Assembly (NCBI GenBank): GCA_964626205.1
Contig: CAZVED010000001.1
Span: forward strand, 64,961 to 128,960
Length of the DNA stretch: 64,000 nt
Direction of reading: 5' to 3'
Origin: an uncultured Gammaproteobacteria bacterium
Lineage (GTDB): Bacteria > Patescibacteriota > Patescibacteriia > SG8-24
The position numbers and the translations under genes are program-made. Shown here piece by piece: positions 1-64,000 of this stretch (position 1 is its first letter; the number at the start of each line of letters is the position of its first letter). The notes under the pieces were generated by a model, which did not search any database, was not told where the DNA came from, and saw only the letters and a list, made by a program, of their open reading frames with translations.

Positions 1-211
1 CGACAGCCGCATTCAGGCAGTAGATGGCTTTGTCGATACCGGCGCTCGCGATACCTGTCGCTTCGAAGCTCTGCTCCAGGGATTTTCCGGCCTGCCGACC
101 GCTCAGAATGGAGTCTGCCAGGATGAGCGTGAACGTGAGCGTGATGCCCAGCAGGATGGCGACGGAAACGAGAGCAAACCCGCGAGAGGGTTCCGGGAGG
201 TGTGCGGTCAT
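1..211 (-). CDS. prepilin-like (pseudopilin) protein, N-terminal ~70 codons only; gene runs off the window start
   Basis: Minus-strand ATG at 211, 3 nt after the stop of the next pilin gene. N-terminus MTAHLPEPSRGFALVSVAILLGITLTF is a charged leader plus hydrophobic helix as in class III (prepilin) signals, but it lacks Glu+5. Third pilin-like ORF in the pilB-pilC operon. Confidence 0.4.
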   Translation of the reverse strand, partial: MTAHLPEPSRGFALVSVAILLGITLTFTLILADSILSGRQAGKSLEQSFEATGIASAGIDKAIYCLNAAV

Positions 212-214
212 AGG

Positions 215-805
215 CTAGTCGTTACGGAGGGTAAGGGAGGTCCACGCAGGACTGTCGTAGGTCTGTCCGCGGACAGTGACGTCGTTGATAAGGAGCAAGG
301 AGACGCGCGATGCCTGTGTCGGATCAGGGTCATCGTAGCGGAAGACGAGCGCGGCGTTGTTCCTCGTGACGACGCGCGTTCCGGCGAATCGTGCCGACCC
401 GGGAGCGGGGTCCGTGGCGGAGATGACGACATCCGACTCTGACGGATGTCGGGCGAAAGCGATGCGGTCATAGGATGCGGGGATGAGCGCGCCATCGACG
501 TCCGCTGCCGGAAGTTCCAGCACCAGCGTCGTCGCAGAGGTCTCATAGAGCGTGCCGTCGATGGTCGCCGAAGCGAGAATGGCGTTCGCGCCGCGCGCGA
601 GGTCGGAAATGCTCCGTGCCGCGAAGACGGTGCCAGTGTCGGCTTCGATGCGCGCGACCTGCTTGGCGTAGACATCGAACGTCGAGAGGAAGATCTGCGA
701 GATGAGCAACATGATGGTCGTCATCACGGCAAGGACGACGAGCGTTTCCATGAGGGTGACGCCGCGTTCGTCGATGTGTCGTTGTGGTGCCTGGAATCCG
801 CGCAT
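215..805 (-). CDS. type IV pilin-like / pseudopilin (prepilin N-terminal cleavage-methylation motif)
   Basis: N-terminus ...ERGVTLMETLVVLAVMTTIMLL matches G|xTLxE plus a hydrophobic helix. Start codon lies 1 nt after the upstream pilin stop. Composition is normal for this genome, unlike the R-rich antisense frames. Confidence 0.7.
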   Translation of the reverse strand: MRGFQAPQRHIDERGVTLMETLVVLAVMTTIMLLISQIFLSTFDVYAKQVARIEADTGTVFAARSISDLARGANAILASATIDGTLYETSATTLVLELPAADVDGALIPASYDRIAFARHPSESDVVISATDPAPGSARFAGTRVVTRNNAALVFRYDDPDPTQASRVSLLLINDVTVRGQTYDSPAWTSLTLRND

Positions 806-806
806 A

Positions 807-1760
807 TCAGCGGGTGATGAGGGTCGATGCCGACCGCGACTTGGTGAAGAGACCGTCCCGCCAGGTCATGGTTGCGGTCACGGATTTGAGGTAGGCGTCG
901 CCCCCGACGTCCGTGATGGTGAGCGTGCCAGTACCGAGCGGGAGGTCGGCGTAGCTGCGCCGCATCCAGTCCGCCGGGACGGTCCCGACATCGTCGGTAT
1001 CGAAATTCCATACCGTCGTCACCCCGCCTTCTGTCACGACGACGTCGTCGAATGCCATGAGCGCGCCGTTCAGCGCGATGATGCCGATATCGCCGGACGC
1101 GAACGATCCGTCCGCGACCGTCGTGAGCGTGACGCCATCGCGCCGGAGCGTGAAGGAGTTGCTGGACGCGATGATTTGGAGCTCGTACCACGTGCCCGTA
1201 GAATGAGCGACGCTTTGGGACCACAACGTCGTCCGGACACCACCAAGGACGCGGTCCATCGCGATACCGCCGGACGTATACCGGAAGCGGTAGTGGTTCT
1301 CTGCATCACGATAACCGAAGACCACACCCGCACCCCATCCTGCGGGAGAAGAGGAGTCCGCGCGGATGTCTGCCGTGAAAGTGACATTCTCACGGTAATT
1401 GCCAGGGGCAATCATGAGACCTGTTTCCTCGACTGTTGCGGTTTGTGCGGTGCCGATGCGCATCGCCTGCTGTCCTGCGACATCTTGCACCGCCCACCCG
1501 CCGCGCTGGACAGGGGTTCCAAGGAACCGTCCGTCCGTGCGTACGGCTAGTGTTCCGAGCGGGAGGTTCCGTAGCGCTTCAAGTTGTTCCTGCAGAAAAG
1601 CCGCCGCTTGGACCTCATACTGCGTGCGGCGCAGGAAAATGAGACCGGAGATGACGGAGAAATACGTTGCCAAAAGCATCGCGGCGAGGCCGAGGGTAAC
1701 GAGGGTTTCGGCGAGCGTGAAACCGTCTTCGTCGTGGATGGTGCGTCGTATCTGCGGCAT
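807..1760 (-). CDS. type IV pilin-like / pseudopilin (317 aa)
   Basis: N-terminus ...DGFTLAETLVTLGLAAMLL is a prepilin-type motif. ATG at 1760 lies 1 nt after the pilC stop at 1762. Confidence 0.7.
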   Translation of the reverse strand: MPQIRRTIHDEDGFTLAETLVTLGLAAMLLATYFSVISGLIFLRRTQYEVQAAAFLQEQLEALRNLPLGTLAVRTDGRFLGTPVQRGGWAVQDVAGQQAMRIGTAQTATVEETGLMIAPGNYRENVTFTADIRADSSSPAGWGAGVVFGYRDAENHYRFRYTSGGIAMDRVLGGVRTTLWSQSVAHSTGTWYELQIIASSNSFTLRRDGVTLTTVADGSFASGDIGIIALNGALMAFDDVVVTEGGVTTVWNFDTDDVGTVPADWMRRSYADLPLGTGTLTITDVGGDAYLKSVTATMTWRDGLFTKSRSASTLITR

Positions 1761-1761
1761 A

Positions 1762-2856
1762 TTACTGGCTGGCCACGCTCTCGGTGAGCGAGTACATCGG
1801 CATCATGACGGCGAGCGCGATGCCGCCGACCATGCCGCCGAGGATGAGGATGAGGACCGGTTCGATGATGGAGGACAAGTTTGCGAGCGTCTGGTCGACC
1901 TGTTCCTCGTAGAAGCCGGCGACGTCGGCCAGAAGACCGTCGATGTTGCCGGATCGTTCGCCGACGAGCGTCATTTGTACGACGAGCGGGGGATAGAGTT
2001 TCGGATACTCCTTCAGTGTGTCGGAAATGTTGTCACCCTTCTTGATACGCTCCGATGCTTTGAGGACAGAGTCGCGGTAGTGGACGTTGCCGAGCACGGC
2101 TGCCGTGATGACGAGCGATTGCACGACCGGGACATCCGTGCGAAGCAGACTGGAGAACGTGCGCGAGAACCGCGCAAGGTTGACCTTGCGTGCGACCGGA
2201 CCAATGAGCGGACCGCGGATGATGCCGTAATGGAAGATCGCGCGGCCACGGACGGTGTTGCCGAACGCGACAAGCGCGCCGGCGAACGCGAGCGCGGCGA
2301 ACGCCACGAGCAGGCCGTTTTCTTGGACATAGTCGCTCAGGAAGATGAGGATGCGTGTGGGAAGCGGAAGCTGGATATCGCCGAACTCCTTGAAGATGCC
2401 GAGGAGCTTCGGTAGGACGAAGGTGAGGAGGCCGATCGTGATGCCGGACATCGCGACCAAGATGACGATGGGGTAGGTCATCGCACCTTTCACCTTGGAA
2501 CGAAGGTTGTGATCCTTCTTGATCTGGTTCGTGAGTTCCTGAAGGGTGTCTTCGAGCGTACCAGATACCTCGCCGACCTCGATCATCTTGATGAAGATGT
2601 CCGGAAACGCCTTCGGAAACTTCGCGAGTTCGGCGGAGAGCAGCTTGCCTTGATTCACGCCGTCGCGGACTTCGGTGAGAATAACGCGGAAGGTCTTTGA
2701 TTCGGTCTGCATGGCGAGCGTCGCGAGGCCTTCGGAGAGCGACAAGCCTGCATGCACCATGACACGGAGGTTCTCCGTGAAGAACATCTTCTCGGTCAGT
2801 GGGACGCCGGAGTTCCGGATGAGCCAGCGATCGATTTTAGCGAATACTGACGGCAT
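1762..2856 (-). CDS. pilC: type IV pilus / T2SS inner-membrane platform protein PilC/GspF family
   Basis: Polytopic membrane protein with GspF-family repeat architecture. ATG at 2856 overlaps the pilB stop (TGATG); the track's GTG at 2859 is an alternative start. Confidence 0.85.
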   Translation of the reverse strand: MPSVFAKIDRWLIRNSGVPLTEKMFFTENLRVMVHAGLSLSEGLATLAMQTESKTFRVILTEVRDGVNQGKLLSAELAKFPKAFPDIFIKMIEVGEVSGTLEDTLQELTNQIKKDHNLRSKVKGAMTYPIVILVAMSGITIGLLTFVLPKLLGIFKEFGDIQLPLPTRILIFLSDYVQENGLLVAFAALAFAGALVAFGNTVRGRAIFHYGIIRGPLIGPVARKVNLARFSRTFSSLLRTDVPVVQSLVITAAVLGNVHYRDSVLKASERIKKGDNISDTLKEYPKLYPPLVVQMTLVGERSGNIDGLLADVAGFYEEQVDQTLANLSSIIEPVLILILGGMVGGIALAVMMPMYSLTESVASQ

Positions 2857-4616
2857 CACTCTTTGGTTACGCGAAGGATTTCCTCGATGGTCGTGACCCC
2901 CTTGATTGCCTTGATGAAGCCGTCCTCGACCATGAGGAGCATGCCTTGTTCGACTGCCTTGTCTTGGATTTCCGCAGTGGTCGCCTTATGCGCGATAAGG
3001 TCGGCGATCTCCGCGGTGACCTCGAGCGCCTCATGGATGCCGGCGCGGCCTTTGTAGCCGGTGTCGCCGCACTCGTTGCAGCCGGACCCGCTCCAGAACA
3101 TCGTCTCCTCGACGGTTTGCTCTGCCTTCACGACACCTTCGCGCTTGAGGTTCTTCCAGATCCGTTCAAGGTCGACCTGTTCGCGAAGCTGCTCCAGCAC
3201 GTGCGTGGGAATCCGGAAAGAACGCAGACAGTCTTGGCAGACTTTGCGGACGAGGCGTTGGGCGACGATGACGTTGGTCGTGGCGGCGATGAGGAAAGGT
3301 GGGACGTTCATGTCCGTGAGGCGGGGGATGCTCGCAGCGGCGGTGTTGGTGTGGAGCGTGCCAAGCACGAGGTGGCCGGTCATGGCCGCCTGGACGGCGA
3401 TGCCGGCGGTCTCTTCATCGCGGATTTCACCGACCATGATGACGTTCGGGTCTTGGCGGAGGAGTGCGCGGAGGCCTGCAGCGAACGTGAGACCGATCTT
3501 CGCATTCACCTGGGTCTGGTTCACGCCAGGCATGCGGTATTCGATTGGATCTTCGACGGTCGAAAGGTTTACTCCTGGTGTGTTGAGGAGGCCAAGGACG
3601 GAATAGAGCGTCGTTGTTTTTCCGGAGCCTGTCGGACCTGTCACGAGCAGGAGGCCGTGCGGTTTTGCCGCGTTGCGTTCGAGTATCGCTTTGAGCTTCG
3701 GACGGAAGCCGAGCTGGTCGAGCGTGAGCGCCCCGCCGGATTCCTTGAGAAGACGCATGACGATTTTCTCGCCGTCGTAGACCGGAAGGATGCTGACGCG
3801 GAACGCGTACTTGTACTGTGGTGTCTCGATCTTGAAGCGGCCGTCCTGCGGAAGGCGGTGCTCGTCGAGCTTGAGGTTGGAGAGGATCTTGATACGCGCG
3901 ACGATGCCGCTCGCGACCTGTTGCGGGAATGTCATGACTGCGCGAAGCACGCCATCGATGCGGTAGCGCACCGTGATCTCTTTTTCCGCTGGTTCGATAT
4001 GGATGTCGGACGCGCCTTCGAGGATGGCGTGTTCGAGGATGGAGTCGACGACGCGCACGATGGGGATGTCCTCCGCCATCTGCGCGAGCTTCTTGCGTTC
4101 TTCGTCGGATCCGCCTTCCTTTTCCGGAGCGTGCGTGAGTGCGCCGAGTTCGGCGCTGAGACTCTTCTTGTATTGGCTGAGAGCGGTCTCGAGCGACGCG
4201 GGATTGGTGTAGTACACCTTCACCTTGGAGCTCGTCTTTCGCTTGATGAATTCGAATGTCTGGAGGTTTGTCGGGTCGAGCGTCGCGACGCGGAGTTCGT
4301 CGTCTACCTGATCGAACGCGACAATGCCGTGCGATTTCGCGATGGGCTCGGGAATGAGGAAGAGGATATCCTGGCGGATCGGCTGGTCGCGGAGGTTCAC
4401 GAACGGCAGCTTGTAGAACTGCGCCACGATGCGATAGAGCATCTCCTCGGGCATCTTCTTCTCCTTGAGGAGGAACTGTTCCAGCGTCGTATCCTTTCCT
4501 GAGGCGTCCTTTTCCGTAAGCAAATCAGCGAGGCCTTTCGGCGTGAAAGTCCCGGTCTTCCGCAGGATTTTCTTCAGGAGTTCGTCATTGAGCATAGGCG
4601 GCGAGGTTCCCTTCAT
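2856..4616 (-). CDS. pilB: type IV pilus assembly ATPase PilB/GspE family
   Basis: Walker A GPTGSGKTTTLYS. GspE N-terminal domain. C-terminal tetracysteine motif CQDC...CNECGDTGYKGR. 586 aa. Confidence 0.9.
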   Translation of the reverse strand: MKGTSPPMLNDELLKKILRKTGTFTPKGLADLLTEKDASGKDTTLEQFLLKEKKMPEEMLYRIVAQFYKLPFVNLRDQPIRQDILFLIPEPIAKSHGIVAFDQVDDELRVATLDPTNLQTFEFIKRKTSSKVKVYYTNPASLETALSQYKKSLSAELGALTHAPEKEGGSDEERKKLAQMAEDIPIVRVVDSILEHAILEGASDIHIEPAEKEITVRYRIDGVLRAVMTFPQQVASGIVARIKILSNLKLDEHRLPQDGRFKIETPQYKYAFRVSILPVYDGEKIVMRLLKESGGALTLDQLGFRPKLKAILERNAAKPHGLLLVTGPTGSGKTTTLYSVLGLLNTPGVNLSTVEDPIEYRMPGVNQTQVNAKIGLTFAAGLRALLRQDPNVIMVGEIRDEETAGIAVQAAMTGHLVLGTLHTNTAAASIPRLTDMNVPPFLIAATTNVIVAQRLVRKVCQDCLRSFRIPTHVLEQLREQVDLERIWKNLKREGVVKAEQTVEETMFWSGSGCNECGDTGYKGRAGIHEALEVTAEIADLIAHKATTAEIQDKAVEQGMLLMVEDGFIKAIKGVTTIEEILRVTKE

Positions 4617-4662
4617 TTTAGCACAGTTGAGGAAGGCTGGGTATTGGGCGTATACTTCGGGA

Positions 4663-5040
4663 ATGACTGACCTTCTTCGTTACCGCTCATTCCTGCTCGG
4701 CGCCATGGACCGTGCAGGCGTGAGTCTTGCTGTCGCCGCCTTCACGGTGCTGTTGGGGCACTGGCTTGCCGTTCTCTGGTTCGTCGTTCCCCGTTTAGGG
4801 ACGCTCGACTTCCTCCGGCTGCATTATACCGCCGGTCTTGGCATCGACCGTATCGGCGTTTGGTGGCACATCTTCCTCTATCCCGCGGCAGGATTCATCG
4901 TATTCATCGTGAACGTCCTTTTGTCGGCGGTTGCAGGGAGGAAGCATCGTCTGCTGGGGACGCTTGTGCTTTCCGCGACGGTCGTGGTACAGGTCCTTCT
5001 CGCGGCGGGTGGTATCATTGCCGTCTCATTGAACCGATGA
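4663..5040 (+). CDS. small hypothetical membrane protein (~125 aa)
   Basis: ATG at 4663 follows a TATACT -10 box (4651-4656). Three predicted transmembrane helices. The track ORF from 4465 overlaps the pilB 5' end and is probably an over-extension. Confidence 0.5.
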   Translation: MTDLLRYRSFLLGAMDRAGVSLAVAAFTVLLGHWLAVLWFVVPRLGTLDFLRLHYTAGLGIDRIGVWWHIFLYPAAGFIVFIVNVLLSAVAGRKHRLLGTLVLSATVVVQVLLAAGGIIAVSLNR

Positions 5041-5044
5041 CCGT

Positions 5045-6100
5045 ATGGACACCTTTGGCATCATCAAGATTTTCTTCCTCAGCGCGCTGTCGTTCATCGT
5101 CGCCATGATGGTGACGCCGGCGGTCACGCATTTTCTTTATAAGTACCGGATGGGCAAGCAGATCCGCGACGCGGCATCCGCGCCGATCGTGGCGAAACTC
5201 CATGCAGCGAAGGCGGGGACGCCCACCATGGGCGGCATCATCGTCTGGGGGACGGTACTGCTCGTCATGCTCGTTTTCCATTATGGTGCCGTCCTCACGG
5301 GGTGGGCGTTCTTTATGGATTTTACCTTCCTCTCGCGCCCGCAGACGCTCTTGCCGCTCGGGGCATTGGTCGCCAGCGCGCTCGTCGGTCTCGTCGATGA
5401 TTATTGGAACGTGAAGAAGATCGGTCCGTTCGGCGGTGGTCTGCGGTTCCGGCACCGGTTCATGGTCTACTTCGGCATCGCCGCAGTCGGTGCATGGTGG
5501 TTCGCCACGAAGCTGCAGTGGGATCTCTTGCATGTGCCGTTCGTCGGCGACTTCAACATCGGTGCGTGGTACATCCCGGTCTTCATCCTCGTCATCGTCG
5601 CGACGTCGTTCTCGGTGAACCAGGCCGACGGTTTGGACGGGCTTGCCGGCGGGTTGCTGCTCACCGCGTTCGCCACGTATGCCGCCATCGCGTTCGCGCA
5701 GGGCAAGACCGACCTTGCCGCATTCTGCGGAGCCATCGCAGGCGCGCTTCTCGCGTTCCTCTGGTTCAACATCACGCCCGCGCGGTTTTTCATGGGGGAT
5801 ACCGGATCCATGTCGCTCGGCGTGACGCTCGGCATCGTCGCAATGCTCACGAACACGGCACTCCTTCTGCCGATTATCGGCAGCATGTTCGTTCTGGAGG
5901 CCGTGTCGACCATCGTGCAGATTGGTTCCAAGAAGCTCCGTGGAGGGAAGAAGGTGTTCCTGTCCGCACCGATCCACCACCATTTCGAAGCCATCGGATG
6001 GCCGGAAGCGAAGGTCGTCATGCGGTTCTGGATCATCGGTGCGGTCTCCGCGGTCGTCGGACTCATTCTCGCGCTCATGGACATCGGGACCATCCGTTAA
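5045..6100 (+). CDS. mraY: phospho-N-acetylmuramoyl-pentapeptide transferase MraY
   Basis: Motifs PTMGGI, NQADGLDGLAGG and FMGDTGSMSLG. Multi-pass membrane protein, 351 aa. Confidence 0.9.
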   Translation: MDTFGIIKIFFLSALSFIVAMMVTPAVTHFLYKYRMGKQIRDAASAPIVAKLHAAKAGTPTMGGIIVWGTVLLVMLVFHYGAVLTGWAFFMDFTFLSRPQTLLPLGALVASALVGLVDDYWNVKKIGPFGGGLRFRHRFMVYFGIAAVGAWWFATKLQWDLLHVPFVGDFNIGAWYIPVFILVIVATSFSVNQADGLDGLAGGLLLTAFATYAAIAFAQGKTDLAAFCGAIAGALLAFLWFNITPARFFMGDTGSMSLGVTLGIVAMLTNTALLLPIIGSMFVLEAVSTIVQIGSKKLRGGKKVFLSAPIHHHFEAIGWPEAKVVMRFWIIGAVSAVVGLILALMDIGTIR

Positions 6101-6124
6101 GTCGCATAGCATCACAGACCTCCT

Positions 6125-8527
<2,403 letters not shown>

Positions 8528-8530
8528 CCT

Positions 8531-9655
8531 ATGCGGGGCGGGCGGCATGACCTCGTGTTCCTCGCATTGTTGGGCGCGATCATCGTGCTCGGCTTGGTGA
8601 TGCTCACGTCCGCGTCGGGTCCGGTCGCGTACCAGCGGTTCGGTGACGCGTTCTGGTTCCTGAAGCATCAGTTGTTCTTCGGCATCCTTCCCGGAGTCGT
8701 CGCGTTCGCGGTCCTGTCGCGCATCGACTATCGGTTTTGGCGCACGATGGCGTTGCAACTGCTCGTCGCTTCCGTCGTCCTGCTCTTGCTCGTATTCGTT
8801 CCCGGTCTCGGCGCGGAATGGGGAACGTCCCGCAGCTGGATCAATGTTTTCGGCTTTTCCCTGCAGCCTGCGGAAATCGTGAAGCTGACATTCCTCTTGT
8901 ACCTCGCCGCATTGCTCGAAGGGAAAGGGGAGGAGGGTGTTCGCGACCTGTCTGCCGGCCTCGCCCCATTCCTGATTGCGCTCGGCACCATAGCACTCCT
9001 CATCATCCTGCAGCCGGACCTTGGGAGCCTCATGGTCATCGCCGCAATCGCGGTATCCATGTATTTCTTGGCGGGCGCGCCGTGGGTGTACCTGCTCGGC
9101 ATGGGTGGTGCAGGCGTCGTGGCGCTGGCGCTCCTCATCAAGAGCGCACCATACCGCGCCGCGCGCCTCATGACGTTCCTGCATCCGGAGCTCGATCCGC
9201 AGGGTACCGGGTATCACATCAACCAGGCATTTCTCGCCATCGGCTCCGGCGGTCTGTTCGGTCTCGGTCTCGGGCACTCCCGGCAGAAGTATCTCTATCT
9301 TCCTGAGGTCGTCGGTGATTCCATCTTCGCGGTGATGGCCGAGGAGTTTGGTTTCATCCTGATGCTTGGCGTGCTTGCGCTCATTTTGGCGTTCCTGCTT
9401 CGCGGTCTCCGTATCGCGCAGGAAGCTCCAGACGCGTTCGGACGTTTTATCGCGTCGGGTATCGTCGCGTGGGTGTTTTTCCAGACGCTGTTCAACGTCG
9501 GGTCTATGGTCGGTGTCATGCCGATGACCGGTCTGCCGATGCCGTTCGTGAGCTATGGCGGTACGGCGATGCTGGTGATCATGGCGGCAATGGGCATCAT
9601 GGCGAATATCGCGAAGCAGTCAGGTACAAGCGCTTCGCGCACACGACGCTCCTGA
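8531..9655 (+). CDS. ftsW: SEDS-family peptidoglycan polymerase FtsW/RodA
   Basis: About 10 transmembrane helices with SEDS-family architecture. Sits between lon and murG with 1-3 nt junctions. Confidence 0.8.
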   Translation: MRGGRHDLVFLALLGAIIVLGLVMLTSASGPVAYQRFGDAFWFLKHQLFFGILPGVVAFAVLSRIDYRFWRTMALQLLVASVVLLLLVFVPGLGAEWGTSRSWINVFGFSLQPAEIVKLTFLLYLAALLEGKGEEGVRDLSAGLAPFLIALGTIALLIILQPDLGSLMVIAAIAVSMYFLAGAPWVYLLGMGGAGVVALALLIKSAPYRAARLMTFLHPELDPQGTGYHINQAFLAIGSGGLFGLGLGHSRQKYLYLPEVVGDSIFAVMAEEFGFILMLGVLALILAFLLRGLRIAQEAPDAFGRFIASGIVAWVFFQTLFNVGSMVGVMPMTGLPMPFVSYGGTAMLVIMAAMGIMANIAKQSGTSASRTRRS

Positions 9656-9656
9656 T

Positions 9657-10745
9657 ATGCGGCGCATTCTTTTCACTGGTGGAGGGACACTTGGCCCCGT
9701 GACTCCGCTGCTCGCGGTCGCGGAGGCGGTTCGTGTCCACGTTCCGGATGCGGAGCTTTCATGGATCGGCACGATGACCGGCCCGGAGCGGGCATTGGTG
9801 GAGTCTGCCGGCATTCCGTTCTTCGTCGTTCGGTCGGGGAAGCTGCGGCGGTATTTTTCGTTGCGCAACATCTCCGATATTTTCAACATCAAGATCGGAT
9901 TTTTCCAATCGCTGCGGCTCCTGCGGCGTCTGCGTCCGGATGCGGTTATCTCGGCAGGCGGATTCGTCGCGGTACCGGTCATTTGGGCGGCATGGTTCCT
10001 GAGGATTCCCGTGCACATACACGCGCAGGACATCCGCCCAGGGCTTGCTAACCTGTTATCGCTTCCAGTCGCGAGGTCGGTTTCCGTTGCGTTCGCTCCG
10101 TCGCTCAAGGATTTTGAGCGACATCGTCCGGTTTTGACGGGGAATCCGGTCCGCCGAACGGTGCTGTCCGGGTCGCGTGATACAGCCCGCGAGCTTTTCG
10201 GTCTCGAGCATGACGTCCCGACGTTGCTCGTGCTTGGTGGTGGCACAGGGGCGGCGGGCCTCAATGCGCTCGTTCGCGCCGCAACGCCAGAGCTCGGCGT
10301 GTCGATGCAAGTGCTGCATATCACCGGGAAAGGGAAGGGGGATACGACATTCTCGCATCCGCGGTACCACGCGGTCGAGTTCCTCACGGATGCCATGGCG
10401 CATGCCTATGCCGCTGCCGACCTCGTCGTGACGCGCGCGGGCATCGGGACGCTGTCCGAGCTTGCCGCGCTCGCCAAGCCTGCCGTCATCGTGCCGATGC
10501 CGCGTTCGCATCAGGAAGAGAATGCCGCACACTTTTCCGCTGCCGGAGCGGCAATCACGCTTGATGAGATCACCGTGACGCCGGCATCATTCGCGGAAAC
10601 AGTCCTTGCATTGCATGCCGACGCGGCACGTTTACAGGAACTTCGGAGCGGCATGCAGGCACTCGCTGCTCCTGCTGGTGAGCAAGCGGACGCCGCCGAG
10701 GTTGTCGCGGAGCTCGTGTTGCGGATCGCAAGCAAGGGCGGTTGA
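9657..10745 (+). CDS. murG: undecaprenyldiphospho-muramoylpentapeptide beta-N-acetylglucosaminyltransferase MurG
   Basis: N-terminal MRRILFTGGGTLGPVTP glycine loop. GT28 two-domain fold. C-terminal UDP-GlcNAc binding region. Confidence 0.85.
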   Translation: MRRILFTGGGTLGPVTPLLAVAEAVRVHVPDAELSWIGTMTGPERALVESAGIPFFVVRSGKLRRYFSLRNISDIFNIKIGFFQSLRLLRRLRPDAVISAGGFVAVPVIWAAWFLRIPVHIHAQDIRPGLANLLSLPVARSVSVAFAPSLKDFERHRPVLTGNPVRRTVLSGSRDTARELFGLEHDVPTLLVLGGGTGAAGLNALVRAATPELGVSMQVLHITGKGKGDTTFSHPRYHAVEFLTDAMAHAYAAADLVVTRAGIGTLSELAALAKPAVIVPMPRSHQEENAAHFSAAGAAITLDEITVTPASFAETVLALHADAARLQELRSGMQALAAPAGEQADAAEVVAELVLRIASKGG

Positions 10746-10801
10746 CGCCACGTCGGCACCGACGTACGGTGCATGCACGGTCATTGGAAAGGAGGTTCTT
10801 C

Positions 10802-11050
10802 ATGTCCGACCAGCTTGCGTGGGGTCTCGTCATTTTCGTATTCGGCGCCTTCGCGCTCATCATGCTGGCGTTCGCGCTCCACGAGCGGCGGCGGTCGAAG
10901 GCGTTGCGCGCATACGCCGATGCGCTGGCCGAGCAGAACGAGGAGCTCCGACGCATCATCGCGGGGCGAAGCCGTGCTGCGGACGGCACATTGGAGGACG
11001 TCCTTGAGGAGATGGCCGATCGCCCTGGACCAAGAGACACCATCCATTAG
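10802..11050 (+). CDS. small membrane protein (82 aa)
   Basis: ATG at 10802 is preceded by a GGAGG Shine-Dalgarno. One transmembrane helix plus a charged tail. Followed by an intrinsic terminator. Confidence 0.45.
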   Translation: MSDQLAWGLVIFVFGAFALIMLAFALHERRRSKALRAYADALAEQNEELRRIIAGRSRAADGTLEDVLEEMADRPGPRDTIH

Positions 11051-11057
11051 CTTCCAT

Positions 11058-11084
11058 CACCCCTCCGCAAGGGGTGTTTTTTGT
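11058..11084 (+). terminator. rho-independent terminator
   Basis: cacccctccgcaaggggtg hairpin followed by a U-run. Confidence 0.7.
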
Positions 11085-11085
11085 C

Positions 11086-11114
11086 TTGACAGAACCGTTG
11101 GGTGGCGGTAGGGT
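11086..11114 (+). promoter_or_regulatory. sigma70-like promoter TTGACA-N17-TAGGGT
   Basis: Exact -35 hexamer with 17-nt spacing, upstream of the ORF at 11144. Confidence 0.45.
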
Positions 11115-11143
11115 CACGCGTTGTCCTTTTTCGAGGAGGAAGC

Positions 11144-11632
11144 ATGGATACCGCCCCTATGGTCATGGAGCAGATTGCCTCGTTGTGGAGGTTCATCGGC
11201 CTGCTGGCGATCGCGCTCGCTGCGGCGCTCGCGGTCTGCGCGCACGTATGGTTCCGCCTCAATCGTTTCGAGCGGAGGGAATCGCGCATTATCGCGAATC
11301 TCAAGGGTGAGATCGACGCGATGTCGGATACCATCCGCAGGGCATCTGGCATTGCCAAGCCGAAAGGTGAGGCGATGTACGCCGACGATGCGGAGCCGAA
11401 CGCGGACGAGCTCGACGCCGAGGTGGATGAGTTTCTCTCGCATCCGTTGCCGGAAGGTCGGCCACGCACCATGCTGCCGCCGCCGATGGATGGCATCGCG
11501 ACGGTCACCTCCATCGAGGCCGGTCGGATAAAGCGGAGCGCCGTATCCCGGCTCGATCGCTCCGGCTTGCGACCACGTGCGCCGGGCCCGTTCTCCACGA
11601 CGACGGACGAGACCCCGTTCGATGACAGTTGA
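11144..11632 (+). CDS. hypothetical membrane-anchored protein (162 aa)
   Basis: GGAGGAAG Shine-Dalgarno then ATG. N-terminal transmembrane helix followed by an acidic, proline-rich tail. No recognisable domain. Confidence 0.45.
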   Translation: MDTAPMVMEQIASLWRFIGLLAIALAAALAVCAHVWFRLNRFERRESRIIANLKGEIDAMSDTIRRASGIAKPKGEAMYADDAEPNADELDAEVDEFLSHPLPEGRPRTMLPPPMDGIATVTSIEAGRIKRSAVSRLDRSGLRPRAPGPFSTTTDETPFDDS

Positions 11633-11635
11633 CCG

Positions 11636-11665
11636 ATGACGGCACGCTTGTGCCGTCTTTTTTCT
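11636..11665 (+). terminator. rho-independent terminator
   Basis: gacggcac-gctt-gtgccgtc stem followed by tttttt. Confidence 0.6.
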
Positions 11666-11707
11666 TTCCGTGGTATGCTGCCGGAAACAGCCACCATCAT
11701 CATTATT

Positions 11708-11932
11708 ATGGATAATCTTGCATTCACGGTCGACGATCTGTACGAGGAGGTCAAAGAGAAGGCACGCGAAGAAGGCGCGATGAGCCGCGAAGACTGGCAT
11801 GAGATGGTCGACGAGGTGCTCGACGACAAGTTCGAGTTTCAGGAGATCCATGACGACGAAGATGTCGCGCAGTTGAAGGAGGCTTTGCAGGCGCGGTACG
11901 ACGACTTCATGGTGGAGACGGAAGTGATGTAA
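11708..11932 (+). CDS. small acidic hypothetical protein (74 aa)
   Basis: ATG at 11708; the earlier Met in the track ORF lies inside the terminator. Highly acidic, helical. Candidate extended -10 TGgTATGCT at about 11672. Confidence 0.4.
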   Translation: MDNLAFTVDDLYEEVKEKAREEGAMSREDWHEMVDEVLDDKFEFQEIHDDEDVAQLKEALQARYDDFMVETEVM

Positions 11933-11967
11933 AAAGAAACGCCCTCACGTGAGTGGGGGCGTTTCTT

Positions 11968-12043
11968 TGGTGCGCCGGCCGGGGATCGAACCCGGGACCA
12001 TCAGCTTAAAAGGCTGTTGCTCTACCGGCTGAGCTACCGGCGC
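11968..12043 (-). tRNA. tRNA-Lys (anticodon UUU)
   Basis: Manual cloverleaf on the reverse complement: acceptor GCGCCGG/CCGGCGC, D-arm GCUC-AGCCGGUA-GAGC, anticodon loop CUUUUAA, T-arm CCGGG-UUCGAUC-CCCGG, encoded CCA. Confidence 0.9.
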
Positions 12044-12169
12044 GGAGTCCATTTTTGAGCAGGACAACAATAGCATGGCATGACGGTACAGGCAACGGTC
12101 GGATAGCGGTTGCGATTGAGCCTATTTTTTGCTATACTTTCCTCATACTATTCGCGTAACTGCACGGTC

Positions 12170-12481
12170 ATGACCGATCAGGAATTCGACCTTAAGGAGA
12201 ACGTCATCGCCCAGCTTGGCCTGCAGGAGCTCCCTGAGAACAAGCGGGCGGAACTGCTCGACCAGATGGCGCAGCTCGTGGAGCGACGCGTGATGTTGCG
12301 TCTTATTGATGCGTTGTCCGAAGATGATGTCATCGCGATTGCCGAGCTCGAAGAGAAGCCGGAGGAATTGTTGGCGTACATGGCAACGAAGGTCCCGGAC
12401 ATCACCGCGATCATCGCCGAGGAGACAGAGAAAGTGAAAGCCGAATTGGCCGACGCAGCGAAGGATGAAGACGTGCTTTGA
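12170..12481 (+). CDS. small acidic hypothetical protein (103 aa)
   Basis: TTGCGA-N17-TATACT promoter (extended -10 TGCTATACT at 12130-12138), then ATG at 12170. Helical, glutamate-rich. Confidence 0.45.
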   Translation: MTDQEFDLKENVIAQLGLQELPENKRAELLDQMAQLVERRVMLRLIDALSEDDVIAIAELEEKPEELLAYMATKVPDITAIIAEETEKVKAELADAAKDEDVL

Positions 12482-12487
12482 CGCGCT

Positions 12488-12658
12488 ATGGCGGATGCAG
12501 TGCCGAAAGCAACATTGATTCAGCGGCTGAGCGATGCGCACGTGGTCGTTATGGAGGCTTTGCGGAAGCGGCAAGATGCGTTGCTGGTGCGTGTTATCGG
12601 TCGTATGGATCGTGAACGGGCGGAACGGATTGCAGACGATATCAAGAAAACGATGTAA
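12488..12658 (+). CDS. possible small protein (56 aa), unannotated in the ORF track
   Basis: ATG lies 7 nt after the preceding stop and the ORF ends 12 nt before the next ATG. Sequence MADAVPKATLIQRLSDAHVVVMEALRKRQDALLVRVIGRMDRERAERIADDIKKTM. Fits the tight packing of the locus. Confidence 0.25.
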   Translation: MADAVPKATLIQRLSDAHVVVMEALRKRQDALLVRVIGRMDRERAERIADDIKKTM

Positions 12659-12669
12659 GGTGAACGCCT

Positions 12670-15009
12670 ATGAAAGCACCTGAACGATCGGGAGCGCCGC
12701 AGTCACCGGAGCTTTCCGGTGACGAGACACCGTCGGAAAAATTGCAAAATGAGCAGGATACCGCACAGGGGAGCGGTCTTGAATTGGCGTTGACGCCGGA
12801 GCAGATTGCCGCGGAGAAGAAGGAACGGGCTGCGAAGGCTGCGCGGGCGGTCGAGTTTTCGCTGGCTGACAATAAGGGACGCGAGCGGATGTCTGCTGAC
12901 GCTGCGCGAGAGCGTGAAGATCGTGCCGAGCAGGAGGCGAAAGAAGCGGCGTTCGCCTTGGCGCGAAAATGGCAGGAGCGTGTTCATGCAGGAAAGAAGC
13001 GTATCGAAGAGAAGGCTGCGGAGGACGGGGGGTCGCTGGCACCAGATGAGCAGAAGGAGAACGATGCGATCGTTACGGAAGCAGAACGAGAGTTTGATGC
13101 GTTCAAGGATTCCATGGACGAGTTTGTCATCACCGACAAGGCTGGTATGGAAGAGGCGTTGGTTGCAGATTCCGGAAAGTGGGCGCGTCCTGCAGAGGGG
13201 GAAGGTATTGCTGCTACGGCGTCTGCTGGAGAGGCCGAAGTTGTGCATTCCGCGACACGCATCGAGGACCTCCGTACCTACGCCAAGGAGATGCGCACAA
13301 AACGTGAGACAGTCGCGACGTTGCGCGCCAAACTGACGAAGTACGACGGCATTGGCGGTATCCGTGCATTGCTGCCTGGCGGCGCTTCCGAGAAGTCCAT
13401 GCTTGCCGCAGAGCTCGTGGAAGCCGAGAAGGACTACGAGGCCATGCGTGCGGAGTACGTCGGTGAGAAGGCCTACCGCAAGAACAAGGAAGAAATGCTC
13501 CTCGCGGATGCTGCAGGTGCCGCTTTGACGAAGGAAAAAGGCGTGAGCGGAAAAGTCTACGACGCATACAAGTGGCTCGGCGATCAGAACCTCACCAAGC
13601 TCGGTTGGAAGCCGACGGGCAAGATCGGTGGTATGGTCGCGCGCGGTGTGAGCTTGCGTTCCGGCGTGAACATCGCCTTGATGGGCGGAGGTTTCGCGCT
13701 CGGTGGCGCTGTTGGGGTGGCCGCGACCATTCCCGCAAGGCGCGTCCTCGGAGGCATTTTCGGATCGGCAAGTTCCTTCGATGGCATGCGGCATTTCTTC
13801 GATCGGCAGAAGAGTCTGTCCCAGGCGGAAGTGAAGAAAATGGATTACGCGGAGCTGCTGTCACGCATGGATGCATTGCGTGCACAGGCGGCGACTGGAG
13901 GCCGTGCGGTTTCCAAGGATGCGGAATTTTTGCGCCTTAAGGCCGAGCTCGGCACGCGCGAGAAGTCGGCGCTGGAGCGCGGACTTCTCACGACGGAGTA
14001 TCTCGGAGAGGCAATGGATGCCGCGAATGATCGTCTCAAGAAGGTCGCGAAAAAGCGGGGTATTCGTGATGCTGCGCTTAAGGGAGTCGCGGTAGGGGTC
14101 GGAACCCTCGTCGGAACCGGAGTGCTCGCGGAGGCTGTCGGCGGCGTGGCGAAAGCCGCGACGAAGGTTGGAGCGGAGGCTGGTAAAATCGGGCTCGAGA
14201 TGGCGGACAGCTTTTTCGGTACGAACACGACACCTGTCTTTACGGAGCCTGTCATCACGGAAGCTGTAACGCTACCATCTGCGGCGGAAGGCGTTGTCGA
14301 TGCTCCGCCAGACATCATTCATGAAGCGCCTTCCGATGCGGTGTCGTCAGACATCCTTCCTGATGCGCCGCCTGAGGAGATTGCTGAGCCTGCATCGTCG
14401 GAGGTACCTAATGGAGACACGGAGCCTGCTGCTGAGGGTCCAGTATCGTTGGATGACGCGCTGCTGAAGCCGGGTGAAGAGGTCGGTGTGTCCGACGAGG
14501 CGCGCGATGCGGTTATTGCGAAGATCAAGGCCACACAGGGCGGCTTGCGTACGGGCGGCGATGTCGTTTCAGAGGTGCCGGTTCAGGATATCGCAGAGAC
14601 AGCGAAGACGACGCTTGAGAGCGGACGGTTTACGTTCGATGGGGGTCGTGCGATGTTCGAGACGGACGATGGTGGGCGTGTCATCAGCGTTGCTGTCGAG
14701 GGTAGGGCCTCTGGAATCCCGGGCGTACTGCGGAACGGATATGAGTTCGATATCGGGAAGCAATCAGACTATTACGGCATGGATGAGTCGTTTGCCGTGA
14801 ACATTGGGGAAGGAGAGGCGAGAGACCTGACATTGCAGATGAATGCCTACAAAGCGATGCTGGATGCGGGAAAGCAGGATACGCCGGAAGGGCGCTTCCT
14901 GGTACAGACCATCCGCGCAGGCGCCAATGATCTTCGGAGGAATTTCGGTGCGAAGATGCTGAAGCCGGGCGTCTTCACGACTATCGCGAAATGGACCGGC
15001 GGCGCATAG
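12670..15009 (+). CDS. large hypothetical protein (779 aa): charged coiled-coil N-terminal region, two glycine-zipper hydrophobic segments, acidic P/E linker, C-terminal globular domain
   Basis: Long ORF with normal codon usage for this genome. No signal peptide. Segments GVAVGVGTLVGTGVLAEAVGGVAKAATKVGAEAG and IALMGGGFALGGAVGVAATIPA. No recognisable catalytic motif. Confidence 0.6.
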   Translation: MKAPERSGAPQSPELSGDETPSEKLQNEQDTAQGSGLELALTPEQIAAEKKERAAKAARAVEFSLADNKGRERMSADAAREREDRAEQEAKEAAFALARKWQERVHAGKKRIEEKAAEDGGSLAPDEQKENDAIVTEAEREFDAFKDSMDEFVITDKAGMEEALVADSGKWARPAEGEGIAATASAGEAEVVHSATRIEDLRTYAKEMRTKRETVATLRAKLTKYDGIGGIRALLPGGASEKSMLAAELVEAEKDYEAMRAEYVGEKAYRKNKEEMLLADAAGAALTKEKGVSGKVYDAYKWLGDQNLTKLGWKPTGKIGGMVARGVSLRSGVNIALMGGGFALGGAVGVAATIPARRVLGGIFGSASSFDGMRHFFDRQKSLSQAEVKKMDYAELLSRMDALRAQAATGGRAVSKDAEFLRLKAELGTREKSALERGLLTTEYLGEAMDAANDRLKKVAKKRGIRDAALKGVAVGVGTLVGTGVLAEAVGGVAKAATKVGAEAGKIGLEMADSFFGTNTTPVFTEPVITEAVTLPSAAEGVVDAPPDIIHEAPSDAVSSDILPDAPPEEIAEPASSEVPNGDTEPAAEGPVSLDDALLKPGEEVGVSDEARDAVIAKIKATQGGLRTGGDVVSEVPVQDIAETAKTTLESGRFTFDGGRAMFETDDGGRVISVAVEGRASGIPGVLRNGYEFDIGKQSDYYGMDESFAVNIGEGEARDLTLQMNAYKAMLDAGKQDTPEGRFLVQTIRAGANDLRRNFGAKMLKPGVFTTIAKWTGGA

Positions 15010-15019
15010 GTCCTGATGA

Positions 15020-15053
15020 AAAAACACCCCCGGTCAGCCGGGGGTGTTTTGTT
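15020..15053. terminator. bidirectional intrinsic terminator shared by convergent genes
   Basis: aaaaaa-cacccccggtcagccgggggtg-ttttgtt. The minus-strand stop codon at 15034 lies in the loop. Confidence 0.8.
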
Positions 15054-16116
15054 GTAGGAAGCGGTACACGGCGCGAAACGTCTGGACGTAATGGACGGTG
15101 GGCTTGAGCAGGCCTGGACGCTTGCGGTCGATGCGCCAGGAGTGTTCTTGCGCCCACGTGTCACCATGACGGAGGAGTGCGCGATGCGAGTATTTCGGAC
15201 CGCCGTTGTAGGTAGCCGCGATGAATGCGCCGAGTTCTTCGTCGCCTGCCGCGATGAAGCGCGTGAGGCGCTTCTTCGGGAGGTCGGCGAGGATAGCGTC
15301 CGCGAGGCAGGTCTCCGCCATAGCGGCGTTCTCGTGATCGCGCATACCGCGGATGAAGTTCGGGTCGAGTCGCGCGCGACGGTAGGTCTGACGCATGCCA
15401 CGATACGTCTTCGGCATGAACTGGTATGCGCCACGCGCGCCGACCGGGGAGACGGCGTAGTCGAACGCGTCCCCGCGGTTCACGGCGAATCCGGTGAACG
15501 CACGGCGTATTGCCGTTTCTGGCGCAATGCCGGCAGCGATCTCTGGCGCTACGCGCTCCACGATGGGGAGCGCCATGAGCGTCAGGTTAGACACGAGCGT
15601 TCCGACCGTTTCTTTCGCATGGCCTGGGATCGTCGAGCGGACGCGGCGCTGGGCGAGTATGCTTCGTGCGGAGGACGTTACGTCTGCGAGGTAGGCGATG
15701 CCATCCTCGACGCGGACGTCGTCCGCGAGCTCGTCCGTTGCCGTGATGGTCGTCACGGCCTTGAACCATGGGCGCCCGGAATGATCGCGGACGTTCATGC
15801 GGAAGGCGAGCGTGACGTAGCCAGGCGGGTCGGTGACCTCGTAGACGGTTCCGACGCCGCCACCGCGCGCGGCACGGAGCGAGAACGCTGGGTCCGTGGA
15901 TGCGCCCTTCCAGACATTGATTGCTCGGACTGGTTCATTGGAACCGAGGAGCCATACCGCAACGACTCCGTGGGTCGCGCCGATGTATCGCGTACCGATG
16001 GGTGCACCATCGAGTAGGGTCACCGCTTCGGTCACCCGCGCGCCCGGAATGGACTGTGCCGTGGCTGGCAAGGTAGCGAGGAGGAGCAAGGCGCAGGACA
16101 GAATCAGGTGGCGCAT
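15034..16116 (-). CDS. secreted lytic transglycosylase-like protein (MltB/SLT_2-like C-terminal domain)
   Basis: Signal peptide MRHLILSCALLLLATLPATA. C-terminal GARGAYQFMPKTY resembles the MltB motif G..GQ.QFMPST. Confidence 0.55.
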   Translation of the reverse strand: MRHLILSCALLLLATLPATAQSIPGARVTEAVTLLDGAPIGTRYIGATHGVVAVWLLGSNEPVRAINVWKGASTDPAFSLRAARGGGVGTVYEVTDPPGYVTLAFRMNVRDHSGRPWFKAVTTITATDELADDVRVEDGIAYLADVTSSARSILAQRRVRSTIPGHAKETVGTLVSNLTLMALPIVERVAPEIAAGIAPETAIRRAFTGFAVNRGDAFDYAVSPVGARGAYQFMPKTYRGMRQTYRRARLDPNFIRGMRDHENAAMAETCLADAILADLPKKRLTRFIAAGDEELGAFIAATYNGGPKYSHRALLRHGDTWAQEHSWRIDRKRPGLLKPTVHYVQTFRAVYRFLQQNTPG

Positions 16117-16214
16117 GAGGCTCTCCGTATGATGGGAAATGAGCGGAATCGCAGGATATCCCTATCAAGGAAACGCCAACATGTCAATCCGTCTCCATGC
16201 TATACTTTTCTCAT

Positions 16215-17330
16215 ATGCGCATCGTCATGATCGGACAAAAAGGCCTTCCGGTGCGGAAGGATGCTGGGGGCGTTGAGCGACACGTCGAGGAACTCTCGAC
16301 GCGTCTTGCTGCGCGCGGCCATGAGGTTATCCTGTATGTTCGTGAGCGGTACGCGCCCGTTCCCGGCGCCATGACGCCGGACCGCGTAGAGATCCGCGTG
16401 GCGCCATCCATCCCCACGAAACACCTCGATGCCGTCACGTATTCCTTTACCGCAACGGTGCTTGCGCTGTTCGCTGGCGCGGACGTTTTTCATTATCACG
16501 GCATAGGACCGGCGACGCTCGCATGGATTCCCCGCATCTTCGCTCCGTTCGCGCGTGTGGTCGTGACGTTCCACAGCGTCGATCGGCGGCACGGGAAGTG
16601 GGGAGCGTTCGCCCGTGCGTACCTTGCGTATGCGGAATGGGCGGCACTCGTGTTTCCGCACGCGACCATCGCGGTTTCCAAGACCATTCAGGAGTATTGC
16701 AAACGTGTGCATCGAAAGGATGCCATCTATATTCCGAACGGCGCGAACATTGTCGCGTCGCGCGGAAACGACCGTCTCGCTCGATGGGGACTTACGCCGG
16801 AGCGGTACATTCTGACGGTCGCGCGACTCGTGCCGCAGAAAGGCATCCACCACCTCATCGCCGCATATGGCGGCCTTGAGACCGACATGCCGCTCGTCGT
16901 GGTCGGGGACGGGGGCGGAACGGAACCCTATGTCGCTGGGCTGCAGGATCAGGCGTCCGGATCAAGCTCGGTCATCTTCACCGGCTTCCAGTCCGGTGAG
17001 GCGTTGCGGCAGCTGTACGCGAACGCGTATCTCTATGTGCATCCGTCCGAAGCGGAGGGGTTGTCCATCTCCATTCTGGAAGCCATGGGCGCGGGCAGGT
17101 GTGTTCTTGTGTCCGATATTCCGGAGAACGTGGAGTCCATCGACCATAGCGGGCTCTCTTTTGCCAATGCGAACGTGGATGATCTCCGTGAGGCCATGGG
17201 GGAATTACTGCACCATCCGGAGATCGTCCGGGAGCGCGGTGAGCGTGCTCAGAGGTGGGTGCGCGAGGAGTACGACTGGGGCGTCATCACGACGCGCGTC
17301 CTTGCCGTCTATGGTCTCCGGCAGGCTTGA
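16215..17330 (+). CDS. glycosyltransferase family 4 (GT-B, retaining)
   Basis: N-terminal MRIVMIGQKGLP...GGVERHVEEL. C-terminal E...EGFG-like nucleotide-sugar binding half. Extended -10 TGCTATACT at 16198-16206. Confidence 0.7.
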   Translation: MRIVMIGQKGLPVRKDAGGVERHVEELSTRLAARGHEVILYVRERYAPVPGAMTPDRVEIRVAPSIPTKHLDAVTYSFTATVLALFAGADVFHYHGIGPATLAWIPRIFAPFARVVVTFHSVDRRHGKWGAFARAYLAYAEWAALVFPHATIAVSKTIQEYCKRVHRKDAIYIPNGANIVASRGNDRLARWGLTPERYILTVARLVPQKGIHHLIAAYGGLETDMPLVVVGDGGGTEPYVAGLQDQASGSSSVIFTGFQSGEALRQLYANAYLYVHPSEAEGLSISILEAMGAGRCVLVSDIPENVESIDHSGLSFANANVDDLREAMGELLHHPEIVRERGERAQRWVREEYDWGVITTRVLAVYGLRQA

Positions 17331-17390
17331 CCGGAGGCGCATCGTATGATAGGAGGAAGTGGGGGAAACCCCGTACATGAAGGAGGTCGT

Positions 17391-18974
17391 ATGGAAGATC
17401 TCACGGTCACCGGACTGCGCCGAAAAGCGCGCTATGTCTCGGTGAGTGACCAGCATCTCTCCGAGGGCGCCTTCATCATGGAGGAGGAGCGCCTGTCGTC
17501 GTGGGAGCGTCTTCGTCGCCGGATGCGCGGCGAAGAGATTCCCGTCGCCCGCGTGGCGAATCCGTTGGAGGACTTCCCGCACGACGAGGAGTTTTCCGCG
17601 TTCATGGACCGTCTCTGCGAAGAGGCGTCCGGGTACGATCGGACCACGCTCGTTCTGAATGGTGACAACTACGATTTCCTCGCGGTCCGCTGGAACGGTC
17701 GTTTCAAGGCGTCGGAGATCGAGTACGAGTACGAAGGTGTCGAGAAGATGCGTGTCATCATCGAGGGGCACCCCGTCTACTTCGACGCGCTGGCGCGGTT
17801 TCTCGCACGGCCGGACACGGAAATCGTGTTCCTGCCGGGCAACCACGATCAGCAGCTCATCTGGCCGGAAGTGCAACGGCTTATCGCTTGGCGCATCGGG
17901 GGTATCGACCCTGGTCGTCGCGCGCGCGTCGTCTTCGTGGATGAGGACGAGCGCGAGCATGGAGTGTTCCGGTTCGAGCGTGACGGCTTGCTCTTCGAGC
18001 ATGGTAACAACGCCGACCCGATCAACTCCACGCCGCCCAAATGCATCCGGCATCCGCGCTTCGGGCGCGGCAAGGGGCTTCCGTACATGGAGATGAACTT
18101 CGGCGCCCGCTGGTCCGAAGCCGTCAACCAGATGAAGCTCCGTAACGAGAAGATCGGACGGAACCACTACGCGGAAGGGTCGCACGTCTGGATCCACGCG
18201 TTGCTGTACTCGTGGGGCTGGTGCCGTACTGCGGCATACTGGTTCCTCGTGACAGTGTTCCGGCTCATCCTTCCGTTCTGGACCGAAGGTTGGCTGCGCC
18301 GCATGGGTCTCGTCTCGGCCGTGCTCGTAAGCACGATCTGGGAGGACAAGGGCGCGATGGACCGGTGGTTGGAGCGTATCCGACGTGCGAAGCCGGGCGT
18401 GAAAGTCATTGTCCATGGGCATACGCATGCCGCAGGGCGCAGGACGGAGGTGGTCGACGACGGATCCAAGCGGACCGTCACGGACATCAACACGGGCACG
18501 TGGATCAGCATGATCCGAGTGACCTGGCCGTCGTTCCCGCTCATGTGGGCGCGCTTCCGGTGGCTGGAGTTCCTGTTACGCGCCTTCGGTCGCTTCCTGC
18601 GGACCGGCAAGATCAGCAACGCAAGCAAGATCATCCGGATCGCATGGATGGTCACGGTCGCTGCCGCGCTCGTCCTGTTCCTGCTTGCGAACTTTCCGGA
18701 GGCAGGGAACGACCTGTTCTGGAATATCAGCCCGAACGACATTCGATGGCCTATCGGCATCGTGCTGACGTTCGTCCTGTTCGCCGCCGGCATCCGCATC
18801 TTCGCGGAGCGTCCGGACGAGCAGGTGTTCCGCAAGCTGACGTTCGCGGACATCTCCTACGGTGTCACTGAGACACCGGGGGAGGACGGAAAGACGCTCC
18901 GGACGTTTGATAGCCTCCGCGCGGATTGCATGGAGTGGATCCCGCAGGAATCGGCGACGCGGGAATGCGTCTGA
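17391..18974 (+). CDS. calcineurin-like metallophosphoesterase with C-terminal multi-pass membrane domain
   Basis: AAGGAGG Shine-Dalgarno then ATG at 17391. Phosphoesterase motifs LNGDNYDF (GDxxD), LPGNHDQ (GNHD) and VIVHGHTHAAG (GHxH). Four C-terminal transmembrane helices. Confidence 0.7.
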   Translation: MEDLTVTGLRRKARYVSVSDQHLSEGAFIMEEERLSSWERLRRRMRGEEIPVARVANPLEDFPHDEEFSAFMDRLCEEASGYDRTTLVLNGDNYDFLAVRWNGRFKASEIEYEYEGVEKMRVIIEGHPVYFDALARFLARPDTEIVFLPGNHDQQLIWPEVQRLIAWRIGGIDPGRRARVVFVDEDEREHGVFRFERDGLLFEHGNNADPINSTPPKCIRHPRFGRGKGLPYMEMNFGARWSEAVNQMKLRNEKIGRNHYAEGSHVWIHALLYSWGWCRTAAYWFLVTVFRLILPFWTEGWLRRMGLVSAVLVSTIWEDKGAMDRWLERIRRAKPGVKVIVHGHTHAAGRRTEVVDDGSKRTVTDINTGTWISMIRVTWPSFPLMWARFRWLEFLLRAFGRFLRTGKISNASKIIRIAWMVTVAAALVLFLLANFPEAGNDLFWNISPNDIRWPIGIVLTFVLFAAGIRIFAERPDEQVFRKLTFADISYGVTETPGEDGKTLRTFDSLRADCMEWIPQESATRECV

Positions 18975-18978
18975 TGTT

Positions 18979-19010
18979 GCCCGCACTCATCTTGAGTGCG
19001 GGCTTTTTTG
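18979..19010 (+). terminator. rho-independent terminator
   Basis: gcccgcactc-atcttg-agtgcgggc followed by tttttt. Confidence 0.8.
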
Positions 19011-19076
19011 TTGCCGATGGCACCTTGCCAATCGGGGAGGAAGAGGGGATACTGGGTGCACACTAACCACCACCTT

Positions 19077-19235
19077 ATGTCCAAGAAACCGTCGTTCTCG
19101 AAGTCCGTCCGCAAGCATATTCGCGTCCAGAAGGGCCTTATCCGTTCGACCGGAACGTCTGCCGAGCAGGCAAAGCGTATCACGGACCTCTACGCGAAGT
19201 TCGCACCGGCCGGTACGCCGCCGTATGCTCGATAA
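19077..19235 (+). CDS. possible small basic protein (52 aa), uncertain
   Basis: ATG-initiated ORF MSKKPSFSKSVRKHIRVQKGLIRSTGTSAEQAKRITDLYAKFAPAGTPPYAR. Its stop overlaps the translin-like start. No strong Shine-Dalgarno. Confidence 0.2.
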   Translation: MSKKPSFSKSVRKHIRVQKGLIRSTGTSAEQAKRITDLYAKFAPAGTPPYAR

Positions 19236-19800
19236 GGCGTACCTTGCCAGCATCCGCGAGCGCAAGGCTGCGACGTCTGAAGGGCGTCGGGAGATTATTA
19301 AATGCTCCGGCGACGCACTCAATGCCTCCAAGCGCGCGATTTTTTCGTTGCACCGTGGTGATACAGAGGGAGCTGATACGTTGCTCAAAGAGGCGGATAC
19401 GCTTTTTGCGCAGGCGCGCGAGCGCATTAAGGACATTCCGTCGCTCGACGGCGTCGGTGCCTATCGTGCTGGGTTGGAAGAATTTGTGGAAGCCACGCTG
19501 TACCGTCAGTTTGCCAAGGATGGTTCGGTCGGTACGGTGGAGTATCCGGATGTCGACGACGATATCTATCTTTCCGGACTCTGCGATCTGGTCGGCGAAT
19601 TGCAGCGGCGTCAGGTGAAGGCGGCAACGGACGGCGACATGGATGCGGTGGTGAAGATCAAGGACGTCATGGACGATATCATCGCATCGCTGCTTGCCAT
19701 CGACCTCGAAGGTACCCTTCGCACCAAGTTCGACCAGGCAAAGAACGCGATGCGTCGCGCGGAAGACGTCCTCTACGACGTGAAACTGCGGACGATGTGA
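19225..19800 (+). CDS. translin-family protein (191 aa)
   Basis: Alignable with archaeal and eukaryotic translin: ...AIFSLHRGD...EADTLF... and YLSGLCDLVGELQRRQ match the translin IRALHRGD / YLLGLADVVGELRR blocks. Stop overlaps the murD GTG start. Confidence 0.6.
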   Translation: MLDKAYLASIRERKAATSEGRREIIKCSGDALNASKRAIFSLHRGDTEGADTLLKEADTLFAQARERIKDIPSLDGVGAYRAGLEEFVEATLYRQFAKDGSVGTVEYPDVDDDIYLSGLCDLVGELQRRQVKAATDGDMDAVVKIKDVMDDIIASLLAIDLEGTLRTKFDQAKNAMRRAEDVLYDVKLRTM

Positions 19801-21287
19801 AGAAGGAGGCTGTCGCCACCACATCGGACTGGTTCCGAAACAAGCGTGTCACCGTCATGGGGCTGGGGCTCAACGGCGGCGGTTCCGGTATGGCACTGTG
19901 GCTCCTGCGTCACGGCGCAAAGGTGACGGTCACGGATCTTAAGGATCAGCATGCGTTGGCGTCATCGATCGCGACGCTCGAACGGGCATTCATCCGCGCG
20001 ACCCATCGCGGGGACAAGCGCCTGTTCCATCGTTTCACCTACGTCCTTGGCAGGCATCGCGAGGAGGATTTCCGCGATGCGGACATCGTCATCAAGGGGC
20101 CAGGCGTACCGAACGGCAATCCGTTCATTGTCGTTGCGGAAAAAGCCGGAGTTCCCGTCGAGACCGACGTGAGCTTGTTCTTCCTGCTCTGCCCGTTTCC
20201 GGTCATCGGTATCACGGGGACGCGCGGAAAATCCACCACGACCTCGCTTGTGGCGGACATGTGTCGCCGTCACGATCGCCGTGCCGTCGTGGGCGGCAAC
20301 ATCCGTATTTCGGTCATGGATGGTTTGGACAAGCTTCTCGCCATCTCGAAGCGTCGTGGCGCCAAGGCGCCGCCTATCGCGTTCGAACTGTCATCATGGA
20401 TGCTCGAGGGTCTGGAACCGCATCATCGTAGTCCGCATATCGCGGCGATTACGAACATCCTTCCGGATCATCTCAATCGGTATCGGAACATGGCGCACTA
20501 TGCGACGACCAAGGTCGGCATCATCCGGTATCAAGACAAGGGTGATGTCGCGGTGCTCAACGCCGATGATGCGCGCGTCGTCGCTGCGGCAAAACGCACG
20601 AAGGCGCAGGTGCGCTGGTGCTCCGCCAAGCCGCTCGCGAAGGGTCGCGACGGGGGATTCCTCAAGAACGGCAACCTGATGCTCCGCGACGACGGTCGCG
20701 ACATCCTGCTCGTTCCACGGAACGCCTTGCGCGTTCCAGGCAGCCACAATGCGATGAACGCCGTCATGGCCGCGGTCATCGCGCATGCCGCAGGGGTTCC
20801 GTTGCAGCACATCCGTGGCGCCATTCGCGCGTTCAAGGGTATTCCCGGACGCATTGAGACGGTCGCAATCAAGGGTGGGGTTACGTTCGTGAACGACACG
20901 ACCGCCACGTCGCCGGATGGCGTCATCGCGGCACTCGACGCGCTCGCTGAGGGCGGAAATAGGGGTCGCATCATCCTTATCGGTGGCGGCACAGACAAGA
21001 ACCTCGTATTCGGGGAGTGGGCAAAGGAGGTTCGTAAACGCGTTGCGCATCTCGTACTTTTCGATGGTACGGCGACGGTCAAGATGGAAGCCGCACTTCG
21101 TAAGGCTGGAGGATTCGCGGCTACAGTCGGCGCTCGCGACATGGGCGAGGCTGTGCGTATCGCGGCAGGACTTGCGCAGAAAGGCGATACTGTTCTTCTT
21201 TCGCCGGGCTGTGCGAGCTTCGGACTGTTCATCAACGAGTTCGATCGCGGTGACCGGTTCGTGCGGGCTGTCCGGCGGATGCGGTGA
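19797..21287 (+). CDS. murD: UDP-N-acetylmuramoylalanine--D-glutamate ligase MurD
   Basis: N-terminal Rossmann region VTVMGLGLNGGGSGMALWLLRHGAKVTVTD. Mur ligase P-loop GITGTRGKSTTTS. GTG start overlaps the translin stop (GTGA). Confidence 0.85.
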   Translation: MKKEAVATTSDWFRNKRVTVMGLGLNGGGSGMALWLLRHGAKVTVTDLKDQHALASSIATLERAFIRATHRGDKRLFHRFTYVLGRHREEDFRDADIVIKGPGVPNGNPFIVVAEKAGVPVETDVSLFFLLCPFPVIGITGTRGKSTTTSLVADMCRRHDRRAVVGGNIRISVMDGLDKLLAISKRRGAKAPPIAFELSSWMLEGLEPHHRSPHIAAITNILPDHLNRYRNMAHYATTKVGIIRYQDKGDVAVLNADDARVVAAAKRTKAQVRWCSAKPLAKGRDGGFLKNGNLMLRDDGRDILLVPRNALRVPGSHNAMNAVMAAVIAHAAGVPLQHIRGAIRAFKGIPGRIETVAIKGGVTFVNDTTATSPDGVIAALDALAEGGNRGRIILIGGGTDKNLVFGEWAKEVRKRVAHLVLFDGTATVKMEAALRKAGGFAATVGARDMGEAVRIAAGLAQKGDTVLLSPGCASFGLFINEFDRGDRFVRAVRRMR

Positions 21288-21302
21288 GGGTCCTAGAAAA
21301 GA

Positions 21303-21340
21303 AAAACGCCCCGCACCAGTGATGGTGCGGGGCTTTCGTT
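21303..21340. terminator. bidirectional intrinsic terminator (murD on plus, helicase on minus)
   Basis: gaaaaac-gccccgcacc-agtgat-ggtgcggggc-tttcgtt. Confidence 0.75.
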
Positions 21341-21341
21341 G

Positions 21342-23288
21342 TCAGTGAGTACGCTTGCGACGGTCGCCGTACGGGCGTTCCGAACGGCGTCGTTCGCGCT
21401 TTTGTTGCGACCGCTTCGTCGTCCGCTTGAGGAAGCGGAACGAGGGGACTGTGCGGAGGATCTCGTCGCAGGGGACGATATCCGGGAGCCACGCGGCGGG
21501 AACCGCGTGCAGGCCGCGCGCGTACGTTTCCGATGACTCGATGACGCCGGACGCCACGAGGTACTCCGGTGAGACGCGTCCGCGCAGCGACGATCCGCGG
21601 AACATCTTGATGCCCTTGAGGCGGCGTCCACGGTACGTCTTGCCGGTCTCGTCCTTCATGAGCAGGTTCGCGATGAGCCCCTTGGCGATGGCTTTGCCCA
21701 CCGCTTCGGCACCGTGCGTGTGCGTCACTGGCACGCCGTCCTCTTCGAGGATGGCGATAATCTGCGCTTCCACGTCGAGGATCTCCTCGAGCGCGGTCTG
21801 GTGCAGGTAGTTCGCCTTGGCGAACGCCATGCGGTCGCGGCTGAGCCGCCATGCGGTGACGGCCTTGAGCGTCGTGAGGAAGTCGGAGAAGTCGACGCGG
21901 AACCGCTCGTGAGCGGCGTCTGCGTCTTCCTCCTCGCCCTGCGGACGCACGAAGACCGGTCGCGTGGCGAACGTCGCGGCGATGGTGGCGACCGAACGGA
22001 CGCATCGGAGGTCGGTCGCGGCGAGCACCATCCGTGTCACCGCTGGTGGCAACGGGATGTCGCTCATGCGTTCGCCGTCCTTGGTAAGGTGTCCGTCCGG
22101 CGTGAGGCCGCGGAGCAGGATGAGGCGGTCGCGAGCGTCGTCCCAGAGCGCCGCCGAAGGCGGGTTCAGGAACGGCAGCTCGCGGAGCTCGTCACTGTCC
22201 AGGCCGATGCCTTTCAGCGCAAGCAGGACGGGTTCGAGCGACGAACGCAGGATCTCTGGGACGGTGTACGCCGGACGCTGGCGGAACTCGGCCTCGCTAT
22301 ACAAGCGATAGCAGATTCCCGGTTGCGTGCGGCCCGCGCGTCCGGCTCGCTGGTCGCAGCCGGCCCGCGCGTGCGGCACGACGCGGAACGTCGATGCCGC
22401 CCATGCGGGGTCGTACGACATCTCCTTGATGAGTCCCGAGTCCACGACCGCCGTGAGGCCGTCGAGGGTCAGGGACGTCTCGGCGATGTTCGTCGCGACG
22501 ATGACTGAGCGCCTAGTACGGTCCAGCACCGCTCGTTGTTCATCGGGCGACTGGTTGCCGTAGAGCGCGTAGATGCCGATGTCCGCATGTCGCTGCTCCA
22601 GGAGCGAGACGGTCAGGCGGATGTGCCGTTCGTCCGGCATGAACACCAGGACGTCGCCGTGGGTCTTCTTGAGCGCGCGCGCGGTGAAGTCCGCCGCGTG
22701 GCGGATGACGTCGGGCGAGCTGCCGACATATTCGATGTGCACCGGATGTGTACGTCCTTTGACGTGGATCACCGGGGCATCGAACGCCTGCGCAAAACGC
22801 TGTTCGTCGAGTGTCGCGCTCATGAGCACGAGCTTCAGCTCCGGACGCGCCGCGAGGACGGCCGGCATCAGCGCCATGAGGACGTCCTGGTTGATGCCGC
22901 GCTCATGCACCTCGTCCAAGATGATCACGGCGTATTTGCTGAGCAGCGGATCCGAACGCATTTCCCGGAGGAGGATGCCCTCGGTCGCGTACTTCACGCG
23001 CGTGGTCGAGTCCGTCACGTTCTTGTGGCGGATCTGGTAGCCGATCTCGGTGCCGAGTTCGGTACCATGGAGCGAGGACGCATACGCGCTCACTGCCATG
23101 GCGGCGATGCGGCGCGGTTGCGTGCAGACGATCTGGCCGGCGTTGCCGGACCAATCGTCCAGGAGCATAAGCGGGACCCGCGAGGTCTTTCCGCAACCGG
23201 TCTCGCCGGCGATGACCGTGACCTGATGGCGTCGGACGGTATCCGTGATTTCGGCAACGTGAGCATCGATGGGCAGGCGTGCTTGCAC
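21342..23288 (-). CDS. ATP-dependent DEAH-box helicase, HrpA/HrpB-like (649 aa from GTG)
   Basis: Motifs GETGCGKTS and DEVHER, helicase C-domain and HA2-like region, basic C-terminal tail. Start reassigned to GTG at 23288 with a perfect AAGGAG Shine-Dalgarno 6 nt upstream; the track's TTG at 23339 is less likely. Confidence 0.85.
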   Translation of the reverse strand: MQARLPIDAHVAEITDTVRRHQVTVIAGETGCGKTSRVPLMLLDDWSGNAGQIVCTQPRRIAAMAVSAYASSLHGTELGTEIGYQIRHKNVTDSTTRVKYATEGILLREMRSDPLLSKYAVIILDEVHERGINQDVLMALMPAVLAARPELKLVLMSATLDEQRFAQAFDAPVIHVKGRTHPVHIEYVGSSPDVIRHAADFTARALKKTHGDVLVFMPDERHIRLTVSLLEQRHADIGIYALYGNQSPDEQRAVLDRTRRSVIVATNIAETSLTLDGLTAVVDSGLIKEMSYDPAWAASTFRVVPHARAGCDQRAGRAGRTQPGICYRLYSEAEFRQRPAYTVPEILRSSLEPVLLALKGIGLDSDELRELPFLNPPSAALWDDARDRLILLRGLTPDGHLTKDGERMSDIPLPPAVTRMVLAATDLRCVRSVATIAATFATRPVFVRPQGEEEDADAAHERFRVDFSDFLTTLKAVTAWRLSRDRMAFAKANYLHQTALEEILDVEAQIIAILEEDGVPVTHTHGAEAVGKAIAKGLIANLLMKDETGKTYRGRRLKGIKMFRGSSLRGRVSPEYLVASGVIESSETYARGLHAVPAAWLPDIVPCDEILRTVPSFRFLKRTTKRSQQKRERRRSERPYGDRRKRTH

Positions 23289-23342
23289 GGGTAGCTCCTT
23301 GGTAAAAGGACCACGCTCCGGGGACGACCCGCGGAACAAGCG

Positions 23343-23371
23343 ACCATAGCGGAGAAACGCCTTTTCGTCAA
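23343..23371 (-). promoter_or_regulatory. sigma70-like promoter TTGACG-N17-TATGGT for the helicase gene
   Basis: Read on the minus strand, about 48 nt upstream of the GTG start. Confidence 0.45.
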
Positions 23372-23399
23372 TCAGAAAACCCGCTTATCTTCACGACGG

Positions 23400-23640
23400 T
23401 TTTTTGCTCGCAATATCCTATTTTAGGCGGCCCGTCCGACAGCCCGTCCTGACGCACGATTGCCCGGGCGGGTCTAAAGAAATACCCGCCCTTTGCTCGG
23501 TGATCTTCGTGCGTCAGGCCGTCCTGCCGGACGGGCCGCCAGAGCACCCGCGTGGAATGTGTCATTGCGAGCGGGCTGTACTCAGCCCCGAAGGCCGGGC
23601 TATCATCCTGATTCAATGTAGCCCGGCATCCCGCCCTTAG
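23400..23640. repeat. compound palindromic intergenic element(s), TGTCATTGCGAG family
   Basis: Nested inverted repeats: ggcggcccgtccg...cggacgggccgcc (13 bp), cctgacgcacga...tcgtgcgtcagg (12 bp), inner gggcgggt...acccgccc. Contains tgtgtcattgcgag and gtactcagccccgaag, which recur in the element at 30356-30461. Confidence 0.5.
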
Positions 23641-23719
23641 GTGGGTCAATCCCGAGCAGGAATAGGAGTGCGTCATGGCGCGTTCAGGGTTTGTCGTTCC
23701 GCGACCCACCCGCTCCGCG

Positions 23720-24325
23720 TCAGCCGTTGGAGGCAGGGGAGAGCGTGTTCGTGAAGCTCTGCAGGCGGCCGTCCGAAGAGAGGCTGATGCGTACGTGCGG
23801 TGGTTCGTCATCGTCCGCGCTTGGCGACGCGTAGTCGTCCCAGCGGAAATGATAGAGTTCGCCGCCCTCGTTTCCTTCGAACGGGTGCAGGCGGGTATAG
23901 CGATCCTCGAAATCCGGGACAAGGCGCCTCAGAAGAGAAACGGCCTTTTCTCGGATCGGTGCGACGCTCGTCCGTTCTTTTCGAGCGCGAGCCGTCCGTG
24001 TTGCCGGATAGTGATCCTTCGTTGGAAAAGACTGCAGGACGGAGAGGGAGCGGGGTTCGATCCAGTAGTGGAAACCGTTTTCGTCGACATAGACGTCTAT
24101 GAAAGTGTCGTTATGGGGGAGCGGATGGCGTCGGGAGGCGCTGTACCAGACACGCAAGTCGGGTTGTTCACGGAGCTCGCGAATGAGGTCTACCGCGGCT
24201 CGGTGGGCGGCATACGTCGCGCGAGCATCGAGACGGAGGTCCTGACGGATATCGTGATCGGTGCATCCGTACAGGAGCTCGCGTTCCAACGCGCGTTCGA
24301 TGTGGGCGAGATAGTCGTCATGCAT
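23720..24325 (-). CDS. hypothetical protein (~200 aa)
   Basis: Genome-typical codon usage. Internal ATG at 24325 chosen; the track starts at TTG 24367. The antisense plus-strand ORF 23675-24349 is R/A/V-rich and judged spurious. Confidence 0.5.
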   Translation of the reverse strand: MHDDYLAHIERALERELLYGCTDHDIRQDLRLDARATYAAHRAAVDLIRELREQPDLRVWYSASRRHPLPHNDTFIDVYVDENGFHYWIEPRSLSVLQSFPTKDHYPATRTARARKERTSVAPIREKAVSLLRRLVPDFEDRYTRLHPFEGNEGGELYHFRWDDYASPSADDDEPPHVRISLSSDGRLQSFTNTLSPASNG

Positions 24326-24369
24326 GGCATTCGAGCGACAGGTGAATGAGTTTTCCCCAGGGCTCAAGG

Positions 24370-24413
24370 ACCGTATGCAAAAGGAATAAAAGTGTCAAGA
24401 AGCTGACACTTTT
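24370..24413 (-). promoter_or_regulatory. promoter TTGACA-N17-TACGGT with a perfect palindrome overlapping the -35 (possible operator)
   Basis: aaaagtgtcaagaagctgacactttt (24388-24413) is a 7-bp perfect inverted repeat with A/T flanks; it contains the -35 TTGACA of the minus-strand gene at 23720-24325. Confidence 0.4.
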
Positions 24414-24462
24414 ACACCATTGAGCTTATTTTAAACTGAAAAGGGAGCTTGTGGATAACTTC

Positions 24463-24505
24463 AGAAAAGAAAATCCCGACCGTGCATGACATGCAGGTCG
24501 GGATC
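24463..24505 (-). terminator. intrinsic terminator for gene 24540-25202 (minus strand)
   Basis: ggatcccgac...gtcgggat 9-bp stem with palindromic loop tgcatgacatgca, followed on the minus strand by ttttcttttct. Confidence 0.6.
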
Positions 24506-24539
24506 GGATGTCATCGCGCTACGGCGATGATACGGATGT

Positions 24540-25202
24540 TCAGGCGTGCTTGGTTGAGCGGCTGATGACGCCGTCGCGGAGACGGCGGGCGCGGTGCGGG
24601 AGCGGATCGGGCTTCACGTCGAGCGCGGTCGCGCTGCCACTCTTCGCGATGCTCGCGAGGAGCTTGCTACCGAGTGTGTTGGTCACGGCATCGCGACGGT
24701 CGGTCCGAATGTCGATCGTCACGCGACGTGTGCCCGTCACCTTGCGACCTTTGCGGCTGGTGGGGCAGCTGCCATCGGCGCGGAAGACGTCGATGGGGAA
24801 CGGTGCGCCGTTCTGCTCCAGGTATTCCTCGAGCTCAGCGGCGTGAGATTCGAGATCTTGCTCGAGCGTGTGGATGCGGTGATCGAGCACCGATTCCAGG
24901 AACCGCTCCTCGGCGTCGAACGGGCTGCACGAACCGGGCTCGTACGCGCTGCCGTCATCATCACCGTCGGCATCGAGCAGGCGGAAGCCGTCGATCAGCG
25001 CGCCGGCGCAGTAGCGAGTGCAGCCGGCGAGCTCGGTCGCGGCGTCCACATGACTGCTGCCGCGAGTGGTGCTTGCACGCAATGCGTCGAACACGCGCTG
25101 CGACGTATCGAAAGCTTCTTCCCGACGGTCCAGATCCTTGCGGAGCGGGGTCGTGTTGGCGGGGCGAGCGGTTTTCCGGCCAGCGGCGTGGAAACGTGCC
25201 AT
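24540..25202 (-). CDS. hypothetical protein (220 aa), acidic centre, basic C-terminus
   Basis: GGAGGT Shine-Dalgarno 5 nt before ATG 25202. Own promoter and terminator. No recognisable domain. Confidence 0.5.
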   Translation of the reverse strand: MARFHAAGRKTARPANTTPLRKDLDRREEAFDTSQRVFDALRASTTRGSSHVDAATELAGCTRYCAGALIDGFRLLDADGDDDGSAYEPGSCSPFDAEERFLESVLDHRIHTLEQDLESHAAELEEYLEQNGAPFPIDVFRADGSCPTSRKGRKVTGTRRVTIDIRTDRRDAVTNTLGSKLLASIAKSGSATALDVKPDPLPHRARRLRDGVISRSTKHA

Positions 25203-25266
25203 GAGAACCTCCAAATGTAGAGAACGGGTTGGACAAGGGAAAATCCCTCATCTATCGACAACGATG

Positions 25267-25295
25267 AGCATAGCATAAATACGTCTTTTTGTCAA
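25267..25295 (-). promoter_or_regulatory. promoter TTGACA-N17-TATGCT (extended TGCTATGCT)
   Basis: Consensus -35 and spacing, upstream of the 25202 start. Confidence 0.5.
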
Positions 25296-25304
25296 TAATA
25301 GCTG

Positions 25305-25337
25305 ACAAAAAAGCCCGTACACGCATGGTGTACGGGC
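25305..25337 (-). terminator. intrinsic terminator for the small acidic gene
   Basis: gcccgtacac-gcatg-gtgtacgggc followed by tttttt on the minus strand. Confidence 0.65.
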
Positions 25338-25348
25338 CGGAGAAGCCG

Positions 25349-25516
25349 TCAGCTGGAGAGGGAGGCGATGTCCTCGATGTCCTCGCGGTCGAAGCGCCGA
25401 AGGGGATCGCGCTCCGCAGGCTCCTCTTCGCCGCGCATGTGGCGGTACAGCGCCTCGCTCTCTTCGCCATCGACTTCGTCGAACAAGATACCTTCGCTAC
25501 CACGACGCTTGGCCAT
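25349..25516 (-). CDS. small acidic protein (55 aa)
   Basis: TGGAGG Shine-Dalgarno then ATG. Sequence MAKRRGSEGILFDEVDGEESEALYRHMRGEEEPAERDPLRRFDREDIEDIASLSS. Own promoter and terminator. Confidence 0.4.
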   Translation of the reverse strand: MAKRRGSEGILFDEVDGEESEALYRHMRGEEEPAERDPLRRFDREDIEDIASLSS

Positions 25517-25551
25517 GAAAACCTCCACAAAGGACGAAAGTGTCCGACCGG

Positions 25552-25625
25552 AACGTAGCATGGTTCTGCACTTTTGTCAATGCGTCGAGGACGCCACTCC
25601 CGCTTTCCCGGACGCTTGCTATACT
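25552..25625. promoter_or_regulatory. divergent promoter region: minus TTGACA-N17-TACGTT; plus extended -10 TGCTATACT for holB
   Basis: Hexamers at 25575-25580 and 25552-25557 on the minus strand; plus-strand TGCTATACT at 25617-25625, 10 nt before the holB ATG. Confidence 0.45.
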
Positions 25626-25635
25626 TCGCTCACCT

Positions 25636-26628
25636 ATGAAGATCGACGCCACACAATGCATCGTTACAGAGCACCCAATCATCGGCCATGGTGCCGCGGT
25701 CGGTCTGCTGTCGCGTGCTTTTGAGAGCGGCCGATTGGCGCATGGCTACCTTTTCGTCGGGCCGGCGCATGTCGGGAAAGGCGTCGTCGCCCGTGCGCTT
25801 GCGGAGGCGCTCCTCGAGACGCATCAGCTTTCCGCGCACCCGGATTTTTTCCACGTGGAACGCGGCGTGGACGAGAAGACTGGCGCTGTGGCAAGCGGTA
25901 TCGGCATCGAGCAGATTCGTGACGTGCGCAGCAGGCTTTCGCTCGGCGCGATGATGCGTGGCTGGAAAGTTGTACTGATTGAGGATGCGCATCTGTTGAG
26001 CGAAGATGCGGCTTCCGCGCTGCTGAAGCATTTGGAAGAACCGCACCCGAAGACCGTCCTTATCCTGCTCGCGGACGATGCGGAGAATGTCTTGCCGACC
26101 ATTCGATCGCGTTGCCAGATGCTGAGGTTCCCGCGTGTCGCGATCGAGGACGTCCGTGATGGGCTGGTGGCGCGAGGTGTCGCGCAGGGCGATGCCGACC
26201 TGTATGCGCGATTGTCTGCAGGGAGACCCGGTCTGGCGTTGCGGTTCGCGGAGCGACCGGAAGAGCTCGACGCCGTGCGGACCATGCGTGACGCCATTAT
26301 CGACTTGCCCGTATTGTCGGTCGCGGAACGATGGAAGGCACTTGGTGCGTTTTTCCCGGCAAAGGCGACATTCATCGAACTCGGCATCGTCGCTGACGCG
26401 TTTCTTGACCTCGCAGCCGAGTTGTTGCGGGATGTCTTGTTGCTCCAACATGACGCCGATGCCGCGCTGACGCACGCCGACGAGCGCGCACGACTCGTGC
26501 AATGGGCTGCCACTATGCGTCAAGGTGGCGCGGAGGCGGCGCTTCATGAGCTTGAGGATGCTCGTGAGCGTGTCGCACGGAACGTCAATCCGCGCTCCGC
26601 GCTGGAGCATTTTGTCCTCGCGCTTTGA
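25636..26628 (+). CDS. holB: DNA polymerase III delta-prime subunit HolB
   Basis: AAA+ clamp-loader core GYLFVGPAHVGKG, LKHLEEP, sensor PTIRSRCQ. 330 aa. Confidence 0.8.
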   Translation: MKIDATQCIVTEHPIIGHGAAVGLLSRAFESGRLAHGYLFVGPAHVGKGVVARALAEALLETHQLSAHPDFFHVERGVDEKTGAVASGIGIEQIRDVRSRLSLGAMMRGWKVVLIEDAHLLSEDAASALLKHLEEPHPKTVLILLADDAENVLPTIRSRCQMLRFPRVAIEDVRDGLVARGVAQGDADLYARLSAGRPGLALRFAERPEELDAVRTMRDAIIDLPVLSVAERWKALGAFFPAKATFIELGIVADAFLDLAAELLRDVLLLQHDADAALTHADERARLVQWAATMRQGGAEAALHELEDARERVARNVNPRSALEHFVLAL

Positions 26629-26675
26629 GGCGGCGGCGTGCTATGCTTGTCCGTGAAGCCTTACCATCATCACGT

Positions 26676-27734
26676 ATGTCATCACGCAGCATGTTTTCCT
26701 TGCTCCTCGCCGCCATCGTCTTCGTTGGCGCGGGATGCATCACCATCGAGACCGGAGAGGGCGGTGCCGGAAACGGTGGTATCTTCAAGACCGTGGATAA
26801 GGGCGATGCTTGGACGCAGCGGGTCGCGATTCCGACGACGGACGGCTCGGCGCGCGGTATCGGCGCGTATTCCGTCGTGACCATCGCGCAGGACCCGCAA
26901 GATCCGAACGCTATCTATGTCGGCACATCCGAGAACGGTATGTGGTTTTCCTATGACGGTGGAATTGCCTGGTACCAACCGGCGCAACTTCGTCGCGGCC
27001 GCATCAACGCCATCGCCGTAGATCCGAAGAACAAGTGCGTCGTGTACGTCACATCCGAGAACCGCATCCTCAAGTCCACCGACTGTTCCCGAACGTACGA
27101 AGCGACGTATCTCGACACCCGCACGGCTCGTGTCATGACGGCAATCGTGGTCGATGCGTTCAATCCAAACATTGTCTGGATCGGAAACGATGGCGGCGAC
27201 GTGCTCAAGTCCGAAGACAGTGGCGTGTCATGGAAGCCGGTCACCTCCTTCCGGAGCGGGGTGAAGCGCATGGTTGCTTCCGCGGACGATAGCCGTCGTG
27301 TCTATGCGGGTACGGAGAAGAACGGTATTTGGCGCACGGACGATGCTGGCGCGAACTGGCTCGATCTACGCGAGAACTACAAGGAGATTCGTGACACCGC
27401 AGACCTGTACGACATGGCGCTCGGAGTGAGCGATCCGCAGGTAGTCGTCGCGGCGGTCAAGCAAGGGCTCATCGTGTCGAGGGATCGCGGCACGACGTGG
27501 ACTGCGATGGAGTTGCTCACGCCGGCATCGAGCGCGGTCATCCATGCTGTGGCCGTGGATCCGAAGGATGCGAACAGCATCTACTACGGCACGTCAACGA
27601 CGTTCTATCGCAGCCCGAACGGAGGCGTAAACTGGGTGCCAAAGAAACTCCCGACGACTCGTGCCGCGACAGCGCTCCTCGTTGACAGGTCGAATCCGAG
27701 CGTGTTGTATATGGGCGTCACGCAATTCAAGTAA
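26676..27734 (+). CDS. BNR/Asp-box repeat (Ycf48/sialidase-like beta-propeller) lipoprotein
   Basis: Signal peptide with lipobox FVGAGC. Repeated S-x-D-x-G-x-(T/S)-W motifs (SYDGGIAW, SEDSGVSW, SRDRGTTW, SPNGGVNW). Confidence 0.6.
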   Translation: MSSRSMFSLLLAAIVFVGAGCITIETGEGGAGNGGIFKTVDKGDAWTQRVAIPTTDGSARGIGAYSVVTIAQDPQDPNAIYVGTSENGMWFSYDGGIAWYQPAQLRRGRINAIAVDPKNKCVVYVTSENRILKSTDCSRTYEATYLDTRTARVMTAIVVDAFNPNIVWIGNDGGDVLKSEDSGVSWKPVTSFRSGVKRMVASADDSRRVYAGTEKNGIWRTDDAGANWLDLRENYKEIRDTADLYDMALGVSDPQVVVAAVKQGLIVSRDRGTTWTAMELLTPASSAVIHAVAVDPKDANSIYYGTSTTFYRSPNGGVNWVPKKLPTTRAATALLVDRSNPSVLYMGVTQFK

Positions 27735-27740
27735 TCATGT

Positions 27741-28295
27741 ATGAAACAGGAGATCGCGCAGTACAAGGACCTTTTCGAAAAACCCATCGCCTTCCTTCAT
27801 TCCGAGCTGTCCGTGCTTCGTACGGGTCGTGCCACGCCGGCGCTCGTGGAGCATATCCATGTTGAAGCGTACGGGACGCGCCAGGAACTGATGACGCTCG
27901 CGTCCATTTCCACCCCGGATTCTCGTACCATCGTTATCGAGCCGTGGGACAAATCCGTGACGAAAGACATCGAGCGCGGCATCACGGAAGCCGGAATTGG
28001 TCTGAATCCTACCGTGCAGGGAACCGTCATTCGCATCGTATTGCCTATTCTCACGGAAGAGACGCGCAAGAATCTTATCAAGGTCATGCACGAGAAGGTC
28101 GAAGAAGCCCGTGTGGGCGTCCGCGGTGCGCGCGACGAGGTGAAGGCGGTCATCGTGAAGGCGGAGAAAGACAAGGAAATTCCTGAGGACGACAAGTACA
28201 AGTTCCTCGAGGAGCTCGACAAGTTCGCCGCGATGTACAACGAGAAGATCAAAAAGATCGCGGAGGACAAGGAAACGGAGATTATGACGATGTAG
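27741..28295 (+). CDS. frr: ribosome recycling factor
   Basis: Full-length RRF (184 aa) with the characteristic ...LRTGRA.P.LV..I.V.YYG..TPL.Q.A.IS... region. Confidence 0.92.
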   Translation: MKQEIAQYKDLFEKPIAFLHSELSVLRTGRATPALVEHIHVEAYGTRQELMTLASISTPDSRTIVIEPWDKSVTKDIERGITEAGIGLNPTVQGTVIRIVLPILTEETRKNLIKVMHEKVEEARVGVRGARDEVKAVIVKAEKDKEIPEDDKYKFLEELDKFAAMYNEKIKKIAEDKETEIMTM

Positions 28296-28296
28296 T

Positions 28297-29214
28297 ATGA
28301 CGAACGACGACCACGCCCTGCGCCGTGCTCACGAGCAGGCGTCTGGGCGTGTCTGGGCGTCGTGCGTCGACATGAAAGACGTCGGCAGCTTCGAGGAGTT
28401 CATGGAAACATGGCCGATGTACTGGATGCCACGGAAGGTCGAGGTTGCGCGCATCCTTGCGATCGGGAAACAGATGCAGGCCGCCCGGGGAACGGGCGGT
28501 CCTTTGCGTATTCTCGAGGTCGGCGGAGCGAACGCGGCCCTTGCGGACCTGCTTGTCGGTCTTGCCGAGGAGAACGGTCTCGATGTCGCGTACACCATCG
28601 TTGATCCAGAGGCGGAGACCATGACAGAAGCCGCTATGGCGCATGTCGGCGACCGTCGTTTTTCATTCCATGCTGAAACCGTGGAGCACTTCGTGGCGAA
28701 GCGAGGCCGTGGCGATAGCGAGGATGTGCTTATGGAGGAGTCGCCGGCGTACGACCTCGTCATCAATGCTTGGATGCCGCCGGAGATGGATTTCACCAAG
28801 GATGTCCGTGCTGCGAACGGTGCGGCGATCGTTTATGTCATCGAGACGTGGGGTGGCACCGGAAGCAAAGAGAGCTACGACGGCGGACGGATGTATCGGA
28901 CCGTGGCAGGGTGGGTCGGTCATTCGTTGCCGGAATTGCAACGACAGGACGGTCGAGTAATCGAAGGGGAGCGCAGAGCAGAGTTTTGTAACGCGGTTCT
29001 CATACAGTATCGTCGTGATATCGATGGGGGCGGGCTTCTACCGGACCTGGAGCGCGCGGGCATCGACATGGGGGAGCCGTATCCGTGGGAGGCGGAGCTC
29101 ACGAAGCGACAAGGGGATGTTGCACCAGTGATTCCGCTTGGGGATCGGGAGTATCATGACGACCTGATGGATCTCGTGGAGAGAATGCTCGAACAGCGGA
29201 AAGAAAAGAGGTGA
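28297..29214 (+). CDS. hypothetical protein, possible Rossmann/SAM-MTase-like fold
   Basis: ATG 1 nt after the frr stop. LRILEVGGANAALADLL resembles methyltransferase motif I. Otherwise no diagnostic motifs. Confidence 0.4.
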   Translation: MTNDDHALRRAHEQASGRVWASCVDMKDVGSFEEFMETWPMYWMPRKVEVARILAIGKQMQAARGTGGPLRILEVGGANAALADLLVGLAEENGLDVAYTIVDPEAETMTEAAMAHVGDRRFSFHAETVEHFVAKRGRGDSEDVLMEESPAYDLVINAWMPPEMDFTKDVRAANGAAIVYVIETWGGTGSKESYDGGRMYRTVAGWVGHSLPELQRQDGRVIEGERRAEFCNAVLIQYRRDIDGGGLLPDLERAGIDMGEPYPWEAELTKRQGDVAPVIPLGDREYHDDLMDLVERMLEQRKEKR

Positions 29215-29221
29215 TGTAGAT

Positions 29222-29256
29222 AAAAAGAAAAGCGGCTCATGCAGAGCCGCTTTTTG
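29222..29256. terminator. bidirectional intrinsic terminator
   Basis: aaaaagaaa-agcggctc-atgca-gagccgct-ttttg. Confidence 0.8.
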
Positions 29257-29273
29257 CGAAGTCGGTTTGACCT

Positions 29274-29396
29274 CTACTCCCACGGATAGCTTTGGAGAGC
29301 TTCGGGGACATTCGGTAAGTCGCGGACGATGATTTCTTGCTGGAACATCATGCCCGCGACCATACCGAGGAGGAAGACGACGGTGACGGTGCGCAT
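29274..29396 (-). CDS. small hydrophobic peptide (40 aa), translationally coupled to the upstream peptide
   Basis: ATG overlaps the upstream stop (TGATG). Sequence MRTVTVVFLLGMVAGMMFQQEIIVRDLPNVPEALQSYPWE, with one transmembrane helix. Confidence 0.35.
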   Translation of the reverse strand: MRTVTVVFLLGMVAGMMFQQEIIVRDLPNVPEALQSYPWE

Positions 29397-29533
29397 CAGA
29401 ACAGGACTCGCATCACCACGAAGATGGTGGGGATGGAGCAACTGCCGAGCAGGAGGAAGGTCTTCCAGTCGCTGACCGGTTGATAGTCGGCGCGGGTGGT
29501 GCCTTCTTCGAACACGTTCGTGAGATCTGCCAT
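29396..29533 (-). CDS. small membrane peptide (45 aa)
   Basis: Strong AAGGAG Shine-Dalgarno 8 nt before ATG 29533. Sequence MADLTNVFEEGTTRADYQPVSDWKTFLLLGSCSIPTIFVVMRVLF. Below the ORF track's length cutoff. The track's 104-aa ORF is a frame fusion of this and the next peptide. Confidence 0.45.
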   Translation of the reverse strand: MADLTNVFEEGTTRADYQPVSDWKTFLLLGSCSIPTIFVVMRVLF

Positions 29534-29578
29534 TGAATGAGCTCCTTCTGGTGGAAAATCCACCGGGGTACAACGATG

Positions 29579-29607
29579 AATGTATCACATTTTGATGCTT
29601 TTGTCAA
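29579..29607 (-). promoter_or_regulatory. promoter TTGACA-N17-TACATT (extended TGaTACATT) for the two-peptide operon
   Basis: Consensus -35 with exact 17-nt spacer on the minus strand. Confidence 0.5.
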
Positions 29608-29702
29608 TACTGACGAGCAAGCTTATGAAAGGCGAATTTGCCTCATTTAAGGCTGGTATGGCAGGGGATACCCTGAAGTTTCGTGAGTAGTGCCAGAGAC
29701 TC

Positions 29703-29731
29703 TTGACAGATTCTCCAATTCGTGCTATAGT
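29703..29731 (+). promoter_or_regulatory. near-consensus sigma70 promoter TTGACA-N17-TGCTATAGT
   Basis: TTGACA at 29703-29708, 17-nt spacer, TATAGT at 29726-29731 with a TGC extension. Confidence 0.6.
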
Positions 29732-29737
29732 CCTTTG

Positions 29738-30178
29738 TCAGGCTCGGAACGCACCTTTGACGAAAGACTCCTCCTGGGAAACGTTATGGAGGGGGACCCC
29801 ATCGGACGCATCGCTTCGGCGAAATGTCCATGGTGATGTGGAACGAGGAAGAGCCCGGTTTCGACTGGGGTCTTCCACGAAGAAGCATCGTTGACCAGAG
29901 CAGCGCTTCGGCGCCCACCTCCGGTTTCCGTCTCCATAACGTTCCTCATGAGTTCGGGCCACGAAAGCCTGTCGGTTGATGTCTGCCATTTGGCCGCCGT
30001 CATTTGGACTTATGAGGATTATTTTTCCACCGCGCCCTGCCACCCACCCCGCTCCCTCATCCTCTCGAAGGCTCTCATGATGGCGGTGCTGACCCCACCG
30101 CGTACCGTGAGATCCTCATCGCTTAGCTGCCGGCCAGGTAGCATCCCCTCCGTTGTCTAGACGGGGGGTGATTTTTTA
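29738..30178 (+). ncRNA. candidate structured non-coding RNA (~440 nt), identity unassigned
   Basis: Promoter-to-terminator unit without a credible ORF. UUCG tetraloop hairpins (catcgc-UUCG-gcgaaa, gcgc-UUCG-gcgc). Terminator stem ccccuccgu/acgggggg at 30145-30168 followed by U6. Confidence 0.45.
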
Positions 30179-30203
30179 TATGGTGTTTTTTGCTCTCGTC
30201 AGC

Positions 30204-30274
30204 GGTCTGTCAGAGAGGGCTTTCGGCAAGGCGGCTCCAACTTTAGCCTCGCCGAAAGCCCTCTCCGACAGACC
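30204..30274. repeat. long palindromic element (24-bp arms, 23/24 matched)
   Basis: ggtctgtcagagagggctttcggc ... gccgaaagccctctccgacagacc with a 23-nt loop. Confidence 0.6.
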
Positions 30275-30355
30275 ACACGAGGCCGCGTCAACTTGATGTC
30301 TCATCCCGTTCCGGTCAGATACAGAGCGAGGATTTTTGCGGACTGCCGTCCCTAC

Positions 30356-30461
30356 TGTGTCATTGCGAGGGTCGACGTACTCGTCGGCCCGAAGCAATCC
30401 CGTTTCGAGATTGCTCGGGATTGCTTCGGGGTCTGAGTACAGACCCACTCGCAATGACACA
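30356..30461. repeat. compound palindromic element with TGTGTCATTGCGAG core
   Basis: Outer 14-bp perfect IR tgtgtcattgcgag/ctcgcaatgacaca. Inner IR gcccgaagcaatcccg/cgggattgcttcgggg (16 bp) and gtactc/gagtac. Shares core and sub-arms with 23560-23600. Confidence 0.6.
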
Positions 30462-30472
30462 ATAAAATAGGC

Positions 30473-30501
30473 TTGAAGGTATCTTTTAAGCGTGTTACTG
30501 T
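30473..30501 (+). promoter_or_regulatory. putative promoter TTGAAG-N17-TACTGT for glyQS, giving a near-leaderless mRNA
   Basis: -10 box ends 10 nt before ATG 30511. No Shine-Dalgarno. Confidence 0.35.
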
Positions 30502-30510
30502 TCGTGAACT

Positions 30511-31893
30511 ATGCCAGCCTCCTCAATGGATCAGATTATCACTTTGTCGAAGCGCCGCGGCTTCGTTTTCCCTGGCTCCGACATCTACGGTGGCCTTGCG
30601 AACTCGTGGGACTACGGCCCACTCGGTGTCGAGCTCAAGAACAATCTCCGCGACTGGTGGTGGAAGCGGTTCGTGCACGGACGCCGCGACATGGTCGGTA
30701 TCGATGCCGCGGTCATCATGAACCCCAAGGTTTGGGAAGCGTCCGGTCACGTCGCTGGCTTTAACGATCCGCTCGTCGAGGACTTGAAGACCCACAAACG
30801 CTACCGCGCCGACCATCTTCTGGAGCAGGCGCTCAACCGATCCGTGGACGGCTTGTCGACCGCGGACCTCGCGAAGCTTATCGTCGACAACGACGTGAAG
30901 TCGCCGGACGGCAATCCGCTTTCCGAGCCGAAGGTGTTCAACCTGCTCATGCAGACCGAGCTCGGCAAGATCGAGGGCGAAAAGACGGCGGTGTACCTCC
31001 GCGGCGAAATCGCGCAGGCCATGTTCGTGAACTTCAAGAACATCACGGACACGCAGCGCGTGAAGCTGCCGTTCGGCATCGCGTCGGTCGGCAAGGCCTT
31101 CCGCAACGAGATCACGCCCGGTAACTTCATCTTCCGCACACTCGAGTTCGATTTGATGGAGTTCGAGTATTTCATCCGCGAGAAGGACTGGCAGGAACAG
31201 TTCGAGTTCTGGCTCGGCGAGATGCGTTCCTGGCTCAAAGAGATGGGTTTCAAAGACGAGAGCACGCGCGTGCGCGAGCATGAACAGGACGAGCTTTCCC
31301 ACTACAGCAGGCGCACGGTCGACATCGAGTACAAGACGCCGTTCGGTTGGAAGGAGATGTTCGGACTGGCCTACCGTACGGATTTCGACCTCAAGGCGCA
31401 CATGGAGCATTCCGGACAGGACATGCGGTATTTCGACCAGGAAGCCAACGAGCGCTTCATCCCGCATGTCATCGAGCCGACGTTCGGCTTGTCCCGCCTC
31501 GTGCTCATGACTATGATCGAGGCATACGATGAGGAAGAGGTAAGGGATACCGAAGGAAACGTCGAGACGCGCACGGTGATGCGCTTCCATCCGCGCATCG
31601 CGCCGTACAAGGCCGCGGTGCTGCCGCTTTTCAAGAAGGAAGGCCAGCCGGAGCGCGCAAAGGAAATCTGGGAGAAGCTCTCGCGCCGTTGGAACGTGGA
31701 ATACGACGAGACGCAGTCCATTGGCAAGCGCTACCGCCGTCAGGACGAGATCGGCACGCCGTTCTGCATCACGGTCGATTTCGACACGGCGAATGACGAC
31801 GCGGTCACTGTGCGCCATCGCGACGCCATGACGCAGGAACGCGTGAAGATCACGGAGCTTGAGGCGTACCTCGCTGAACGCATCGAGGCATGA
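30511..31893 (+). CDS. glyQS: glycyl-tRNA synthetase, dimeric (alpha2) class II type
   Basis: N-terminus QIITLSKRRGFVFPGSDIYGGLANSWDYGPLGVELKNN. 460 aa with class II motifs. Eukaryotic/archaeal-type GlyRS as found in many bacteria. Confidence 0.9.
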   Translation: MPASSMDQIITLSKRRGFVFPGSDIYGGLANSWDYGPLGVELKNNLRDWWWKRFVHGRRDMVGIDAAVIMNPKVWEASGHVAGFNDPLVEDLKTHKRYRADHLLEQALNRSVDGLSTADLAKLIVDNDVKSPDGNPLSEPKVFNLLMQTELGKIEGEKTAVYLRGEIAQAMFVNFKNITDTQRVKLPFGIASVGKAFRNEITPGNFIFRTLEFDLMEFEYFIREKDWQEQFEFWLGEMRSWLKEMGFKDESTRVREHEQDELSHYSRRTVDIEYKTPFGWKEMFGLAYRTDFDLKAHMEHSGQDMRYFDQEANERFIPHVIEPTFGLSRLVLMTMIEAYDEEEVRDTEGNVETRTVMRFHPRIAPYKAAVLPLFKKEGQPERAKEIWEKLSRRWNVEYDETQSIGKRYRRQDEIGTPFCITVDFDTANDDAVTVRHRDAMTQERVKITELEAYLAERIEA

Positions 31894-33182
31894 ACGCGCC
31901 GAAGCAACTCACGCTCGCGAACGGTACGAGGGTCGTTCTCGTCCGCAACGACGAGGCCACGGCAGTGACTCTGCTCGTGATGTTCGCCGTCGGTTCCCGG
32001 TATGAGACGCGTGCCGTGAACGGCGCCGCGCATTTCATCGAACACCTGATGTTCAAAGGCACCAAGAAGCGCCCCAACACCATGACGATCTCGCGTGAGC
32101 TCGACGGTGTCGGCGCGGACTACAATGCTTTTACGAGCAAGGACTATACCGGCTACTACATCCGTCTCCAGGCCGAAAAATTACCGCTCGCCGCGGACAT
32201 GCTCTCCGACATGCTGTACGGCTCGTTGTTCCGCGAGAAGGACGTCGATGCCGAACGTCAGGTCATCAACGAGGAGATCCGCATGTACGAGGACAATCCA
32301 TCCTCCGCAACAGAGGAACGCATGGAAGAGGACCTGTTCCGCACGTCGCCGCTCGGGTGGCGCATCGCCGGCTCCGAGAAGTCGCTCGCCGGCATCACGC
32401 GCAAAGAGCTCATGGCGTTCCGTGACCGGTACTATGTTCCGTCGCGCACGGTCATCTCCGTCGCCGGAAGGTTCGACGAGGAACACGTGCTGCGTGTGCT
32501 CAATGCCACGTTTGGCGCGCGGAAGAACGGCGCGCATGGCCGCGAAGCCGTGCAGTTCAGCGCGGCGAAGGAGAAATGGGTCGCGCCGCGCATCAGCGTG
32601 GTGCATCGCTCAATCGAGCAGGCGAGCCTCGCCATCGGCTTCCCCGCATACGGCTACACCGACCCGCGCCTCCCGGCGCTCAAGGTACTCTCGACGATTC
32701 TCGGCGGGACGATGTCGTCGCGGCTCTTCATGTCCGTCCGTGAGAAACACGGGTTGTGTTATTCCATCAGCTCTGGCGTGAGCCCGTTCCACGAGACGGG
32801 GTTCTTTTCTGTGCAGTCCGGACTCGCCAAGGATCGCGTGCACAAGGCGCTGACGCTCATCATGAAGGAACTCAAGCGCATCAGGGACGCAAAGGTCACG
32901 GTCGAGGAATTGGCGCGTGCACAGGAGAATCTCAAAGGACGCCTCATGCTCTCCATGGAAAGCTCCAACGCCATGGCCGACTGGTACGCTCGGCAGGAGC
33001 TGCTCACCGGACGCGTGGAATCCCCGGAGGCGCGCATTGCCAGGTATGCCAAGGTCACGCGTGAGGACATTCAACGCGTAGCCAAGGACGTCCTTCGTCC
33101 GTCGAGAATGACGATGACTGTTCTTGGGGCGTATGCTGAGACGGATCACGAAACGTTCAAACGTCATATTACCGCGCTCTAA
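31890..33182 (+). CDS. M16 family zinc peptidase (pitrilysin/insulinase-like)
   Basis: Inverted zincin motif HFIEHLMFKGT (HxxEH) plus downstream Glu region. ATGA overlap with glyQS. 430 aa. Confidence 0.8.
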   Translation: MNAPKQLTLANGTRVVLVRNDEATAVTLLVMFAVGSRYETRAVNGAAHFIEHLMFKGTKKRPNTMTISRELDGVGADYNAFTSKDYTGYYIRLQAEKLPLAADMLSDMLYGSLFREKDVDAERQVINEEIRMYEDNPSSATEERMEEDLFRTSPLGWRIAGSEKSLAGITRKELMAFRDRYYVPSRTVISVAGRFDEEHVLRVLNATFGARKNGAHGREAVQFSAAKEKWVAPRISVVHRSIEQASLAIGFPAYGYTDPRLPALKVLSTILGGTMSSRLFMSVREKHGLCYSISSGVSPFHETGFFSVQSGLAKDRVHKALTLIMKELKRIRDAKVTVEELARAQENLKGRLMLSMESSNAMADWYARQELLTGRVESPEARIARYAKVTREDIQRVAKDVLRPSRMTMTVLGAYAETDHETFKRHITAL

Positions 33183-33185
33183 CCT

Positions 33186-33962
33186 ATGCAGTACCTTATC
33201 GCCAACTGGAAGATGCAGTTCAACGAAGCCGAGTCCGAGGCTGCCGCACGAGAGACCGTACGCCTGTGGTCTGCGCAAGCCGATCGTTCTCGTTCGGTTG
33301 CCGTGGTCCTCTGCCCAGGTGCCGAAGCTTTAGATGAGGTTGCTGCCGTGACACGCGGAACGAACGTCGCGTTGGGAGGACAGGATGCGTTCTGGGAAGA
33401 AAAGGGAGCCTACACCGGAGAGATTTCCCCGGTTTCCCTGAAGCAGGTCGGGTGCGAGTACTGCATCGTCGGGCATTCCGAGCGACGGGAGCATCTTGGT
33501 GAGACCGACGCGATGGTCGCCAAGAAGGTTGCGGCGCTTTTACGGCACGGCATCGTGCCGGTCGTTTGCGTCGGTGAAACGCGTGAAGACCGCGATGCCG
33601 GACGGCACACGTCGACGGTCATTGCGCAGGTCCGCGCGGCGCTTGCAGGGAACGTTCCCGTGGGCGCACAACGGGTCATTGTCGCTTACGAGCCACGGTG
33701 GGCAATCGGCACCGGCAAGGCCTGTTCGCCGGATGTTGCTGCAGAGATGACGCACCTCATCCGCGAAACATTGAGCGAGCTCTATTCCGCGGACGTCGTC
33801 CAGAACCAGTGTGCTGTCCTGTATGGCGGCTCCACGGATGCCGACAATATCGGCGCCTATGCCGACGTGCATGCCATTGATGGCGCGCTCGTGGGCGGCG
33901 CGTCCTTGAAGCCTGCGACGTTCGTGCGGATGGCGGAAGTGCTCGCAGACAAGGCGGTCTGA
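33186..33962 (+). CDS. tpiA: triosephosphate isomerase
   Basis: N-terminus IANWKMQ, catalytic region IVGHSERR, YGGS near the C-terminus. 258 aa. Confidence 0.9.
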   Translation: MQYLIANWKMQFNEAESEAAARETVRLWSAQADRSRSVAVVLCPGAEALDEVAAVTRGTNVALGGQDAFWEEKGAYTGEISPVSLKQVGCEYCIVGHSERREHLGETDAMVAKKVAALLRHGIVPVVCVGETREDRDAGRHTSTVIAQVRAALAGNVPVGAQRVIVAYEPRWAIGTGKACSPDVAAEMTHLIRETLSELYSADVVQNQCAVLYGGSTDADNIGAYADVHAIDGALVGGASLKPATFVRMAEVLADKAV

Positions 33963-33964
33963 GT

Positions 33965-34768
33965 ATGTGGTTCTACGTCGTCATCTTCGGCGTCATTGTC
34001 GCAGCTGCCGCCTACGCCGCGTTCATTGTCGTGCGGAAGTTTCCGCAGCTTTCGCTTATCGACACAGCATCGCTTCCGCAGGAACGTGAGACGAAGAAAA
34101 AGAAGGATATTATCCGTGAGCGCGTCCGGACGGGAATGCTCGCATGGTGGAAGCGTGTCGTAGTGCGTGTCTCGCCGGTTGTGTGGGATATCCGGACGCG
34201 GTACCGCAAGGCGTTCGCGCGCGTGCTGCGGCTCGATTACAAGTACCGCCGCCAGCGGCCAAAGCGGCTCGCGCCGGAGAAGGTTATAAAGAAGGTCGCC
34301 GCGCTCATGCGGGAAGCGCAGGAGCATGCGGATGCTGAAGACTACCATGAGGCAGAGCGGTCGTTGCTCCACGTGATACGGCTGGACCCAAGGAACGCCG
34401 AGGCGTACGGTCTGTTGGGCGATACGTACATGAAGGACCGGCAGTTCGCCCACGCGAAGGAGACCTTCGGATTCCTCGTGACGATGCGGGAAAAAGGCGA
34501 GGATATCGCGGACCTTGGGCAGGAGTACGTCCGGTACGGCCTTGCCTGCGAGGAGCTGGGGGAGCTAGCCGGGGCCCTCGAAGCCTATGAGATGGCGGTC
34601 TCCCTCGAGCCTTTGAACCCCAGGTACCTTGATTTGTTGTTGGAGGCGTGTATACTGGAAGGCGACCAAATCCGCGCCCGGGAAACCCTGGAGAAGCTCC
34701 GTGAGGTGAATCCGTTGAATCAGAAGCTCGATCAGCTTGAGCGGAAGGTCGACGAGATGCGTCCGTGA
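33965..34768 (+). CDS. membrane-anchored TPR-repeat protein
   Basis: N-terminal transmembrane helix, basic linker, then TPR-like repeats (AEAYGLLGDTYMKDRQFAHAKETF..., LGELAGALEAYEMAVSLEPLNP). Confidence 0.6.
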   Translation: MWFYVVIFGVIVAAAAYAAFIVVRKFPQLSLIDTASLPQERETKKKKDIIRERVRTGMLAWWKRVVVRVSPVVWDIRTRYRKAFARVLRLDYKYRRQRPKRLAPEKVIKKVAALMREAQEHADAEDYHEAERSLLHVIRLDPRNAEAYGLLGDTYMKDRQFAHAKETFGFLVTMREKGEDIADLGQEYVRYGLACEELGELAGALEAYEMAVSLEPLNPRYLDLLLEACILEGDQIRARETLEKLREVNPLNQKLDQLERKVDEMRP

Positions 34769-34776
34769 CCCGTCAC

Positions 34777-34852
34777 GCCACCTTAGCTCAGCTGGTAGAG
34801 CAACACTTTTGTAAAGTGAAGGTCCCGGGTTCGATCCCCGGAGGTGGCTCCA
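34777..34852 (+). tRNA. tRNA-Thr (anticodon UGU)
   Basis: Cloverleaf: acceptor GCCACCU/AGGUGGC, anticodon loop UUUGUAA, T-arm CCGGG-UUCGAUC-CCCGG, CCA encoded. Confidence 0.88.
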
Positions 34853-34902
34853 CTCACGTCCGCGATAAGGTCGACGACAATCGAAAACGGCATTTTTCAC
34901 GT

Positions 34903-34987
34903 GGGCCGGTACCCAAGCGGTCAAAGGGGGCGGACTGTAAATCCGCTGGCATCGCCTTCGAAGGTTCGAATCCTTCCCGTCCCACCA
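34903..34987 (+). tRNA. tRNA-Tyr (anticodon GUA), class II with long variable arm
   Basis: Anticodon stem-loop GCGGA-CUGUAAA-UCCGC, long variable arm, T-arm GAAGG-UUCGAAU-CCUUC, CCA encoded. One C:U mismatch in the acceptor stem. Confidence 0.85.
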
Positions 34988-34990
34988 CAT

Positions 34991-35066
34991 GCCGACGTAG
35001 CTCAGTTGGTAGAGCATCTCCATGGTAAGGAGAAGGTCACCGGTTCGATTCCGGTCGTCGGCTCCA
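34991..35066 (+). tRNA. tRNA-Thr (anticodon GGU)
   Basis: Acceptor GCCGACG/CGUCGGC, anticodon stem-loop UCUCC-AUGGUAA-GGAGA, T-arm ACCGG-UUCGAUU-CCGGU, CCA encoded. Confidence 0.88.
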
Positions 35067-35136
35067 CCCCGTTTCCCGGGGCTGGACACCGTTTTCCGTC
35101 TCTGCTAGGCTGCATCCAATCCAACGAACCACCCCT

Positions 35137-35292
35137 ATGTCACAGGACAACCTGATCAAGCTCGAATGCACCAGCTGCAAGCGGGTGAACTACTTCTCCA
35201 ACAAGAACAAGAAGAAGCTCAAGGAGCGCATGGAGCTGGCGAAGTTCTGCAAGCACTGCAAGAAGCACGAGAACCACAAGGAAACGAAGTAA
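35137..35292 (+). CDS. rpmG: 50S ribosomal protein L33
   Basis: 51 aa: MSQDNLIKLECTSCKRVNYFSNKNKKKLKERMELAKFCKHCKKHENHKETK. CxxC...CxxC zinc ribbon. Classic position after the thr-tyr-thr tRNA cluster. Below the ORF track cutoff. Confidence 0.85.
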   Translation: MSQDNLIKLECTSCKRVNYFSNKNKKKLKERMELAKFCKHCKKHENHKETK

Positions 35293-35295
35293 GCC

Positions 35296-35330
35296 ATCGG
35301 ACGGGCCTCGCAAGGGTCCGTTTTCGGTAT
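35296..35330 (+). terminator. probable intrinsic terminator after rpmG
   Basis: cggacgggcc-tcgcaa-gggtccg followed by ttttcgg. Confidence 0.5.
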
Positions 35331-35409
35331 CCATAAGGTGGGGGATTGAACGTTTTCCGGGCGCATGCTAAGCCTGAAGGGTCATCGCTCTTTCGCGACG
35401 AGGTGCACC

Positions 35410-36114
35410 ATGATCGTCTTCCGACGTCTGTTCTCGTTCACCATCATCGTCTTCGCCGCACTGGGGTGCGGGCCCGGTCAAGATGCCTCCTGGGAGGATC
35501 CGCCATCGTACCGGTACGTTCCGGACGGTGCTGCCTGCACGGTGCTTGGCGTCTGGCTGCAGGACGACCCCGACCTCTCTGTCTCGCTCGCCATCGATGG
35601 CTGCGACATGTGGGAGGACGTCGGTATCTGCTGCATGAGCGCTGAGCGCGACGATGCGCATATCCGCATCTACGGGAATCCGCAGCCGTGCCCGCCGTCG
35701 CCGGATGACCCCGAGTCGGTCGTTCTCGCGACCGCATACTCCGGACAGGGGACGGTCGTGGTGAACACGATGTGTCTCGGGCGTCCGTTCGGCCTCGTCG
35801 GCGAGCCGGATCCCGCGCAGTATCGCGTCATGATTGCGCACGAGATCGGGCACGTGCTCGGGGTATGGGACCATGTGCCGGCGACGTGCACGGAGCCGGG
35901 GATACCACTCCATCCCTCCGGCGCACCGGTCTGCGGACCGGCCGTCATGAATCCCATGAATACCCCGTCGCTTCGCGGCCTCACCGGACCGGACATCCTG
36001 CAGTACGATCGCAGGAGCTCGTATGACTCCGTCATTCCGGTGCCACCGGCATCATCCGTGATGCCGACCGGAGCGTCGTCCTGCGACCTGCTCGGTCCAC
36101 CACCTGAGGAATGA
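35410..36114 (+). CDS. metzincin/snapalysin-like zinc metalloprotease lipoprotein
   Basis: Lipobox FAALGC. HEIGHVLGVWDH (HExxHxxGxxD/H), downstream VMNPMN as a possible Met-turn. Many Cys. Confidence 0.6.
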   Translation: MIVFRRLFSFTIIVFAALGCGPGQDASWEDPPSYRYVPDGAACTVLGVWLQDDPDLSVSLAIDGCDMWEDVGICCMSAERDDAHIRIYGNPQPCPPSPDDPESVVLATAYSGQGTVVVNTMCLGRPFGLVGEPDPAQYRVMIAHEIGHVLGVWDHVPATCTEPGIPLHPSGAPVCGPAVMNPMNTPSLRGLTGPDILQYDRRSSYDSVIPVPPASSVMPTGASSCDLLGPPPEE

Positions 36115-36128
36115 CGCACATAAGAAAA

Positions 36129-36163
36129 GACCCGTCTCACATCGTGAGACGGGTCGTTTTTTT
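36129..36163. terminator. bidirectional intrinsic terminator
   Basis: gacccgtctcac-atcg-tgagacgggtc followed by ttttttt. Overlaps the minus-strand stop at 36163. Confidence 0.8.
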
Positions 36164-36696
36164 CAGTGTGGGGCGTCTTTGCGGACTTCCGGGGGAGGAA
36201 GGTCGTAGAGGCGGTAACGGTCGGTGGGGTTGTGGAGTGTCCCTCCGCCACCTCCGCGCCGAGCACGTCGTTTCGTGCGTTCCAAGACGACAGGGTGGCC
36301 TTTCTTGACCCGCTCCATGCCTTCCTGGACGAGCTTGTGCAGCTCGCGGGAATAGGGGAGCACGTAGGCGCGTGGTGTCCCGCGCGGGTAGTCGCGGTCC
36401 GCATCCTTGCCGAGCGGAACGAGCCAGAGATGGATGCGTCCAGGGTCGCCTTTTCCGGCATCTCCGGGTTCGTGGATGACCGCCCATTGCAGGAGTGATT
36501 TCCCCGGCACATCGGCAGAGGTCGGCCAGCCCATGAGGCTGTCCATGGATCCCCAGACCGCGATGCCGAAGCTCGGGATGACGACGATGAGCGCGAGTTT
36601 CACTTTCCATGAGCCGCGCGCACCGATGAGAATCCAGAGGAGCAATCCCGCGATGGCGATGAATGCCGCTGCGAAGACGAACGTGGAGAGGGTCAT
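36163..36696 (-). CDS. hypothetical membrane protein (177 aa), last gene of the ExbB-ExbD operon
   Basis: ATGA overlap with the exbD-like stop. Two N-terminal transmembrane helices, periplasmic/extracellular tail with a G5 run. No TonB proline-rich region. Confidence 0.5.
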   Translation of the reverse strand: MTLSTFVFAAAFIAIAGLLLWILIGARGSWKVKLALIVVIPSFGIAVWGSMDSLMGWPTSADVPGKSLLQWAVIHEPGDAGKGDPGRIHLWLVPLGKDADRDYPRGTPRAYVLPYSRELHKLVQEGMERVKKGHPVVLERTKRRARRGGGGGTLHNPTDRYRLYDLPPPEVRKDAPH

Positions 36697-37310
36697 GGCG
36701 TCGCTCCTTGGCCGCCGATGAGGCGGCGCGGCAGGTCGTTCACGTCGGTGACTTGCTCATGCTCGTCGATGGTCATGCGGAACGCGGTGCGTTCTTCTCC
36801 GGGATCGGTGAGAACGAGCTCGCGATGCACAACGGCGTCGTGCGTGCCGTCCATACGGTAGAGCGCGACGATGACCGGTGTTGGCTTGCTGCCGTCGCGC
36901 TTGGCGAAGACATGGACATTGACGACGTATTCACCGGGGATGATACCACGCATGATGACGCGTTCTTCGTTCTTTTCGGCAACGATGGTTGCGCCGGACG
37001 AAGTGCGTGCGGTGTCTGCGCTCCTGCCGAGGTCGTCGCGCTCCAGGTGGAGTAGCGCGGTCTTCGGCTTGGAGAAGTAGACGATACTTCGTTCCGGATC
37101 CATGACGTAGAGATCGATGTCGTCGTCCGAGTCCGCGGGCCACTCCAGTACGATGGCGAAGATACCGTCGGTTTCGATGGTCGGTTTCTTCGGCGGCGTT
37201 TCCGGGCGCACTTCCGCGAGCGCGGCGACGAAGAGGACGAAGACGGTGATCAGCGTGCAGGTCATGAGGTCGACCATGGGCACGTAGATGTTCACTTCAC
37301 GACGACGCAT
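36693..37310 (-). CDS. ExbD/TolR-family biopolymer transport protein (extended C-terminus)
   Basis: AGGAGG Shine-Dalgarno then ATG 37310. N-terminus MRRREVNIYVPMVDLMTCTLITVFVLFVAA is the typical ExbD/TolR anchor. The track's 53-codon N-terminal extension is rejected. Confidence 0.65.
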   Translation of the reverse strand: MRRREVNIYVPMVDLMTCTLITVFVLFVAALAEVRPETPPKKPTIETDGIFAIVLEWPADSDDDIDLYVMDPERSIVYFSKPKTALLHLERDDLGRSADTARTSSGATIVAEKNEERVIMRGIIPGEYVVNVHVFAKRDGSKPTPVIVALYRMDGTHDAVVHRELVLTDPGEERTAFRMTIDEHEQVTDVNDLPRRLIGGQGATP

Positions 37311-37836
37311 CGGAGCCTCCTGCATCGAGCTTGGCCTTGGTGATGGCGTGGTCCAGCATGTGGTACTGCAGCAGCACGATGGCTCCACAGACGAGACCGA
37401 CGGCTGTCGTGAGGAACGCCGGCCAGAGACCGGTGAGCAGGGCTCGCATGAGTGCCATGAAGGTACCATGTCCGCCGCCGACGCTGGACATGAGTCCTTT
37501 TTCCGCGGAGAGGAACATGATGATCATGCCCAGGATCGTTCCGAGGAAGCCGATGAGCGTACAGAGGTTCACTGCAAGGTAGCCATGCGAGGCGTCGTTG
37601 CGGAGATACTCGAACCTGTCGTCGAGTCCCGAACGCAGGTCGTCCTGCAGCTTCCACGTGAGCCGTCCGCACCAGGCGGTCGCGGCAATCATCATCACGA
37701 AGATGATGAAGCTGATGTTGGTAGGATCGTACCGCGCGATGAAGGAGAAGCCTCCAAGGATCGCCGCGGCGACGGCTCCCACCGTCATGAGGCTCGCAAA
37801 GAGCGCCCAGCGCAGGAAGAGGGCTTGTTGAGCCAT
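37297..37836 (-). CDS. MotA/TolQ/ExbB-family proton-channel protein
   Basis: Three transmembrane helices with the conserved C-terminal segment LGTILGMIIMF...LLTGLWPAF. 179 aa. Overlaps the exbD-like start by 14 nt. Confidence 0.7.
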   Translation of the reverse strand: MAQQALFLRWALFASLMTVGAVAAAILGGFSFIARYDPTNISFIIFVMMIAATAWCGRLTWKLQDDLRSGLDDRFEYLRNDASHGYLAVNLCTLIGFLGTILGMIIMFLSAEKGLMSSVGGGHGTFMALMRALLTGLWPAFLTTAVGLVCGAIVLLQYHMLDHAITKAKLDAGGSDASS

Positions 37837-37912
37837 GTCGTACCTCGTTTCTCGGTGAAAAGACCGACGAGTCCATCCTACCCACCGGTTCTTGAAAAGG
37901 CAACGACCTTTT

Positions 37913-38176
37913 TTAAGCTCGAATAAGGTCGAGTTTCTCCGCGCGTCTCAGATTTTTGATCTTGCGTTCAAGCTTGAGTGCAGCACTTTTGGTCTTGCAG
38001 CGTTTCTTCCAGAGCAGGCAGACTGGACCGCGACCACGCGTGTACTTCGCCCCGGTACCAGCATCGTGCTTCGCGAGGCGTTTGGTGACGTCTGTGGTGA
38101 TGCCGGTGTAGAGCGATCCGTCACCGCAACGGATGATGTAGACGTGCCAAGAGGGCATATGTGGGAAGTATAGCAT
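37913..38176 (-). CDS. GIY-YIG nuclease-domain protein (UPF0213/YhbQ-like, 87 aa)
   Basis: HVYIIRCGDGSLYTGITTDVTKRLAKHDAG...GAKYTRGRGP matches the GIY-...-YIG...R...E core. Confidence 0.7.
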   Translation of the reverse strand: MLYFPHMPSWHVYIIRCGDGSLYTGITTDVTKRLAKHDAGTGAKYTRGRGPVCLLWKKRCKTKSAALKLERKIKNLRRAEKLDLIRA

Positions 38177-38181
38177 GGTGC

Positions 38182-38372
38182 GGCAGGCTGGCGCTGGGTT
38201 GGCCGGACACGAAGGCTCACACGGGAAGCATTATCAGGACGTCGGATCTTACGCATGTCTCCTTGCATTGACCCCGTCGCGCAGGGCCCGACGACGGGGT
38301 CAGTACCCGTTGCTCAACCATGAGCCATTTCCCGGCTCACCCAGTGTCCGGCCAACCCAGCGCCAGCCTGCC
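38182..38372. repeat. perfect 29-bp inverted repeat flanking a 133-bp core (MITE-like element)
   Basis: ggcaggctggcgctgggttggccggacac (38182-38210) is the exact reverse complement of 38344-38372. The core contains an 11-bp hairpin tgaccccgtcg/cgacggggtca. Begins 6 nt from the GIY-YIG start codon. Confidence 0.7.
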
Positions 38373-38381
38373 GGCTCATGC

Positions 38382-38410
38382 TTGACACCTCCGCTTAATA
38401 TGGCTATAGT
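38382..38410 (+). promoter_or_regulatory. consensus sigma70 promoter TTGACA-N17-TATAGT for typA
   Basis: Exact hexamers with 17-nt spacer, 40 nt upstream of ATG 38450. Abuts the right IR arm. Confidence 0.6.
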
Positions 38411-38449
38411 ACGCCGGTAGCTAAACCGCCGCTTAAGCGGCATTTTTAT

Positions 38450-40243
<1,794 letters not shown>

Positions 40244-40257
40244 GAAGGACCGACCGG

Positions 40258-40290
40258 GGAGAGAGGCTGGACAAGGCCTCTCTTTTCTGT
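40258..40290 (+). terminator. rho-independent terminator after typA
   Basis: agagaggc-tggacaa-gcctctct followed by tttctgtt. Confidence 0.6.
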
Positions 40291-40332
40291 TAGCCTCCGA
40301 AAGACAGCGTATCGCAAGAGAAGGATGGCACC

Positions 40333-40638
40333 ATGGCGCGAAACGACCCGTTCCGCCCTCGATGTCCGGGTGGGGAACATGCCGGCCTTGTTCCGGGAAA
40401 GCTCTTTTGTACGGCTTGCGGCAGGCAGCGTGATGAGACTGATGGCGAGTATGCGGCTGCCGAAGTCGCCAAGTTCGACGAAGATCGTCTCCACGAGCTC
40501 GAAGCGAAGGTGGTCGCTCTTGGCGGTTCCCTTCGCTCGGGTGAACGGAACCTCCCGTTCTTGGAGGCGTATCACCGTATTCTCGTGCGTGCTTCGCGTG
40601 ATGTGGACGAACCCGAGCTTGACCCTTCCCTTAATTGA
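40333..40638 (+). CDS. small zinc-ribbon-containing hypothetical protein (101 aa)
   Basis: N-terminal CPGGEH...CTAC (C-x4-H...C-x2-C), then an acidic helical region. Confidence 0.45.
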   Translation: MARNDPFRPRCPGGEHAGLVPGKLFCTACGRQRDETDGEYAAAEVAKFDEDRLHELEAKVVALGGSLRSGERNLPFLEAYHRILVRASRDVDEPELDPSLN

Positions 40639-40676
40639 AACGACCCGGCCGCGCATGGCGCATCGGGTCGTTTTTA
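40639..40676. terminator. bidirectional intrinsic terminator
   Basis: acgacccg-gccgcgcatggcgcat-cgggtcgt followed by ttttta. The minus-strand stop at 40674 lies inside it. Confidence 0.65.
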
Positions 40677-41198
40677 TATGCGATACTTGTAGAGCTTCAG
40701 GCGATCGGGGGCGGCATCTGTTGCAACGGGCGTCCAGCCGTCGAGCGGCCAGACATAGGTGATGACGATGGTGTCGGACGCGAGCTCGGCTTCGAACTTC
40801 TTGCGCTGGCGTTCCTTATGTTCCGGCATGAGGAACGTATAGAGTACGTCCGTGCCACGGAGGTCGACGTTCCAAAAATCGCGATAGCGGATGACTGCGC
40901 GGCGGCGAACGTCGGCGGGGAGCATGGCGCGCCGCGTGAGTGCGAGGATGTAGGGGAGGAGGGAGATCTCGTACCCCACAGCGTCGGCGCCGGCCTTTGC
41001 CGCGGCAAACACGAGGCGTCCATCACCACATCCCAAGTCGACGAACCGTTTACCCGGCGCGAGCTCGGAAAGCACGAGGAAGCGGTCGACATCGGTCTTC
41101 CAGGTGGGTACCCACGGTGCGGCACGTAGCCCGGCGTAGCCGGCGGTCAGGAGAACTGCGGCTGCGAGGATGATGACGAGGAGGATGGAGATGGGCAT
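40674..41198 (-). CDS. membrane-anchored class I SAM-dependent methyltransferase (174 aa)
   Basis: ATG 41198 lies 1 nt after the upstream stop. N-terminal transmembrane helix, motif I VDLGCGDGRL, acidic motif II region. Confidence 0.6.
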   Translation of the reverse strand: MPISILLVIILAAAVLLTAGYAGLRAAPWVPTWKTDVDRFLVLSELAPGKRFVDLGCGDGRLVFAAAKAGADAVGYEISLLPYILALTRRAMLPADVRRRAVIRYRDFWNVDLRGTDVLYTFLMPEHKERQRKKFEAELASDTIVITYVWPLDGWTPVATDAAPDRLKLYKYRI

Positions 41199-41199
41199 G

Positions 41200-42015
41200 C
41201 TACTTGATGAGGACCTTTGTCCCGTACTGCGCGAACCAGTAGAGATGCTCCATGTCTGCAAGGCGTACGTTCACGCAGCCACCGGAGACCGGTGATGTGC
41301 CGAACTTGTCGTGCCAGTACGCACTATGGATGTAGTAGCGCCAACCGCGCCAGGTGGTGAACTGGAGGTTGTACTTCGTGTTCGGGTAGTCGTAGCCCGG
41401 ACCGACGTAGCGCTTCACGGGCACTTTCGCCATGACCTCGAACTCGCCATGCGGCGTGGGAGTGGACCTTTTTCCGGTAGAGACAGGAAGGACGCCGAGC
41501 ACGACATCACCGAAGGAGTAGGTGAGCGTGAGTCCTTTGTCGTCGATAACGATGAGTTTTTCACGTATCGATAAACCGTCGGAGAGCGGGTCGTAGCTCG
41601 CGGCGACCTCCGTGCCATCGAGGTAGAGGTCGTTATCGGTGTCGGGATTCATCAGGTTGGTACCAATCTTCAGCTCCCAGGCATCGACGAGGTAATCCTT
41701 GTCGGAATCGACGTCCATGAGGGTCTTGTTGTCGCCGAAGCGGGGAGAGAAGCCTCTGGCGACCTCGTCGCCATCGCTGAATCCGTCACCGTCAGTATCG
41801 GCATTGTACGGGTCCGTAAAATGGACGCAGGCTTCCGTGGCGTCATCGAGGCCATCGCCATCGCTGTCGAGAGCAGCGCGGGCCGCCCAGGTATCCGCGA
41901 CGCATTCCACAGGCATGGTGTAGGCGAGGACTACACCTACCGAACAAACAAAAAACCAAGCGGTTACAGCGCTGGTCGCAGCAAGAAGCTTCATTTTGTT
42001 TGTTTTTGTTTGCAT
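41200..42015 (-). CDS. L,D-transpeptidase (YkuD domain) with N-terminal thrombospondin-type-3-like Ca-binding repeats
   Basis: Signal peptide. Four D-x-D-x-D-G-x-x-D-x-x-E repeats (DSDGDGLDDATE, DTDGDGFSDGDE, DVDSDKDYLVDAWE, DTDNDLYLDGTE). Catalytic HSAYWHDKFGTSPVSGGCVNV. Confidence 0.75.
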   Translation of the reverse strand: MQTKTNKMKLLAATSAVTAWFFVCSVGVVLAYTMPVECVADTWAARAALDSDGDGLDDATEACVHFTDPYNADTDGDGFSDGDEVARGFSPRFGDNKTLMDVDSDKDYLVDAWELKIGTNLMNPDTDNDLYLDGTEVAASYDPLSDGLSIREKLIVIDDKGLTLTYSFGDVVLGVLPVSTGKRSTPTPHGEFEVMAKVPVKRYVGPGYDYPNTKYNLQFTTWRGWRYYIHSAYWHDKFGTSPVSGGCVNVRLADMEHLYWFAQYGTKVLIK

Positions 42016-42038
42016 TTTGGAAGAACGGCTACAGGCTC

Positions 42039-42067
42039 AGTGTAGCATATTTTCCGACGCTTGTTAA
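42039..42067 (-). promoter_or_regulatory. promoter TTAACA-N17-TACACT (extended TGCTACACT)
   Basis: Minus strand, upstream of the L,D-transpeptidase gene. The -35 sits inside the hairpin ttaaggc-gta-gccttaa, which also holds the ABC permease stop codon. Confidence 0.4.
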
Positions 42068-42076
42068 GGCGTAGCC

Positions 42077-42850
42077 TTAATTCTTCATTCCCACGCCCGT
42101 ACGCAGCAGGTAGAGGTTCGTCCAGACGAGCGCAACGATGACGGCAGTGATGAGCGCGATGCTTTGAGCGACCGGGATGCCAGCCGAGCCGAAGAAGCCG
42201 TAGCGGAAGCCGTCGACCATGTAGAGGATGGGGTTGGCTTTGGAGACGTTCTGCCACAGCGGCGGGAGCTGGCTCACGGAATAGAACACGCCGCCGAGGT
42301 AGGTGAGCGGAATGAGGACGAACGTGGAGAAGATGCTCGTATCATCGAACTTCTTCGCGAAGACGGCGTTGAGGAAGCCGGCAAGCGAGAAGAGGACACT
42401 CGTGAGCACGAGGAAGAGCAGGACGATCCACGGGTGTTGTACGACCGGTTGCGCGAAGACGGCGGAGACGGCATAGACGATGCCGCCGGTCACTGTGCCA
42501 CGCACGACGCCGCCGGAGACGTAGCCTGCGAGCATGACCCAGATGGGTGTCGGTGAGACGAGGATCTCGTCGATGTTCCGCATGAACTTCGCGCCGAAGA
42601 ACGAGCTCACGACGTTCATGAAGCTCGACTGGATGACGGCCATCATGACGAGGCCGGGGATGATGAACGTCATGTACGGGACGCCGTCCACGATGCCGAC
42701 GCGGGAGCCGATGAACGCGCCGAAGATGAGGAAGTAGAGCGACTGCGTGATGACCGGCGGCAAGAGCGTCTGCGTCCAGATACGGAAGATGCGATACGTC
42801 TCCTTGCGGAGGATGGTTAGGTACGCGTTTCGGGCGATGGTCCAGCGCAT
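42077..42850 (-). CDS. ABC-2 family transporter permease
   Basis: Six transmembrane helices with ABC-2 (DrrB/NodJ-like) architecture. ATG 42850 lies 1 nt after the ATPase stop. Confidence 0.75.
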   Translation of the reverse strand: MRWTIARNAYLTILRKETYRIFRIWTQTLLPPVITQSLYFLIFGAFIGSRVGIVDGVPYMTFIIPGLVMMAVIQSSFMNVVSSFFGAKFMRNIDEILVSPTPIWVMLAGYVSGGVVRGTVTGGIVYAVSAVFAQPVVQHPWIVLLFLVLTSVLFSLAGFLNAVFAKKFDDTSIFSTFVLIPLTYLGGVFYSVSQLPPLWQNVSKANPILYMVDGFRYGFFGSAGIPVAQSIALITAVIVALVWTNLYLLRTGVGMKN

Positions 42851-42851
42851 A

Positions 42852-43757
42852 CTATTTGGCGATGGTGGAAAGGTAGAGCTCTTCGAGGCGGTTCTGCGCA
42901 TGCGCGATGTCGACGATTGTGAGGTCTGCCGCGTGGATCTTCGTGAAGATGGCGTCGAGCGTTTCGCCGGAGGTAAGGTCCATGCGGATGACGGTGTCCG
43001 TGATGCGTTCCGCGCCGAGCGCGCGAAGCTGGTCGTCGGTCGGCGTCGTGGAGAGGGTCACCCGATACCCTCGTCCGTCGGCAGCAGAGACGAGGTTGGA
43101 GACCGGTCCTTGGCGCACGACAGAACCGGCCTGGATGATGGTCATTTCTTTGCAGAGTTGCTCCACTTCTTCTAAATAGTGCGTGGTGAGAAGAATGGTG
43201 GTCCCTGCGGCGTTAAGTTTGCGGAGGTAGTCCCACATGCCGCGACGCAGCTCTACGTCAACGCCGGCGGTCGGCTCGTCGAGGATGAGGAGCTTCGGCC
43301 GGTGCACGAGCGCGCGAGCGATCATGAGACGCCGCTTCATGCCGCCAGAGAGCGTCATGGATTTCATGTCGCGCTTGTCCCAAAGGCCGAGGTCGCGAAG
43401 TACCTCGTCGGCACGTGACTCCGCATCGCGGCGCGTCATGCCGTAGTAGCCGCCTTGCGTAATGACGATGTCGCGGACAGTCTCGAAGATGTTGAAGTTG
43501 AATTCTTGCGGGACGATGCCAATCATGGCGCGTGTGGCGTCCGGATCCTCATCTTGATTGATGCCGAACACGGAAACGCTGCCGGCGCTTTTCGTGACAA
43601 GACCGACGGTGATATTGATGAGCGTCGTCTTCCCTGCGCCATTCGCACCAAGGAGCGCGGTGAACGCGCCTTCTTTAACGGTAAGGTCGACGCCCTTGAG
43701 CGCCTCCGTCCCGCCGGCATAGGTTTTTTTGAGTCCTTTGATATCGAGTGCGTGCAT
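42852..43757 (-). CDS. ABC transporter ATP-binding protein (DrrA/CcmA-like, 301 aa)
   Basis: Walker A GANGAGKTT, signature LSGGMKRR, Walker B LILDEPT. Start set at ATG 43757; the track's upstream extension is rejected. Confidence 0.85.
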   Translation of the reverse strand: MHALDIKGLKKTYAGGTEALKGVDLTVKEGAFTALLGANGAGKTTLINITVGLVTKSAGSVSVFGINQDEDPDATRAMIGIVPQEFNFNIFETVRDIVITQGGYYGMTRRDAESRADEVLRDLGLWDKRDMKSMTLSGGMKRRLMIARALVHRPKLLILDEPTAGVDVELRRGMWDYLRKLNAAGTTILLTTHYLEEVEQLCKEMTIIQAGSVVRQGPVSNLVSAADGRGYRVTLSTTPTDDQLRALGAERITDTVIRMDLTSGETLDAIFTKIHAADLTIVDIAHAQNRLEELYLSTIAK

Positions 43758-43772
43758 ACAGAGTTGGGGAGA

Positions 43773-43806
43773 TGGCAAACCTCCGCAGAATGGCGGAGGT
43801 TTGCCA
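43773..43806. promoter_or_regulatory. perfect 14-bp hairpin in the 5' leader of the ABC exporter operon
   Basis: tggcaaacctccgc-agaatg-gcggaggtttgcca, 16 nt upstream of the ATPase ATG on the minus strand. No U-tract, so not a terminator. A further perfect hairpin cgtgccgtcg-aagattc-gacggcacg lies at 43931-43956. Confidence 0.35.
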
Positions 43807-43959
43807 GGAATCGGGTCGGAAGAACCGATAGAGGTTTCGAATCTTGGCAGAGCACGGGTGACGCTGCGAGAGGTCTCCACAAGCCGCGCGCCATGCGCGC
43901 GGAGCAGTGGAGATACGCAGCGGCAGGACCCGTGCCGTCGAAGATTCGACGGCACGAGG

Positions 43960-44532
43960 TTATTCCACGATCAACTGACCGACCATGCCGTTGGCGCGGT
44001 GGGCGCCGACGCTGCAGTAGTACTCGAATGAGCCCTTCTTGTCTGCCACGAACGTCACCTCGGTCACGCCTCCGGTCTGCACCTGTGCGGTAGCGGCGGA
44101 GAACTCATCGACGACCCAGTCATGGAAGCCGCTCTCGCTCGTGAAGACGACGCGGACCGTCTGCCCCTCCTTTACGCGGATGACTTCCTTGTCAAAAGCG
44201 AAGTTCGTGCCAGAAACCTCGATGGTCACGAGATCTGGATCGATGTCCGCTTCCATGGAAGTGTCGACGTCGGCAGCGGCGCCAGCAGCGTCCGTCGTGA
44301 CGGATCCCTCCAGCATGATTCCGCCGGCAGCAGCAGCGTCATCCGTGGCATCGGTTTCTTCCATCGAGCCATCGGTAGCATCTTCGGTGGGCATCATCGC
44401 GTCGTCGCCTTCTTCGGTAACGACAACGTCGTCAGCCGGAGCTGTGACAGGAGCCTTGCGCGTGACGGCGTAGCCGATGGCACCGATGACGATGACGGCA
44501 CCGACGAGGAACAGAATAGACGTATTCTTCAT
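43960..44532 (-). CDS. membrane-anchored cupredoxin (type-1 blue copper) domain protein
   Basis: N-terminal transmembrane helix, acidic linker, C-terminal ...FHDW...YYCSVGAHRANGMVGQLIVE giving His, Cys-x4-His-x4-Met ligands. Confidence 0.65.
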   Translation of the reverse strand: MKNTSILFLVGAVIVIGAIGYAVTRKAPVTAPADDVVVTEEGDDAMMPTEDATDGSMEETDATDDAAAAGGIMLEGSVTTDAAGAAADVDTSMEADIDPDLVTIEVSGTNFAFDKEVIRVKEGQTVRVVFTSESGFHDWVVDEFSAATAQVQTGGVTEVTFVADKKGSFEYYCSVGAHRANGMVGQLIVE

Positions 44533-44612
44533 AGCGTTTGATGAAGGTGAATAATGTAACAGTGAAATCACTACATATGGTAGTGTACCGTGCCGTCTCC
44601 GTCAAAAGATGC

Positions 44613-45434
44613 TCAGCCCCTAGCCCTTACGTCCTCTTCGCGAAGGTCCTGATAAAGGCCACTCATCTTGCCGAGCGTGCCGAAGGAGAGGAAGAGCGTT
44701 GACGCCGCGGCGTAGAAGGCGTAGTGGCTGAGGTACACGGCCTGGTGTGCTGCGAGGCCGGGGAAGAGTCCGAGCTCGAAGGCCATGTTCGGTAGCGCGG
44801 AGACGATAATGAAGAATGATGCGAGGATGAGATAGTTCTGCATCTTGGCGATGGCCGGGAGGATCTTGCGGATTTTGAAGAAGCCGATGATTTGGAACGC
44901 CGTAATGAGGACGAGCGAGATGCCGAAGAGCGACAAAGCAACGCTCGGAGCGCTCGCGGAACCATAGTGGGAGTCCGGCTTCACCATGACGTAGACGATG
45001 GAGGTAATGAGGCAGGTGAGCAGTACCACGAGGACCCAGGAGTACGGCGAGGACTGATGGCGCGTCTTGCGGAGGACGAATTGCACTCCAAGGATGAGGA
45101 AAAGGATGCTCACGACGTAGACGGCGAACACGTTCACGAGCGCGACTTGCGGCGGGAGCTTGAGTACCGCGATGGCGATGAATTCGATGACGTGCGACGC
45201 GGAGAAGAAGAGTAGCGAGATGAGTGCGGCGTTGACGAAGCGCTTGAGGAAGGGGTCGTACAGGTGGTAGTTCTGGAAGATACGGGTGAGCGAAAGGGCG
45301 ATGAAGAGAATCGCGATAATGTGGATGAGGCCAGTATCGTGGAAGAAGTGCCCGGTCAGTTCTGCTGCGGCGATGATGACGATATTGAGCGCGATGAGCG
45401 CTTTCGGAGTGAATAGGCGATCGAGGTCAACCAT
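44613..45434 (-). CDS. polytopic hypothetical membrane protein (~8 transmembrane helices)
   Basis: Hydrophobic throughout with normal codon usage. No motif recognised. Confidence 0.5.
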   Translation of the reverse strand: MVDLDRLFTPKALIALNIVIIAAAELTGHFFHDTGLIHIIAILFIALSLTRIFQNYHLYDPFLKRFVNAALISLLFFSASHVIEFIAIAVLKLPPQVALVNVFAVYVVSILFLILGVQFVLRKTRHQSSPYSWVLVVLLTCLITSIVYVMVKPDSHYGSASAPSVALSLFGISLVLITAFQIIGFFKIRKILPAIAKMQNYLILASFFIIVSALPNMAFELGLFPGLAAHQAVYLSHYAFYAAASTLFLSFGTLGKMSGLYQDLREEDVRARG

Positions 45435-45505
45435 AGGGGAGGTCGGGGAAGTGGATGAGGCTGTCGGTTGTCATGATAGCATATCGCGGCTAAGATAGGG
45501 CATAT

Positions 45506-46654
45506 ATGCGCAAGCTTTCCGTCATCATGCTCCTTCTCGCCGCGACCATTTTTCCGGGTGGCGTCTTGGCACAGGAGGCGGGGGAGGCGCGTCCCCCGGA
45601 TGTCCGATATTATCGCGCGGTCGTAACCGAAGTCGTCGAAACCGTCGTCGAGACCGACGAGTTCGTTCCCGGCGGGACGGCGTTCTCGCAGACGGTGCGC
45701 GTCCGGTTCACGGAAGGTCCACACAAAGGGAACAGCAAGGAGATCCAGTTCGTTCCGGGGTCCGAGGAGCAGGAGCTCCAGAAGGCTGAGCGGGTCGTGG
45801 TCGTGGAGACGGATGTCGTGGGTGGCATCGCTTGGTATGTCGTGGATCGCGATCGGCGCGGTGCCGTGCTGTGGCTTGCCGTCACGTTCCTCGCCTTGGT
45901 CACGGCCACGGCAGGCTGGAAGGGTCTCCGGTCGCTGTTCGGCCTCGCCTTCACGATACTCGTCATCGTGTTCGCCGTCGTCCCGAACGTTGTCGCGGGT
46001 GGGAATCCGTTCGTCACGTTCCTTGTGGGAGGTCTCGTCATTTCGGTTGTCTCCATCTATCTCGGACATGGCTTTACGCGCAGGACCACCGTTGCGGTCG
46101 TCGCGACACTCCTGACGCTCGGCGCGTCGGTGGCGGTGGCTGCCGCGAGCATCCGATGGACGAAACTGTTCGGTTTGGGTTCCGAGGAGGCGTTTTTCCT
46201 CCAGTCGGGAAATCTCGCAGGCATCGACTTGCGTGGTCTGCTCTTGGGCGGCGTCATCATCGGTATCCTCGGCGTTCTAGACGATATCACGACCGCGCAG
46301 GCCGCGACGGTGGAGGAGATCCATAAGGCCAATCCGGCGCTTTCGTTCCGCGAACTCGCCCGTCGCGGCCTCTCCGTCGGACACGAGCACATCATCTCTC
46401 TGGTGAACACGCTCGCGCTGGCGTACGTCGGCGCGTCGCTGCCGCTCCTCCTGCTCTTCACGCAAGCGGAGACACCGCTTTGGGTGACGCTCAACTCCGA
46501 GCTCATCACCGAGGAGATCGTGCGGACATTGGTCGGCAGTGCGGCGCTCGTCATCGCTGTCCCGGTTACCACGTACCTCGCGGCATGGTTCTTCGCCCGG
46601 TACGGGTCAGGGAAGGATGACGTAGAGCATGTCATGCATGCGCATCGTCATTAA
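45506..46654 (+). CDS. YibE/F-family membrane protein
   Basis: Signal peptide, soluble N-terminal domain, then six transmembrane helices with the YibE/F-like G-rich segments (LLLGGVIIGILGVLDDITTAQ). Confidence 0.55.
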   Translation: MRKLSVIMLLLAATIFPGGVLAQEAGEARPPDVRYYRAVVTEVVETVVETDEFVPGGTAFSQTVRVRFTEGPHKGNSKEIQFVPGSEEQELQKAERVVVVETDVVGGIAWYVVDRDRRGAVLWLAVTFLALVTATAGWKGLRSLFGLAFTILVIVFAVVPNVVAGGNPFVTFLVGGLVISVVSIYLGHGFTRRTTVAVVATLLTLGASVAVAAASIRWTKLFGLGSEEAFFLQSGNLAGIDLRGLLLGGVIIGILGVLDDITTAQAATVEEIHKANPALSFRELARRGLSVGHEHIISLVNTLALAYVGASLPLLLLFTQAETPLWVTLNSELITEEIVRTLVGSAALVIAVPVTTYLAAWFFARYGSGKDDVEHVMHAHRH

Positions 46655-46656
46655 GA

Positions 46657-46688
46657 AACACCCCTCCGCGCGGAGGGGTGTTTCGTTC
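46657..46688. terminator. bidirectional intrinsic terminator
   Basis: aaaca-cccctccgcgcggagggg-tgtttcgtt. Overlaps the RluA-family stop at 46687. Confidence 0.8.
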
Positions 46689-47358
46689 AGGATGGAAGCG
46701 GGAAGAAACTCCAATCCGGTCGAGAGCGGATGGTCGTCGGCTTGTCGCCGACTGGCGTGAAAAAGGTGAGGCTGACAGCATGAAGCGCAATGGTAGTCCC
46801 GTCGCCGAGCGGCTTCTTGGCGCCATACTTCACGTCGCCGACGATGGGCGTGCCGAGTGAGCGCATGGCGAGGCGGATCTGATGCGAACGGCCGGTTTTC
46901 GGCGTCACTTCGACGAGCGACATGCCGTCATGCTCGGCGAGCACGCGGTAGGTGAGTTCGGCATGTTTCGCGCCGGGAACCTCATGGTCGTATGCTTCCG
47001 CAACGTTGGTGTTGCGGTCCTTGAGGATCCATTGGGTGACAGAACCTTCGGTGGCTTTCGGTACCCCTTCGACCACGGCCCAATACGTCTTGGTCACGCG
47101 ATGTGTGCGGAACTGCTCCGAAAGGCGCGACGCACCTTTGCTGGTTTTTCCAAAAACGACAACACCACCGACTGGGCGGTCGAGGCGATGAATGAGGCCG
47201 ATGAATGCCTCACCGGGTTTGTTGTGACGGACCTTGAGGTCGGCTTGGACGAGCTCGAGGAGTGACGTGTCGCCGGACGCGTCGCCCTGTACAGGCATGC
47301 CGGCAGGCTTCACGACCGCGATACAGTGATTGTCCTCGAAGAGGACCTCGGGGGTCAT
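46687..47358 (-). CDS. RluA-family pseudouridine synthase
   Basis: Catalytic HRLDRPVGG motif, GKT...YWA.V.G. 223 aa. Confidence 0.8.
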   Translation of the reverse strand: MTPEVLFEDNHCIAVVKPAGMPVQGDASGDTSLLELVQADLKVRHNKPGEAFIGLIHRLDRPVGGVVVFGKTSKGASRLSEQFRTHRVTKTYWAVVEGVPKATEGSVTQWILKDRNTNVAEAYDHEVPGAKHAELTYRVLAEHDGMSLVEVTPKTGRSHQIRLAMRSLGTPIVGDVKYGAKKPLGDGTTIALHAVSLTFFTPVGDKPTTIRSRPDWSFFPLPS

Positions 47359-48206
47359 ACGACAGCGCGGATGGTGATGCCGGCGGGAAGGAGGAATCCG
47401 CGTTCGTTGGATTCCTTGAGTGCGAGCTCGATGTTCTCGGTCTTTGCTTCCGGGAAGACATCGCGGAGCGTCTGCTCGATGACGAGCGCGGGGAATCCCA
47501 TGGAGTAGGCGTTCACGAGGATGCGCGCGCCAGGGTTCACGATCTCCTTGCAGGCGCGGAACAGCGGAAGCAGGTCGCTCTCGAAGCGCCAGACCTCTTT
47601 ATCTGGACCACGTCCGAACGCGGGCGGGTCCATGACGATGACGTCGTATTTGTTGCCGCGACGCACTTCGCGCGCAACGAACTTCGTGACGTCGTCCTCA
47701 ATCCAACGGACCGGCTTCTCGGCGAGTCCGGAAAGCGCAGCGTTGTTCTTGGCGGAGGTGATGGCCGGACGGGAGGCGTCGACGTGCACGACGTCGGCGC
47801 CAGCGGAGAGCATGGCGAGCGTCGCGCCGCCGGTGTAGCCGAAGAGGTTGAGGCCTTTCATGCCCGGCTTCACGTTCGCGCGGAGGAATGCCCAGTTGGC
47901 AGCCTGTTCCGGAAAGAGGCCGGTGTGCTTGAAAGAGAAAAGACGCAGGCCGAAGCGGAGATCCTCCCAACCGACGGTCCAGTCGCCGGAGGGTTCGGCG
48001 CCTTCGACCTTCCAGCCGCCATCGTCGCCGTCCTGCTCGAAGAGCGCGCTCACACGCTTCCATGCCGCGTCAGAAGACGGGGACCACAAGGCTTGCGGTT
48101 CCGGTCGGGAGACGACCACGGAGCCGAAGCGTTCGCATTTCATTTGGTCGCCGGAGTCCAGAAGTTCGTAGTCCTTCCAGACGGCGATGTCGCGGCGGAG
48201 TTCCAT
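47355..48206 (-). CDS. class I SAM-dependent rRNA methyltransferase, RlmI/YccW-like
   Basis: Motif I LNLFGYTGGATLA, DPPAF (DPPxF) catalytic motif, PUA-like N-terminus. ATGA overlap with the RluA-family gene. Confidence 0.7.
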   Translation of the reverse strand: MELRRDIAVWKDYELLDSGDQMKCERFGSVVVSRPEPQALWSPSSDAAWKRVSALFEQDGDDGGWKVEGAEPSGDWTVGWEDLRFGLRLFSFKHTGLFPEQAANWAFLRANVKPGMKGLNLFGYTGGATLAMLSAGADVVHVDASRPAITSAKNNAALSGLAEKPVRWIEDDVTKFVAREVRRGNKYDVIVMDPPAFGRGPDKEVWRFESDLLPLFRACKEIVNPGARILVNAYSMGFPALVIEQTLRDVFPEAKTENIELALKESNERGFLLPAGITIRAVV

Positions 48207-48263
48207 AGGGTGGTGAGCTTAATGACAGCTTAGCATACACGGAACCCCGCCCCTTGTCTAGGC

Positions 48264-48350
48264 GGGAAATAAGCTGGATGCGGGTACCAAATTAAGGCGA
48301 AAGTGGGAAATAAGCGAGAGAGAATAGGCTGGACACTGGTACCAGCTTAA
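48264..48350 (+). repeat. imperfect tandem direct repeat upstream of the GH31 gene
   Basis: gggaaataagc-tggatgcgggtaccaaattaa / gggaaataagc-[gagagagaatagg]-ctggacactggtaccagcttaa. Confidence 0.4.
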
Positions 48351-48431
48351 ATCTTTACAAACCCGCTTATCCGTGCTCAGATTCGCCTGAGCCGAAGGGC
48401 TCAACGGACCTTCCAACGAGGATACGAGACA

Positions 48432-50969
48432 ATGGGAACCAAAGCCTTGCGTAGTCTCTCCGCAGTGGCGCTCATCTGCATGCTTTCCGCATGCAAGAAG
48501 GACCGCGATCCGCCTCCGGATGTTCCGGATGCCGGATCGGTCGAGGAAGTGACGGTGTCCGACGGCGACGTCGGTGCGCGTGTCACGCTCGACCCGTTCA
48601 CGGTGACCGTGTTCGGTCCGGATGGTGACGTGCTCACGACGGCGCCGCAGACCATCGGTCTGGTCGAGCGCGAGACGAAGATCGTCCCGCCGCTCCTGCC
48701 TGGCTTCGAAGGGTTCGATCATGCGGATCGTACGGACCGTTCGCGTCTCGGTACGGGAACGGTGGCACTCATCTCGCATGATGCGGCATCCGTCCGTCTT
48801 CTGACAGCGACCGCTGTCGATACCGATGTGGTTACGATGATAATGGTAATGATCTCCGCGGATGATGGCGTCGTGCGCATCGAAGCGGCGGCCGCAACGT
48901 CTCCGGAGTTTTCACGCTACACCGCCGCGGACATCGCGTTCTCCATCGCGGAGGACGAGAAGTTCGTCGGCATGGGGGAGCGCGAATCGTCCGTGGATCA
49001 TCGCGGTAAGACGCTCTACAACTGGACGGAGGAAGGCGGTATCGGCGGCGGCGAAAGCGCCGTGCCGGGGCCGACGAACCCGTTCCCGAACGGCGAGGGG
49101 ATGACGCACCTTCCGGTGCCGTTCTTCATCTCGTCGGGCGGCTACGGCGCCTGGCTCGACACGACATACCGTTCCGAGTTTGCGTTCGGTTCCGATGTTG
49201 CGGACGAGCTCCGTATCACCACAGACGAACCGCGCATCGCGCTCACGATCGCTCCCGGAACGCCGTCGGAGATCATCCAGCGGTACACCGACGAGGTCGG
49301 ACGTGCGACGTTGCCTGCTCCGTGGGTGTTCGGTCCGCGCAAGCGCATCAATGCCGACAGCATGGTGGACGGCGTTCCGGTTATCGAGGCGCTGCGCGAG
49401 CGGCGCATCCCGATGACGGGCGCGTTCGATGCCATGCATGTTCTTCCGCACGGAGCGCACATCGGCCGTGAGGAGGAGTTGCGCGCATGGAATGTACGCT
49501 TGGAGCAGCTCGGCTACAAAGGCATCGCGTACCTGAACGCGCATGTCTCGACCGAGCGGCCTGGCGGCGCGGGATACCTGGAACACGGTCGCAGTCACGA
49601 CATCTTCGTGAAGAACGCTGACGGCTCCGAGTTTCGGACAGGCATCATCTCCGGGGGGCAGCAGGATGTGGTGACCATCGATCTTTCAAGCCCCAGCGGT
49701 GTCCACTTCTTCGAGGAGGTCATGGCGGAGACGCTCGACCTCGGCTACGACGGATGGATGCTCGACTTCGGCGAATATCTCGCCTACGAGACCGTGCTTG
49801 CTGACGGGCGGACAGGTTGGGAAGCGCATAACGCGTTCCCGCTGCTCATGCAATCCGTCACGAAGCGATACCTGGACGACGTGCGTCCCAACGACCACTT
49901 CTTCTACGTCCGTAGCGGCTACGCGGGAACGCAAGCGTTGGTGCCTATGGTCTGGTCGGGTGACCCGTCTGCGAGCTTCGAGCCCGCGCGCGGCCTCCCG
50001 GCGCAGGTCCGAGCCGGCATCAGCGCTGGCCTCTCCGGTATTCCGTTCTGGGGCTCTGACGGGACAGGGTTCACCTGCCTCTTCGATGGACCGGCGGGCA
50101 AGGATGTTTCCTTGCGGTGGGTCGCCTTCGCGGCGCTTTCACCGGACATGCACGAGCAAGATGCCTGTGCGCGACGCCCGGAAGGCACGCGGAAGTGGAC
50201 CATGTGGGACGACGAGGAATCGACGACGGTCTACGCCGGCTACACCGGTCTTCACACGCGGCTCTTTCCATACATCTACGCCCACGCAAAAGAAGCGACG
50301 AGAAACGGCATGCCGATCATGCGGCACGCGCTGCTCATGCACTCGTCGCTTCCCGATGCCTGGAAGAAACCGCAGGAGGAGTACTACTTCGGCTCGTCGC
50401 TCTATGTCGCCCCAGTGGTGACGCGCGATGCTACGGACCGCACGTTCTGGCTCCCGCCGGGCGAGTGGTTCGACTGGTGGACGCGCGAAGCCGTGAGCGG
50501 AGGACGTATGGTCACTCGCGCGGTGCCGTGGGACGAGATTCCGCTCTATCAGAAGGCGGGCACCATGGTGCCGCTCCTCGACGAAGACGTGCAGACGCTT
50601 GCGACGACGGACAATCCGTCGGTGGTCGACATGGCGGACCGCGCAGACGTCATCGACATGCGTGTCGCGTTGACCGCCGAACGGCCCCTCGCCGGATGGA
50701 CGGACGATGTATCTGCGTTTGATGCGGGCTTCCTCGCTTCGTACCGATCCGACACCGGTCCGCTCACCATCCCGGACGGATTCGCGGAAGTGGACGACGA
50801 GTCCCTGCTCCGTACCTGCGACCGTTGTGCGATGATGGTGACGCTTCCTGACGGGACAGTGCGGTTCCGCGCCAGCTCGTCGGACGGCATCGCGACCGAC
50901 GGCCTCTCGCTGTTGCCTCCGGGCAACGACAAGCCGGCCATCGTGCGCTGGGACGTCCTGGTCCGTTGA
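48432..50969 (+). CDS. glycoside hydrolase family 31 (alpha-glucosidase/alpha-xylosidase-like) lipoprotein
   Basis: Lipobox LSAC. Catalytic nucleophile region YDGWMLDFGEY (WiDMnE-like). YVRSGYAGTQALVPMVWSGDPSAS matches the GH31 block tRS.faGsqRy...W.GD. 845 aa. Confidence 0.75.
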   Translation: MGTKALRSLSAVALICMLSACKKDRDPPPDVPDAGSVEEVTVSDGDVGARVTLDPFTVTVFGPDGDVLTTAPQTIGLVERETKIVPPLLPGFEGFDHADRTDRSRLGTGTVALISHDAASVRLLTATAVDTDVVTMIMVMISADDGVVRIEAAAATSPEFSRYTAADIAFSIAEDEKFVGMGERESSVDHRGKTLYNWTEEGGIGGGESAVPGPTNPFPNGEGMTHLPVPFFISSGGYGAWLDTTYRSEFAFGSDVADELRITTDEPRIALTIAPGTPSEIIQRYTDEVGRATLPAPWVFGPRKRINADSMVDGVPVIEALRERRIPMTGAFDAMHVLPHGAHIGREEELRAWNVRLEQLGYKGIAYLNAHVSTERPGGAGYLEHGRSHDIFVKNADGSEFRTGIISGGQQDVVTIDLSSPSGVHFFEEVMAETLDLGYDGWMLDFGEYLAYETVLADGRTGWEAHNAFPLLMQSVTKRYLDDVRPNDHFFYVRSGYAGTQALVPMVWSGDPSASFEPARGLPAQVRAGISAGLSGIPFWGSDGTGFTCLFDGPAGKDVSLRWVAFAALSPDMHEQDACARRPEGTRKWTMWDDEESTTVYAGYTGLHTRLFPYIYAHAKEATRNGMPIMRHALLMHSSLPDAWKKPQEEYYFGSSLYVAPVVTRDATDRTFWLPPGEWFDWWTREAVSGGRMVTRAVPWDEIPLYQKAGTMVPLLDEDVQTLATTDNPSVVDMADRADVIDMRVALTAERPLAGWTDDVSAFDAGFLASYRSDTGPLTIPDGFAEVDDESLLRTCDRCAMMVTLPDGTVRFRASSSDGIATDGLSLLPPGNDKPAIVRWDVLVR

Positions 50970-50981
50970 TCTTGCTTGATG

Positions 50982-51010
50982 GCCGCCGTGGAAACACGGC
51001 GGCTTTTTGT
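50982..51010 (+). terminator. intrinsic terminator for the GH31 gene
   Basis: ggccgccgtg-gaaaca-cggcggc followed by tttttg. Confidence 0.75.
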
Positions 51011-51019
51011 ATCGATAGA

Positions 51020-51053
51020 AAAACCCCGCCGTTTCTTACGAAGGGCGGGGTTA
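51020..51053 (-). terminator. intrinsic terminator for the HD-domain gene
   Basis: On the minus strand: ccccgcc-cttcgtaagaaac-ggcgggg followed by ttttt. Confidence 0.7.
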
Positions 51054-51056
51054 GAG

Positions 51057-52553
51057 TCAGGCAGAGGTCTTCGCATCGAGCGTCTTCGCCGCGGCGAGGA
51101 TTTCCTTGCGGAAGCTCGCGGCGTCGCAGTGCTTGCTGAGCGGCTTTTCCACGAAGAGGCGCACGGTTGCGAGCTCGTCGTTGCGGAGCGTGCGGATGAT
51201 CGGGGAGGCCTCGATCCAGGACTCGGCGTTGGGTTCGCGCGAGTACTTCCGGTTGGTGTCTACGACCAGCAGCAGTGCGCCGCGGTCGAGGTCCTTTGTC
51301 GCCTTGAGTGGCAGGCGGTCCACGATGAACCGTTTGTCCGGATGCAGGACGGCGAGGGCGTCGCGCAGACGTTCGGCGAATTCGCCGGCTTCCTCGCCTT
51401 CGAATTCGTACACACGCTTCCAGAGGTTCCGGTCGATGATGCGCTGCGCGATGTAGCGCACGCGCTCGTCTTTCGGAAATCCCGGTCGGAGGTGGCCGGC
51501 GAGCAGGCGGAGGAACACATCGTCCGAGAGGCTGATGAATCCCGCGCGAAACGCGTCGAGGTTCTTGGCGTCGAAGAGCGTGATGTCCGCGATGCTTGCG
51601 GCAACCGACATGTCTGCGAACATGAGCTCGGAGGCGCGCAGCGTCTTGTGGTAGTACACCTGCGCGAACATCGTGAAGCGCGAATGGACCGCGTTCTCGA
51701 TAGCGCGCAGGCCGCTTTTACGCCAGCCGAGGCGGTACCGTGCGGCGTCGTCCTCGTCGGTTCGGACGCAGAGGATGGACTTGAGGATCCGGTCCGTATC
51801 CAGGTTGCCGTACGGTTTGCCGAGCGTGTAGCTGTCGCGCACGAGGTAGTCGAGTCGGTCCGCGTCGAGCGGTGCCGACGAGACGATATCTCGGATGAAC
51901 GGGATCCACGGCGCGAGGTGCTTCGGCACGTCCGCTGACGGTTCCGCGTTGAGCAGCACCGACGTAACGACTGCGGGGACCATCGGCTCGTTGCCGAGGT
52001 CGTTCCACAGTGCCGCGAAGAGAATGCACGAGACGGCCTCGTGGCTGATACGTCCGGTTTTGGATTTGAGCAACGCATCGCGGTACGGCGCGATGGCCGC
52101 AAGTCGCGGGTCGTCCAGGAACGCGGCGACGTCCGCGCACGGAGGCGCGAACACCTCGAAGGCGTGCGAGAACGGACCATGACCGAGGTCGTGAACCAAA
52201 GCGCACATGCGTACCAGACGTTGCAGTGGAACACGGATGCGCTGAGGCACCTCGTGGAACCGAACTGCCTGACCGGAGGCGGCCTTACGTGGCTCGTAGA
52301 GCTTGTCCGCGTCGGCACGGGATGCCGTTTCGATGGCGTCGAGCATTCGCTGGGCGGATTCGACGACACCGATGCTGTGCTCCAGGCGGGTGTGGTTCGC
52401 CGAGGGCCAGACGTACATGAGGAGGCCCGTCTGACGGATCCAGCGGAGCCGTTGGAAGTCGGGACTGTCGATGACATCGACTTCCTCGCTCGTGAGCTGG
52501 ATCATGCCATAGAGCTTGTCGTGGACCGAGCGGGGGAATTCGAGGGGGTGCAT
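51057..52553 (-). CDS. HD-domain dNTP triphosphohydrolase (dGTPase/Dgt/SAMHD1-like), 498 aa
   Basis: HD motif MCALVHDLGHGPFSHAFE, N-terminal ...RTRLEHSIGV. Start reassigned to ATG 52553. Confidence 0.75.
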   Translation of the reverse strand: MHPLEFPRSVHDKLYGMIQLTSEEVDVIDSPDFQRLRWIRQTGLLMYVWPSANHTRLEHSIGVVESAQRMLDAIETASRADADKLYEPRKAASGQAVRFHEVPQRIRVPLQRLVRMCALVHDLGHGPFSHAFEVFAPPCADVAAFLDDPRLAAIAPYRDALLKSKTGRISHEAVSCILFAALWNDLGNEPMVPAVVTSVLLNAEPSADVPKHLAPWIPFIRDIVSSAPLDADRLDYLVRDSYTLGKPYGNLDTDRILKSILCVRTDEDDAARYRLGWRKSGLRAIENAVHSRFTMFAQVYYHKTLRASELMFADMSVAASIADITLFDAKNLDAFRAGFISLSDDVFLRLLAGHLRPGFPKDERVRYIAQRIIDRNLWKRVYEFEGEEAGEFAERLRDALAVLHPDKRFIVDRLPLKATKDLDRGALLLVVDTNRKYSREPNAESWIEASPIIRTLRNDELATVRLFVEKPLSKHCDAASFRKEILAAAKTLDAKTSA

Positions 52554-52661
52554 GGTCACCTTGCCTTCTGTGTAGCGAAAGAGCGCAGTCCGAGTATGCT
52601 GCCGTGGTCGTTGAAAGTCAAAAAGACCGCCCATGTCCGAGCGGACAGGGCGGTCTTACGT

Positions 52662-53411
52662 TCAGCCGAGGATGTGGGAGGTGGCGTTGAGGTAGTCGTT
52701 CATGGCAGGGATATCGAGCCGGTCGTCGTCCGTACGGAGGCGACCTTCGGCATCGATGTTGATGAATGGGCAGCATTCCGCGACGGGACGCACGAGCTCG
52801 GATGTCGGTCCAGAGAGTCCACCAGCGACACCGATGCCGAGACGTGGAAAGGTGTGTGCGATGGCACCGGCGAAGTGGAGGGCGAGGTCAGGGTCCATAG
52901 GGACGCCCGTGCCGCCGCTCGCGTCGATGAGGACATCGGTCACGATGCCGTCGTATGTGGCGAGACCATCGATGACGGTACTGATGTCGCCGTTTGTTGC
53001 ATCGGCGAGCGTCTTGCGGCCGAGCTGGAGCACGACGCGCATGCCACGGAGACATACGATGTCTTCGACGGGCGGCCACGCGACGTTCAGCTGCACGCCG
53101 TGCAGGTGCGGACCGCCGAGAGCGACGATGCGCTCGAGCTGCGCACTGAGCGTGCTTGGCTCGTCCGTCGCGTAGTGGATGAGGTTCAGCGCGAAGGGGT
53201 GGTCGTAGAACAGGTTGGCGATGGTGTCGACGTCCGGATACCGATTGGGATACCGATTCTTCTGCCCGGCGAGCGTCTTGGAGCTCGCAAGTACACCGAT
53301 CATGAGCCTTCGTCGCCGTGCCGAGCACGTGCCGCCGAAGGCAATGAGTGCGGACCGTACTTCCGCGACGTTCATGAATCCCGAAACACCGATGTAAGGA
53401 ACGGGTCGCAT
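52662..53411 (-). CDS. hypothetical (beta/alpha)8-barrel-like protein, weak PRAI (TrpF)-like similarity
   Basis: AAGAGGTG Shine-Dalgarno then ATG 53411. VLIDASGGTGVPMDPDLAL resembles the TrpF LLDs..GGtG..fDW block. Identity uncertain. Confidence 0.35.
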   Translation of the reverse strand: MRPVPYIGVSGFMNVAEVRSALIAFGGTCSARRRRLMIGVLASSKTLAGQKNRYPNRYPDVDTIANLFYDHPFALNLIHYATDEPSTLSAQLERIVALGGPHLHGVQLNVAWPPVEDIVCLRGMRVVLQLGRKTLADATNGDISTVIDGLATYDGIVTDVLIDASGGTGVPMDPDLALHFAGAIAHTFPRLGIGVAGGLSGPTSELVRPVAECCPFINIDAEGRLRTDDDRLDIPAMNDYLNATSHILG

Positions 53412-53483
53412 GCACACCTCTTTTCGTGGTTCTCCCGATAGGGAGGCGATGACCGTAGCAGGGCTGTATGGCGCGGTCAATCA

Positions 53484-53519
53484 TAAAAAAGACCCCGGCA
53501 CGTACAGTGCACGGGGTCG
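53484..53519 (-). terminator. intrinsic terminator
   Basis: On the minus strand: gaccccgtgcac-tgtac-gtgccggggtc followed by tttttt. Confidence 0.7.
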
Positions 53520-53524
53520 TGGCA

Positions 53525-53932
53525 TCAGGTGGGTGCGTAGCGAGCGCGCATATCCGCGAGCTCTGCGCGTGCCGCCGTGACACCGGCTTCGCAGCGTTCG
53601 CGGAGATCCTGCGAAAGCGTCTCGTCCGCGAGGAGCTTTTCATACTCCGTCACGACCGACGTGGCGCGGCCGAGGCGGTGCCAGGTACGGACATCCTCCA
53701 TGCTCGCGAACGGCTTCGCGGGGATCTCGCCGAAGCCGAGACCGTCCGCGTGGCCGGAGAAGTAGCCCAGCACGCTGCGGTAGTTGGTCTCCGCGAAGTC
53801 CTGTTTCTTCAGGCCGTTGGTGTCGTACAGATAGAACCGGCACTCGAGGTCTTCGGGGTCAGGAACCTCTTTTTCCGTCTCGCAAACGACCACCATGGAG
53901 TAGTCGCTGGCCACACGAAGCACATGGAACAT
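53525..53932 (-). CDS. hypothetical protein (135 aa)
   Basis: GGAGGAGG Shine-Dalgarno then ATG 53932. Mixed alpha/beta protein with an acidic patch. No motif. Confidence 0.4.
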   Translation of the reverse strand: MFHVLRVASDYSMVVVCETEKEVPDPEDLECRFYLYDTNGLKKQDFAETNYRSVLGYFSGHADGLGFGEIPAKPFASMEDVRTWHRLGRATSVVTEYEKLLADETLSQDLRERCEAGVTAARAELADMRARYAPT

Positions 53933-53993
53933 GAGTCCTCCTCCGTTTTCACGTGCACGGACGCTACCACGAAAAGGCCTTCTTGTCAATGCA

Positions 53994-54030
53994 AAACGCC
54001 CACCCGCGCTATGGCGGATGGGCGTTTTCG
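53994..54030. terminator. bidirectional intrinsic terminator
   Basis: aaaacgcccacccgc-gctatg-gcggatgggcgtttt. Confidence 0.75.
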
Positions 54031-54043
54031 TGGAGTGGGAGCC

Positions 54044-54325
54044 TTAGAGCAAGGCGTCCTTGACCGGCTTCGTGACGCGGAACTTTACGACGGTCTTCGC
54101 GGCGATCTTGATGGTCGCGCCCGTTGCCGGGTTGCGGCCCATGCGCGCCTTGCGGTGGACCTTCACGAGCTTGCCGAGGTCGGCGACCGTGAACTGGCCG
54201 TTCTTCTTGACCTCCTTGACCGCGAGGTCATGGAGTGCCTCGAGGACCGCAGTGACATCCTTTTTGGTGAGCTTGGTCTTATCGGCGAGCGTGGCGATGG
54301 TCTGGGACTTGGACATTTTTGCCAT
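54044..54325 (-). CDS. hup: DNA-binding protein HU (93 aa)
   Basis: MAKMSKSQTIATLADKTKLTKKDVTAVLEAL...GRNPATGATIKIAAKTVVKFRVTK is a canonical HU/IHF fold sequence. Confidence 0.88.
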   Translation of the reverse strand: MAKMSKSQTIATLADKTKLTKKDVTAVLEALHDLAVKEVKKNGQFTVADLGKLVKVHRKARMGRNPATGATIKIAAKTVVKFRVTKPVKDALL

Positions 54326-54407
54326 ACGCGAAGTTAGATGAATGACTACGGGAGGCAGTATAGCGTCAATAGAATAAGAATACGACCTGTGTTTTCCACA
54401 GGTCGTC

Positions 54408-54977
54408 TCAGCGGTTCCGGATGGCGGCGACAATGGCCTCCCGGACCGCTCCCAAGCCGCCTTTTTCGACCGTGGAGCAGGGGAGAACAGTGAGGTGCGG
54501 GTACTCTTTCGTCAGGTCGCGCTGGAGCAGGAGGAGCTCGGACTTGGAGAGCTTGTCTGCCTTATTCGCAACGACAACGAACGGAATCCGAGACTCCAAG
54601 AGGTGGAAGAACATGTCCTTGTCGAGGTCGGTCGGTCCGTGACGCGCATCGATCATCGCAAGGACGAGCGTGAGTGCGTCGGCATTCGCGAGGTAGTCCA
54701 TGACGAGGTCGGTGAGTGCGCCGCGCTTTGCTTTCGGAACTTTCGCGAACCCGTACCCCGGAAGGTCGACAAGGACGTAGCGCTTGTCTACGTCGAAGAG
54801 GTTGATGAGCTGCGTACGGCCCGGCGTCGCGGAAACGTGCGCGAGCTTCTGTCCGCCAGTGAGCGCGTTCACGAGCGAGGACTTACCGACGTTGGAGCGA
54901 CCCACGATGGCGACGTGCGGCTTGTTCTCGGGGAGTTCAGTGACGTCCGTGACGCTTTTGAGGAAGGTGGAGGCCAT
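54408..54977 (-). CDS. engB: ribosome biogenesis GTPase EngB/YsxC
   Basis: G1 GRSNVGKSSL, G3 DLPGYG, G4 NKADK. 189 aa. Confidence 0.85.
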   Translation of the reverse strand: MASTFLKSVTDVTELPENKPHVAIVGRSNVGKSSLVNALTGGQKLAHVSATPGRTQLINLFDVDKRYVLVDLPGYGFAKVPKAKRGALTDLVMDYLANADALTLVLAMIDARHGPTDLDKDMFFHLLESRIPFVVVANKADKLSKSELLLLQRDLTKEYPHLTVLPCSTVEKGGLGAVREAIVAAIRNR

Positions 54978-54978
54978 G

Positions 54979-56505
54979 TCAGCGGATGAGGTTAGTGAGC
55001 GTTTTCTCGTACCAGGTTTTTTTCGCGATGAGGTCTTCCTGTTGTGTGAACCAGTCCTCCCACAGCGGATGTGTCGTGCCAGAAATGTTATTCGTTGGCG
55101 TCACGCCACCGGTGGCATCGTCGTGGATGTACCACGAGAACGGTTTAGTCTCTGCGAGGCGACCTTGTTCCGCGTACCGTTTCGCTGTCATGAGCACGTC
55201 CGGTGAGAGCATGGTCATCTCGTAGAGGCTGATGCGTGATCCTTCCCGTTGTGCGAGTGCGATGTTTGTGCGGAAGATGAGTTGTTCCGTCGGCAGAACG
55301 GCGAGTATGCCGAACATCCAGAGGAAGAGGAGGAACGCGAAGCGGAGCACGTCGGCGCGGACGTGCTTGGTCATGTGAGCAAGGAGCCAGACGAAGAGGA
55401 TGGCGCAATAGAGCACGGCGTACGATGCGAAGAGTTTCTCATAGCTGAGTCCGTACGTCGTCACATAGAGCGCCATGCGGTGACCGGCAGAGACAAGCAG
55501 GAGAAGTGAAGCTGCGGAGAAGGCGAGCAGGATGCGCTGCACTGGAGCAGTCGTGCGACGATAGGTAAGAAACGTGATGACGATGTTGAAAGCAGTTAGG
55601 AAGAGCAGCTGCCAGAAGCCGGATTTCACCACGTGCTCCGTCGTTGCGAAGTCGAAAGGAAGGCTTCCGACCCACAGATGCTGTACCTGGATGCCGAGGA
55701 AAAGGAGGTAGAGGGCAAGCGTTCCGCCAAGCACGATACCGGCGACGATGGAGTCGACAGGTGCATGCGCGTCGTCGCGTTCCGTATAGGAAGACGGCTT
55801 ACACCATTCGACAACGCCGGCGATGGTGACGACGGAGAGGAATAGAGCGACGAGAATCTTCATGACGAGCGTCGTGGAAACGAAGGTGCGGACGAGGTCG
55901 AGGATAGTGTCCACGTGCGCGCCGAACGTCGCATCGGCAGAGGCGAGGAGCGGGATGACGACAGTCGCGGCAATCATGAGGAAGAGCACGGTGCCGAGCA
56001 CGATACGGCGGATGACGGCATGCTCTTTGCGTTCTGCGCGCTCGAGGACGCGGACGTGCAGGGCAGCGGCATTCCACAAGCCGGCGAACATGCCGAGAAC
56101 GCGACTGATAATCGTGAAGACAAGCCGCGCAGTCCAAAGATGCTTGCTGTTCTCAGCGATGAAGGCGTGGACGAGGAAGCCCGCGAAGAGCGGCGGGAGG
56201 ATGAGCAGACTCACCATCTTGAGGAACGGGTTGTCGTAGAGTCCGAAGCCCGCGATGATGAGACCCATCGGGATGATCCAATGGAGTTCTTTGCGGAGGT
56301 TCAAGCCTTTCCCGCGGGCGGACCAGAGGAAGAGCGCGGCGAGACCGCCAAGGTAGAGGAAGGCGTTCAGGCCGAGCGCGTACGGGCCACGGTCCCAGAA
56401 CCCCCAGCACAACAGCACCCAGCCCGTTGAAAGGGCGAGGCTCCAGGCGATGGCAATACGTGTCGTTGGCGGGATGCGGTACTGCGTGTCGGCGTGCGGT
56501 GTCAT
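54979..56505 (-). CDS. large polytopic hypothetical membrane protein (508 aa, ~12 transmembrane helices)
   Basis: Stop lies 1 nt from the engB ATG (translationally coupled). No motif recognised. Confidence 0.5.
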   Translation of the reverse strand: MTPHADTQYRIPPTTRIAIAWSLALSTGWVLLCWGFWDRGPYALGLNAFLYLGGLAALFLWSARGKGLNLRKELHWIIPMGLIIAGFGLYDNPFLKMVSLLILPPLFAGFLVHAFIAENSKHLWTARLVFTIISRVLGMFAGLWNAAALHVRVLERAERKEHAVIRRIVLGTVLFLMIAATVVIPLLASADATFGAHVDTILDLVRTFVSTTLVMKILVALFLSVVTIAGVVEWCKPSSYTERDDAHAPVDSIVAGIVLGGTLALYLLFLGIQVQHLWVGSLPFDFATTEHVVKSGFWQLLFLTAFNIVITFLTYRRTTAPVQRILLAFSAASLLLLVSAGHRMALYVTTYGLSYEKLFASYAVLYCAILFVWLLAHMTKHVRADVLRFAFLLFLWMFGILAVLPTEQLIFRTNIALAQREGSRISLYEMTMLSPDVLMTAKRYAEQGRLAETKPFSWYIHDDATGGVTPTNNISGTTHPLWEDWFTQQEDLIAKKTWYEKTLTNLIR

Positions 56506-56592
56506 GACGGCGTGCGGTCAAAGGTATGCGCGTAGCATAGGCGGAAAACGGTCGCAAGGCAACCTTGTAGGGGTTGAACAGGAAACGTTCTC

Positions 56593-57459
56593 ATGTTACC
56601 CTCGGGATACTCTTATAGTATGAAGCCGCACCCGAAAAAACGCCCGCCGATCTGGGAGAAACGTCGTCGCAAAGCCGATATCGCTTCGGGTAAGATCGCA
56701 GCGCCAAAACCGAAGACGACCTCTTGGGGAAGCGTCGCCGAATGGTACGACAAGATGCTCAAGGAAGATACTGGCACCTTCCAGAAGGAGCTTATCTTGC
56801 CGAATCTCAAGCGCCTCATGGCCATTGTGCCAGGGGACCGTGTCGCCGACCTCGCCTGCGGGCAGGGGTTCTTCGCGGCAGCATTCGCCGAAGACGGCGC
56901 CGAGGTCGTCGGTGCCGACCTTGCTCCGGAGCTCATCGAGCGGGCGCGTGTCAACGCGCCGAGCGCGACGTTTCATGTCGCCCCCGCGCACCACGTCCCC
57001 AGCATCCCGTCGGCGTGGGCGTCGCAGGTGACGGTTATCCTTGCCATCCAGAATATCGAGGATGTCCGCGCGACGTTCGCCGAGTGCGCGCGCATCCTGC
57101 GCCCGGGCGGACGGTTGCATGTCGTCATGAATCACCCCGCGTTCCGCATCCCGAAGCGATCGTCATGGGGATGGGACGAGAAGGAGCGGACGCAGTACCG
57201 CCGTACGGACGGCTACCTCACGGAATCCAAGGTGCCCATCGAGATGCATCCCGGCTCCGACCCGACCGTGCGCACCTGGACACTGCACCGCCCGTTGCAG
57301 TTCTACGTGAAAGCTTTCGCACGGAGTGGGTTCGCGGTTACGAACCTGGAAGAGTGGGTCTCTCACAAGAAGAGCGATTCCGGGCCGCGCGCGCCGGAAG
57401 AGAACCGTACGCGCGCAGAGTTCCCGATGTTTCTCTACCTGGAGGCGAAAAAAGCGTGA
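56593..57459 (+). CDS. class I SAM-dependent methyltransferase
   Basis: Motif I VADLACGQGFFAAAF, motif II region, C-terminal substrate domain. Start ambiguous between ATG 56593 and ATG 56620. Confidence 0.65.
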   Translation: MLPSGYSYSMKPHPKKRPPIWEKRRRKADIASGKIAAPKPKTTSWGSVAEWYDKMLKEDTGTFQKELILPNLKRLMAIVPGDRVADLACGQGFFAAAFAEDGAEVVGADLAPELIERARVNAPSATFHVAPAHHVPSIPSAWASQVTVILAIQNIEDVRATFAECARILRPGGRLHVVMNHPAFRIPKRSSWGWDEKERTQYRRTDGYLTESKVPIEMHPGSDPTVRTWTLHRPLQFYVKAFARSGFAVTNLEEWVSHKKSDSGPRAPEENRTRAEFPMFLYLEAKKA

Positions 57460-57482
57460 CCAATCGGTCACGCTTTTTTTGT
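57446..57482. terminator. bidirectional intrinsic terminator containing both convergent stop codons
   Basis: aaaaaa-gcgtgacc-aatc-ggtcacgc-ttttttt. TGA 57457-57459 (plus gene) and TGA 57468-57470 (minus gene) sit in opposite stem arms. Confidence 0.8.
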
Positions 57483-58980
57483 TAGTGGTAACTCAATCGA
57501 GAAGGTCGAACCTGCCCCTTCCTTCGATACGAAACTGAGCGTGCCGCCGTGGGCTTCGATATAGTACTTGGCGACATAGAGACCGAGACCGGAGGCATCC
57601 GGTTCCATGATGGAGGCGTTCGATCCACGGAAGAAACGCAGGAAGACCCTTTTCTGTTCCAACATCGGGATTCCGACACCGGTATCAGCGACCTCGATAC
57701 GGACCTTGTCGTCGTTCTTTTTCATCTGCACCGTGATCGTTCCGCCGGAATGGGAATATCGCATGGCATTCTCGATGAGCTTGGCGAGCGCGGCACGGAA
57801 CTTCGCGGCGTCCACCATCACGGTCGGGAGATCGATCTCTTTCCAGATGGCTTGGCACGTCAGGGAGTTGTTCTCGCAACGTTTCGCGAATTCCCCGATA
57901 ACCCCAAGGACGAGGCTTTCCAGATCGACCTCTTCCTTTTCGAGGGTGATTCGGCCTTCTTCGATATCGATGGCGGTCAGGAGGTCGCTGAGGCGGCGTA
58001 GGATCTCGGTCGTCGCCTCATAGCTTACGCGGACAAGCGATTCGTTTTCCTTGTTGATCTTGGCAAATTCGCTCGAGAGGAGCATTTCGAGGTTCCAGCG
58101 CACGGCATTGAGCGGTGTGCGGAATTGGTGGGAGACGATCTGGATGAACTTGCTTTTGAGGACATCGAGTTCCTTGATGCGCAATTCGTCCGCGTGGTGT
58201 TTCTCCAAGGATTCCTTCTCGAGCGTGATATCCTCGGTGAAACCGGCAGCGCGGTATGGTTCGTTTTTCTCGTTCAAGACAGGGTAGGAACGGAATCGTA
58301 TCCACCGTAAGGTCCCATCGGGTCGACGAATCCTAACCTCCTCGGAGGACGGCTTGCCGGCAATGCCGTTCTGTGTGGCGCGGAGCATGAGCGGTTGATC
58401 CTCCTCCACGATCGCCGCGAACCATTTTTCCGGATTCGCGTACGCCTCGGCGATGGGGAAGCCGAAGATCGTCTCGAATGACGGACTGAGATAGAGGAGC
58501 TTGCCGGTATGCGGATCAACCAAGAAGAACAGCTCTTTGAGATTTTCGGTTATCTGTTGAAGTTGCTGCTCGCTCTCCCTGATGTCGCTGAGCAGCTTTT
58601 TTTTGGTCGCTGACATCCATTTCGACGCCGACGAAACCAGAAAGTTCTTCGCCGTCGATAATGACAGGTGTCATCCAGATTTCCGCGGTGTACGTTTCTC
58701 CGCTCATGCGCGTCTGCTGGAGTTCGCCATGGAACGGTTGTTTTTCGACCTTGATTGCCTGCCACATGCGGTCGTAGAACTCCGCCGGCATCTTTCCGCC
58801 CCAAAGGCTCAGTGGCTTACCGATCATCTCTTTCCGATCATATCCGGTGATCCTTTGTGCGGCCGGGTTGGCGTAGACGATGATACCGTCCGCATCGGCG
58901 AAGATCATGTGAACGGGGGAGAATTCCGCGGCAATGCGGAACTTGTCCGCGTCGAACGTGACGTCGTTGTTGTTGGTCAT
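57468..58980 (-). pseudogene. PAS-PAS sensor histidine kinase interrupted by a frameshift at an A8 homopolymer (sequencing error, phase variation or pseudogene)
   Basis: ORF 58980-58516 (PAS domain, ends ...VEMDVSDQKKAAQ...) and ORF 58616-57468 (MSATKKKLLSDIRE..., second PAS, H-box SHQFRTPLN, HATPase GGTLSFVSKEGAGSTF) overlap in different frames. Removing one A from the run at 58597-58604 (minus-strand A8) fuses them as ...DVSDQKK-LLSDIRESEQQ... Confidence 0.6.
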
Positions 58981-59795
58981 GGAGATGGCGATAGGGTTTC
59001 TGAATCGAGGAGAGAAGGGGTGGCCGCTTCCACGACCTCGTCGGCGAAGACCACCAATCGTTCCGTGTACTGTCGCTCACTCTGGTCCCACGTTCCGGAG
59101 CAGGTGACGAGATTGAGGTGGGCTTTTCCATCCGTCGAAAAGAAGACCTCGGTCGCGTCCGCTGCGGCGTCGTATTCGCGGATTCCGCGTACGACGAACG
59201 AAGTGCTTTTACCGTCGCCTGCTTGTACGGTGATAATGTCGCCGGGCTTGAGCGTGTGCAGCTTGGCAAAGACCGCATGCGCGCTGTACATCCAACTGAC
59301 GTGTCCGGCGATGACTGCGCTCCCGACCTCTCCCGGGCGTGGGCCGAGCGCGTACCAAGCGGTGTCTGCAGGGCGTTTGGGAACGTCCATGGAGCCGTCG
59401 GCAGCCAAGCCGACCGCTCCGATCGGCGCGTTGACGCCGATTGCGGGAATGAGGAGGCGGGATGGCGCGGAGGTGTCAGCGGTTGCGGTGGTTGGTGGAG
59501 GAACAGGTGAAGAGGTAGGTGAGACAGCGCGTGCCGTGACGACGGCTTGTGGAGTCGGAACGGTTTCTGGTACGGAAGGGAGCGGAACGTCATGCGTGTC
59601 GAGGTCTTCCAGTACAAGCGGGGCGGGTAGGGAGACGGGCATCGTGAGGAGCTCACGATGGTCTTCGAGTGCGACGGGTTGCAGTATCGTATCCAAGAGA
59701 AAAGTCGGCCAGATGAGCGCATTGAGCACGACCAAAAAGATCGCGGAGGCTTCCAGAACCCGATACGTCTTTTGATGCGGTCCTTTTCTATGCAT
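58977..59795 (-). CDS. sortase (class E/C-like transpeptidase)
   Basis: N-terminal transmembrane helix, proline-rich linker. Catalytic His in VIAGHV, Cys in LNLVTCSG (TLxTC motif), Arg downstream. Stop overlaps the PAS ATG (ATGA). Confidence 0.75.
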   Translation of the reverse strand: MHRKGPHQKTYRVLEASAIFLVVLNALIWPTFLLDTILQPVALEDHRELLTMPVSLPAPLVLEDLDTHDVPLPSVPETVPTPQAVVTARAVSPTSSPVPPPTTATADTSAPSRLLIPAIGVNAPIGAVGLAADGSMDVPKRPADTAWYALGPRPGEVGSAVIAGHVSWMYSAHAVFAKLHTLKPGDIITVQAGDGKSTSFVVRGIREYDAAADATEVFFSTDGKAHLNLVTCSGTWDQSERQYTERLVVFADEVVEAATPSLLDSETLSPSP

Positions 59796-59805
59796 ACCTT
59801 TTTGA

Positions 59806-59840
59806 AAGAGAGGTCGGACGAACGACGTCCGACCTCTCTT
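59806..59840 (-). promoter_or_regulatory. perfect 14-bp hairpin between the LPXTG-protein and sortase genes (possible attenuator/processing site)
   Basis: agagaggtcggacg-aacg-cgtccgacctctct, 10 nt upstream of the sortase ATG. No clean U-tract on the minus strand. Confidence 0.4.
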
Positions 59841-59862
59841 TGCCGTTTCTTCTCCTGATGAC

Positions 59863-61653
59863 TTACGCCGTCCGCTTCTTGCGCAATGCTGCGAAGAGGA
59901 GCGAGGCGACGACGATTCCTGCGAGGAGGCTCCAAGCGAGCATGTTCCCCGGAGAGAGGGAGCCCGTGTTCGGGAGCGTCGGGACGACGACCGGAGCGAC
60001 GGCGACGACGACTGTCGCGATCGCGAAGTCGCGGGCGGTCAGGCCATTGGCATCACCGGCCGCAACGACGGTGTTCACTGTCGTCTGCGTGAGGTTCGTG
60101 CTGCAGGTGTAGACCCAGGACTCCGTCGGCTCCAACAGCGCGTTGCCGTTGGCATCGCCAGAGACGTAGCTCACCGGGCCGCACTTGTCGTCCGTGAGGC
60201 GGACGTTCTGCAGCGGCACGGTACCCGGGTTGGTGACCCTATTGGTGTACGTGACCATTCCACCGCCAGCGAGGAGTGTCAGCGGGTTCGGGACCTTGGT
60301 CACGTTAATCAGCGGAGGAACAATCGGTGCGCCGACGACGACTGTGGCGCTCGCGATGTCGGTCGCAGAAAGGCCATTCGCCCAACCCTTCGCGACGATG
60401 GTGTTGGTGTGCGTTTCTGTGAGCTGGGTGAAGCAGTGATACACCCACGTCTCATTCACGTCGAGCTGATTGTCGTTGTCGGTGTCACCGGAGGTCCGGT
60501 TGATAGGGCTGCAAGTGTCTCCGATCATTGAGATGTCGGTCACTGGGACGGTTCCGATGTTGCGGAGCGTGTAGGTGTAGTCCACGAGACCTGGACCGCC
60601 AGGCAAGGAGAGCGGGCTCGGCACCTTCACGACATCAATCAACGGCGGGACAGGGGGAGCCACTGGTGCTACTGGCTCGGCGATGTCGTTGTTCGTGATA
60701 ATGCAGAACTTGTGCTCATTAGCACCGAGGCTGATACCGCCGGTTGCGTTGCAATCACCGGAGAACGACTGTGTGTACCCGGCAGTGTTCGTTTCTGTGG
60801 CGTAGTAGAGGGATGCCGATGCAGGGAATACCGTTGCGCTGCCGGATACGACGGATACGCCGGATACGGACAAGGGGAAGTCGACGACGTGCTTGGTACC
60901 GCCGCCATCGTTGATGACGTGCTTAACGACGGTGATGCTCGACTGTTGCGAACCGCCGCCCGGCGCTTGTGCGCACGTCGGCTCGGTAATCTGCGAGTTG
61001 ATCATCGTCACCTGGGCGATGTGCGACAAGGCGCGTCCTTTCAAGGTCGCGGAATCCCCAAGGGAGATGAGCGAGGTGTTGGTGATGATGGTTCCTTCCA
61101 TGTGCGACCCGGCGCCGATGGTCATGGAATCCGCAACTGCCCAGAATACGTCGCTCGCGCAGGCACCGTTCGTCAGGACCATCTGTCCAGTGACCGGAGT
61201 CGTGGAGGAGCCGAGGAAGACGTAGACACCAGCACCGTCGAGCGTAAGGGTGCCGTTCAGTGAGGTTGCAGCAACATTATAGGTGCCCGGTCCAATCGTG
61301 TTGACCCCAGCAAGATCGAGAATGACGCCAGGACCTTGGGCTGTGAGTGCACCATAGGCGTTGCTGATGTCAGTCTGGAGCGCGGCCGGAGTCGGGGCGA
61401 TGATCGATCCATCGACCTGTGTCACGTCGTCGAGGTTCGTGATGCTTGGCAAGGAATCAGCACCGACGTTGCCCCAGTGATGCGTCGTTCCGACGTTGGA
61501 ATTATTCGTTACCCCTGCCTTACCCCAAGCCGAGAAAGGAGCGGCGGTACCAAGGTTTGGTGCCGTTGCCGCAGAAACAGAAATCGGCGTGACAACGCCG
61601 AAGAAGAACGAGAGCACCGCAGTTGCTAGCGAGAGCTTATTGAGTATTTTCAC
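59863..61653 (-). CDS. LPXTG-anchored surface protein: DUF3494/ice-binding-like N-domain plus two ~100-aa DUF11/CARDB-like repeats
   Basis: Signal peptide. C-terminal LPNTG, hydrophobic helix, RKKR. Tandem repeats (I/V)(D/N)V(V/T)KVP(S/N)PL(S/T)L...(Y/V)TYT..N.GTVP...W.VY.C.T.LT. GTG start. Confidence 0.75.
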   Translation of the reverse strand: MKILNKLSLATAVLSFFFGVVTPISVSAATAPNLGTAAPFSAWGKAGVTNNSNVGTTHHWGNVGADSLPSITNLDDVTQVDGSIIAPTPAALQTDISNAYGALTAQGPGVILDLAGVNTIGPGTYNVAATSLNGTLTLDGAGVYVFLGSSTTPVTGQMVLTNGACASDVFWAVADSMTIGAGSHMEGTIITNTSLISLGDSATLKGRALSHIAQVTMINSQITEPTCAQAPGGGSQQSSITVVKHVINDGGGTKHVVDFPLSVSGVSVVSGSATVFPASASLYYATETNTAGYTQSFSGDCNATGGISLGANEHKFCIITNNDIAEPVAPVAPPVPPLIDVVKVPSPLSLPGGPGLVDYTYTLRNIGTVPVTDISMIGDTCSPINRTSGDTDNDNQLDVNETWVYHCFTQLTETHTNTIVAKGWANGLSATDIASATVVVGAPIVPPLINVTKVPNPLTLLAGGGMVTYTNRVTNPGTVPLQNVRLTDDKCGPVSYVSGDANGNALLEPTESWVYTCSTNLTQTTVNTVVAAGDANGLTARDFAIATVVVAVAPVVVPTLPNTGSLSPGNMLAWSLLAGIVVASLLFAALRKKRTA

Positions 61654-61782
61654 ACGTATCGTTGTGAACCAATCTGGAGCATGACCGTGGAGTCAAGTGC
61701 TACAGCAATGAGTTATTTACTTGTGTAGGTTAGCACATTTTTCATGGGGGGTGTGGAAAAAAAGTGGATAACTTTTTGTCAG

Positions 61783-62496
61783 TTAAGCTCGTTCGGCATC
61801 TTCCTTTTCCTTGCGGAGCTGGTCATCCTCTCTCTTCATGGCGCGTTCCGCGACAGATTGTTTGGTGTAGAGACGCATCAGCGAGAAGATGACGGATCCT
61901 GCGAAAATGATGCAACCGGCATTCAAAAGGAAGATAACGAACGCATGCGCGATCATGTCGCCGTCGAAGCGGGCGATGCCGAGGCCGGTGACCGCCAGCG
62001 GGGGAATGAGCGACGCGGCAACGGCGACGCCTGGTAGTGCTGCGCTGAGGTGCGGTTTGATGAGCGCGTACGCTGCTGCGGAACCGGCAACGACCGCAAT
62101 GAGTGCGGAGAAGATGTTGGGCTCAAGGCGCGCGGCAATCTGCGCGTTCAGCTCTGGGCCGAGTCCTGCGACAGGGGCGAAGAGGAGTGATACGGCTGCG
62201 GCAGTCGGGATAGCGAAGAGTATCGAGCGACCGACGGTCATGAAAGATCGCGAGATAAGCGCGCGGTCGGCCATGACAACGCCCATGGCAACGCCGAGGA
62301 TGGGGGAGAGCAGCGGCGCGATGAGCATGCTGCCGATGATGACACCGGCGTCGTCGATGAGCAGACCGAACGTCGCCATCGTGACCGAAAGGACGATGAG
62401 AAGGAAGAAGTCGTCATGCGGCGTGCTATCGGCGATGAGGCGTTCGACGGCTTCCGATTTGTTCTTTTCGACGAGGCTGCTGAAGAGAGTTGTCAT
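61783..62496 (-). CDS. DUF389-family membrane protein
   Basis: Four to six transmembrane helices with G/A-rich repeats typical of the DUF389/TIGR00341 family. Charged C-terminal coil. Confidence 0.5.
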   Translation of the reverse strand: MTTLFSSLVEKNKSEAVERLIADSTPHDDFFLLIVLSVTMATFGLLIDDAGVIIGSMLIAPLLSPILGVAMGVVMADRALISRSFMTVGRSILFAIPTAAAVSLLFAPVAGLGPELNAQIAARLEPNIFSALIAVVAGSAAAYALIKPHLSAALPGVAVAASLIPPLAVTGLGIARFDGDMIAHAFVIFLLNAGCIIFAGSVIFSLMRLYTKQSVAERAMKREDDQLRKEKEDAERA

Positions 62497-62654
62497 ACGA
62501 TGGGTTTATGTTCGAACTGATACGGAAACGTCGACGAGATGCATCTTTTTCAGCATATGCTGAAAGGATACCGTATCGGTTAGCGCATAACAAAGCATAC
62601 AAAAAGCCGCCCTTCATGATGAGGGGCGGCTTACGTGTGGGTCGAGCAGGTCCG

Positions 62655-63248
62655 TTAGGAGCAGGACAGGGTCTGCTGGCTCGCGATCGCCAGCATGCGT
62701 GCTTCGCGCTCCGCGTCCGTCGTGTTCATCGGCCAGACAGCCGTGAAAACGATGACGTGGCCGCTTGCGGGGTTTTGGTGCAGGTGGGTGACGCCGCGCG
62801 TGACAGGTCCTTGTTCGTGGCCGTCCTTGCGCACACCGAAGCCGAACGAAACGGCCTCAGGTGCTCGCTTTGTCGCACCGATGGGCCAAGCGTAGAAGGG
62901 TGCGGGTACGGAGTTCACGACGTGCTTGTAGACCGCGTCGGTGACACCTTCGAAGTCCGCAGCGGCGCGGGTGAGCTGCACGGTGATGATGAGGTCACCG
63001 TCTTGCATCACGATCATGCCCTTCTGCGCGTGCACGTCGGCGACATCCGTCCAGCCGGGAAGGCTGATGCCGTACTCGCATGACCCGAGAGCGGCGGTTT
63101 CCGTGGCCGGTGCGACCTCGGTATACCCTTCGCCATAGAAGACGTCGTTCGTCGTGCGTGCCGGAGTCGTGGAAACGGTGTCAGGCGTTGTCGTCGCGCA
63201 GCCACCGCAGATGGCGGTGAGGAGAATGAGCAAAAGGATGCTGTGCAT
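62655..63248 (-). CDS. hypothetical lipoprotein (197 aa)
   Basis: Lipobox LTAICGGC then a T/P-rich linker. GGGAGG Shine-Dalgarno then ATG. Confidence 0.5.
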   Translation of the reverse strand: MHSILLLILLTAICGGCATTTPDTVSTTPARTTNDVFYGEGYTEVAPATETAALGSCEYGISLPGWTDVADVHAQKGMIVMQDGDLIITVQLTRAAADFEGVTDAVYKHVVNSVPAPFYAWPIGATKRAPEAVSFGFGVRKDGHEQGPVTRGVTHLHQNPASGHVIVFTAVWPMNTTDAEREARMLAIASQQTLSCS

Positions 63249-63307
63249 GGAAACCTCCCGAAACGGAAGCGGCTGACCCTGCCGAAGGGGTTCATGATGA
63301 ACGAGGG

Positions 63308-63336
63308 AGCATAGCAGAAAAACAGCCCTTTGTCAA
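63308..63336 (-). promoter_or_regulatory. promoter TTGACA-N17-TATGCT (extended TGCTATGCT)
   Basis: Consensus -35 and 17-nt spacer on the minus strand, upstream of the lipoprotein gene. Confidence 0.5.
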
Positions 63337-63357
63337 CGGTGGCCGGCCTTATTGAGC

Positions 63358-63388
63358 TTAAAAAAGACCACCACAGGAGGTGGTGGCC
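63358..63388 (-). terminator. intrinsic terminator for the SGNH-like gene
   Basis: On the minus strand: ggccaccacc-tcct-gtggtggtc followed by ttttttaag. Confidence 0.65.
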
Positions 63389-63392
63389 GGTG

Positions 63393-63896
63393 TCAGCGGA
63401 AGGTCGAATCCGCGATGGAGCGGAGGTAGGCGGCGTCCCTTTCGGAGAGCCCGGCGGTGAAACCGGATGGACTGATGGGGGCATCGATAATCGTTCGGAG
63501 GAGCGTTGCGGCGGCAAGGTAGGAGCCAAGCTTGCTCGGATGACTGCCGTCGTTCACCCACAGTGCGCGAGCATCGAACGGTCGTTGCGAGGCGTCATCA
63601 CGAACGATCTGCGCCCAACGTGTCCCAACCGGAGCGACATCCGCGTTCGTCGCTTGCCGGTAGAGGCGGTAGCCGTGCTGGAGCGCGGAGGTGTGACTGT
63701 CGAATGTGCAGGTCGCAGGTTGCGCGGTGCAGGTATGGTCATCGGTCTCACGTCGCCCCCATGTTTCGTAGAAGACGATCCGAGTATCCGAACGGTTCGC
63801 GCGGATGCGTCGCGCGAGCGCGCGGACATCCGGTAAGCTGTGGCGCCGGACGTCGTCAGTGCAACGACTCGGTACGAGGCTGTGGTCTTGGAGCAC
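63393..63896 (-). CDS. SGNH/GDSL-hydrolase-like protein (C-terminal part; N-terminus may extend past the track start)
   Basis: Block V ...WVNDGSHPSKLG (DGxHP). May continue upstream toward the window end in the same frame. Confidence 0.45.
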   Translation of the reverse strand: MLQDHSLVPSRCTDDVRRHSLPDVRALARRIRANRSDTRIVFYETWGRRETDDHTCTAQPATCTFDSHTSALQHGYRLYRQATNADVAPVGTRWAQIVRDDASQRPFDARALWVNDGSHPSKLGSYLAAATLLRTIIDAPISPSGFTAGLSERDAAYLRSIADSTFR

Positions 63897-64000
63897 GACG
63901 ACGTCCCACGGTTGGGACGCAATCGCCGCAAGCGTCTTCGCGCTGCGTCGATGGTAGGAGAGGGACTTGCCGCCGACGGCCGCGACGTCGACACTGATGT

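What the first reader, a model, noticed from the sequence alone, without database searches (positions are those of the whole stretch)
57468..61653. Sortase / LPXTG surface protein / PAS-PAS histidine kinase operon; kinase split by +1 A in an A8 run
- **Operon.** On the minus strand, an LPNTG-anchored surface protein (DUF3494/ice-binding-like head plus two CARDB/DUF11-like repeats) is followed by a perfect 14-bp hairpin. Next comes a sortase gene whose stop overlaps (ATGA) a PAS-domain ORF.
- **Frameshift.** The PAS ORF runs into a second PAS-HisKA-HATPase ORF in another frame. The switch occurs exactly at an 8-A homopolymer (58597-58604). Deleting one A gives a continuous ~505-aa PAS-PAS sensor kinase (...VEMDVSDQKK-LLSDIRESEQQ...).
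- **Open alternatives.** This is a sequencing or assembly error, a genuine pseudogene, or slipped-strand phase variation.
- **Missing partner.** No cognate response regulator lies adjacent in this window.
Basis: seen in the sequence. Interest (0 to 1): 0.6.

Follow-up and report, generated by a model that had tools for sequence, protein, structure and literature searches.

The report
Frameshifted sensor kinase behind sortase–adhesin pair
A sensor-kinase gene sitting behind an adhesin and its anchoring enzyme (sortase) is broken by one extra A in a run of A's, and because a close relative has deleted the same kinase, this looks like ordinary gene loss or possibly an assembly error.

Summary
The minus strand carries four elements in order:
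- an LPNTG-anchored surface protein (59863-61653)
- a conserved hairpin
- a class-F-like sortase (58977-59795)
- a PAS-PAS-HisKA-HATPase kinase, starting at an ATGA overlap, split at A8 (58597-58604)

**The kinase was one gene.** Removing one A gives a 503-aa protein. It aligns without a break with intact relatives of 58-62% identity through the junction DQKK|LLSD. One relative has an in-frame A7 at the same site and another has A5.

**New evidence from relatives.**
- A close relative (L164, 79-87% nucleotide identity) keeps the adhesin, hairpin, sortase, terminator and convergent methyltransferase. Only a scar of the kinase remains, about 1.45 kb having been lost between GTTCGAC microhomologies.
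- Another relative (L163) goes straight from the sortase to the next housekeeping genes.
- The conserved module is adhesin plus sortase. The kinase is a dispensable, lineage-specific passenger.

**State of the assembly.** This is the only frame break found in the 64-kb window. The kinase shows no other lesion and no rate acceleration.

**Verdict.** Most likely a recent, genuine +1 A inactivation (about 0.5), possibly leaky through slippage. An assembly error at the longest homopolymer (about 0.3) cannot be excluded without reads. Phase variation is possible but unsupported. Interest is low to moderate.

The parts
59863..61653 (-). Sortase substrate. A 596-aa surface protein with a signal peptide, an Ice_binding-like (DUF3494) head, a middle beta-rich domain, two CLIPPER_2/DUF7507 stalk repeats, then LPNTG, a hydrophobic segment and RKKRTA.
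   Evidence: ORF and translation. Pfam PF11999 E 8e-23, PF24346 E 1.5e-12, Gram_pos_anchor 17.6 bits. TIGR01451 DUF11-type repeat. 84% aa identity to the L164 homolog and 61% to the L001 homolog.
59805..59841 (-). Perfect 16-bp hairpin with a 5-nt loop between the adhesin and sortase genes. Probably a partial terminator or an mRNA 3'-end stabiliser that sets the adhesin:sortase ratio (inference).
   Evidence: Found by three tools. -33.7 kcal/mol, z = -5.4. Stems are identical in L164, and L163 has a compensatory A-U to G-C pair.
58977..59795 (-). Class-F-like sortase, 272 aa, with an N-terminal membrane anchor and catalytic H165/C232/R246.
   Evidence: PF04203 E 6.5e-23. NF033748 class F scores 139.5 bits, below the 166 cut-off. 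H165, C232 and R246 are invariant in the alignment. Homologs are named class F sortase of Uhrbacteria/Patescibacteria.
58605..58980 (-). 5' part of the kinase gene (PAS1, residues 1-125 of the reconstructed protein). Its ATG overlaps the sortase stop as ATGA. As assembled, this frame runs on to a premature stop at 58516-58518 (154-aa ORF).
   Evidence: Unbroken alignment to P0002, P0003 and P0004.
58597..58604 (-). The A8 homopolymer, which is the frameshift site. A7 would read GAC CAA AAA AAG CTG = D Q K K L.
   Evidence: Only A/T run of 8 or more in the window. The Viterbi frame switch falls at 58605/58608. Orthologous sites are an in-frame A7 (L001) and A5 (L002).
57468..58596 (-). 3' part of the kinase gene in the +1 frame: PAS2, HisKA (H-box SHQFRTPL) and HATPase_c. 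It contains no further lesion.
   Evidence: PF08447, PF00512 and PF02518 hits. Invariant catalytic columns are retained. No rate acceleration.
57448..57479 (.). Perfect 14-bp hairpin flanked by an A-tract and a T-tract. It is a bidirectional intrinsic terminator shared by the kinase and the convergent methyltransferase, and marks the end of the transcription unit.
   Evidence: sequence. Conserved in L164.
58951..58957 (-). Upstream copy of the 7-bp microhomology GTTCGAC. It corresponds to the 5' edge of the kinase deletion seen in relative L164.
   Evidence: Sequence. L164 alignments.
57505..57511 (-). Downstream copy of GTTCGAC. It corresponds to the 3' edge of the roughly 1,446-bp deletion in L164. 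The last 13 kinase codons are retained there as a scar.
   Evidence: Sequence. L164 alignments.
56593..57459 (+). Convergent class I SAM methyltransferase. This is context, not part of the operon. It serves as the synteny anchor showing that L164 lacks the kinase.
   Evidence: Pfam Methyltransf_11. 87% nucleotide identity to L164.

Best explanation
**What is there.** The locus is a three-gene transcription unit on the minus strand. It most likely belongs to a Patescibacteria/CPR bacterium, inferred from the names attached to homologs.

**Core module.** The conserved core is an LPNTG adhesin-like surface protein plus its dedicated class-F-like sortase. A conserved hairpin separates the two genes.

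**The kinase.** Fused to the sortase stop by an ATGA overlap is what was ancestrally one gene. It encoded a soluble, cytoplasmic PAS-PAS-HisKA-HATPase sensor kinase of 503 aa, with no response regulator nearby.

**The lesion.** The two conserved lysines of the inter-PAS linker are encoded within an A7 tract (CAA AAA AAG). One extra A (A8) moves the ribosome out of frame after PAS1.
- The assembled sequence therefore encodes a 154-aa PAS fragment.
- It also leaves an untranslated, or poorly translated, kinase body.

**Most likely cause.** I judge this a real, recent replication-slippage mutation in a lineage where the kinase is dispensable. A sister lineage has deleted the same gene between 7-bp microhomologies, and another relative lacks it.

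**Possible leakiness.** RNA-polymerase slippage on A8, or a +1 tRNA-Lys slip, could still yield a minor fraction of full-length kinase. Inactivation may therefore be partial.

**Shown versus inferred.**
- Shown: the anatomy, the single-gene ancestry, the site, the in-frame tracts in relatives, and the deletion scar in L164.
- Inferred: that the extra A is in the DNA rather than in the assembly, that the gene is dispensable, and that expression is leaky.
For: **One ancestral gene**
- The 503-aa reconstruction aligns end to end with P0002 (62%), P0003 (58%) and P0004 (48%). K127 and K128 are invariant at the junction.
- The orthologous DNA has an in-frame A7 (L001: GAC CGA AAA AAA CTG) or A5 (L002).

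**Frame switch**
- It falls exactly at the run.

**Kinase dispensable and being lost**
- L164 has 79-87% nucleotide identity across the adhesin, hairpin, sortase, terminator and methyltransferase.
- It keeps only about 5 first codons and 13 last codons of the kinase.
- L163 has sortase, then GTPase, then HU, with no kinase.
- Other adhesin-sortase modules have unrelated downstream genes.

**Assembly not generally indel-prone**
- 87 homopolymers of 5 nt or longer lie in coding sequence, and this is the only frame break found in 64 kb.

**Event is recent**
- There are no further stops.
- All catalytic motifs are kept.
- The relative-rate test with outgroup P0004 gives 35 vs 37 and 35 vs 33 unique changes downstream of the shift.

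**Precedent**
- Blochmannia visC is intact in one genome, absent from a second, and carries a single poly(A) indel in a third (PMC3017870).
- Productive slippage on A8/A9 runs is documented (PMC1088944).
Against: - No reads and no second assembly of this population are available. All of its proteins are singletons among about 15 billion. The locus is absent from the genome and metagenome collections.
- A consensus error at the longest homopolymer would look identical.
- The complete lack of secondary decay fits an intact (A7) gene equally well.
- Loss in the sister lineage shows dispensability there, not necessarily here.
Confidence: 0.5

Rival explanations
1. Sequencing or assembly artefact. 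The true genome has A7 and an intact 503-aa kinase, and the consensus caller added one A in the longest homopolymer of the region.
For: - The break sits in the single longest A/T run of the window.
- The gene is otherwise perfect: no other lesion, no rate acceleration, all motifs kept.
- Modern long-read consensus errors concentrate in the longest homopolymers (my own knowledge).
- The sequencing technology of the source is unknown to me.
Against: - No other frame break occurs among 87 coding homopolymers of 5 nt or longer. These include three A/T7 runs and two G/C6 runs. The assembly is therefore not generally indel-prone.
- Short-read consensus rarely miscalls A7 as A8 (my own knowledge).
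- An independent relative has lost the same gene. A genuine lesion here is therefore unsurprising.
Confidence: 0.3
2. Slipped-strand phase variation. The A7/A8 tract is a contingency switch that reversibly turns the kinase ON and OFF in the population. The assembly captured the OFF majority.
For: - The tract lies in coding sequence at a site where A7 is in frame, and an A-run is also present in a relative.
- The gene is undamaged apart from the 1-nt change.
- There is precedent for two-component genes switched by short A/T tracts: C. jejuni flgR and flgS (PMC3930126).
- AAA/CAA codon use at the site is the minority choice in this genome. AAA makes up 24% of Lys codons and CAA 29% of Gln codons.
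Against: - An A7/A8 tract is short for a contingency locus.
- One A8 per 64 kb is what composition predicts.
- The tract follows simply from a conserved KK dipeptide, and it is only A5 in another ortholog.
- The sister lineage lost the gene outright rather than switching it.
- No length heterogeneity can be observed with the data at hand.
Confidence: 0.12
3. Programmed recoding. A8 is the functional state. RNA-polymerase slippage (A8 to A7 in the mRNA) or a +1 ribosomal slip on AAA-AAG makes a fixed ratio of a stand-alone PAS protein and the full-length kinase.
For: - Productive transcriptional slippage on 8-9 A's is documented: IS elements, about 10% rescue in apoB, and Thermus dnaX (PMC1088944).
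- A +1 slip of tRNA-Lys from AAA to AAG would give exactly the DQKK-LL product (what the sequence shows).
Against: - The intact homologs aligned (P0002, P0003, P0004 and others) are continuous at this site, and the two orthologous loci examined at the DNA level are in frame. The out-of-frame arrangement is therefore not conserved.
- The 33-residue out-of-frame tail has no counterpart in homologs.
- No stimulatory structure lies downstream (z = -1.16).
- A -1 slip on A_AAA_AAA leads to a nearby stop.
Confidence: 0.04
4. Genuine functional split. A stand-alone PAS protein (154 aa) and a shorter PAS-HisKA-HATPase kinase (from ATG 58616 or TTG 58523) now work as two separately translated proteins.
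For: - An ATG lies four codons upstream of the run in the new frame.
- This genome rarely uses Shine-Dalgarno sites (8 of 50 genes). The missing SD is therefore not disqualifying.
- The collection's gene caller did call both pieces.
Against: - The ORFs overlap by 101 nt. The coding signal switches at the run, not at a start codon.
- No relative has this architecture.
- The tail of the PAS ORF is out-of-frame kinase sequence.
Confidence: 0.04

Closest known systems
Homopolymer-frameshifted genes in reduced genomes (Blochmannia/Buchnera poly(A) indels, e.g. visC; PMC3017870)
   Same: - A single indel in a poly(A) tract of an otherwise intact gene.
- The same gene is absent from a sister genome.
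- No rate acceleration.
- The same ambiguity between very recent erosion and rescue by transcriptional slippage.
   Different: - Those tracts are usually 10 A's or more, in AT-rich endosymbionts, and slippage was shown experimentally.
- Here the tract is A8 in a 60.6% GC genome, and nothing has been measured.
Phase-variable two-component genes (Campylobacter jejuni flgS/flgR A/T tracts, PMC3930126; Bordetella bvgS poly-C, from my own knowledge)
   Same: A short homopolymer inside the coding sequence of a signalling gene, where a change of one nucleotide truncates the protein.
   Different: - In those cases reversible switching was demonstrated in cultures and hosts.
- Here no tract-length heterogeneity is observable, and the sister lineage shows outright deletion.
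Sortase-substrate gene pairs with a dedicated sortase (class F sortases of Actinobacteria/Patescibacteria; CLIPPER/CLIPPER_2 stalk adhesins, PMC12617251)
   Same: - An LPXTG protein with isopeptide-type stalk domains lies directly upstream of its own sortase.
- The module recurs in L164, L165/L166 and L167.
   Different: - The sortase scores below NCBI's class F cut-off (139.5 against 166 bits).
- The head is an Ice_binding-like beta-helix.
- A kinase is translationally coupled to the sortase only in this lineage.
- Orthologous kinases in L001 and L002 instead follow surface proteins that end in a PG_binding_1 domain.
Soluble multi-PAS HisKA kinases (HK853/WalK-type catalytic core; NifL/LOV-like PAS)
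   Same: - A PAS-PAS-DHp-CA architecture.
- Best solved matches are 4u7n, 2c2a/3dge (HK853) and VicK for the core, and 2gj3 (NifL) and 6ph3 (LOV-HK) for the PAS region.
   Different: - No LOV cysteine motif.
- The ligand is unknown.
- No partner response regulator lies in the 64 kb.

Membership tests
HisKA-type sensor histidine kinase | DHp (HisKA) domain with a phospho-acceptor His | tested here: met
   PF00512 E 6.5e-12. The H-box is SHQFRTPL, with H284 invariant across homologs.
HisKA-type sensor histidine kinase | HATPase_c catalytic domain with N, G1, F and G2 boxes | tested here: met
   PF02518 E 2e-23. N404, D432xGxG, F449 and G464LGL are invariant columns.
HisKA-type sensor histidine kinase | Uninterrupted reading frame joining the sensor and the kinase core | tested here: not met
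   As assembled, the frame breaks at A8 58597-58604. It is restored only by removing one A.
HisKA-type sensor histidine kinase | Cognate response regulator | tested here: not met
   No receiver domain in the 64-kb window (tblastn with five receivers, best E 0.13). None lies next to the orthologs in L001 or L002. The rest of the genome is not available.
Sortase (class F) | Sortase fold with the catalytic His, Cys (TLxTC-like) and Arg | tested here: met
   PF04203 E 6.5e-23. H165, C232 (LVTCSG) and R246 are invariant in 7 sequences.
Sortase (class F) | Score above the curated class F model cut-off | tested here: not met
   NF033748 scores 139.5 bits against a cut-off of 166. It is still far better than any other class: GN 30 bits, E 26 bits.
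LPXTG cell-wall-anchored protein | N-terminal signal peptide, then a C-terminal LPXTG, a hydrophobic segment and a basic tail | tested here: met
   The sequence shows MKILNKLSLATAVLSFFFGVVTPISVSA... and ...LPNTGSLSPGNMLAWSLLAGIVVASLLFAALRKKRTA. Pfam Gram_pos_anchor scores only 17.6 bits against a cut-off of 20.
LPXTG cell-wall-anchored protein | Actual cleavage and anchoring by the adjacent sortase | not testable with these tools
   This needs biochemistry. It is supported only by the conserved adjacency in L164, L165, L166 and L167.
Phase-variable contingency locus (simple-sequence repeat) | Tract-length polymorphism within or between populations, with reversible ON/OFF | not testable with these tools
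   No reads and no strain-level relatives are available.
Phase-variable contingency locus (simple-sequence repeat) | Repeat tract longer or more frequent than composition predicts | tested here: not met
   One A8 was found against 0.40 expected, and 31 of 100 shuffles have at least one. The orthologous tract is A7 or A5.
Programmed frameshift / transcriptional slippage gene | Out-of-frame arrangement conserved among homologs | tested here: not met
   The intact homologs aligned are continuous at the site, and the two orthologous loci checked at the DNA level are in frame.
Programmed frameshift / transcriptional slippage gene | Slippery motif, with a stimulator for ribosomal frameshifting | tested here: inconclusive
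   A8 is slippery for RNA polymerase (PMC1088944). No downstream structure was found (z = -1.16).
Pseudogene (early stage) | ORF disrupted relative to intact orthologs | tested here: met
Pseudogene (early stage) | Further lesions or relaxed constraint after the first hit | tested here: not met
   No other stops. Relative-rate tests give 35 vs 37 and 35 vs 33.
Pseudogene (early stage) | Independent loss of the gene in close relatives | tested here: met
   Deletion scar in L164. The gene is absent in L163.

The most novel reading that the evidence does not exclude
The A7/A8 tract could be a genuine contingency switch, or a slippage-tuned attenuator. It would set the level of an orphan cytoplasmic PAS-PAS kinase that is translationally coupled to a sortase-adhesin module in a Patescibacteria/CPR episymbiont. 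That would be stochastic ON/OFF control of a surface-attachment regulator in a lineage where phase variation has not been described, as far as my searches found.
Probability: 0.1. Interest if true: 0.55.

Novelty: new member of a known kind. Interest (0 to 1): 0.25.

Why it matters
**Annotation.** The two ORFs should be annotated as one frameshifted sensor-kinase gene, not as two proteins. The collection's gene caller recorded them as a 154-aa PAS protein and a 351-aa kinase.

**Biology.** Together with L164 and L163, the locus gives three snapshots of gene loss in a small-genome lineage. The same kinase is intact in more distant relatives, hit once here, and reduced to a microhomology-bounded scar in a sister. 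The adhesin-sortase pair and its hairpin stay conserved throughout.

**If the extra A is real.** This organism has probably lost, or strongly turned down, a cytoplasmic sensor that was co-transcribed with its cell-surface anchoring machinery.

**If it is an error.** The locus serves as a reminder that a single homopolymer can create false split genes in metagenome-assembled genomes.

Tried and rejected
- **Exact look-ups.** I looked up the window's kinase and sortase proteins in the contig index to find the source or a second assembly. Neither is on record.
- **Cluster look-up.** The five window proteins found in the collection are singletons from one 143-kb NCBI contig. Neither the A7 (503-aa) product nor the 382-aa first-ATG ORF is in the collection.
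- **Genome scan.** The genome-contig scan with a subfamily alignment did not find the source. The best hit has 42% identity.
- **Metagenome scans.** A DNA pattern allowing A7-A10 gave no hit. The protein-based scan gave at best 38% identity. No strain-level comparison is therefore possible.
- **Other frameshifts as a sign of an error-prone assembly.**
  - Overlapping ORF pairs at 40674/41200, 42077/42852 and 54044/54408 are different genes.
  - The Viterbi scan flagged only 58605 and 43791.
  - The site at 43791 is explained by a stop at 43960 and a low-scoring N-terminus.
- **Ribosomal frameshift stimulator downstream of the run.** None found.
- **Rfam on the locus.** Only sub-threshold hairpin noise.
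- **Response regulator search.** Negative.
- **Shine-Dalgarno test for an internal start.** Uninformative, because only 8 of 50 genes show an SD.
- **Context of more distant kinase homologs (L083, L009, L091, L003).** No surface-protein linkage was found. The adjacency holds only for near relatives.
- **Literature on mismatch repair or sortases in CPR.** Nothing usable.

Full report
**1. What is in the sequence**

On the minus strand of 57468-61653 there are four ORFs.

- **59863-61653 (596 aa).**
  - It starts with a signal-peptide-like N-terminus.
  - It matches Ice_binding/DUF3494 (PF11999, E 8e-23, residues 45-223) and DUF7507 (PF24346, E 1.5e-12). It also has a DUF11-type repeat (TIGR01451).
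  - It ends in LPNTG, a hydrophobic stretch and RKKRTA.
  - A second, roughly 50% identical copy of the stalk repeat lies at residues 338-440.
  - DUF7507 was recently renamed CLIPPER_2. It is described as an isopeptide-bonded stalk domain of fibrillar adhesins (PMC12617251).
- **58977-59795 (272 aa).**
  - This is a sortase (PF04203, E 6.5e-23).
  - It is closest to class F (NF033748, 139.5 bits, below the 166-bit cut-off; every other class scores 30 bits or less).
  - H165, C232 and R246 are invariant.
- **58516-58980 (154 aa).** A PAS ORF. Its ATG overlaps the sortase TGA as ATGA.
- **57468-58616 (382 aa).** PAS-HisKA-HATPase, one nucleotide forward in frame.

The switch point is an A8 run at 58597-58604. 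It is the only A/T run of 8 or more in the 64-kb window, which is 60.6% GC. Removing one A gives a 503-aa PAS-PAS-HisKA-HATPase protein.

- The hairpin after the adhesin gene has 16 perfect pairs (59805-59841, loop of 5 nt, -33.7 kcal/mol, z = -5.4).
- The perfect 14-bp hairpin is elsewhere, at 57448-57479. There it is flanked by A- and T-tracts and serves as a bidirectional terminator between the kinase and a convergent methyltransferase.

**2. Is it more than chance?**

One A8 in this window is not remarkable by itself. Shuffles give 0.40 on average, and 31 of 100 contain at least one. The coincidence is what matters.

- A codon-usage Viterbi decoder was trained on other genes of the window. 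It places the frame change at 58605/58608.
- Of 22 same-strand frame changes it reports, 20 sit within 42 nt of the upstream gene's stop codon.
- The exceptions are this site (89 nt) and 43791. The latter is explained by a stop at 43960 and a weakly coding N-terminus.
- There are 87 homopolymers of 5 nt or longer inside coding sequence, and only this one breaks a frame. The assembly is therefore not generally prone to indels.

**3. It was one gene**

- The reconstructed protein aligns without a break with its best intact homologs: P0002 (62%), P0003 (58%), P0004 (48%) and others.
- The alignment runs straight through the junction (…VEMDVSDQKK|LLSDIRESEQQ… against …LEIDISDRKKLLGDLGESERR…). The two lysines are invariant.
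- At the DNA level the orthologous site is GAC CGA AAA AAA CTG in L001, an in-frame A7. In L002 it is GAC CGG AAA AAG CTG, an A5.
- The tract is therefore a by-product of a conserved KK dipeptide, and A7 is the in-frame state here. A7 to A8 is the most parsimonious event.
- The kinase has no transmembrane segment. Its catalytic core resembles HK853/WalK-type kinases, and its PAS region resembles NifL/LOV-type PAS domains without the LOV cysteine motif.

**4. Relatives change the picture**

The source population has no strain-level relatives in any collection I could reach.
- The five window proteins found in the roughly 15-billion-protein collection are singletons from one 143-kb NCBI contig.
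- Exact look-ups and both collection scans failed to find the source.

The sortase search led to informative neighbours.

*L164 (Logan SRR22000202).*
- It is 79-87% identical at the nucleotide level across the adhesin 3' end (LPNTG retained, 84% aa), the hairpin, the sortase, the terminator and the convergent methyltransferase.
- Between the sortase stop and the terminator it keeps only GTGACCCGCGACGTCCG, the first few kinase codons still overlapping the sortase stop.
- This is joined to TCGACCTTCTCGATCGACCTGCCGCTAAAAGAAAAAACGTGA, the last 13 codons.
- In the window the corresponding break points are two copies of GTTCGAC (58951-58957 and 57505-57511), 1,446 bp apart.
- This is a microhomology-bounded deletion scar. 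The ancestor of both lineages therefore had sortase-ATGA-kinase, and the sister lineage has lost the kinase.

*L163 (sortase 65% aa).* It runs from the sortase through 70 nt of spacer into the EngB-like GTPase and HU genes. In the window those genes lie 4 kb further on, after the kinase, the methyltransferase and DUF4153.

*L165/L166 and L167.* They carry the same Ice_binding + CLIPPER_2 adhesin followed by a sortase, with unrelated downstream genes.

*L001 and L002.* The orthologous intact kinases follow large surface proteins that end in a PG_binding_1 domain instead of LPXTG, with no sortase.

The conserved functional unit is therefore adhesin plus sortase. The kinase travels with cell-surface genes in this clade but is dispensable.

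The hairpin is under selection. Its stems are identical in L164, where the 5-nt loop reads as its reverse complement. L163 carries a compensatory A-U to G-C change plus a G-U wobble.

**5. How recent, and how dead?**

- Downstream of the shift there is no further stop, and all H, N, G1, F and G2 box residues are intact.
- With P0004 as outgroup, the window's lineage has 35 unique substitutions against 37 (P0002) and 33 (P0003). There is no acceleration.
- The lesion is therefore either very young, tolerated because expression is rescued, or not real.
- Rescue is plausible in principle.
  - RNA polymerase slips productively on runs of 8-9 A's. Examples are IS elements with 8 A's, about 10% full-length apoB from an A8 allele, and Thermus dnaX (PMC1088944).
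  - A +1 shift of tRNA-Lys from AAA to the overlapping AAG would recreate exactly DQKK-LL (from the sequence).
- A -1 slip is unproductive, because a stop follows after 17 codons. There is no downstream stimulatory structure (z = -1.16).
- The internal ATG at 58616 has no Shine-Dalgarno sequence. Only 8 of 50 genes in the window have one, so this is uninformative.

**6. Interpretation**

*Best explanation (about 0.5).* A genuine, recent +1 A replication-slippage mutation has inactivated an orphan cytoplasmic PAS-PAS kinase, or strongly reduced its expression. The lineage is shedding this gene. The closest published parallel is Blochmannia visC. It is intact in one genome, absent from another, and carries a single poly(A) indel without rate acceleration in a third. 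The same two readings were offered there (PMC3017870).

*Main rival (about 0.3).* A consensus error in the longest homopolymer. Nothing in the sequence can exclude it. The clean state of the other 86 coding homopolymers argues against a generally error-prone assembly, but not against an error confined to the longest run.

*Phase variation (about 0.12).* It has precedent in two-component genes, namely C. jejuni flgS and flgR (PMC3930126). Three points weaken it here:
- the short tract;
- its explanation by a conserved KK dipeptide;
- the outright deletion in the sister lineage.

*Programmed recoding and a functional two-gene split (about 0.04 each).* Both are contradicted by the intact, continuous homologs aligned at this site.

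**7. Comparison and novelty**

Each element is of a known kind:
- a dedicated sortase with its LPXTG/CLIPPER_2 adhesin;
- a soluble multi-PAS HisKA kinase;
- a homopolymer frameshift.

The organism is probably a member of Patescibacteria/CPR. This is inferred from homologs named Uhrbacteria, Parcubacteria, Paceibacterota and Patescibacteria, not shown directly.

What is specific here is the three-state series for one kinase across relatives (intact, frameshifted, deletion scar). The swap between covalent (LPXTG plus sortase) and non-covalent (PG_binding_1) wall attachment in the surface proteins that precede the orthologous kinases is also specific.

This is a tidy example, not a surprise. I rate interest at about 0.25 and novelty as a new member of a known kind.

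Noticed in passing
window 29215-30510: A 1.3-kb stretch without a credible ORF lies upstream of a glycyl-tRNA-synthetase-like gene (30511-31893 +). It is dense in long inverted repeats: 29-nt arms at 30204-30232/30246-30274 (93% complementary), 15-nt perfect arms at 30388-30402/30416-30430, and 30-nt arms at 30353-30382/30435-30464. Rfam gives only sub-threshold hairpin noise. It remains unexplained. It could be a structured RNA or a decayed region.
   Followed up: partly
window 59805-59841; L164 911-946; L163 ~93-129: The intergenic hairpin has identical stems in L164, but its 5-nt loop is the exact reverse complement (TCGTT vs AACGA). This looks as if the palindrome's centre had been inverted. 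L163 shows a compensatory pair change.
   Followed up: partly
L001 2-2719, L002 1-1914 versus window 59863-61653: The surface proteins upstream of the orthologous kinases end in a PG_binding_1 domain (non-covalent wall binding). The window and L164 proteins end in LPNTG with a dedicated sortase. L001 shares the middle domain and both CLIPPER_2 repeats with the window protein (61% over 317 aa). This points to a swap of the wall-attachment mode on a shared scaffold.
   Followed up: partly
L167 2223-2981 and 5001-5753: A related locus carries two sortase genes flanking the Ice_binding + CLIPPER_2 adhesin gene.
   Followed up: no
window, whole: A Shine-Dalgarno-like motif (GGAG/GAGG/AGGA) lies upstream of only 8 of 50 longer genes. 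This suggests largely SD-independent initiation in this organism.
   Followed up: no
window 12670-15009 (+): A 779-aa ORF with no Pfam hit. Its third-position GC is atypically flat, and it competes with an antisense ORF at 12703-13794. Which strand codes was not resolved.
   Followed up: no
window 57468-58980: The kinase gene is less GC-rich (0.55) than its neighbours (0.59-0.64). It uses AAA for 42% of its lysines against 24% elsewhere. It holds two of the four longest coding A/T runs in the window, the second being an A7 at 57474-57480 just before its stop.
   Followed up: partly
window 11968-12043 (-); 34777-35066 (+): A tRNA-Lys(UUU) gene, which would read the AAA/AAG codons at the slippery site, and a tRNA Thr-Tyr-Thr cluster.
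   Followed up: no
window 41200-42015 (-): A YkuD L,D-transpeptidase with a bacterial TSP3 repeat lies next to an ABC-2 transporter pair (42077-43955). These are further cell-envelope genes in the window.
   Followed up: no
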